DNA of 34,208 nt, taken from the NCBI GenBank assembly GCA_004431415.1, contig QPMI01000030.1, forward strand, positions 1 through 34,208. The letters run 5' to 3'. The notes beneath the pieces were generated by a model that saw only the letters and a list, made by a program, of their open reading frames with translations, ran no database searches and was not told the DNA's origin. Shown here piece after piece: positions 1-34,208 of the stretch. The translations under genes were made by a program, and so were the position numbers. Every line of letters begins with the position of its first letter. Within the stretch, counting starts at the first letter, position 1. Source of the stretch: Cyanophora paradoxa CCMP329. Its lineage: Eukaryota > Plantae > Glaucophyta.

Positions 1-1989
1 GAATGTTGTTATTGCTGGTGAATATAATCCTGGCAAAGTTGCTTTTGTGTTGAATCTATCCCTTTGTGTTTCAATTAACAATCTTATCAGAAGTTATGAG
101 ATCTTTGAGCATATCATTATTTCGAATGTGTCCTTGCCTGAGGCTTCATTCACAACAATCAAGATCTTATCCTCTCTATTGTGGGCAAATCGACCAAACA
201 GATCCTCTTTTGGCTTTCCAGTTGCATAACTTAGGGCATCTCCAAGTATCTTCTTTTGGAAAGTATCAACCAACACATTTTACCAGTTCCCTGCTCACCA
301 ATGAAGATTAAGGATACTCCATTGAGTTCCCCAGGCTTTTGCAGCATGTGGGCAAACCATTTCAACAGATATTCATAGGTATTTTGATCCTCACCAGACA
401 TTAAGAACAAGTGATCAAGGAAAGGCTTAATCATCTCAGCAGTTACATCCTCTGGAGCATTTTCGAATTGCTGATGGTCGACCTTCATTCCTGGATAGAG
501 ATTAAATACAGACTTGCATTTTGCACTGAGAGTAGCAGGAGGGGAAGGAAATCCATGTAAGTTGATCTTGTGGCTGTTGGATCCACAATCCATTTCCTAA
601 ATGATTGCTCCCATTTCTCTTTCTCATTATCTGTTCCCTCATTGACAATCACCTTATGCATCAATGGGGGAAATGCTTTGTAGAGAGCTTCCCAATATCT
701 TTGGGCATCCAGCAAAGTAGTTGTTCATCCCAGAGCATCACACAACCAACATTTTCAACATGATGCATTCGAGCATTGAAATACCTCTTATGCACATTGT
801 AATGTTCAGCCAAAGGAGGATACTTGCAGTCTTGTAATCGATTTCATCTGTGTCCTCGGTAGGAATGCATACTTTTTGGGAAGAGTTCCTTGAAAAGCTC
901 ATTGTTATCTTTGCTCAACCAATAAACCAAGGATTTGAAGGTCAACACTTTGCCAGGCTCAGCCTTCTTCTTGCTTCTGCGAAGCTGTGTAAACTTCTCC
1001 TGGCATTCATCATAATCATACTTGTCACTCTGTTCTGAGAATTGTGGAAGAGTTCAGCTTGCATTTTAGGGTGAACTTGTTGTCTTCCCCAACATTGATG
1101 ATGACCAGTCCTACATCAATCCAAGTTTTATACTCATTAGCTCTCTCACCATTCAGACCCATTATAACACTTTGTAGCAGTTCGAAAGTAACAGGATTTT
1201 CGGGTTCAGTGTCTTTTTCAGCTTCTACCTTCTCAGTCTTCACTTTATCACTTTTTGGCTCCTTTTTAACTGGTTTTGGCTCAGGGCTATAATTTGCGAA
1301 TGCAGAAATATTCGATTCATCCACAAGTTTAGTAGAAGCTGAGAAGAAAGATACAAAGAAGTCCTCATTTCGCATTAACACTTTGTCACAGTCAACGAAT
1401 TTCTTAAAGCAAACGTTTTTATCAACATCTTTTTTGATTTATTTTGAGCATCCAGAGTCTCACCTTTGCAGCAATTGAGGCAGATTAGGTTCTGTGTGGA
1501 GCTGTAAACTCCACTGTCATAATCCTCATTTTTCACCAATCCCATCGCTTTGAAAAGCTTGGGGATATCTTCATGTTTGCATGCAAGCGATTTAATAATA
1601 AAGTGGGCTGAAATCTTGAACTTGGTGACATCCTCCTTAATCAAATAAACCCTTCTATGGCGAACTGCAACAGCAATATCGTTAATAGAAGTGGTACCAG
1701 ATCGCTTCCATAGCTTATCTCTCATCTCTCTTACAACAGTTTCCGCCTCAGCATAGTTATCAGCAATGTTCTCCTTCAAATCAGCGAATTTATCCAGGTC
1801 CAGGTAAACTCTGGTCACTTGCTCAGGCTGAATGCATTCAGCCCAGGTCTTAACCTTGCTATTATCAATGGCTTCAAGGGCATCTTCAGCAGAATCAAAT
1901 ACATGGGTGACCTTGTTGCGATCACCAATGAGAGTACTAAGGAATGTAGCATTTTCAACAGGGGTGGCGAATTTCTCGATTTTGTTCAT
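1..1989 (-). CDS. AEP (PrimPol-type) primase / PriCT-2 / D5-like SF3 helicase fusion; frameshifted, 3' end runs off window
   Basis: ORF pieces 1375-1989 (RVYLDLD, KISAHFII, DSGVYS = AEP motifs), 1025-1381 (EYKTWIDVGLVI, PriCT-2-like), 231-593 (YLLKWFAHMLQKP...IFIGEQGTGK, Walker A) and 94-276 (LIVVNEA, Walker B) are collinear on one strand. Confidence 0.88.
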
Positions 1990-2206
1990 TTTCGATTTTG
2001 GGGACTTCTACCTTTAACGAAGAAAATAATTTCGGAAGGAGGAATTGTCTTTTATATATATCCTATTATTTGCCAAGTCCTTAAGTAGTTTTGGGTCGGG
2101 ATACTGTCTCGATATATAGGTACAGTTTTAAAAAAGAGGGAAGAAAGCTGTCATTTTTTTGCCTCCGATCAAATCGATTTCTACAAAATTTGTTTCGATC
2201 GAGAAT

Positions 2207-2533
2207 TTATTCTTCGATATATTTCCGAGGTCTTCCAACCGGTTTATGCTCTTTGGGTTTCTTGGGCTGTTCATCTTTCTTCTTGTGGTAATATTCCAGC
2301 GCTTTTGCCTTTTTTTGCTCGCGATATTCTTCATTTTCCCTGTATTTCCTCTGGTGTCTGAGGGCAATCTTTTTGAGTTCTTCTGGTGTGTGAACTGTAG
2401 CGGCTCCTTGGGATAATCGTTCCTGCTTCTTTTTATGATAGGCTTCGCGTTTTCTTTGGGCATCTTGCTCCCTTTTCAGTCTCAGCTTCTCTGCTTTTTC
2501 ATCATCTGTGAGTATCTTGCGGATATTCGGCAT
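2207..2533 (-). CDS. Small highly basic coiled-coil protein with C-terminal AT-hook-like motif
   Basis: Intact 108-aa K/R/E-rich ORF ending KPVGRPRKYIEE; AT-rich TAAAG just upstream of the ATG. Confidence 0.7.
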   Translation of the reverse strand: MPNIRKILTDDEKAEKLRLKREQDAQRKREAYHKKKQERLSQGAATVHTPEELKKIALRHQRKYRENEEYREQKKAKALEYYHKKKDEQPKKPKEHKPVGRPRKYIEE

Positions 2534-2579
2534 TTCTCTTTAATAGTAGATACAAATAATTTTTCCTCAATACAATCTA

Positions 2580-2703
2580 TCTACTTTTTCCTTAAGTCAT
2601 TTTTTGTTGCGAACACCAGTTCCTGTCTGTAAACTTTTATAGCTGCCTCAGTGGCATACTGAGACCGCTTTTTCTCAATTATCTTATAGACCTGGGGGTC
2701 CAT
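2580..2703 (-). CDS. Very small basic hypothetical protein (~40 aa)
   Basis: Manual translation MDPQVYKIIEKKRSQYATEAAIKVYRQELVFATKNDLRKK*; fills the gap between neighbouring genes. Confidence 0.4.
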
Positions 2704-2729
2704 TGCTACTATCAGTAGGCAAATAATAT

Positions 2730-2928
2730 TTAATCGGTCTCCCTCTGGGTCTCTGCTCCTCTTTTTGGGCTTTTCTGCGATAATAGGATGCCAGGGCTTG
2801 CTGCTTTTTATACTCTCTATATTCTGGGTCCTCTCTATATCGTTTCTGCATTGCTAGAATGTGTCTTATAGACCCTCAGTAACAGGTTCATCACTGGTAA
2901 ACTCGATTAAACTAATAGTGTCCTCCAT
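2730..2928 (-). CDS. Small basic protein, paralogue of 2207-2533 (one frameshift)
   Basis: Manual translation MEDTISLIEFTSDEPVTEG/..HILAMQKRYREDPEYREYKKQQALASYYRRK aligns with IALRHQRKYRENEEYREQKKAKALEYYHKKK. Confidence 0.6.
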
Positions 2929-2990
2929 TTATATTCCCAGAGAAAACGTTTTCTGCTGGCAGAGAACTTCTCCTTGGATACTCCTGTTGC

Positions 2991-3179
2991 TCATATGTAT
3001 ACTCTGTGGGGTCTGCTGGCATTGACTCCACAGAAACTGTTGATCTCTTCTCTCTCTTGCTCAGCATTATCCTCAGTATCTGACATCTCAAACTCTATTG
3101 TTGTGTCACAGCATCCACTGTGGCAATTGCTCACCACATGCAGACTGAGCATCTCAATAAACTTTCGTATTATATCCAT
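2991..3179 (-). CDS. Small hypothetical protein with Cys cluster (SNCHSGCC) and acidic stretch
   Basis: ORF track; the 3' end may extend to ~2930 through a frameshift. Confidence 0.5.
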   Translation of the reverse strand: MDIIRKFIEMLSLHVVSNCHSGCCDTTIEFEMSDTEDNAEQEREEINSFCGVNASRPHRVYI

Positions 3180-3201
3180 GTCTCTAATAAAACAGAGAAA
3201 A

Positions 3202-3932
3202 TTAAAGCCAAACTCGTCTTTTATATACTGTTGGGGCTACTCCCTTTTCTACTTCAGCTTTGGTGGCACCAGGTTCAATGGTTCCCTTCTGGGTCTTTGT
3301 TTTCATTTCATCTACTGCTTGCTCATCGATTTGGTTCTCTTTCTTAGCAATAAACTGTTTATCTGGGACACCAGTAATGCCCATTTATAAACTTCCTTTC
3401 GAAGCATCTCCTTTAGCTTGGCTCTCTCTTTCTTCTCAGTAACATACTGCTCCAAGGCACTTGATTTGGCTTCCAGATCTTTGAGTTTAGCAGTCATCTC
3501 ATCCCATTGAGCCTTGGGAATTCGATGAATATTTTGAGTGGGAGCAGTCTTATATGTGACTTCACCAGCCATAGACTGAATTACCTTGTCTGATTCCTTA
3601 CTAAGACCTTCACCTTTGCGAGCCAGTGAAAGATCTTGCAAGCCTAAACCTTTATCATCAGCAGCCCAATAATTCGCCTGGCACCCTCAGCAACAGCTTT
3701 CATTTTGAGGCTTCTGGTGAGATGTTGAGTTGGTCACTGGTTGAAGCCTGTGGGGCTTTGTCATCGACTGATTCCTCATAGGCAGCATTAAGAGGGTCTC
3801 TTCTTGTTGTGAGGGCTTCACCTCATTCATACCATTGAATTTCAGTGGTTCAGTGTTAATGGATCCATTGTTTCCACCACCTGAATAGCCAACAGCCCCA
3901 GCTGGGATCCCTATCTTTCGTTTGGGAGGCAT
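3202..3932 (-). CDS. Hypothetical ~240-aa protein (frameshifted), possibly virion core/structural
   Basis: Three collinear ORF pieces (3687-3932 MPPKRK..., 3312-3641, 3202-3384) directly downstream of the ATPase. Function is inferred from position only. Confidence 0.55.
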
Positions 3933-3960
3933 TGTATCTTTATTAGAATGAGAGATAATT

Positions 3961-4737
3961 TTATAAACCGCGTTTATATCGCATCAATTTATTGCTATGG
4001 ACTTGGCTTTTCACTTCTTTGGGGGCTTCCTCTTTCTCTGGTGGTTTCAGTTCATCTTCTTTCTTTTTTGGCTTTCTGTGGAAGCGAGGAAATGGGAAAT
4101 CTTTCACAAGCTCAGCTTTATCTACATAGTATTTAACTGAGTAGTTTGCAGAGGACCAAATAATATACTGATAGGAGTGAACATACTCTTCAAACATCTT
4201 GTAAAATCCTCTTTATTTCGCATTATATTGTATTCTTCCTCTATGGCTTCAAGTTCTTTGCGATTTGCAGCACTAGAAACATAGCATAGTCCGAATTAAC
4301 TCGAATAGTCGAAGAGACTTTCCTTAGCTTTTGTGTGATGCAGATAATGGATATTTTCGAATGGCGACCTCTGGAATACAGAGAGCCAATAATTTTATCC
4401 GAGTTAGGTCTACAATCTCATTATCGATTAAATCATCTAAAACACACATAACTGGTTAACAGGTTCACCTTTTCTATTTTCTCTTGCCTTTCATCTAGCA
4501 ATTTAGCAATGTAAGGGGCATCCCATTTTCCCAGTTGCAATGTTGCAACTTTATCCCAGAAATGATTGAAGCTGGTTCCACTCACAACTAATACAACATC
4601 AATCTTTTTGGCATCATGCAACTGCTTCAACCAATACTTACAGCTTCTGATTTACCAGTTGCTGATTTTCCTATTGCCAGTACACGAAATGGTGGTTCTA
4701 TCATTTCACCAGCCACAAATTCATCCAAATCAGTCAT
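3961..4737 (-). CDS. A32-like (FtsK/HerA) genome-packaging ATPase, frameshifted
   Basis: Manual translation: MTDLDEF...PFRVLAIGKSATGKS (Walker A, ~4648-4671), ...LDDL (Walker B), LYSRGRHSKISIICITQ (Arg finger/Gln sensor), STIRVNSDY. Mostly missed by the ORF track. Confidence 0.93.
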
Positions 4738-4779
4738 TGTTGTATATCTTTCTAATAAAGACATATAAAAATAATGCAG

Positions 4780-6157
4780 GGAGACTGAATATCGTAACAA
4801 TCTACAAATTTATACGACGAACCATCTTTGTCGAAATAATAAACTATGCATGAGAGCGCGAACATTAACATCGATTACCTTATCTGAAGGCATGTAGAGG
4901 GTGAGGAATGAAGAGGAGGAATTTGTTAAATCAACATAACCAGACTGGGCAATATTTCGAATCGCCTTTTCTCCATCAAGGCAGAAGGCAATCCTGAAAG
5001 GACATAGCGATCAGCAACCTTATCCATGTTAGAGCATTTGAAGGCATCAGCAATTAGCTCAGCACCTTTGAGTAGGGAAATTGGCTCAGTGGCAAAAAGT
5101 CGCTGTCCATTTATTTCAGTTGTGAATGTTATCTCTTTGGAGTGGCATAGGTCTTAAGAACACTGTGGGAGCCTGGGATTTATCAACAGTTGCATTATCA
5201 CGAACTGAAACAAGCAGAGCATAAACCAGTCAGAGATTTGAGAGAGGTTAATTCGATGGGTTGGGGCATTGCCCTTGGCAGGGAAAGCACTAGCATCAAC
5301 AAACCCAATGTCTAGAGCAGGAATAGCCATGCCAGTAGTCTTTACTTTTTCAATAAACAGTAGCGAAAGCTCATCAGAAACATTAATAGCATGCATGTAA
5401 AGGCGAGGAGAGGTAATTGTAATACCAGGGGTTGTTGCACCAAGACTGAAAGTGGTGATGTTTTGACCAACATGGGCAAGGGTTCCATCTGTGAAGTTTC
5501 AAGACCATCATCGGCAGTTGCATCAACTGTTCCAACAGCAGTTGTGAGTTCACGACCACCATAGGAAGTTTCAACATAACCCTTCTTCAGCATCCTTAAA
5601 CCAAACAGTAACAACCATTTCACCAGATAAAGCACCAGGGGAGGTAGTGATTTAGCCAAGGCACAGGAATTTCAACGAAAAATGAGCCACCAAGGCGGTT
5701 GGTTCCATGAGCAGGAATGCCATGAAACCATGCCCATTTGATCGCTTCTTTTTAGCTAGTTGATCCTCCGAATAATAGACCAGGGGAAATGAGCAGGAAA
5801 TCAGATGGAATATGGTAGGTGTAAGATCCATAGGTAATTTCAAGTCGCTGAACTAAAGCACCAACTGGGCGAGTGTATCCATGCGAACTAGGTCAGTATC
5901 ACCAGCAAAAGTGATGGCTGGAAGGTCGAAAGCAAGTTCGAGTTTTCCACAGAAATTGTAGCGAGGTAGCTTAAAGGAAATGCGATTTCCAACATTATTC
6001 TCAAAAGTATTGCTGGGATTCACAACAACTAGAACTGGCTTAGACTTGGATTCGAGACAAGCATAAGGGAGTTATCCAGGAAAAAGGCTTTCGCCTCCTC
6101 TGGGGTTGTTAGGGCTTCTTTCAGCGAAAGTCTTTGAAGAGTGGAAGTGATATCCAT
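4780..6157 (-). CDS. Major capsid protein (probable double jelly-roll, PLV type), heavily frameshifted; 3' end approximate
   Basis: Manual translation from the ATG at 6157: MDITSTLQRL...NRISFKLPRYNFCGKLELAFDLP...VQRLEITYG...FFVEIPVPW...HRINLSQI...EINGQRLF...AQSGYVDLT. About 450 codons, beta-strand rich, lying between the penton and the ATPase. Confidence 0.8.
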
Positions 6158-6209
6158 TATATTCTCTTTTATTATACTGCAACATAAAAATCTACCAATG
6201 ATCCTTAAT

Positions 6210-7212
6210 TTATGCGAAGCTTGTAATAACTGGATAGGAAGGGTGAAGCTGCGACATTCTCATCTTAAAGTATTCATAAACTGGGTCTCCTGCTGGCTCA
6301 TCACCATAGCGAATTTCAAAGGTCAGATGAACAGTTGACCCTCAAATCAATTGGTTCATTACAGCATTAACAATATCAACCGAGAAAGTGGATAATCCAA
6401 CCTTTTGTTATAGTATTATAAAGTGGATGAGCTTCTGTTGAATTGTAAACAACATGCTCACCATAGTCTTATCAGGGACCACTATTTTGTGAAAGTAACC
6501 AGTCAGAAGACCATCCCCACATTGCACCAGATCACCAGCTCCTTTACTCTCACAAACAAAACACTGTCCCTGGTCTTCTCAGGCTCAAAAGAAGATATAA
6601 TGCCATTCACGCGACCACCAGTAAAGATTCCATCAGTGAGAGCATCATAGACCTGTGATTGGATTGGGGAGTTACCATATCTTCCAGGATCAAGACCCAG
6701 CAGTCTAGCTGAACTCAACAGCTTTTGGATTGTTTGTTGGCTTGGGTTCACAGCTACTGAGAAAAGCCAAGTAAAATGGTACTGCTGAGTGGAATATAAT
6801 TCGTTTCAGTGATTCATCCCATTTGCAGCGAATGGATGGTTGGGGATTTCTGCCTTCGAATTTAGAGTTAATTACATTCACCAGTTGCTGGTGGCTTTGG
6901 ATGGGGGTGTTTCGACTTATAATGAATTGTTTCCATTGTTCATAGTCAGCAGCTGGGCGAACTGTTGGAATTCCTGAGCTTCCAGCTCCAGGAGTTTGTT
7001 CAGAATAATAAATGCTAAATGCATTGTCAACTGTCACATCTCCTGCTTTGGTTTCACCACTCACCATAGGGATACTGTTATAAAATTCGGCTGAGACCAG
7101 TCTCACAGCCTCACATTCTCATAACTACTGGGGAGTCTAGCCACAAAGCTTGATGTGGACCATCACCAGAGATTGTATTAAATGAGCTAACCTCGATGTA
7201 ATCCACAGGCAT
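6210..7212 (-). CDS. Penton / minor capsid-like protein 1 (frameshifted)
   Basis: N-terminus MPVDYIEVSS...SFVARLPSSYENV/EAVRLVSAEFYNSIP and C-terminus ...FSVDIVNA/NEPIDL/GSTVHLTFEIRY match the terminal motifs of PLV/NCLDV penton-like proteins; adjacent to the MCP. Confidence 0.72.
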
Positions 7213-7241
7213 TCTTCTTTTATCTATATTTATATATTAAA

Positions 7242-8168
7242 ATGAACCGGCTCGTTAATATTGATAGCAGGGATAGAAGCCAAGGACAAAATGAAAACTC
7301 TTACAGGGTCACCCTCACAACTCCAGTAGAGAGACCAAGGGAATGTAGGGTTCTCTATGCAGAGATTCCAAACAGTATCTATAACAGTGTGGGAACTGAT
7401 CATCTAACAGTTCAGTTTAATTACCAAGATGGTTCATATAACCAAGTGATCACACAACAAGTGTATCCCCTTCCAGTGGCTACATCAATCAGGGTCATTT
7501 TGGGGTCACACACCCTTATAATTATGGGCTGAACTATTCAAGCTTCCAAACTATTGCAGGCAAAACAGTAGCTTTTGAGTTCAAGATATTCTACAACCCA
7601 ACTACCTATAAAGTGGAGTTTTACAGTAACCATGAGTTTCGTTTTATTGCAAGCAACCAGAGAATAGGGAAGCTTTTGGTGTGAGTTCTACTGAATACAC
7701 AATGGTTATTATAGCACTCCTCCTGCTGGTGGATCTCCCTATCGACCTGAAACCTTTTAAAGTATGATGGCAAACCTATTACACCTGATCACCCAGCATG
7801 GGGAATCACCTTCTCAGGACCCAGACTCTCATCTAAGCCCTTGCAATATTATTTTGACAGCAGAAAGATGTCTGATATGAATGCTGAGCAGTATCTATAC
7901 ATGCACATTAAAGAGCTTGCCCTTTTGCCAGCAGACACAATATAATTCCGAAATCGCAACCACATAACCAGGGGCAATCCTTAGATTGCAATTGAGTAAG
8001 GATATAGGTGGCTATGTTTACCATAGTGGTGAACATGCAGAATTCATTCAGATAAATGACAGAAACCTGGTGATAAGGGAACTCACAGTTGAGTTTAAAG
8101 ATTACTTTGGTGAACTGATTGATATGAATGGAATCGATAATTCTTTTCAGTTGGAGTTTATCGAATAA
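7242..8168 (+). CDS. Penton / minor capsid-like protein 2 (frameshifted)
   Basis: MNRLVNIDSRDR...SYRVTLTTPV...VLYAEIPNSIYN and C-terminus IRELTVEFKDYFGELIDMNGIDNSFQLEF are typical penton-family end motifs. Confidence 0.8.
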
Positions 8169-8204
8169 AGGCACCTGTAAAGTCAACTCTCATTGTGGGA
8201 GCAT

Positions 8205-9708
8205 TCACATACACAAGGGGATAAATGCGAATATATTTAATTCTGAGAGAAAACCTATGTAAAAAGCATCCTTGATGCTGAGAGGAAATCCACTCAATAG
8301 AGCCACATCACCTGAGTTGTGAGCATTGTTAATGTTCTCACAGACATATATTTTGTTTTGCCCATCTGATCGAATAAAAGACCAGTTGATCCCATCAGTG
8401 GATGTTGCCACATTGAAAGTCTTAATAAAAGCATTGGTGTCCCCTGATCCATAGGCAATCACAGAAGAGAGTTCAAAAGTATATGGAAAAGCAACTTGAA
8501 GGTATTCAGTGGGGTTTCCATATCTGCTCAGGAGCATAGGCTCCAGCTTCCAGCCAAATGCTGAAGGTCTAGCCATGAAAGGCTCTTTACCAGTCACAGA
8601 GGATGAGGCAGTGAAGGCATCATCTGCAAGCTGATACCAATTAGCATCCAAAGGTGGTGATGTAGTGAGAGTGGATGAGATGTAAGCCTTTGTAGGGTTC
8701 TTTAATTCATAGTTTGCTACTAGAATGCTGCAAAGCTTATTAATCATATCATTGTTTGCTGCTATGTATGTTTCTGTGAAAGAAAGCATATCTGGGATTT
8801 TAGAAGTGTCATCCAGGGAGCTTACTATGTGATTCGGAAGAGGTACTGATAACCTATAGTATCTCCCATAATCCTGATCATAGTTGTAGGGTAACAACTC
8901 CTCCATCTTATCAAGGGCAGAAAGCTCACTTGCAGCCATGAGCATGTTAATCAATGGGCTTCCATCTGTTGAGGCAATCCATGAGAGAATGCCCCAGCTG
9001 TTGACAGTCTCATAAGCATAACCCACATAATCAGACTCTAAATGTGGGTCCACCTCTCCACAAGAGATACTTATTACTATAATGTCATCATCATCACTGT
9101 AAATCTTCTTTGCATGGCTGTAACCACACACACTGGGATTATTGTTTCCCGAAATGGCACCATCAATGAGACAGACATATACTCCCGATTGAAATCAACA
9201 ATGCTTACAGGTGAAAAGTATGTAGGAGCAGCAGAAGTAGCCTAGCAGCAATCTTACAGGGCATAAAGTTGTAATTGTTATCATTTGTGATAAATATTGG
9301 TTTCATATTCTGAGTATCAAAAGATGTAATCACAATGTCCTTTAGGGAATCCTGTATTAGTGATTCCCCAGTAACTGAATTGATTGCAGTCTCCAAGGGT
9401 CCCACATCATACTTTGTGTTAAATAGGGCATTTTCAATGATATTTCGAGGATTTGCGAAAATCAAAGGCAGTTGAGTTAGGTAAATATTGTGTAAATCGT
9501 TTGCTGTCAGTTTAGGTTCACCTGGTCTATCAGGATGCCTTATATTCAAACCTATTGCAATGATCCCACCAGTGGAAGTTCCACTCACAAGATCCACAAG
9601 ATCGATTATTCTCCTGCCAGTTCGATTTTCGATTTCTTTTAGCAGCCTGGTTATGATAATGCCCCTTGCACCCCCGCCAGAAAGACTTAAAACGACCTTG
9701 AGAGGCAT
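8205..9708 (-). CDS. Patatin-like phospholipase fused to a C-terminal F5/8 type C (discoidin) domain, frameshifted
   Basis: LSLSGGGARG, GTSTG nucleophile elbow, TSAAPTYF, LIDGA...NNP. The C-terminal EYLQVAF...FIKTFNVATSTDGINWSF is discoidin-like. Confidence 0.88.
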
Positions 9709-9751
9709 CTTTTACTTATCAGGAATTTTATAAATCCATATAGTAAAAGCC

Positions 9752-12700
9752 ATGAGCTTCAATTACCCACCAAATCTAGAAACCATTCAAGATGATAATG
9801 CAAGCAGCACCAAGCATGTGAACTTTGATAATATTAAAGTAAAGGGTTCAGTTTCAATTGACCACAGCTCTGATAATTCATCAAAGACTCAATCAAGGAG
9901 CATGCTTTATCTGTGAATCAAACCGATCCAGATAAAGAGGATGTCAGTGTAGCCTTTAGTTTGGTAATGTGAAAGCAAACCAAGTGGCAGAGATCAAAGC
10001 AACAAGAAGGAGACCTAGGAAACTAAAAACCAGTGGCACTCACCCAGATATACCTTCCAGGTTCGATAGTGGTCGATTGATTTTCAATGTTCAAGATGAG
10101 CAGGGCAAACAGAACACAGCTTTGCGAATTTACAATGAGGGCAGCACTGCAAAAGCTGAGGTCCCCAAGTATTGCAAGTGGGTCCCATTGCCAATACAAA
10201 TCAGGTCTCCTACACAAATGATGTCTACCCCAAGGATATTACATATGACTTTGCAAGAAATGAGCCTTTTGGGTTCTTTACTCCAAAAGATGTCCATCAA
10301 AAAAAGCCATCAATTACAATCAACAGTAGCCCAGTCAACCAGTAGCAATCCATTTACACCCTGATTTAGTCGAAATGGATAGGCACCTTTTGCCTTTGTA
10401 TAGCAATGTGAAAGACCTTGGAATTCGAACCAGGCAATGGCGAAATATCCATGGCAGCAATGTGTATGCAAATGGAGAGAAGCTTGTAAGTGAGAAAACC
10501 TAAGAGAAATCATTGAGCATTATGGTCCCAATGGACCTACTGTCCCATTCCCTATTCCATTTCCCAATGGACCACCCGATTTAACACCAAAGAAGCAACC
10601 TGGAAGAGAATACACAGCAACTGAAGATGTAGCCTTTGGGCAGCACATTGTTAGTTGGGAGCAAGTTCGCAATAAACCTATAATTGAACCAAAAAGCAAA
10701 TAGATGAGCAGTATTTACCTCCTGAAATCGATATATTAGAGCTTGATGAATATCAATTCGTTCCAGATGAGGAAGAATATTTACCAGATGGTTTCGACCC
10801 ACAAGAATATGAGTATGATCAGTTTGACCCCAATGAGGAGGAGATACTCCAGATGGTTTTGACCCACAAGAATATGAGTATGAACAGAACTATGAACCTG
10901 ATGAGGAGTATTTACCAGATGGTCATGATCCACCAGCTGTTGACTATGAGCAACCTTATGAACCCCATGAGGAATTGTTACCAGATGGATTTCGACCTGA
11001 GATCTGGGAGTTCTTCCTGATTATGAACAAATTAATAATAAACCTGCAAAGTATCCCCAGAGGATCACAATCATGATTGGATGAGATCTTAGGCAAACCT
11101 CAAAAGTATCCACCAGAGGATCACAGGCATGATTGGGGTGAAATTGATGGGATTCCAACTGAGTTCCCACCAAGCAAACATGAACATATTTGGGATGAGA
11201 TCAATGACCAACCAGAATTTGCAAAGGTGGAGCCTCTTGATAACTTGGGGTTTCTCTTTACCAGACTTGTAATATCCCTGAAAGGATCTTTTTGAATGAA
11301 CACTATGTTCATGTGAATGGGACACTTGCAAATTCAGCTATGAGAGGACCACTTCATATTAGGACATTACCAGGCTCTTTTGAAACCCCACCACCACCAG
11401 GAGCAACCATACCAAATATCTTTGTGTCAAGCTACATGGAGGCTGACATTCCCACAGATACATTCAGAGTCCCAACAGACCCAGCAACCTACCAAAATTA
11501 CAACTCTGCTATACAGGTTCATGTAGCAGATGTAAGCAGCTTAGATGGCTCAAGACCAATGATAGTTTTCAGTCGAGATAAGTATTCCTACATTCCCATA
11601 GTGGGAACTGCAATGATAATTATGGAAGGGCAGAGCTTGCATGGATTAAAACAGATTATGGTGGGGTTCTGGAAGCCAATCAAAGAATGGCTGCAAAAAA
11701 CATACACAATGAGAGCATTTCGAGAGTAGTCACAGAGGATTACCTTCAAGCCCAAAACTACATAGATGAAACAGAGCTGAATGTAATCATTGCAGGTATA
11801 GGTATTGGTGTTACAGGCAATTACCTCCCTCTCACAGGTGGGACTATTGATGGAACAGTAACAGCATGTAACTTCTTTGTCCATACTGAAAGCAATCAAA
11901 CCTTTCCTGTGGTTCATCCAGGAGGTGAGTATGAGATACCTGATGATCCAGCTATTATGCCCATTAAGATTGATCTCCCTTCTGATTATGTAGGAAGGGG
12001 TGAACTAAAGACCATCTCTTTCACAGGAGATTATAATGATCTCATAAATAAACCTACTGCTGCAAATCTGCATCCTGTTGCATTTTCGGGTAGTTTCCTT
12101 GATCTAAATAATAGATCACACACCCACACAAAGGCAGAAATCACAGATTTTGCACACACTCACACCAAATCACAAATTACAGATTTTGCACACTTCCACA
12201 CAAGAGCAGATATCACAAATTTCGCTCACACTCATGTTAAATCAGAGATATTAGATCTCGGAAATGTTGCATATGTGGGTCACACCATACCAAGGCAGAG
12301 ATTACAGATCTTGGAAATGTTGCATATGTTGGTCACACCCACACAAAGGCAGAGATTACAGATTTTGCACACACTCATGATTGGAATACAGATATCTATA
12401 ACAAACCTGCAATTTTCTCAGGAAACTACAATGATTTGACCAATAGACCAACTCTTGATCCTTTCACAGCCACCACAATCAGAGCCAACAACACAATGTA
12501 TGTAGGATCAGGTCAGATTGTAGAACCAGCAGGACCTATGTTTGAAGAAACATGGTTCTTCCACAATTCGCAGAATTACTTTGATAAAACCTTACTTGTT
12601 CGTGGAAATGCCTATGCAAGAAATTTCTATGCTATGAACCCCTCAAATAATGCGACCATCAGTCGATGTATTACAGAGGCAGATCTTTCCAGTCAACTCA

Positions 12701-12999
12701 ATGCATATTTTAATGGGAAAATCCAAGCAGGAACGTATGTTTACACTACTCCTTATCTTTGGGCAAATCCTGACCATACGTTTAACCTCACTATTAATTT
12801 CAACAGCAGCTTTGCTAACCCTCCTATTGTAACAACTGGTATACAACACAATGAGACAGCCTACTACTATCGAATGTATGTTAGGCTTAAACAAGTTTAC
12901 AGTAGCTATTTCACTTGTGAGCTTGACATAGTTCCATTAAGTTCTTTTGACAGACCAGGATTTCCAGTTACAATTCATTACATTGCTGTCGCAATTTAA
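9752..12999 (+). CDS. Long fibre protein (~1,080 codons if the pieces are one gene) with HxH shaft repeats and an H-type-lectin-like tip
   Basis: ATG at 9752 (MSFNYPPNL). Acidic PDGFDPQEYEY repeats, KYPPEDHxHDWxEI and HTHTKAEITDFA repeats, YLPLTGGTIDG, and C-terminal KIQAGT...INFNSSFANPPIVTTG...IHYIAVAI. No intergenic-type gap between the pieces. Confidence 0.75.
10763..11220 (+). repeat. Intragenic tandem repeats (acidic EEYLPDG units, then PPEDHxHDWxEI units)
   Basis: CCAGATGGTTTyGACCCACAAGAATATGAGTATGA at 10784 and 10849; AAAGTATCC...AGAGGATCAC...CATGATTGG twice at ~11048-11140. Confidence 0.85.
12119..12385 (+). repeat. Intragenic HTHTKAEITDFA / HTHTKAEITDLGNVAYVG repeats
   Basis: Repeated CACACnCACACnAA...ATyACAGATTTTGCA units and a duplicated GATCTyGGAAATGTTGCATATGTkGGTCACACC segment. 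Confidence 0.9.
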
Positions 13000-13018
13000 C
13001 TATTTCGTAATTATAAAG

Positions 13019-14093
13019 ATGACCTCCCTTTTAGAGATTCCAAACTATGAACTTGCAGCCAAATCACTCCACAGCACCTCTCATGAAGTAGTCGACTCCA
13101 CACCCGGTTTTATTTGCACTGAAACTACAAGTAATACCTCTTTCACAGAGAACAGTATACTGAGGTCAAAGAAATTCGATGTGATCGAAATGGAGGCAAG
13201 ATTAGAACCACAGGCATTATAATCTCGAATAAAAACCAAGTTCAAGCAGGTCAGGTAGTCCCCAATTCAGCAATATATGATAATGTGGGTGGAGTCACCA
13301 CAGCACAGATAGTTACTTTTGGTAACACAAGTAATAGTTCTGCTCTTGTGGTGAAAAGTGGAGGAGCATACATTGGTGATGGAGCAAATGTTGTGGGACT
13401 GTCACAGCAAATCAATTAAATGTGAACGGGACAAGTAGTTTTGGTGGGTATATGAATTTCAATGGTGGGCTTTCAGGGAGTATTCAGTATGGAACACTCA
13501 CACTTTCCACAAGAATAAATACACCTGAGATTGACAACATAAGTGACACAGTCATGAATTACAAGAGGAATGGGACACAATCTTCTCTCTTCAAAAACAA
13601 CTCAAACAGATAACACAACTGTTCAACATCTCACACTTCCTGACTACAAGTATCTGAAATTAAGTAGTCACCCTCGTTTCTTTGCAACAAAACAGCAACC
13701 AAATGGGTCAATAACTGAAACATTTCGTTACATTCAAACCGAATCCTTTTATGCGATAGTCAACAATGGAAATCATTTCAATACCACAACAGGGCTTTTT
13801 ACCGCACCTGTTTCCGGTAACTATTTAGTCTCATTCAGTGGATTCTTTTTTATTCCTGATACTCGAAGAAATGGAATAATCACTACCTCCTTACGAAAGA
13901 ATGGAAGCTCATTTGGAGTTGAGGTTACAACTTTAAATAAATCATCAACTGTGTATGCTCATAATGGGTTTGAGATTATTGTAAGCTTGAAGCTAATGAT
14001 GGTCTCTCTTTAACTTTTGCTTCTAATGATGCTGGTAATATAGAATATAATGTCAGATTTTTCTTCGGATGTATGCTTCTCAGCTCTTCATAA
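13019..14093 (+). CDS. Short fibre paralogue A with C1q/TNF-like head (frameshifted)
   Basis: Shared N-terminal module (TPGFICTETT...EIRCDRNGG...SGGAYIGDG). C-terminal HPRFFA...NNGNHFNTTTGLFTAPVSGNYLVSF is a C1q signature. Confidence 0.85.
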
Positions 14094-14115
14094 TATTATC
14101 CACATAATGTAAAGT

Positions 14116-15133
14116 ATGACCACTCAAATAGCTGTCCCTGTTTTCTGTTATGCCGCCCCAAAATTACATCAACTCAATCACACAGTAACAGATGCAACCC
14201 CTGGTTTTATTTGCACTGAAACGACAGGAGCCGATTCGTTTTCTCAAAACTCTGTGATCAGATGCAAAGAAATTCGATGTGATCGCAATGGGGCAAGGTG
14301 AGAACCACAGGTTTAATAGTTTCAAACAAGAACCAAGTTCAATCAGGTCAGATTGTTTCCGATTCATCAATATATGATGATGTTGGAGGGTCACCACACC
14401 CAAAATAGTAACCTTTGACAATACAATTAATAACTCTGCTCTTGTTGTGAGAAGTGGAGGAGCTTACATTGGAGATGGGGCAAGAGTTGATGGAACTCTT
14501 ACAGCAAACCAGGTGAGTATTACAGGAACAAGCACCTTTACAGGATTGGTAACAGCTAATGCTGGTATTTCACTACCAATTGCCTCACAGGCTACAATCA
14601 CAGCAACAAACAAGGTTGTTACACCAGAAATCGATACAGGAGCCAATGTAGACCTTCTCCTGAAACGAAATAGTTACACTGTTGTTACTCTGGAAGCGAA
14701 TAGTTTGACAGTTAATACAGGGTGTTATCTCAAAACATCACATCCACGATTTTCAGTTCAACTTGGCTACAACCACACTGCTACAACTTCTGCTGATCTA
14801 CTAAACTGGGCAACAGTTCGAGTAAACAATACCAATTCATTCAGCACATCAACTGGAAGGTTCACAGCACCTGTTGCAGGACACTATCGATTTTCAGTAT
14901 TCACTTCTTCAACCACAACTTCTGCTATTGAATTGTTTCTCAGGGTAAACAATGCAGATCCAGGGGGATTGAGCATTTCCCAAGTTCACAATCTGTCAAC
15001 AACAAATAAAGCGCTGTGTTTCTCTTGCATTCTCAATCTTGCCCAAAACGAATATGTGACACTTGTTACAAATTCAGTCGGTTCCTATGCCAGTCAAACA
15101 GCCTTCTCAGGTGAATTAATAAGCATCGTTTAA
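14116..15133 (+). CDS. Short fibre paralogue B with C1q/TNF-like head (frameshifted)
   Basis: Same N-terminal module; HPRFSV...NNTNSFSTSTGRFTAPVAGHYRFSV...LNLAQNEYVTL...FSGELI. Confidence 0.87.
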
Positions 15134-15155
15134 TTTTCTTATGGTAGTTTAGGAA

Positions 15156-15421
15156 ATGTCGAATATTTACCAAGTGGTTCTATCTGATATTGAGAAGTTG
15201 GGAATGGAATTTTGTGCTGCTTCTGTTCAAGATTGGATCGATAATGCAGCCCATAACAGGGCAAGAATCGCAATTGATGAGATTGTTCAGAAAGAGATCC
15301 ACTCTTGCATCTCAGGTGGAGTTCAAATACCAACCTCAAAGGAAGCAATTGTGTTACAGGCATTCCGAAGGGAACTGTGAAAAAAGCGATCGAGTATAAT
15401 ATTGTCACAGAAGAACAATGA
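15156..15421 (+). CDS. Small protein resembling a family found beside fibre genes in aquatic phages (possible fibre accessory factor)
   Basis: MSNIYQVVLSDIEKLGMEFCAASVQDWIDNAAHNRARIAIDEIVQ...QIPTSKEAIVLQAF. The W-x-x-N-A-x-x-N-R-A-R-I-A-x-D-E-I pattern is recognised from memory; the 3' end is frameshifted. Confidence 0.65.
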
Positions 15422-15456
15422 ACATTATTTTTCTTTCCTTCTTAGTAAAAGAAGCA

Positions 15457-16302
15457 ATGGGTGAATATAATCGAGTTCAACTGCCTATATATTCCCTTGG
15501 ATCCCCTGCAATGCATTTTCGCCAGCATGAAGTAAATGATGAGGTTCGTGGTTTAGAATCCACAGAGAGACCCAATTCCAATGGCAACTCCTTTGATAAA
15601 AATTCGATTATTCGAGTTAAAGAGCTGAGAGCTGATAAGAATTCTGGTGTGGTTAAAACAACTCGACTTCTTGTCACAAATGCTAACTTCTTTCAGCCTA
15701 CTAATGGAGGTCCTGATGCTTACAGTGTTGATCTGAAAGCCCTTGATTTCGATAAGAATTCTGCTGCTGTTACTGTGAGATCAGGAGGAGCATTTATTGG
15801 GGGTGGCTGTCGAATTTCAGGTCAGCTTTCATCCTCAATTTCGTATAATGATGTCCCAGATACTCTAGAGCAAAATGTAGAAGACCCCCAACGAATTCGA
15901 TTATATACTCCTGTTGCACAGCAGCCATTAATTCAATTTTACATTGGATATACTGTTACTCTTGAAAACTCGGAATTAATTGAAGGAACCAAAAGAGTAC
16001 TGAGAGGTCTTGCGATTCCATCTGCAATGCTTTCCCTTTGTAGAGCCAACAACAATCAAGTAGGTCATAGATACTATTTCAATGTTCAGGGATATAATCA
16101 TTTCGGTTATGGCTACTGTGTTTATAATAATAATTTCACCTTTGACTTGTTTGTTACTGATATTGGGTTATATACTATAACTCTTATCGGTTTGAGAACA
16201 GATATAGCCGCTGTATCAGCTCTTAGAGGTGTAACTCCTGATACTCTTTCAGTTACAGGGTTTTACCAAGAATTAGATGTAATTGATGACCCAACCCCAT
16301 AA
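15457..16302 (+). CDS. Short fibre paralogue C with non-C1q C-terminal domain
   Basis: Intact ORF, probable start at MGEYNRV (15457) after TAAAAG. Shares ELRADKNSGVVKTTRLLVTNANF and SGGAFIG with A, B and D. Confidence 0.8.
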   Translation: MGEYNRVQLPIYSLGSPAMHFRQHEVNDEVRGLESTERPNSNGNSFDKNSIIRVKELRADKNSGVVKTTRLLVTNANFFQPTNGGPDAYSVDLKALDFDKNSAAVTVRSGGAFIGGGCRISGQLSSSISYNDVPDTLEQNVEDPQRIRLYTPVAQQPLIQFYIGYTVTLENSELIEGTKRVLRGLAIPSAMLSLCRANNNQVGHRYYFNVQGYNHFGYGYCVYNNNFTFDLFVTDIGLYTITLIGLRTDIAAVSALRGVTPDTLSVTGFYQELDVIDDPTP

Positions 16303-16324
16303 AAGATATATCCTTTAATGTAAA

Positions 16325-17156
16325 ATGGCTGAGCAACCCCACTTGAACGAATTATTACACCTCAGCTATCATTAGCTGCCCAGCAAACCATGTTCTGCAG
16401 CATGCTACCTTTGATGATGTGGAGGGTCTCCAATCAACAGAGGTCCAACCTACAATGAACACCTTTGGTTCCACCCACAAACTGAGATTACAGGAACTCA
16501 GGTGTGATAAAAATAATGGAATAGTTAAGACAACTAAGCTACTTGTCACAAATGCAAACTTTTCTGCTCATTATGGAGACCCAGATAGCTATGGAGATCC
16601 TCTGTCTACTTATTCTTTTGAATCTAGGTCGGGAGCTATTAACTGCAAATCGGGGGGAGCTTATATTGGTGATGGTCTTAGGGTTGGTGGGGCTGTTGGA
16701 GCGCCTTTATTTGTGAATGATCAACCCAATCCCATTGATCCCAATACAAGAATTCGAACCTATGTCCCCAGCATGAATGCCCCCTATATAATCAAAATAT
16801 TCCCCATTGTAGTAAATGAACAGACAGCAGTAGTAGACTCCCTTGTTGAGATTGGTGACCACTACAAGGTGGTTGTGGATATCCCACCAGATGTTTATGC
16901 TCTTTGTCAAGTAGAGGGTGGAACTCCTAATTTTGCAGTTGTGATCACCCCATATGATAATTTTGGTATTGCTTATCATGGAGTCAATTTCGGTTTGGAA
17001 GACTATCAGTTTCTGGTTAGAGCCACCAAGTTTGGTATCTACAAGTGTGTATTATATGCTGAGAGAACCGATTTTATTGCAAGGCAGAATACCTATGCTG
17101 AGTATTATGGGACAAATCGATATTTCCCCATTTTCGGGCAGGATACTGCTCCATAA
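16325..17156 (+). CDS. Short fibre paralogue D with C-terminal domain homologous to paralogue C
   Basis: ATG at 16325 with an early frameshift; ELRCDKNNGIVKTTKLLVTNANF, SGGAYIGDG; C-terminal DP..RIR.Y.P...IP....LC...Y..FG..Y...G.Y...L...RTD shared with C. Confidence 0.8.
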
Positions 17157-17178
17157 GAATATTGGTTATATATAGAGT

Positions 17179-17450
17179 ATGGATAGTAAAACAAAAAGTT
17201 TATTGATGCTGCTATGACAGTTCATGGTAAAGATAAATTCGATTACAGTGAGACACATTACATCAAAGCTCAAGAGAAAGTATCTGTGAGATGTTTGCAG
17301 TGTAATAAGGTGATCCTTACCTATCCCTTTAATCATGTGAAGGGATCAGGGTGTAGGGAATGCAACAAAAAGCACTCTCAGGCTTATAGGAAAAGGGCTA
17401 CTTCATCAATCAGAGTAGAGTATAGGGATATTTGCATTAGGTTCGATTAG
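17179..17450 (+). CDS. Zn-ribbon protein, single DUF723-like repeat
   Basis: FIDAAMTVHGKDKFDYSETHY...VSVRCLQC...PFNHVKGSGCREC resembles the repeat unit of viral homing-nuclease-associated proteins; no nuclease domain follows. Confidence 0.7.
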
Positions 17451-17479
17451 GTTTAATTAATTTTTCTAAGGTATTCTTA

Positions 17480-17878
17480 ATGGAGACTAAATACAGAGGC
17501 TTTCATGTTATGCTTGATTACAAAGCTAAATCAGCTATTGCAACAGGACATGAGCATGTAAGCTTCCTAGGTAATTGGATTATGAGAACCCTAGAACAAG
17601 CAATATTAAGACAAGGCATTAGGATTGTTCATAAACACTGTGAGATATTTGATGGCAAAGTATCACCTCCTGGGTTTGCATTGGTTCTGCTATTAGATGA
17701 AAGCCATTGCACAGCTCATTGTTATTCCAATGAAGGCATGTTAGCAATTGATATATTCAGTTGTGGTAAAGAAGCTCAGCATAAAACACAAGCAGTTGCA
17801 GATGAGATCGATAAAACAATGAATTTCCTCACATTTGAGAAGACTGAGAGACATAAACATGATAGATTCCCGTTTTGA
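17480..17878 (+). CDS. speD: Pyruvoyl-dependent S-adenosylmethionine decarboxylase-like proenzyme (short prokaryotic/viral class)
   Basis: Intact 132-aa ORF: GFHVMLDY...SPPGFALVLLLDE^SHCTAHCYSNEGMLAIDIFSCG, with the ESH self-cleavage site and the DxFxCG motif. Confidence 0.88.
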   Translation: METKYRGFHVMLDYKAKSAIATGHEHVSFLGNWIMRTLEQAILRQGIRIVHKHCEIFDGKVSPPGFALVLLLDESHCTAHCYSNEGMLAIDIFSCGKEAQHKTQAVADEIDKTMNFLTFEKTERHKHDRFPF

Positions 17879-18112
17879 TGGGTTTCTATAATGATAATCA
17901 AGGTAATTTACCTTTTGTTTTACAATAGCAACTGTTACAAAAAGATATAATATATCCTTTTCCTACAGTAGCTTTCTACAATGTTTATTTTCCGGATTCC
18001 GGACATTTTTTACGATAGAATTCTATTGTAAGTAATTGGAATACTATTCGATTTCATTACAGTAAAACTCAACATTCCCCTTGATTCCCCCTATTATATA
18101 ATATTTATATTA

Positions 18113-18550
18113 AAGTGGACTCAAGGTTGACTCATATAAATCGTAAAAGTAGTAATAGTATATGGATTTTGTTACGAATTCAATGCAAGGGTTGACTAAG
18201 TGGGTTGAGTTGACTCAAATTTCACAGGAAATATTTGGGACCAAAAGTTTTCTAAAAAGGATTTCAAAAAATGTGTCAACTCCCCCCACTTAGTCAACCC
18301 TGACCATAAACAGTAAGGATTTGAGCTAACATGTATCACAAAGTGAACATTTTGAGTCCACTTAGAAGATCCACTTTTGAAATCCAAGTTGATTTTGCTT
18401 GAAATTTCAAAGTTGATCTAAAAGTGAGTCCACCCTGATTGATTATGGTAACAAAGTTGACTAAGTTGACTAAGTTGAGTCATCTTAAGAAATTCAAAGA
18501 GACTAAGAGTTCAAAATGTTTATGAAAAGTGAGTCAACTTAGACCACTTA
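18113..18550. repeat. Subterminal array of GTTGAC/GTCAAC/GTGGAC/GTCCAC-core motifs, including a 16-bp inverted repeat
   Basis: GGGTTGACTAAGTGGG (18189-18204) is the reverse complement of CCCACTTAGTCAACCC (18285-18300); tandem AAGTTGACT x2 plus a partial copy at ~18453-18480. Confidence 0.8.
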
Positions 18551-18597
18551 TGATAACAAAGTTAAATATTTAATTGATTTAATCGGAAAAGAACATG

Positions 18598-18825
18598 ATT
18601 TAATCGAATTTATTGATATAATTCCGATTAGATTCATTTAGGATTCAATTAAGATCAATCGAAGTTATTGATATAATTCCGATTAACTACAATTAAGATA
18701 CAATATCGATTAATCGAGTTTATCGATATAACATCGATTAAATTAATTGAAATTGCATATAAAAATATGAAAATGCATGTGAAAATTCAAATAAATTAAT
18801 CGATTTTATTGATATAACATCGAAT
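18598..18825. repeat. Four degenerate ~30-bp direct repeats
   Basis: AATCGA..TTATyGATATAA(TTC/CAT)CGA at about 18602, 18657, 18712 and 18798. Confidence 0.85.
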
Positions 18826-18900
18826 CACACATATGAATATTCATATTTTAATCCTGAGGCGGAACGCCGAGGGATTAAAATATGAATATTCATATGTGTG
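18826..18900. repeat. Terminal hairpin: perfect 29-bp inverted repeat with 17-nt loop
   Basis: CACACATATGAATATTCATATTTTAATCC (18826-18854) and its exact reverse complement (18872-18900); loop TGAGGCGGAACGCCGAG. Confidence 0.95.
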
Positions 18901-18905
18901 TAGTG

Positions 18906-20858
18906 ACCCTTGGGCCCGTTCCTATTCCTGCTCTCGCTGCCCCTCTCGACGCTCCTTTTCCCCCATTCCCTGCGGTCCCGATCCCTGTGCTCCTTGGCCC
19001 GCTGGCCCCGCCTCTACCTCCTCCCTCCTTACAACTTGCTGTCACGGGGCCTCTTCACTTGCCTGTTCCCCGGCAGGTCCCTGGTCATCTTGCAGCTCCG
19101 TACCCCTTCTTACCTCTTCCCCTTGCTCCTCCACTTCCGCCCCCGCGTGGCCCTCTTTCTGACGTCCTCCTGGTTCAGCCCCCTCTTCAGCCCATCCTTC
19201 TTGCCCCCGCTTCTGCAACTGTGACGCCGGGCGGCACTATCTTTTTGCATGCCCCTCCCGCCACTACGTCCCGGTCTCTTTGCGTCTGCATCCACTTTCC
19301 CGGGTCCGCTTGCAGGCCCCTCGCCTCCAGAGCTCGCCATCACTTCGGCCTCCCTCGCCTCCGCTCTCGATTCTCCATACCCTTCGAATAGCCGCCTTCT
19401 CTCTCCTCCTCCGCCCTCCCTCCCCCCTCGAGCTCCGGGTCCTCGGCCTCTGCTCCGCTTCCGAGTGTTGGCGAGACTGTCCTCTTTTCGGTCTCCCCGT
19501 CATTCCGGCTCCCTGCTCCCCTTCGGCGCCTCGGGTCCCATCTGCGGGTCCTCTCCCGCTTCCTGGCGCTCGTGAGATTCGCCGCCGGCGCCCTCGTCAG
19601 GCCCTTGCGCACTCGAGCTCGTCTCTCTCTGCGCCGCCCATGACCCCGTGTCATCTGATCCGGCGCCACCTGACCTTTCTCCTGCTTCGCTGCCCTCTCT
19701 TCGGCGCCGGCAGCGATCCCCGTCACCTGTTCGCGGCCCTTCCCCTGCCTCCGGATCCGACCCTTCCTCGGCTCCCTCCTCGCCTCTTCCGTCTCGTAGG
19801 CCTCCGCCGCGTTCCCGTCGGCGGATCTCTCGATCGACCCTGGACTCTCCGCCTGCCACTGTCTGCGGGGTACCTCCGCCACCGTGTTCGGCGCCGGCTG
19901 TCAGTACTTTGCTCGGTAGCTCCCCCGTCGTGGCTCCTCGGGGGCCTCTTCGTCGTCGTCGTTCGCTGGGTTCCGGCTCCGGGTCAGATTTCTCGCCGGG
20001 CTTACCTTCTAGATCTCCTGGCTCTGCTCCTGGGCCCTCAGCTCCGGGACCGGCTTCCCCGATCTCCTCCCGGACTCGTGGTCGTACCCGTCGCCGGCTT
20101 GCCGTGCCTGCGTCTCCTTCTACTTCCCTCCGGCGGTTTGCCGGGCCGGACCCTCCGGCCTTTGTTCTTGATACCGGACCGCCGCCTTTGCCTTCGTCTT
20201 CTGCTTCGCTGGTCGTATCCCGCCGGCGCCGGCGTACTTCGTCTTATAGTTTAGTTCGGTCTAGTTCGGATTCTGATCGTAGTGCTGATGCTAGAGTTAG
20301 TTTCAATACTAGCTATAGTCCTCGTGCTCGACCTGTTGTTCGCCGTCGTTTGCAGTTCGACTGCCCGCCTCGACCCCGGCCGGCTTTAGTGATTCCTTTG
20401 ACTGTCCTTTTGCCTGCTCTTGATCCGCCTGCTCCGCCTCCTGTGTCCTCCTCGACCTCGTGCCGTAGCTCTGCCCTTTCGCGTCGTCCTGCTTCGCCTC
20501 CGCCTCCGCGTCGTCTTGTTGTTCCTCTTACTTGTCTGCTTCCTGTTATTTATCTTTCTCAAATTTGTCCTCCGCTTCTTAGTGATGTAATTCCTTCCGA
20601 TATTGATGGTATCTCTAGCTCTGGCTCTTCTTCGTGTCAGTCATCCTCTGTCCCTAGATCTGCTCGATTTCTCGTCTCTTCTCGATCTGTCTCGAGCTCC
20701 GTGTCTTTTCTTTTTATTGTCGATTTTGGCTCTTTGTCTTATCTTTCTTCGTGCTCTTGTCTTAGTTATTTTGCTTTTTTGTCTTTATGCCCCCTGGGCA
20801 GCCCCCGCAGTGCTGGTGTCTAGAGACTGTGGCCGGTAATTTACCAAAAAAAAAAAAC
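18906..20858 (+). mobile_element. Probable 3' part of a retroelement-like repeat: Pro/Ser/Arg-rich reading frame ending in an A-run
   Basis: Intron-less, strongly C/T-skewed DNA unlike the neighbouring host genes. The low-complexity frame stops at 20823, followed by ...GGTAATTTACC and an A-run of ~11. No RT or endonuclease motif is seen. Confidence 0.4.
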
Positions 20859-20913
20859 GCATTAATTTGGGGGCGCATTAATATCGAAGCGCTTACGGTT
20901 TTTACGGTTTTAC

Positions 20914-21033
20914 GTACCCCTGACGACTCTCTCTTTTGTACCCCTGACGACTCTCTCTCTTGTACCCCTGACGACTCTCTCTTTTGTACCCCTGACGACT
21001 CTCTCTCTTGTACCCCTGACGACTCTCTCTTTT
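20914..21033. repeat. Minisatellite, 5 x 24 bp, alternating variants
   Basis: GTACCCCTGACGACTCTCTCT(T/C)TT repeated head to tail in an A-B-A-B-A pattern. Confidence 0.95.
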
Positions 21034-22134
21034 TCCCTTGTACCCAGCACTGATCGCTCTCATGTACCCCCTCCCAGTCACTTGCTTCCTTTTTGATTGC
21101 TTCGAATTCAGCTGCAGTGCGCGAGGACGCGCACTCGTGAAATAGTAACATATTGCAGCAGTGAAATACTGTCCAAGTCCCTGTAGCCCTGTACCCCTGT
21201 ACCTCAGTCTGCCTGTACCCCTAATACACCACCTTGCCAGCTAACTACGCTGGCAATATATATAGCCGGCGCCTCTAGCCTATAGCTAGTAGATCTCGCC
21301 GACAGCACTGAGCAGCGCTCTGCGTCGAGTCTAGAATTCGAATCTCTATAGCTAGCGCTAGATCTGCCAGCCTGGCAGCCGCGCGCTCCCGGCCGCGGCC
21401 CGGCCCCCGGTAGCACTGAGCTCGAGCATGCACATATATGGTGGCAGCACGTATGACGGCTTTAATTTGCGCTAGCTCCCGGATCCCGGCGCGCGACCCA
21501 TCTCGAGCTCGCGTGCACCCTCTTATAAATTCAAGTAGCTATAGAGCGCTAGCATGCGCGCGCCCCTCGGCGCCGGCCGCGCGGCCGAGTGCTCCACTGC
21601 TCATGCGCATGCCATGATGATCACTAGTACTGCTCCGATGGCTCGTGCGCGCGCGCTCGCGCCGCCGCGGCGCGCGGCCGCGCGATCATCAGAGTCATGG
21701 CATGCGACGTTAACGTTAACGTTAACGTTCGACTTCGAATTTAATTCAAATGATCATGATTTAAATTTGCGGCCCTGGGGAGGGGAGTGTGGGCAGGCGG
21801 GGTACACATAATAAAAGCACGCTCTCTCTCAGCTTCCCTGCGGCCTTCGAGGCCACCACCTACCCGGAGCGGCCGAGCTTAGCTCGTGCCTTGAGGTCTC
21901 GTTCGAGCCTCTCTTTCGACTACCAGAAGCTTTAGTCCGGTACGCGCACGTGGCGATTCCCGCGGCGATTCCGTCCGGCGCCGGCGTTCGCCGACAGCCT
22001 TAGGGGAACATTTAGAACGTATAAACCCGTTTTATCAAGCTCGAACGGCCCGGTCGCCGCTGGACAGGTCAGCAACACGGACGCGCGCGCATTGCTAACA
22101 GTCTTCGCCGGCAGGTTACCCAGACGACTTCAAG

Positions 22135-24685
22135 ATGAATATCGCACCGGTTCGCGCGTTTTAGTGCCGTTTTCAATCTTCAGAAAGAGCGCCGACGCCG
22201 CGAGGACAGGTTTCCGAGCTTCAGACCGCCATTGACCAGGCGGAGAAGAAGCTGACTATCGTTTTCATTGGGAGCGAATGCACTCCGTGGTCCAAGACCG
22301 GCGGTCTTGGCGACGTGAGCACCGCGCCGCATCTTCCGTTTTGCGTTTCGCTCACCTCGCCGGACCGCGCTTCCTTCGCAGGTCATGCGTGATCTTCCTG
22401 TCAATCTGGCTACTCGTGGCCACCGCGTGATGTCTATCCAGCCCCGGTATGACCAGGTGCGCTCGCGTGCGAGTTCCAGTGCGGCGCGCCGTTTCGTGCG
22501 CCGACGCGCCCGCAGTACTTCGACGCCTGGGACACCTCCGTCCGCACCTCCGTCAAGGTGAACGGCAAGATGGAGGAGGTCGGCTTCTTCCACATGTGCG
22601 CTCTTTCTGAGTGTGGGGGCGGGCGGCCCCGTCGCTATAAGATGTCTGGAGAAAAGAAAAGGATGAACTGAGCGTTGCTCATTTACACTGCTGCTTCCCT
22701 CGCTGACCCCCGGTCGACTCAGCACCGCCAAGGGCGTAGACCGCGTGTTCATCGACCACCCCTGGTTCCTGGCCAAGGCGCGTGCATTCCAAACTTTCTC
22801 GCCGCTTCGCTCTTGCTCTCCTTCTTACTCTCTTTCGCGCAGGTCTGGGGGACGACGGGCAACAAGCTGTACGGCGCCAAGACCGGCGTCGACTACCCCG
22901 ACAACCCCCTGCGCTTCGCTCTGATGTGCCAGGCGGCGCTGGAGGCGCCCCTGCGCATCCCGCTGCCAGACCCGGCTGGCACAGTCTACGGCGAGGACGT
23001 CATCTTCGTCTGCAACGACTGGCACTCGGCGCTCGTCCCCATCTACCTGAAGGCCAACTACAAGACCCGCGGCCTCTACCAGAACGCGAAGAGCATCTTC
23101 CTCCTCCACAACGTGCGCCGGCCGCGCCGCGCCCCGCCGGGCCCCGCCGACGCCAACGCCGACGCCGACGCGGGCGCGCAGATCATCTACCAGGGCCGCT
23201 TCCCGCTCGAGTTCTGGCCGGCGCTGAACCTCCCCGAGGCGGCCAAGAAGGACCTCGTCTTCGAGTCCTGCTTCGCGCCCCCGCCCCTCGACGGCATCTC
23301 CGAGCAGCGTGCGTTGTGCCGGCTGCGCCGCCGCTCTCTCGCGCCGCGCCGCTGAGACGCCAGCGCGCAGCGATCATCTCGCTGAAGCCGATGGCCATGA
23401 TGAACTTCCTCCAGGCCGGCTTCATCCACGCGGACCGCATCTGCACGGTCTCGCCCCAGTTCGCCGCCGAGGTCGCCTCGGGCCCCCGCGGCGGCGTCGA
23501 GCTCGACAAGTACATCCGCGCCAAGGGCATCACCGTGCGCTAGCCCGCCCCGGGCCCCTCTCCGCCCGCTCGCCGGCGCCTGACGGCGGATGCGGGGCGC
23601 GCAGGGCATCATGAACGGGATGGACATCGAGATGTGGGACGCGAGCAAGGACAAGTTCCTCGTGACCAAGTACACCGCCTCGTCGGTGGACGAGGGCAAG
23701 GCCGCCAACAAGGCCGTCCTCCAGGCCGAGATGGGCCTCAAGGTCTCCCCCACGACCCCCCTCATCGCCTTCGTCGGCCGCCTCGACGACCAGAAGGGTC
23801 CGCGCGCCCGTCCCCGCGCCCTCTCGCCCCCGCACGCCTGACTCTCTCTCGCGCGCAGGCGCCGACTGCATGGTGGAGGCGATGCCGTACCTGGTGAACA
23901 CGCTCGGGGCGCAGGTCGTGTGCTACGGCTCGGGCCGTGAGGACATGGCAGCCAAGTTCAAGGCCCTCGAGAAGCAGTTCCCGGGCATGGCCAAGGGTAA
24001 GACCGCCTTCGTCCCCAAGGAGGAGCACACGGTGCGCCCCGCCTCCTCCCTCGAGCGGCCGGCCCGCGCGCCGGCGCCTCGCTCACGCGGGGCGGGGCGG
24101 CGCAGCTGATGGCCGGCGCCGACTACGTGCTGATGCCGTCGCGCTTCGAGCCGTGCGGGCTGGTGCAGCTGCACGCGATGAAGTACGGCGCGGTGCCGAT
24201 CGTGTCGTGCACGGGCGGCCTCAAGGACAGCGTCATCCCGGAGTGCGGCTTCACCTTCGAGGAGATCCCCTCGCCCGAGTACCCCGGCATGAAGATCTCC
24301 CCCGAGCTCATCGCCAAGGGCACCAAGATCATCGAGGAGGGCTGCAAGGAGGCCCTCGCCGGCTACGGCTCCAAGGCCTTCGCCGGCATGCGCGCCGCCT
24401 GCATGAAGCAGGACTTCGCCTGGAAGAAGCGCGTCCTCGTCTACGAGAAGGTGCCCCCCGCCCTCTTCTTCCTTCTTCTTCCTTCTTCTTCTCACCGCGC
24501 GCGCTCAGGTCTTCTACGAGACCCTCGGCATCGACCGCGGCGCCCCGGTCACGGCCAAGGCCTCGCCCGTCGCCCCGGAACCCTCGGCGGCCCCCGCCCC
24601 GGCGACCATCTCGGCGGCCACCTCCGGGGGCATCCTCCCCGTCCCCAAGGCGGCCGCCCCCAAGGCCCCCAAGGTCGGCGCGTAA
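22135..24685 (+). CDS. GBSS: Granule-bound starch synthase (GT5), multi-exon, no transit peptide
   Basis: Spliced reading [42 protein letters not shown]...NDWHSAL...HN/IIYQGRF...[10 protein letters not shown]...[23 protein letters not shown] introns and an Ala/Pro-rich tail; closely resembles Cyanophora paradoxa GBSS as recalled. Confidence 0.95.
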
Positions 24686-25132
24686 GCACAGGCTCCGTTA
24701 GCATACGAACCGCGCCGGCCCGGGGGGAGCCCCAGGCCGGCCCCGCGCGCACTGCATTTTTGAGAGTTACGCCCGCCACACGGCGGGTGTACGTTAGATG
24801 TCTTCCGTGTCGCACTCCCTCTAGTGCTTGTACCATTTATGCTTCACCATTTCCGTCTCGGAGGATCCTTTAGCGGATTCCTGTGCATTGCTTTTGTCAC
24901 TTTCGCATAATGTCTTCGCAGTTGTTCAGAGACCCCAAAGCAGTGTACAGACTGCCGTGTGCTGCCTTAGAGCCTGTGTCATTTAATTAAAAACCAGCTT
25001 CGCGCCAATCACACGTGCAACTGCTGCAAGGAATGCCGGCGCCCAGCAGGCGGAGCGGATATCGATCTCATTAATGAAATAGACAGAGAGCACTCGCGCG
25101 CGGGCGCCGGCGCCCAACGCTCCGGTCCGCGC

Positions 25133-26593
25133 TCAGCGCCCGGCGAAGGCGGGGAACTCGCCGATGGAGATGAAGCGGTACCGCGGGTTCCTCCCCGCCG
25201 CCTCGCGCTCCGCCGGCGTGTTGTACCCCCAGTCCGCGAAGTACAGGCGCACCCCGTCCAGGTCCCGGTGCTTCGTCATCTCCTCCAGCGTCTCTGCGGG
25301 CGGTACCGGGGTACGGCGTTCAACGCGAGGGGCCGGGGGCCAGGGGGCGGGGGACGGGGGGGGTACCGAGGCGGTCCTCGACGAAGTGGAAGGTGCGCCC
25401 CTTGAGGTCCTCGCGGCCCATGAGCCCCGAGAGCACGCCCGCCTTCTCCGCCCCCGTCCGCACCTGCCAGGCGCCCCCGGGCGGCTCGGGCGAGGGGTAG
25501 CCGCGTACCCCGCGACCCGGCCGCATGCGCACCGCGAAGATGTTGTTGTTGTCCGCGGCGACCTGAGAGGGGGAGGGAGATAGGTCAGGGGCGGGGCGGG
25601 GCGGGGCGGGGCGAGAGGCTCACCCCGTAGGACTGGAGGAGGGTGCGGGCGAAGCGGCGCTGCTTGGTGGTGATGATGAAGAGGGGCAGGTCGGCGGGGA
25701 GCGAGCGCAGCGCCTCCGCCGTGCCCGGGAAGGACCGGTTCGTCGCCACCCACGACTCCAGGTCCTCCTGCGCCCGCCCGCCCCGCCCGCTCAGCGCGCG
25801 CCGGGGCGCGCCGGGGCGGGGCGGGGCGGGGCGGGGCGGGCGGGGCGGGGCGGGGCGGGGCGGGGCGGGGCGGGGCGGGGCGGGGCGGGGCGGGGCGGGG
25901 CGGGGCGGGGCGGGCCTTGATCCAGAGGTCGCGCTCGCCGCCGAACATGGCGATGGCCTCCTCCTTCGAGACCCCGAGCTCCGCGAAGAGCGCCGCGCAC
26001 ATCCCCTTGAAGTCCGCAAGGATCCGACCCTCCGGCACCCCCTCCACCATCATCCGCACCAGCGCCAGGTTCTCGAAGCCTGCGCCCGCCCCGCCCGGCT
26101 CGCGCCCTCCCAAGGCGCCCGCGGGGGAGGGGCGCCCCGCACCGGTCTCGATGACGGGCCGCAGGCGGCGGAACTGCTCGACGTATGCGCTGGGGTCTAC
26201 GTCGGGCGCGTAGTCCGGCCAGCGCCTCCGCACGGCCCGGAACGCCGAGTACATCGTCTCGTCCGCACTATCGCAGATCACGCCGTCGAAGTCGAGCGCG
26301 AGCACATCGTTGCCGGTCAGGTCCCAGCCGGTCGGGCGGCCGCCAGCCTGCATACGGGGCTCCGCGTGGCTGGGTCCCGCTTTCGACGAGCCCCCGACGG
26401 CTTTCGCCGCCCCCAACGCCAAGCCGCACCACCGCAGCGCGAAGCTGCGTTCGGCGCGCGCGCCGAAGAACAGCGTTGCGATCCGCCTGGACCGCCCGGG
26501 CTGGGCCGTCCGCGTTGCGCTGGTCACGTGCGGCTGCTGCGCGAGCCGCAGGGGAGCGGGGACGCCGGAAACGAAAGCTGGCCCGCTGCTCAT
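25133..26593 (-). CDS. Plastid-targeted HAD-superfamily hydrolase (cyanobacterial type), multi-exon
   Basis: LALDFDGVICDS, LRPVIETG, IITTK, FVEDRL, LYFADWGYNT. The N-terminal MSSGPAFVSG...Ser/Arg/Ala-rich presequence has the early Phe typical of glaucophyte/red-algal transit peptides. Confidence 0.88.
   Translation of the reverse strand: MSSGPAFVSGVPAPLRLAQQPHVTSATRTAQPGRSRRIATLFFGARAERSFALRWCGLALGAAKAVGGSSKAGPSHAEPRMQAGGRPTGWDLTGNDVLALDFDGVICDSADETMYSAFRAVRRRWPDYAPDVDPSAYVEQFRRLRPVIETGAGRPSPAGALGGREPGGAGAGFENLALVRMMVEGVPEGRILADFKGMCAALFAELGVSKEEAIAMFGGERDLWIKARPAPPRPAPPRPAPPRPAPPRPAPPAPPRPAPPRRAPARAERAGRAGAGGPGVVGGDEPVLPGHGGGAALAPRRPAPLHHHHQAAPLRPHPPPVLRGEPLAPPRPAPPLTYLPPPLRSPRTTTTSSRCACGRVAGYAATPRPSRPGAPGRCGRGRRRRACSRGSWAARTSRGAPSTSSRTASVPPPSPAPWPPAPRVERRTPVPPAETLEEMTKHRDLDGVRLYFADWGYNTPAEREAAGRNPRYRFISIGEFPAFAGR
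25812..25914. repeat. (GGGGC)n intronic microsatellite
   Basis: About 20 GGGGC units inside an intron of the HAD gene; shorter runs occur in most host introns here. Confidence 0.9.
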
Positions 26594-27054
26594 ACCTGTG
26601 GAAACGAGTGCTCCCGGCGCTACGAGGAGCTGAAGGCCTACTAGGTTAGAGAGCCGCCGCAGAGCTAGCTATACTAGCTATAGCTATAGCTATAGAGATC
26701 TATAGCTGGAGAGCAGAAGTCCGTGGCCGCGAGAGCGCGTACCCCCGAAGCCAGAAGCTTAACCGCGCGCGAGATCTAGACGGCTGATCGAGTCGACGTC
26801 GATGGAATCGAACCGCAATTGCCTGCGTGACTGTGTACATGTACATGTTGTCTGCAGGCTTTTCGCCGCGGTAGTGGACAACCGCGTCTAGCTCCGGATC
26901 CTGCGTAATCCGCAGCTAGTCTGCCTGCGTATGCGCAAAATATATACGATGGAATTAAAGCAATAATATTTCTAAAACTATTCCGAGCTGAAAGCTCGAG
27001 CAAAGCGGGGGCCCAGACTGACGCAGACGGGAAGGCAGCGCGGCGAGCGAGCCC

Positions 27055-27082
27055 TCACCCCGCGCCGGCGCCGGCCCCGGAT

Positions 27083-27116
<34 letters not shown>

Positions 27117-29275
27117 TCACCTCGCCGACGACCCGCTCGGCCCGCACCGAGTCAGTGCTGGGCTTCCGGTGCACAGCAGCCGGCGGGTGGTCGGAGGAGG
27201 CCTCGGGGGCCGGCGCGGGCCCCGCGGGCGGGGCGACGGAGAGCGCGGGGGCGGCCGCGTTGGCCGCGGGCGCGATGGGGGACGCCCCTAGCCGCTCCGC
27301 GAGGCCCGTCTGCGCGGGGGAGGGGCCGGTCGGCTCCGAAGCGGGGCGGGGGCGGGAAGGGCAGAGCGGGCGGTGCGAGCGGGCGGTGCGGCGCACGACG
27401 CGGCGGTCGAGGGCGGCGAAGCGGTCGCGGGCGCCGTCGCGCTCCCTTCGCAGCTCGTTCCGCACGCTCTCCGCCGCAGCGCCCACGACCACAACCTGGC
27501 GTGGGAGCGTCGGCGTGGGCACAGGCACCTACTAGTAGATGGGGAGATGGGGGGGGGGGGGGGGGGGGTACCTGTGTGGAGAGGGCGTCGAGGCGGGCGC
27601 CGAGGGAAGCGACGTCGCGGGCGAGGCCGGCGCGCGTGGCCGGCGCCGCGGGGCCATCCGCCATCCTGCGCGGCCCAGCGTGAGCCGACGTCCGAGCAGC
27701 TGAAACAGATGGAAGGAAGCGGGAACCCCGAGGGCCGCCGGACGCTGGCGGCGGGCCTGGGCGGCTCGCCGTTGAGGAAGGCGCGCGTCGCCTCCGCCAG
27801 CGCCTCCAGCGCCTCCAGCCGCCGCTCGAGGTTCGGGTCCGGCGCGAGGCTGATCCGCCGCGCCGACGCGGGGCTCGTCGGGGCCGGGCCGGCCGGGCGG
27901 AGCTCGTGGGAGGACGAGGCGGCCGGGCCGGGGGCCGTCCCCCGGGCGTCCATCTCCGAGAGGGCGCCCCGCAGGTCCCGCTCGCCGTTCTGCGCGCGCG
28001 GAGCCGTCAGCGGGCCCCGAGGCGGAGTGGGCGGGGCGGGGCGAGGCGGGGCGGGAGAGGGCGGGCCTGGAGCTCGGCGACGGCGACGAGGAGGGAGTCG
28101 ACGGCCTGCAGCTTGCCCCGCATCCCCCGCATCTCCTCCATCTCCTGCCCCGCCCTCGTCTCGCGCGCGCACGGGCGCGGGCGCGGGCGGGCGGGGCGGG
28201 GCGGCTCGGACGTTGCGGAGGGCGGAGGCCTCGGCGCGCATGGCGTAGAGGGCGGAGGAGAGCTCGGAGACCTCGTGCGCCAGCGCCTTGCACCCCTGGC
28301 ACGACGTCGACGCTGCCGCCGCCCCGCGTCAGGTAAAGCGAGGGGGCGGGCCGGGGGGCGGGAGGGGCGGGCGGGCCGCACTGCTGGCGGCGGAGCGCGT
28401 GAGGTCGGCAACGGCGGCCTCCATGGCCTGCTGCATGCCGGCGAAGCGGCCGTGCAGGAGCCCGAGCTCCGTCTGCTGCCGCTCCGAGAGCGTCACGTGC
28501 TTGCTCACCCCGCCCTCCAGCGCCTGGAGCCGCGACATGAGCGCCTGCAGCAGCTCGTCGCGCTCGTCCTTCTTCTCGCGGTGCGCCTGCGCGATCCGCT
28601 CGACGGCCGACTCGACGTGCGAGGCGACGGCGCGGTCGATGGAGGCTCCCAGCGAGCGCGCCGCGTCCAGCGCCGCCATGCTCGCGTGCGCCGGCGGCAG
28701 CGGCGCCCCGGCGGCGGGGCCGGCGGCGGCGAGGGCCCCTGCCGAGAAGATGCTGGCGGCGAAGCGCGAGACGGCCGAGTCGATGGAGCCGCGTACTGCC
28801 GCCTCCACCATCGCCTGCGTGAACATCGACTGGCCCGGCGGGTTCCACGCCTGGATCGCCGCCGGCACCGCTGGCGGGGTCGGCGGCTTCCCGCCCGCCC
28901 CCAGCTTGGCGCTCCGATCCCCCTCCGCCGTCTTCGGGGGGGAGACCGCCCGAGGCTCCTTCTGCTGCGCCGCCGCGGGGTCAGCGCCGCTCAGCGGGCG
29001 GGCGGGAGACTCGGAGGCGGCGAATCGGGCTAGCAGGGCGGGGCGGGGCGGGGCGGGCTGCTGACCCCCTGCTCATAAGTGATCTGACTGACTTCCGCGT
29101 AGCGCGGGAGGGAACCGGTGCTGCCGTGGCCCGGCGTCGAGTGTGGCCGAACGCGCGGGAGCTGCCCCGCCGAGGCAGACTGTGGCGTCCTCACTAGCTC
29201 GCGGTGTCCACCGTATGCATGTATCGCAGGCCCGTTGGTTTCCATGGCTAGAGGCGGCCTGCCGACGGCCGGCAT
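27055..29275 (-). CDS. Hypothetical multi-exon host protein, Ala/Pro-rich with coiled coils; boundaries approximate
   Basis: Exon-like segments (MPAVGRPPLAMETNG..., AVERIAQAHREKKDERDELLQALMSRLQALE, EMEEMRGMRGKLQAVD, VRNELRRERD) separated by GCCCC-rich GT..AG introns. Confidence 0.6.
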
Positions 29276-29460
29276 CGTGCTGCTGCGCTCGTTGAGAGGT
29301 GAAAAGAAGCTGCGGTTGCTTAGCTAGACGCTTGTTGCACTGGCTGGGTGGTCGGCCGTCTTAAGCTACGGCGAAGCGGCCTCGTCTCGTTTCGTCTCCA
29401 AAGAGGGGTAGAGCCTGTCACGCGCTTAGAGGGGTATAGACCGTTTGCGAAGGGACTTCG

Positions 29461-31833
29461 ATGTCTCTCGCGGCCTTCCTGGCCCACGCCCGGAAGCAGG
29501 GTCTCATCGGCGAAAACGCCGCGCCGACCGTGGAGCCCGAGCCTTCCGTGAAGCTCGAACCGGAGCAAGAACCGCAGCCCGACGTGAGATCGCCTCTCGA
29601 GAGCGCATCCTCCAGGCTCAACGCCCTCGCACCGTCCTTTGTGCCCACCGTGCGCTCCTTCGCAGTCCCGCACTAGCCGTTTCAAGATCAAATCTGATCC
29701 CTTCAGCGCAGGTGAAGGGAGCGCCGGCCGAGAAGGCGGATGAGAGCGCGCCAGTGACCCAGTTCGGCCTGCGTGCGGCCGAGACGGCGGATGAGAGCGC
29801 GCCAGTGATTCAGTTCGGCCTGCGTGAAGTTGCAAGTGCGGGAAGCTGCTTTGTCGATTTCCGGCTGAAGGGCGCTCAACGTTGCACCGCAGAGATGCGC
29901 GAGGCGACGAAGCAGAAGCAGAGGGAGGCGGAAGATCTGAAACGGCAGCTGGCGGAGGCCGACAGAAAAATGCAAGAGCTGCAAGCGGCGCGGGAGAAGC
30001 AGATCGAGATGCGCGCGATGATGGAGGAACTGCTGCGGATTGAGGCCAAGTCGGCGGCGGAGAGGGAGCGAGGGGGCGGCTGCACGCGCGAGGTGCGCGT
30101 TCCCCTCTCCGCCTCGGGCGCGGCCGCCGCCGGCCCACAACTTGCCGCCGCAGAACGAGAAGACCCTCTACCTCGTCCCAGACACCAACGTGTTCATGGG
30201 GCCGGACGGCCCGCAGACGGGCGTCCCCGAGTTCGAGAAGTTCGCCCGCTTCGACAACGCGGTGGTCGTCGTTCCCTTCACAGGCGAGTCGGGAGCGCTC
30301 CTCGCCGCGGCCCCGCACTCCTGATCCGGCCGGCGGTCCGCGCAGTCCTCTCCGAGCTCGACGACCTCTCCAAGGGCGAGCACCGGCCGAACGCCGGCCC
30401 CAAGGCCAAGCAGGTGCGCCGAGGAGGCGACCCGGGAGCCGCGTGGATGCAAGGCTGAGCGGGCATGCGCAGAACTCGTTCAAGGCCCGCGAGGCGATCC
30501 GTTTCCTCGAGGGCTGCTTCCGCGGCGCCGCCGGCCGCACCTGGATCCGCGCGCAGCGGGGGCACGAGGCCGCGAGCCTCCCCTGGGGCCAGGTGCGCCC
30601 CGGGCCTTTCCACCTCCACCCACCCGGCGGCGAGGGGCCGAGCGGGGCGGGGGCGCCGGGGCGCAGCCGGCGAACAACGACGAGCGGATCCTGCAGTGCG
30701 TGCGCTACTTCAACGCGTTCGCCCCGCGGAGGGCCATCCTCGTCTCCGAGGACAAGGTCCGAGCCCACCAGCCGCTGCTCGCGGGCGGGGCCGGGCCTCG
30801 AGCTGACGAGCGGGGCGGGGCCAGAACCTGCGGGTGAAGGCGCAGGGCTTCGTCGGGGCGCAGGCGATGGGCCTGCGCGAGGCCGTCTACGGCGTCCACG
30901 GGCCCTTCTTCTTCGGCCTCGGCGGGGGCCCCGCCCCCGCGGCCCCGGCCCCGGCCCCGGCCGCGCCGCCGCCGCCGAGCTCCAGGGCCCGGGCGCCCGG
31001 GCCCCGCAGGCGTCCAAGGCGCAGGCCAAGGCGGGGCCGCCGCCGCCGCCGCCGCCGCCGCCGCAGCAGCAGCAGCAGCAGCAGCAGCAGGGGCCGGCGC
31101 CCGAGAAGCGACCGGCGCCGGCCGGTGGAAGGCAGCAGCAGCAGCAGCAGCAGCCGGGGCGAGGCGCGGGCGCCTCTCGCGGAGCCTGAGCCCGGCACCG
31201 GCGAGGACCTCGCCGGCCCGGCGCCGCCGCTCCAGCGCCTCCCCGGCGCGCAGGCGCCGGGATCGCCGCGCCCGCTCCCGCTCCCGCTCCCGCTCCCGCT
31301 CCCGCTCCCGCTCCCGCTCCCGCTCCCGCTCGGCCCGCCGGAGCCGCCGGGACCGGTACGGCCGGCGCAGGAACAGCAGCGCCGAATCGGAGAGCCGCAG
31401 CCGCAGCCGCAGCCGGGGCGGGGGCCGCCGCGGGCGGCGCCACCGCAAGCGAAGCAGCAGCCGCAGCTCAAGTCGGAGCTCCAGCCGGAGCCGGAGCCAC
31501 AGCACGCGGCGGCGGCACCGCCGGAGCCCGAGCAGCAGCAGCAGCGGCCGCAGCTCGAGCGGGAGCGAGCGGAGCCGGAGGCGCGGCAAGGGCCGCAGCA
31601 GGAAGGAGAAGAAATCGGGGAAGGAGAAGACGAAGGGGGGCGACTCGGGGCGCCGGCAGCACAAGAGCAAGGGCGGCAGGAAGGAGAAGGAGAGGGGCGG
31701 GCGCAAGCGCGACGGCGGCAAGGGCCGGCGGCGCCGCTCGGGCTCCTCCTCCTCGCCCTCCTCCTCGTCCTCCTCCTCCCCGTCGCCGGCCCCGCGGCGG
31801 ATGGAGGCCGCCCCGGCCCCGCCGAAGCCGTGA
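29461..31833 (+). CDS. PIN-domain protein (SWT1/SMG-like) with RS-rich low-complexity C-terminus, multi-exon
   Basis: YLVPDTNVFM, VVVVPFT/VLSELDDL, AREAIRFLE, NNDERILQC, ILVSEDK/NLRVKA supply the PIN acidic residues; (RS)n tract at ~31270-31330. Confidence 0.82.
29726..29827 (+). repeat. 51-bp tandem duplication in a PIN-gene exon
   Basis: GGCCGAGAmGGCGGATGAGAGCGCGCCAGTGAyyCAGTTCGGCCTGCGTG at 29726 and 29777. Confidence 0.85.
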
Positions 31834-32086
31834 GCGTCGCGGCAGCCCCAAACCGGGCCCGTCCCCGTGTCTTTTTCGGACGCCAAGTCCCTTTTTCGAG
31901 TGGCGCGCGGCCGGCTGGTAGAGGCCGGCGCGCCAAGGACAGACGCAGGCAGGAAAACTCAGACCAGGTCCAGGCAGGGGTAGGATATTGAGCAGGGTAG
32001 GTTCGGTGAGGTAGGAATTCGAACAAGAACCAAACAGCAGATTTAGAGCCGCGACGAGGAGGGGGGCCGGGGCGGGGCGGCTGCAG

Positions 32087-33936
32087 CTAGGAGACGCGCT
32101 CGGAGGCGTCGGGGGGGAAGGGGAGGAGGATCCAGTGGCGTCCCATGACCGCACGGATCTGCGCCCAGCACGCGCGCGCGTTGGCGATGGAGGGGGCGGG
32201 GGCGGGCGGGCGGACGTTAGAGCGGAAGCCGTGGTCGTGGGGGTTGGGGAGCGGCTGGCCCGTCCGCTCGTCCCGCTCGGGGCCCTTGAAGAACTGGGCG
32301 CGGGAGAGCATCACGCGACGCCAGGGAGCGCAGAGCGGAGGTGCGGGGCGGGGCGGGGCGGGGAGGGGAGGAGCGGGCCTCGATGGTGGTGCGGGCGGTG
32401 GAGACGAGGAAGAGGTGGAAGCCGATGAAGAGGAGGAGGGCGACCGCCAGGCACGTCGCCAGCACCACGGCGTACAGGATGTGCGTCGCCCTGCCCCCCG
32501 CCCTCCCATCAGACCGCCCGGCGATCGCGAGTTCGCTTGGATTAGCTTGATGGCGCGCACGCGGTGTCGCTGGCGGCCTGCGGGGGCGGGGGCGGGGGTC
32601 GGTGAGGGGGGTACGCTGGGGCAGGAGGAGGGGGGGTACGGTGCGGAGGGCCTGGACGAAGGCGCGGCGGACGGTGAAGGGCATGTAGATGCAGAGGCAC
32701 GCGAGGTAGAAGAGGAAGCTGGGGGCGGGCTCGGATTGGGAAAGGGGGTACAGTGTGGGCGGGGGAGGGGGTGCGGACAGCATGAAGAACCTGCGGAGTG
32801 GTGAGGAGTGTGGGCGGCGGCAAGGGGAGGGGTACGGCGCACTTATGGTTGTTCTCTCCGACGCAGTTGTTGATCCACTGCGCCGAAACGGTCGGGGGCA
32901 GGCAAAAACAAAGCGCAGGGCGCGCGGTGAACGACGGCAGCGCACGGGGCAGTGGTCTGGAGGGGCGAAGAAGGGGCGACGCGCCCCGACGTCAGGCCGC
33001 GGAGGCGGAGGCGCGCAAGAGCTTGATCAGAAAGAGAGTCTCACGGTCCATGCGAAGAACGCAGGTCTGCATGGGACCCAGGAGTGAGCGGCGCGCGGGG
33101 CCGAGCGGCGGGGGCCGCGGGGCGGGACAGGGCGGGGCGGGGCACCTTGCACGTGCGGCAGTGCTGAGGGGCGAGCGCGAGCGCGCGGAGCGTCAGCGCC
33201 GCGAGGCCGCGCCGAGTGGCGGGCGGTGGGGCACACGTGGGCGCGGGGCGGCTTGGGCCGGTTGCACTTCCTGCAGAAGCGCCCGCGGGCCGCCTCGACG
33301 TCCACCTTCTGCGCGGCGGCGGTGGTAAGCAGCGCGAGCTCCAGCGGGCGGCGGAGGGGGGCGGGCGCGCGTCGTCGGGGACGAAGCTGGTGGAGCGGAC
33401 GGCGGCGACGTAGGACCAGGCGAAGAGGCCGAGGATCGCGTGCCCCACCAGCAGCTTCGTCAGCAGCCACTCCATCTGCGAGCCGCGCCGAAGTCTGAGA
33501 CGTGCTCCCTCGAAAGCGAATCCAAATTCTTCGGCGCGCACCGACTCGCCCATGTCGGCGAGGCGGCCGATGGCGAGCCAGTACGCGAAGTAGCAGTACG
33601 AGACCAGGGAGACCATGAGGACCGCAAGCACTGCCGGCCGCGGAACGCGCCGGCGTCAGCGCGGGCAATGCCGAGCCGGGCGCGAGAGCACGCGCACCTC
33701 GTCCCGTGTATCTGCGAGCCGGCGAGCGAGAGTGGCCATGTCAGCCGCGCGCGGCGGGCCGGGCGGTGCGCTGCCGCGCTGCCGCCCGCGCGAGCTCGTA
33801 GGGCGCTGAGGCCGCGCGAATGCGATCGGCGGGGCACGCACTGGCTCTCCGACACGACGCTGAGCAGGATCAGCGGCCGGATCATGCACCAGTCGACGCA
33901 GTTTCGGAAGAGCCGAATGCATAGCGAGGGCTGCAT
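32087..33936 (-). CDS. DHHC-type protein S-palmitoyltransferase, multi-exon
   Basis: Spliced FCRKCNRPKPPRAH/HCRTCK/TCVLRMD/HHCP/WINNCVGENNHK, with flanking hydrophobic transmembrane segments and a TTIE motif. Confidence 0.92.
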
Positions 33937-34208
33937 CTCGCTAGCTCTCCGCCGCGGTCGCGGTGCAGCCGAGGCCGCGGGCCGCTCGCGCTCGCGCTCC
34001 GTTTCTGGCGGGTGGCAGATACACCGCGCCTGCGATTCGATACGACAGCAATCTGCCGCTTCTCTCGCGCGCGAGCCTCCCGCACGCCGGCCGCGAGGTC
34101 GTCTTTAACGCGTACCCTGGACCGCAGCCACCACTGGCCCACCAGTCGAAATGCGTGGCCCGTAGGCGCTCAGGCGCATAAGGGAGAGCTTGCTGAGCAC
34201 GCAAGCCC

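What the first reader, a model, noticed from the sequence alone, without database searches (positions are those of the whole stretch)
1..18900. Endogenous Polinton-like virus with an unusual gene set, integrated in a probable glaucophyte genome
Seen: an AT-rich intron-less island with ATPase, capsid-like, penton-like and primase-helicase genes, joined sharply to GC-rich intron-containing DNA. Most core genes are hidden from the ORF track by frameshifts. Known: the A32 ATPase + DJR MCP + penton module defines Polintons, PLVs and virophages, and endogenous PLVs are common in protists. Inferred: this is a virus of a glaucophyte, a lineage for which I know of no isolated virus. The combination of AEP-SF3 replicase, twin pentons, five fibres, patatin and SpeD may mark a distinct group.
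Basis: partly seen in the sequence, partly recalled or inferred. Interest (0 to 1): 0.85.

Follow-up and report, generated by a model that had tools for sequence, protein, structure and literature searches.

The report
Palindrome-tipped endogenous virus of Cyanophora
This is one of many copies of an already catalogued virus built into the genome of the alga Cyanophora paradoxa; its broken genes are likely assembly errors, and it ends in a fold-back DNA palindrome that likely reflects how such viruses copy their ends and insert.

Summary
The island is real. Bases 1-18,899 (GC 39.5%, CpG o/e 0.35) hold primase-SF3 helicase, A32 ATPase, capsid, two penton-like, five fibre-like, patatin-discoidin and SpeD genes. 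The host is Cyanophora paradoxa (flanking GBSS exon 87/89 identical to PDB 6GNG). It is not new: Bellas 2023 listed 366 capsid genes in this species, among them one 52% identical to this one and a closer one, and Bulzu 2025 tabulated 156 glaucophyte elements with the same lectin fibre, patatin-discoidin fusion and SpeD. The frameshifts are likely assembly errors: short-read contigs of this multicopy family add the missing bases, whereas single-copy host DNA matches exactly. The same end joins other flanks in sister copies, and the flank also exists without the virus. This fits a July 2026 model (Halocafeteria) linking terminal palindromes, non-pPolB replicases and RVE integrases to hairpin-primed replication; here it appears in a distant, culturable host. 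Capsid fold, tree placement and the left end were not resolved.

The parts
1..1989 (-). AEP primase-polymerase / PriCT-2 / SF3 (D5-like) helicase, at least 660 aa, cut by the window edge
   Evidence: DxD, sxH and hD-like motifs and Walker A/B/motif C seen by eye (motif names recalled); Pfam PriCT_2 and DUF5906 weak; PHROG primase E 8e-9; seven frame switches in 546-1727 matched by seven gaps, net +7 nt, in an X7 contig
2207..2853 (-). Two or three small basic ORFs, two ending in a GRP (AT-hook-like) motif
   Evidence: Translation; no family hit; role inferred
2912..3932 (-). Unknown ~340-aa protein, broken by frameshifts
   Evidence: no family hit in fragments
3961..4764 (-). A32-like packaging ATPase, ~270 aa
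   Evidence: Walker A, Walker B and the R-G-R-H / Q motifs by eye; Pfam Pox_A32 E 0.003, below cut-off
4802..6157 (-). Major capsid protein, likely double jelly-roll
   Evidence: 51.6% identical over 442 columns (E 2e-142) to P0003, a C. paradoxa EukProt protein; the same protein is Bellas 2023 Table S2 row 106, HHpred 98.47% to an iridovirus MCP; Atlas feature hits include DJR-like and Capsid_NCLDV clusters at 0.92-0.93, a lead only; own fold failed
6210..7212 (-). Penton-like ORF 1, ~333 aa
   Evidence: Recalled penton-type end motifs only; no database hit
7242..8168 (+). Penton-like ORF 2, ~309 aa, divergent from ORF 1
   Evidence: Recalled penton-type end motifs only; no database hit; no similarity to ORF 1
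8205..9708 (-). Patatin phospholipase fused to an F5/8 discoidin domain, ~500 aa
   Evidence: Pfam Patatin E 1.5e-13, F5_F8_type_C E 2e-6; two breaks join them; the glycine loop, GxSxG and DG motifs are present (motif roles recalled)
9752..12999 (+). Long fibre-like protein, ~1,085 aa, with acidic repeats, PTR-like repeats and a C-terminal H-type lectin
   Evidence: the same architecture is named for a C. paradoxa PLV in PMC12220804
13019..15133 (+). Two paralogous fibre-like proteins with C1q heads (13019-14092, 14116-15133)
   Evidence: Pfam C1q E 4.7e-5 and 2.4e-10; 43% identical to each other
15457..17156 (+). Two further paralogues sharing the ~130-aa N-terminal domain, with unknown heads (15457-16302, 16325-17156)
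   Evidence: 31-36% identity in the N-terminal part; two database relatives at 62-63%; fold failed
17179..17450 (+). Zn-ribbon fragment of the kind found in HNH-type endonucleases
   Evidence: PHROG endonuclease families E 1e-8
17480..17878 (+). SpeD-type S-adenosylmethionine decarboxylase proenzyme, unbroken, with the ESH self-cleavage site
   Evidence: Pfam AdoMet_dc E 2e-11; aligned to 1VR7, E 4.5e-5
17879..18826 (.). Non-coding terminal region, likely the right TIR: seven GTTGACTMA sites, an inverted pair at 18188-18301, four copies of a ~19-nt repeat mostly 55 nt apart
   Evidence: patterns chosen after seeing the sequence, so their chance values are optimistic; no left end in the window to prove a TIR
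18827..18899 (.). Terminal 73-nt imperfect palindrome: 29-bp stem, 2x2 GA/GA internal loop, 4-bp stem, 3-nt tip; each arm holds its own 16-nt palindrome
   Evidence: (z -10.76; 0 of 200 shuffles fold as well); unchanged in an X16 contig with another flank
18900..20893 (.). Insertion target: a separate GC-rich multicopy host repeat of unknown type
   Evidence: High summed depth and many variant contigs; X1 and X3 contigs continue leftwards from 18,899 into non-viral letters, an empty site; no Pfam hit in its frames
21800..24900 (+). Single-copy host gene, granule-bound starch synthase, spliced (bounds approximate)
   Evidence: Pfam; one exon 87/89 identical to 6GNG; GT..AG joints; contigs of ~2 kb with 0 differences and 0 gaps

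Best explanation
The region is the right-hand 18.9 kb of one copy of a multicopy Polinton-like virus inserted into a host repeat in Cyanophora paradoxa, ending exactly in a 73-nt palindrome that is likely an opened terminal hairpin of a linear genome. Shown: the gene set, the host, many copies, a fixed end shared by copies with different flanks, and the palindrome. Inferred mechanism: once excised, the ends would fold back; the hairpin would prime or resolve end replication while the AEP-SF3 protein, loaded at the short repeats just inside the end, primes and unwinds, probably with a host polymerase, since there is no pPolB in the window. The A32 ATPase would package the DNA into a double jelly-roll capsid. 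Lectin- and C1q-tipped fibres would bind the cell, and the patatin-discoidin protein would breach the membrane. An RVE integrase, predicted in the missing left part, would join the opened hairpin's 3' end to host DNA and leave the palindrome at the junction. Copies are likely kept silent by host CpG methylation. My odds: identity as an integrated multicopy PLV about 0.93; frameshifts as artefact about 0.85; hairpin-end mechanism about 0.5.
For: Host and family. Multicopy: the terminus contig against the single-copy GBSS contig has depth 2958/63.5 (X3), 3746/33.3 (X12) and 167/~6 (X1); this is only a rough sign, being biased by GC. Fixed end: X15 loose ends begin at 18,899 and 18,901 with different flanks, and an X15 contig stops at 18,899; an X16 contig joins about 807 foreign letters to 18,899 (my reading of its coordinates) and has none of its 5 differences inside the palindrome; X1 and X3 show the flank without the virus. 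Artefact: all 12 listed indels of 175 places are bases the window lacks, all 12 beside the same base; helicase contigs gain +4 nt with 4 gaps, +3 with 3 and +7 with 7, matching the frame switches seen by eye; the flanking repeat shows the same omissions while single-copy DNA shows none; Bellas 2023 describe this artefact. Palindrome: z -10.76. Model: Halocafeteria elements with terminal palindromes preferentially have non-pPolB replicases and particular RVE integrases. Glaucophyte elements: rve 85 of 156, tyrosine recombinase 0 of 156. C. paradoxa methylates CpG on repeats and virus-derived genes; the island has CpG o/e 0.35.
Against: No integrase and no left end lie in the window, so TIR, TSD and RVE were not seen for this copy. 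No listed contig bridges this exact junction: DNA contigs stop at 18,853-4, inside the palindrome, and the tables are cut. Short-read contigs show sister copies, not this locus; 163 of 175 indel rows were not shown, and one X7 contig (1-542) has 6 gaps but only +2 nt, so not every gap is an omission. The two strands fold almost equally (-30.6 against -29.5 kcal/mol), so no strand-specific selection is shown. The joined end reads GT-3', not the CA-3' recalled for retroviral integrases. The Halocafeteria authors call their model untested and offer accidental annealing as an alternative. Both structure predictions failed (pLDDT 32 and 33). 49 of 156 glaucophyte elements carry pPolB, and I could not tell whether those lack palindromes.
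Confidence: 0.6

Rival explanations
1. The same integrated PLV, but the palindrome is only a symmetric binding site for the integrase or replicase, or a by-product of insertion. Replication is primed by the AEP at the internal repeats, perhaps on a circle.
For: The element encodes a primase with its motifs present, so it needs no hairpin primer. Two repeat families lie just inside the end. The strands fold equally. The Halocafeteria preprint names this alternative.
Against: The palindrome ends exactly at the shared terminus, is long (29+4 bp) and has a conserved mismatched tip in an independent copy, as hairpin telomeres of poxviruses do (listing of PMC8956199).
Confidence: 0.25
2. A small relative of mriyaviruses or the Zora group (Nucleocytoviricota-like), with a HUH endonuclease in the missing part that nicks the palindrome for rolling replication.
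For: A preprint reports Mriyaviricetes-related regions in a glaucophyte assembly (figure not seen). The standard PLV MCP profile hit 2 of 156 elements, and an NCLDV-type penton profile hit 15. HHpred top hits are NCLDV capsids.
Against: No HUH, VLTF2/3, RuvC or Mriya48 call in 18.9 kb, though the fragments were broken and no dedicated profiles were available. Bellas 2023 note that most PLV MCPs resemble NCLDV capsids. Mriyaviruses lack integrases.
Confidence: 0.1
3. An old, decayed relic whose frameshifts are real mutations.
For: About 69 breaks; strong CpG loss; sister copies differ at many sites.
Against: The breaks are single missing bases beside the same base, which short-read contigs supply; they track copy number, not viral origin. 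Several genes are unbroken, and intact 456- and 465-aa MCPs exist in the species.
Confidence: 0.1
4. A chimeric contig joining a free or co-cultured virus to host DNA.
For: No listed contig bridges this junction, and both sides are repeats.
Against: The join falls exactly at the end that sister copies share with other flanks, inside a repeat seen unbroken elsewhere. 14 of 24 listed runs hold at least half the words, and all 24 carry one organism label. Copies embedded in long contigs are published.
Confidence: 0.05

Closest known systems
C. paradoxa endogenous PLVs of Bellas et al. 2023 (PMC10120064; Tables S2, S4) and Bulzu et al. 2025 (PMC12220804; Table S6)
   Same: Same species and capsid lineage: 51.6% to the 456-aa MCP; by eye 31 of 33 N-terminal residues match the 465-aa MCP of row 107. 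Same PTR-PTR-H-lectin fibre, discoidin-patatin fusion, AdoMet_dc, PriCT-2/SF3, and no protease.
   Different: Those papers tabulate the elements without describing their ends in the text I searched ('hairpin' 0 hits in both, 'palindrom' 0 in Bellas). I could not tell which of the two clusters (272 or 94 MCPs) this copy belongs to.
Halocafeteria seosinensis endogenous virophages and PLV subtype 4 (bioRxiv 10.64898/2026.07.28.741278)
   Same: Terminal palindromes at the element end, with a non-pPolB replicase; RVE integration there and in 85 of 156 glaucophyte elements.
   Different: A stramenopile host (recalled), 52-nt palindromes in the figured subtype against 73 nt here, mostly virophages; TSDs were seen there and could not be seen here.
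Aquintoviricetes-type PLVs with AEP-S3H replicase (cryptophyte PLVs; Gezel-14T as cultured example of the class)
   Same: MCP + penton + A32 ATPase, phage-like fibres, no protease; AEP-S3H and AdoMet_dc occur in cryptophyte PLVs.
   Different: The MCP escapes the standard profile; many of those elements integrate by tyrosine recombinase, which was found in 0 of 156 glaucophyte elements.
Mriyaviricetes (PMC11253617) and Zora/VC102 group (bioRxiv 10.64898/2026.06.19.733378)
   Same: NCLDV-like capsid hits, primase-SF3 helicase, no polymerase; TNF-fold C-terminal domains in minor capsid proteins (C1q shares this fold, recalled).
   Different: No HUH, VLTF2/3, RuvC or Mriya48 seen in the window; mriyaviruses lack integrases.

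Membership tests
Polinton-like viruses (broad sense) | [quoted passage not shown] | tested here: inconclusive
   Own AlphaFold2 model failed (pLDDT 33). The sequence is 51.6% identical to a protein with a published HHpred hit of 98.47% to an iridovirus MCP; Atlas lead only.
Polinton-like viruses (broad sense) | A32-like packaging ATPase | tested here: met
   Motifs in order across four frames; Pox_A32 E 0.003 on a 41-aa piece; PHROG terminase-ATPase E 3.6e-5.
Polinton-like viruses (broad sense) | Single jelly-roll penton | tested here: inconclusive
   Two candidates by recalled motifs; no hit in Pfam, PHROGs or PDB.
Polinton-like viruses (broad sense) | Integrated, 15-40 kb, sharp GC-contrasted end | tested here: met
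   At least 18.9 kb; fixed end with several flanks and an empty site.
Polinton-like viruses (broad sense) | TIRs, TSD and an integrase (RVE or tyrosine recombinase) | not testable with these tools
   The left end is outside the window and no genome is held.
Polintoviricetes (Maverick-Polintons, group 1) | pPolB and cysteine protease | tested here: not met
   The replicase is AEP-SF3; no protease hit in the window; protease 0 of 156 in the published table. The left part was not seen.
Virophages (Virophaviricetes) | Virophage-type MCP and cysteine protease | tested here: not met
   No Pfam hit for P0003; no protease hit; the virophage MCP profile hit 0 of 156 in the published table.
Mriyaviricetes | HUH endonuclease, VLTF2/3, RuvC, Mriya48 | tested here: inconclusive
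   None called in 18.9 kb of broken fragments; no dedicated profiles; the left part is missing.
Any named PLV group | Placement in MCP and ATPase trees | not tested
   Only one MCP relative was found among 1.84 billion representatives with a 95-aa query; no reference set was available.
Hairpin-ended linear DNA viruses (works-like comparison) | Incompletely paired terminal palindrome | tested here: met
   conserved in a second copy.
Hairpin-ended linear DNA viruses (works-like comparison) | Covalently closed ends in free DNA; flip/flop isomers | not testable with these tools
   Only contigs were available, no raw or long reads.

The most novel reading that the evidence does not exclude
Cyanophora carries tens to hundreds of still-intact copies of an unnamed deep capsid lineage whose free genome is linear with poxvirus-like mismatched hairpin ends, copied by a primase-helicase and inserted by an RVE integrase that opens the hairpin. 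This would be a hairpin-replicating, integrating class of small DNA virus, testable in an axenic alga, and a first handle on viruses of glaucophytes.
Probability: 0.35. Interest if true: 0.75.

Novelty: already known. Interest (0 to 1): 0.42.

Why it matters
How PLVs without a protein-primed polymerase copy their ends is open; a 2026 preprint proposes terminal hairpins and asks for cases across hosts. This copy supplies one in a distant lineage, with the end mapped to the base, in an alga that grows axenically and holds both pPolB-type and primase-type elements, so the prediction can be tested within one genome. It also shows that the apparent decay of these copies is likely an assembly artefact. 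The virus family itself, its host and its gene set are already in published tables.

Tried and rejected
No genome is held, so the left end and integrase could not be fetched. Viral-contig scans: the MCP piece gave 1 chance locus, the AEP piece 0, the ATPase piece 0, and the helicase piece 4 loci related only in the SF3 domain. Motif scans gave 2, 0 and 3 loci, none with tblastn similarity to any parsed gene. Word-index protein searches found nothing for the MCP and AEP pieces, weak evidence. AlphaFold2 gave pLDDT 32 (fibre 15457-16299) and 33 (P0003 with five window pieces), so no fold search was run. The second Atlas search did not complete. PDB sequence searches for capsid, penton and fibre gave nothing significant. 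No Rfam hit in 1-22,000 and no tRNA in the window. The sigma-70 scan was at chance level and is not apt for a eukaryote. No RNA holder listed; the sparse cover in runs guessed to be RNA says nothing on expression. Strand asymmetry of the hairpin as a sign of selection: only 1.1 kcal/mol, rejected. SpeD and twin pentons as group markers: rejected. Earlier findings of this scan: nothing relevant.

Full report
Observation. The first 18.9 kb have GC 39.5% and CpG o/e 0.35, against 70.9% and 1.12 beyond 21.5 kb. Three-frame reading shows densely packed genes broken every few hundred bases. A parse with X at breaks gives 14 genes and about 69 breaks, an approximate count. Family hits: patatin E 1.5e-13, F5/8 E 2e-6, C1q twice, H-lectin E 7e-5, AdoMet_dc E 2e-11, and sub-threshold Pox_A32, PriCT_2, DUF5906 and PTR. 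PHROGs adds primase E 8e-9 and an endonuclease Zn-ribbon. The four shorter fibre-like genes are paralogues. The two penton calls rest on recalled motifs.

Host. One exon of the starch synthase right of the island is 87/89 identical to PDB 6GNG. PMC6086201 reports the C. paradoxa GBSS structure and lists 6GNG; I assign it by elimination, having seen only the abstract listing and one table passage. The only MCP relative among 1.84 billion representatives is a C. paradoxa EukProt protein, 51.6% identical over 442 columns.

Already known. PMC10120064 (passages, section 7, supplement rows of Tables S1, S2, S4 seen) lists 366 MCPs in C. paradoxa in two unnamed clusters of 272 and 94. Row 106 is the protein I found (HHpred 98.47% to an iridovirus MCP); row 107 is a closer, intact 465-aa MCP, with 31 of 33 N-terminal residues equal by eye. 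PMC12220804 (abstract, sections 10, 11, first part of 13, Table S6 seen) counts 156 glaucophyte elements: ATPase 139, rve 85, tyrosine recombinase 0, protease 0, pPolB 49, lipase 89, AdoMet_dc 66. It names the PTR-PTR-H-lectin fibre of a C. paradoxa PLV and the discoidin-patatin fusion. AdoMet_dc also occurs in three cryptophyte sets. PMC8502044 (one passage) mentions adintovirus-like contigs in this species. Preprint 10.1101/2025.04.19.649669 (passages, section 10; figure and supplements unseen) reports Mriyaviricetes-related regions in a glaucophyte assembly. Preprint 10.64898/2026.06.19.733378 (parts 1-4 of 5 read; supplements unseen) does not contain the word Cyanophora, and its supplements might place this family.

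Copy number and frameshifts. 14 of 24 listed runs hold at least half of the words of 12,000-21,000; all 24 carry one organism label. I laid 8 of the 24. Thousands of variant contigs fall on the island. Terminus contigs are about 30 to 110 times deeper than single-copy GBSS contigs, a rough sign of tens of copies. All 12 listed indels (of 175) are bases missing from the window, each beside the same base. In the helicase, contigs gain 4, 3 and 7 bases with 4, 3 and 7 gaps, matching the frame switches; one contig at 1-542 has 6 gaps for a net +2, so some gaps go the other way. Single-copy host contigs of about 2 kb show 0 differences and 0 gaps, while the flanking repeat has the same omissions. 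The errors therefore follow copy number, as PMC10120064 section 7 describes. PMC6704402 (passages) describes a long-read assembly of this species corrected by majority rule; I do not claim the window comes from it. The contigs represent sister copies, so this locus itself is not proven intact.

The end. The island stops in an imperfect palindrome, 18,827-18,899: a 29-bp stem, a 2x2 GA/GA loop, 4 bp and a 3-nt tip, z -10.76 against 200 shuffles. Inside it lie seven GTTGACTMA sites and four ~19-nt repeats (patterns chosen afterwards). X15 contigs leave the window at 18,899 and 18,901 into different flanks. An X16 contig runs through the whole palindrome unchanged into about 807 other letters, so it is not a long-read fold-back artefact. 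X1 and X3 contigs show the flanking repeat continuing without the virus. DNA contigs of the terminus stop at 18,853-4, and no listed contig bridges this particular junction.

Mechanism. Preprint 10.64898/2026.07.28.741278 (passages, section 7; supplements unseen) finds terminal palindromes in Halocafeteria virophages and one PLV subtype, preferentially with non-pPolB replicases and certain RVE integrases, and proposes hairpin-primed replication, untested. This element fits: AEP-SF3 replicase, no pPolB in the window, a terminal palindrome, and a family rich in rve and without tyrosine recombinase. I infer a linear hairpin-ended genome, opened and joined by an RVE integrase, packaged by the A32 ATPase, entering by lectin fibres and patatin, and silenced by CpG methylation (PMC12344493, passages). 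I give the hairpin step about 0.5. Against it: a primase makes a hairpin primer dispensable, the strands fold equally, the end is GT rather than CA, and no integrase was seen.

Limits and novelty. Capsid fold and tree position were not established here. Seven paper searches listed no paper describing the ends of Cyanophora PLVs or an isolated glaucophyte virus; most subscription journals and all preprint supplements are outside the library. PMC11253617, PMC11161782 and 10.1101/2023.10.16.562556 were seen as passages; PMC8956199 as a search listing only. Verdict: an already catalogued endogenous PLV family, with one apparently undescribed and testable feature, the palindromic end. Interest 0.42.

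Noticed in passing
window 1-17900: CpG loss depends on context: TCGA o/e 1.19, one-sided TCG or CGA 0.25-0.9, all other contexts 27 observed against about 351 expected. At silent codon junctions C stands before G in 40 of 477 cases against 506 of 1147 before other bases, and is spared most after T or before GA. It may record a methyltransferase's flanking preference.
   Followed up: partly
window 18900-20893: The target repeat keeps its CpG (o/e 0.95 for 18,900-21,500), has no recognised domain, and ends near a very high-copy short element at about 20,711-20,911 with many different loose ends at 20,854 and 20,893; possibly a transposon end.
   Followed up: partly
window 18233: Contigs in X7 and X15 leave the window here into the same other sequence, suggesting a subfamily with a different terminal region.
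   Followed up: no
window 11850-13376: Contigs in three runs join 13,376 back to 11,850 with 17 letters between, and others skip PTR repeats: fibre modules appear rearranged among copies. Summed depth drops over 13,341-15,341, so the C1q fibres may be variable.
   Followed up: no
window 20914-21033: Five tandem copies of a 24-nt unit next to the target repeat.
   Followed up: no
window 25133-26668 (-): A host HAD-like hydrolase gene by its recalled DxDG motif; no Pfam hit on the unspliced frame.
   Followed up: no
L002, L004, L005: Small viral contigs sharing a ~685-aa protein with an SF3 helicase domain 37-39% identical to this helicase; L005 also has an ATPase-like and a ribonucleotide-reductase-like ORF by eye.
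   Followed up: no
P0001, P0002: Two unnamed proteins (Logan, ENA) 62-63% identical to the 16,325-17,156 gene; the ENA one may come from an environmental relative.
   Followed up: no

Follow-up and report, generated by a model that had tools for sequence, protein, structure and literature searches.

A family of four candidate spike genes with two unrelated head types in an endogenous polinton-like virus

How polinton-like viruses (PLVs) and virophages attach fibres to the capsid and recognize their hosts is a largely open question. The adenovirus lineage is related to PLVs. Adenovirus fibres are trimers of tail, shaft, and head mounted on penton vertices, and some of these viruses have two fibre genes (PMC8156859). 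Phage-like fibres have been described in PLVs, including glaucophyte PLVs with PTR+H_lectin fibres and patatin-discoidin fusions, and other PLVs have tail-assembly chaperone genes beside their fibre genes (PMC12220804). Moreover, a fibre-like protein (Ltf) was detected in virions of the PLV Gezel-14T (10.1101/2022.07.28.501842). Cyanophage Pam3 encodes a tail fibre with a downstream chaperone (gp24/gp25; PMC9608196), eCIS fibres join an N-terminal eBAP anchor domain to diverse heads that include C1q and H-lectin (PMC12923769), and giant viruses possess adhesin-rich hypervariable islands whose genes are probably bacterial or phage in origin and vary among close relatives (PMC13620141).

We analyzed a 34,208-nt stretch of Cyanophora paradoxa CCMP329 DNA (the window), which carries an endogenous PLV. 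We found four paralogous genes (A to D) that end in two unrelated kinds of head, one of them C1q; a small gene, E, with relatives in phages, where it follows fibre genes; and A and B slots that vary among sibling copies of the element. The reading we favor, at a probability of roughly 0.65, is that A to D encode short trimeric capsid spikes with C1q or lectin-like tips and that E is a helper of the C1q tip. Because the locus combines a small candidate anchor domain containing invariant residues with four head variants, two penton-like genes, and many siblings, it makes docking and host recognition directly testable.

The element and its gene order

GC content rises from ~0.40 to ~0.66 at ~18900, which marks integration into a eukaryotic genome. 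The window reaches the right end of the element only; the left end falls outside it. Divergent PLV copies are numerous in this genome, with 1,164-1,588 contigs in three identity bands across three runs. The features of the window are as follows.

3961-7212, minus strand: morphogenesis genes, in pieces (packaging-ATPase-like; major-capsid-like, from 6157; penton-like, from 7212)
7242 to ~8168, plus strand: second penton-like gene, by motif, size, and position
8205-9708, minus strand: patatin lipase fused to a discoidin (F5/8) domain, in two frames, by Pfam
9752-12999, plus strand: long fibre, probably one gene of ~1,080 aa in pieces, with stop-free segments tiling the stretch
13019-14093, plus strand: gene A, ~359 aa; N-terminal module (N-module) to 13383, ~93-aa shaft, C1q head from ~13660
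14116-15133, plus strand: gene B, ~339 aa; N-module to 14479, ~84-aa shaft, C1q head from ~14732
15156-15380, plus strand: gene E, 74 aa to a stop at 15380, small helical protein; other-frame tail to 15421
15457-16302, plus strand: gene C, 281 aa; N-module to 15807, predicted beta-sandwich head at aa ~158-246
16325-17156, plus strand: gene D, ~277 aa; N-module to 16676, C/D-type head
18000-18900, no strand: right end of the element, with AT-rich repeats, a terminal inverted repeat or hairpin, and the junction with GC-rich host DNA

The ATPase-like gene contains a Walker A motif (GKSATGKS) at 4671, a Walker B motif at 4446, and YSRGRH at 4378, motifs from which we take it to be an A32-type packaging ATPase. 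More generally, the ATPase-, major-capsid-, and penton-like names are presumptive and reflect position, size, and motifs. Pfam and PDB searches with the ATPase-like fragments gave no match, and a Pfam scan of the capsid- and penton-like fragments gave no capsid family. The putative double-jelly-roll capsid and penton genes are of fitting size and place, with one uninformative 14-residue match in viral contigs. A tRNA search of the window found none.

The long fibre consists of acidic repeats, phage-tail-repeat-like units, and a C-terminal head resembling H-type lectins, with Pfam scores below cut-off for both PTR (E 0.02) and H_lectin (E 7e-5). Several of its frame breaks carry extra letters in short-read contigs, and a profile search found no N-module in it. 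The share of viral DNA that the earlier note gave to the fibre cluster, ~40%, holds if the long fibre begins at 9752 (39% of 18.9 kb) but not if it begins at 11244 (31%). The sequence TAAA lies within 12 nt of the starts of A, B, C, D, the long fibre, both penton-like genes, and the patatin gene, compared with a background of 60 in 776 ATGs; the start of E lacks it.

All four starts of A to D were confirmed on the plus strand. Described earlier as four tandem genes, they do share a strand but are not contiguous, since E, which had been overlooked, sits between B and C. The reading frame of C is intact in this assembly, and one-base frame changes break A, B (two), and D (two, near the start). 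Short-read contigs contain the extra letters at these breaks, which look like assembly errors. We therefore rejected a pseudogene cluster as the main reading.

A shared module with two kinds of head

The module common to A to D, proposed from inspection alone, was borne out: it measures 117-122 aa, ends with SGGA(Y/F)IG(D/G)G, and gives 36-65% identity and z of 27-72 in the pairwise comparisons, with 0 of 200 shuffles as good for any of the six pairs. Across eight module rows, 18 columns are invariant, start Met included, and the first ~40 residues contain an invariant H-x3-H-x3-D-x3-G-x4-E. A profile search in six frames found no fifth copy in the window. The search for outside relatives and their attached heads that had been suggested yielded four (P0001-P0004, or P1-P4), with both head types among them. 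P0001 is a full D-type protein with a C/D-type head, 63% identical to gene D, and P0003 and P0004 join the module to C1q heads. P0005 was dropped, being a repeat protein in which only 28 residues match.

Other searches bound the known range of the module. In the word-based homologue search, the module profile recovered P0003 and P0004 only, and nothing was found for gene C or, among longer proteins, for the C/D alignment. DNA scans with the module or with genes C and D gave no loci in viral contigs, metagenome contigs, prokaryote genomes, or GenBank phages; the module was also not found in the phage loci that carry relatives of E. An Atlas search gave no match at 0.9 or better, and a PDB sequence search gave nothing relevant, its one match being unrelated (E 0.004). 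That the module might be a known non-structural domain was an objection anticipated from the outset; it matches no Pfam or PHROG family and does occur with different head types.

Genes A and B end in divergent C1q heads, as first noticed. Against a Pfam C1q (PF00386) cut-off of 23.7 bits, B scored 41.2, the A fragment 24.0, P0003 45.2, and P0004 28.2. The B head matched PDB C1q at E 8e-10, and a profile built on 24 heads of the viral and phage loci gave the four viral heads 59-86 bits. A DNA scan of GenBank phages with the B head found no loci. The A and B modules are indeed far more alike (65% identity) than their heads (31%) or the rest of the proteins as a whole (35%).

Genes C and D are 49% identical in the module and 26% in the rest (z 12), which supports the claim that they share a different domain; tails of the C1q type bear no relation to those of the C/D type (z -0.5 to 0.5). 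The proposed likeness to phage fibres is only weak: the top three structural rows for the C head, all fibre tips of a pyocin or of phage AP22, reach Z 6.1-6.2 (rmsd 3.5-4.0, 84-92 aligned), and these Z values lie below the 7-8 typical by chance. We regard the C/D tip as a predicted lectin-like beta-sandwich that weakly resembles phage fibre tips. Both head kinds are adhesin-like in type.

What might the module do? In a monomer model built from 2 sequences, residues 1-150 had pLDDT of only 21-35, so that anchor and fibre roles are inferred from the design. Foldseek matched the predicted structure to no viral model at E 0.001 or better. The adenovirus-type tail motif FNPVYPY is not conserved in it; a loose P(V/I)(F/Y)x(Y/F/L) is present in B, C, P3, and P4 only and absent in D, P1, and P2. 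We propose that the module is an anchor-like domain, not described before, within a modular viral fibre design. The first ~40 residues would anchor the spike on the virion, probably at the penton vertex, and the rest of the module and the shaft would wind into a three-stranded beta fibre. The heads may bind surface glycans or proteins of the algal host, with the long H-lectin fibre and the patatin-discoidin protein perhaps aiding attachment and entry.

Gene E and the history of the tips

Gene E lies directly behind gene B. We found relatives at 53 loci in viral contigs (42-57% identity) and in 2 named phages. Of 34 distinct viral or phage cases, 25 have a gene ending in C1q directly upstream of the relative (22 above cut-off), although the loci are related to one another and are not 34 independent events; C1q-type heads occur in 55 of 393 ORFs (14%) in the same loci. 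In 5 further cases of the 34, the upstream gene is a tail-assembly chaperone, and in phage S-SRM01 the neighbors are annotated as tail-fibre-like and endosialidase. Searches of Pfam, PHROGs, and PDB with E found no chaperone family and no PDB match. Fold comparison gave ribbon-helix-helix antitoxins as best rows, at Z 4.7 or less, and no fibre chaperone. From its genomic context, E is likely a partner or chaperone of the C1q tip that helps to fold or cap it. Since relatives of E directly follow C1q-tipped genes in these 25 of 34 cases, the C1q tip and its partner were probably acquired from tailed phages. If so, they would clearly exemplify how a eukaryotic virus can reuse a phage tail module of two genes. 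The context of E also suggests what an unannotated family of phage proteins may do.

The 563 sibling contigs, which fall into four identity bands on 2.5 kb, keep the sequence that flanks slots A and B but differ within the slots. Nine joints connect shared flanks across a differing middle; these middles may be replacements or deletions, and the joints come from single contigs at 80-90% likeness. Two joints, 13528-14112 and 14507-15155, recur in other runs, but the runs are not independent because all bear one organism label. Six contigs have unlike sequence right before gene E (median 255 nt, agreement 0.64). Contig depth over the A and B heads is far below that of the flanks in all four DNA-type runs, which agrees with the joints; because depth cannot rank parts of the genes, we left it out of the evidence.

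The rival that survives best, although we consider it unlikely, is plain duplication and drift: A to D would be old paralogues with strong purifying selection on their N-termini and with tails that drift apart or decay as the endogenous copies age, recombination being unneeded. Head class changes only once on the eight-row module tree (89/90), and the A/B likeness extends ~20 residues past SGGAYIGDG and then falls gradually, with 16, 12, 6, and 7 identities in successive blocks of 20. Four-fold sites of A and B are identical at 23 of 41 positions in the module (p 0.0006 against saturation) and 7 of 19 in the head (p 0.35), a difference that is not significant (Fisher p 0.34), and the joints may be deletions. 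Against it, C is intact, and short-read contigs supply extra letters where A, B, and D are broken. Moreover, D and P0001 are evenly conserved (module 58%, tail 65%), whereas the C1q pairs are uneven (65% versus 35% for A/B; 76% versus 33% for P0003/P0004).

More ambitious, and distinctly doubtful, is the idea that the host genome is a recombining archive of one virus. Its copies would share a new capsid-anchor domain and carry different phage-derived tips in fixed slots, reactivated particles would show as many as five types of fibre on vertices of two kinds, and the C1q tip and partner gene would have been captured together from tailed bacteriophages.

Active exchange is improbable; here the many copies in the genome would serve as a stock of heads, joined by recombination to a single docking module at or close to SGGAYIGDG. 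The varying A and B slots with common flanks speak for it, as do the unsaturated synonymous sites of the module and the disagreement of module and head trees for A, B, P3, and P4. The modules reject (B,P3,P4) (p-AU 0.035), but an (A,B) clade is not rejected by the C1q heads (p-AU 0.33), leaving the head side of the conflict not significant. In A, sibling contigs part from the window at 13376, 13436, 13502, and 13528; in B they do so at 14506-14511, 14556, 14568, and 14673. The departure at 13376, in one contig variant, falls inside the motif and favors exchange there, but the departure points scatter over ~150-200 nt, and we abandoned SGGAYIGDG as the single exchange point that the earlier note had suggested. 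Its interchangeable heads survive in part: one module carries two unrelated head types and the A and B slots vary, but the single change of head class speaks against free swapping. A shufflon, invertible segment, or diversity-generating retroelement was rejected, with all the genes on one strand and none of the 25 longest inverted-repeat pairs placed around the heads. Pfam scans recognized no recombinase, invertase, or reverse transcriptase in the portion of the element that the window covers.

It is very improbable that A to D are soluble or surface lectins made on reactivation (for example, decorating or binding a helper giant virus) and E an unrelated DNA-binding regulator: no docking signal was obtained and the weak fold rows of E are ribbon-helix-helix proteins, but in 30 of 34 cases its relatives follow a C1q fibre gene or a tail-chaperone gene, A to D share a start motif and gene block with the long fibre and penton-like genes, and virions of the PLV Gezel-14T are reported to contain a fibre-like protein (10.1101/2022.07.28.501842).

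For the favored spike reading, we envisage that a single ancestral spike gene was duplicated and that one lineage gained a phage-type C1q tip together with its downstream partner. The A and B tips would now be diversifying fast between viral copies, probably aided by homologous recombination at any point of the conserved module or the proximal shaft, with no one fixed site.

Comparison with known systems

Is this an undescribed system? The earlier note's phrase is too strong, because a conserved anchor with a variable tip is known from phage and eCIS fibres, and phage-like fibres are known from PLVs (PMC12220804). The PLV in the window resembles those PLVs in its phage-derived adhesin modules, PTR+H_lectin fibre, and patatin-discoidin fusion, but the fibres described there are mostly single long ones, often with an S74 chaperone. 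The sections consulted describe no set of four short paralogues with a common N-module, and C1q is absent from the main text and two supplementary files. We found no literature on C1q fibres of PLVs or virophages, although bioRxiv supplements might list such genes.

The closest phage parallel is Pam3 gp24/gp25, with its N-terminal docking part, TNF/C1q-like tip, and small adjoining partner gene (PMC9608196); phage relatives of E occupy the same position downstream of a fibre. Unlike phage fibres, these genes belong to a eukaryotic virus that has no tail or baseplate, the module was not found in the phage loci or GenBank phages, and E resembles neither gp25 nor any solved chaperone in sequence or fold. 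The eCIS fibres likewise join a conserved N-terminal anchor to differing heads (PMC12923769), but eCIS are bacterial, contractile, and baseplate-anchored, and relatives of the module were not found in prokaryote genomes.

Like some adenoviruses (PMC8156859), this virus has more than one fibre-type gene. It differs in having four paralogues plus a long fibre, C1q and phage-like heads, and no conserved FNPVYPY, and Pfam found no adenovirus fibre family in the window. Finally, the clustering of adhesin genes that vary among relatives recalls the hypervariable islands of giant viruses (PMC13620141). Here, however, the virus is small and endogenous, and the variation lies within orthologous gene slots.

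A conserved N-terminal module with unlike heads

We confirmed four tandem genes, A to D, at the starts proposed in an earlier note made from the sequence alone. That note overlooked the small gene E and the shafts of 84–93 aa in A and B. Lengths are read through frame breaks, with X at each break.

9752–12999, plus strand: long fibre, ~1,080 aa, probably a single gene
13019–14093, plus strand: gene A, ~359 aa
14116–15133, plus strand: gene B, ~339 aa
15156–15421, plus strand: gene E, between B and C
15457–16302, plus strand: gene C, 281 aa, intact
16325–17156, plus strand: gene D, ~277 aa

The N-terminal 117–122 aa of A–D, here called the module, are homologous (36–65% identity, z 27–72; none of 200 shuffles did as well in any of the six pairs). 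Beyond the module, A and B are only 35% identical (31% in the heads), in line with the divergent heads that the earlier note had described, and both end in a C1q domain. C and D are 26% identical there (z 12), and pairwise comparison found the tails of the two classes unrelated. A module profile search of the window found no further copy.

Gene C was searched exhaustively against 1.84 billion cluster representatives. Of five matches, four are real relatives; each is a singleton, assembled in ENA or Logan. P0001 is built like D, to which it is 63% identical; P0002 (136 aa) consists of the module only, and P0003 and P0004 carry a module and a C1q head. The last two mirror what A and B show (76% identity in the module, 33% in the rest); D and P0001 are conserved evenly (58% and 65%). 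The module has no Pfam family, PHROG family or relevant PDB match, and no module locus was found in the viral, metagenome, prokaryote or phage DNA collections. Eighteen columns are invariant across eight module rows, including H20, H24, D28, G32, E37, F46, E56, R58, D60 and GGxxIGxG. The His, His, Asp and Glu residues among them would be compatible with metal binding or with a docking surface. The rest of the module, strands with Gly turns, presumably resembles fibre-shaft segments.

The head of C is a predicted beta-sandwich (aa 158–246, pLDDT 50–79). Its best three structural matches, the fibre tips of R1 pyocin, R2 pyocin and phage AP22 (Z 6.1–6.2, rmsd 3.5–4.0), agree with the suggestion that C and D end like phage fibres, but all scores, including Z 5.5 for an H-type lectin, lie under the level commonly reached by chance. 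The modelled likeness is only a lead.

Single-base losses, mostly in short one-letter runs, typify unpolished long-read assemblies. At the breaks in D, contigs from three short-read runs have one extra letter, which almost the whole coverage at 16336 and 16378 shares. The same runs supply it at several breaks in the long fibre, and, among the breaks listed, run X5 does so in A and B too. The A–D copy is therefore likely to be intact, rather than certainly so, because divergent sibling copies of this multi-copy element could be the source of the extra letters.

Variation in the A and B slots

Are the heads interchangeable, as first proposed? The module tree splits the C1q and C/D types across one branch (support 89/90), so head class changed once on this tree. 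Among the C1q-headed proteins, A and B pair by their modules (97/97), and a (B,P0003,P0004) clade is rejected at p-AU 0.035. The C1q heads group B with P0003 and P0004 (83/83 in a 14-row tree that took in 10 of 24 phage heads; 89 in a 28-row tree), yet they leave (A,B) unrejected (p-AU 0.33), with A on a long branch. At A/B four-fold sites the module is unsaturated (23/41) and the head is indistinguishable from saturation (7/19), a contrast that is not significant (Fisher p 0.34).

Among sibling copies, we found 563 contigs on 12950–15500, spread over all identity bands; all runs share one organism label. Nine joints, each one contig, span a differing middle between shared flanks, two across head A and seven within B; the joints do not show what the middles contain, so replacement and deletion look alike. 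Joints 13528–14112 and 14507–15155 recur in runs X2 and X4, and six contigs have mutually different sequence immediately 5' of E. Departure points are spread from the SGGAYIGDG motif (13376) to ~200 nt downstream. Taken together, these results show variation among sibling copies in the A and B slots and make recombination there plausible. They do not favour SGGAYIGDG as a dedicated exchange point; the motif closes the stretch that all four genes share.

Gene E as a likely partner of C1q tips

Relatives of E occur at 53 loci in IMG/VR viral contigs (42–57% identity) and in two named phages, Limnohabitans phage DC33 and Synechococcus phage S-SRM01; in the latter, the relative sits among genes annotated as tail-fibre-like and endosialidase. 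From these 55 loci, removing 3 without an upstream ORF in the available DNA and 18 duplicates leaves 34 distinct upstream genes. Of these genes, 25 end in C1q (22 above cut-off), against a background of 55/393 plus-strand ORFs (14%) in these loci that match a profile from 24 C1q heads; the loci share kinship, and the 25 are not independent events. The remaining upstream genes comprise five tail-assembly chaperones, one weak XkdW match and three without a match. Since E relatives adjoin C1q-ending genes so often, the pairing of C1q tip and E is common to the polinton-like virus (PLV) and tailed phages.

E is confidently modelled as three helices (pLDDT 87.6). By fold and sequence it matches no solved chaperone, and its weak structural matches are ribbon-helix-helix proteins. 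An invariant QDWIDNAA motif marks the family, for which neither Pfam nor PHROGs has an entry; its members are common 3' of C1q-tipped fibre genes in viral contigs from aquatic sources. We regard it as a candidate for a new family of phage fibre partners. The analogy with Pam3 gp24/gp25 (PMC9608196) suggests that E may be a chaperone or tip-capping protein.

The element and its known counterparts

The AT-rich part of the window (1 to ~18900, GC ~0.40) ends abruptly, after repeats and a hairpin, against GC-rich DNA (0.53–0.80).

P-loop at 299: D5-type helicase fragment, weak DUF5906 match
6200–7212, minus strand: candidate penton-like gene 1, no Pfam match
7242–8168, plus strand: candidate penton-like gene 2, no Pfam match
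17214–17450, plus strand: small Cys-rich ORF, weak treble-clef zinc-finger match (DUF4379, E 0.009)
17480–17878, plus strand: S-adenosylmethionine decarboxylase (Pfam E 2e-11), last gene before the terminal repeats
18188–18900: terminal region, 55-nt tandem repeats, GTTGACT(A/C)A motifs in both orientations
18826–18900: 36-bp hairpin at the junction with host DNA
22900–24900, plus strand: presumed starch-synthase-like host gene at ~4 kb from the insertion, with short introns of high GC

The GC-rich part carries a gene that we take for a granule-bound starch synthase, which makes an alga the probable host. On the AT-rich side there are also an ATPase (Walker A and B), a capsid-like gene and a patatin-discoidin fusion; capsid names follow position and size, the fragments having no match in Pfam scans. 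S-adenosylmethionine decarboxylase is unusual cargo in a small virus. The long fibre has three acidic 22-aa repeats (10784–10980), HTH-type phage tail repeats (12105–12380) whose copy number differs among sibling copies by contig joints, and an H-lectin-like head. Judged by gene content and by patatin-discoidin and PTR+H-lectin architectures, which match those reported for glaucophyte PLVs (PMC12220804), the element reads as an endogenous PLV.

A TAAA motif precedes the ATG by no more than 12 nt in A–D (for example 13010–13021, 14104–14118 and 16316–16327), in the long fibre and patatin genes, in the two penton-like genes and in two small genes. For the capsid-like gene the limit is 20 nt; the motif is missing near the starts of E, the ATPase and the primase-like gene. 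The background is 60/776 ATGs (8%) against 10 starts checked. It is possibly a late promoter or start signal. Because the motif was chosen by eye from the same starts, it gives only a hint that A–D belong to the structural gene class. The penton-like genes are divergently transcribed, ~30 nt apart. Vertices of two kinds might carry different fibres. Adenoviruses are known with several fibre types per virion (PMC8156859).

The observation is real and goes beyond the ordinary. Three things set it apart: the four spike-like proteins share an N-terminal domain not described before, a virus of eukaryotes carries a C1q tip of phage type together with the likely partner gene, and the A and B slots vary from one endogenous copy to another. 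In the literature searched, mostly outside subscription journals, we found no report of C1q in a PLV, polinton or virophage, and the available text of 10.1101/2025.10.09.676808 and 10.1101/2025.06.17.660233 holds nothing on the module. Phage-like fibres are known in PLVs (PMC12220804; 10.1101/2022.07.28.501842), including one in Gezel-14T virions (10.1101/2022.07.28.501842). Domain mosaicism in such viruses is reported for replicases, with fibres unmentioned in the available text (10.64898/2026.10.13.758929), and giant viruses have adhesin-rich variable islands (PMC13620141). The cluster was earlier put forward as an undescribed system, and this holds for the N-terminal domain but not for the design: like A–D, where the module's anchoring role would be the counterpart, phage and eCIS fibres combine a conserved anchor, a variable tip and a partner gene (PMC12923769, PMC9608196).
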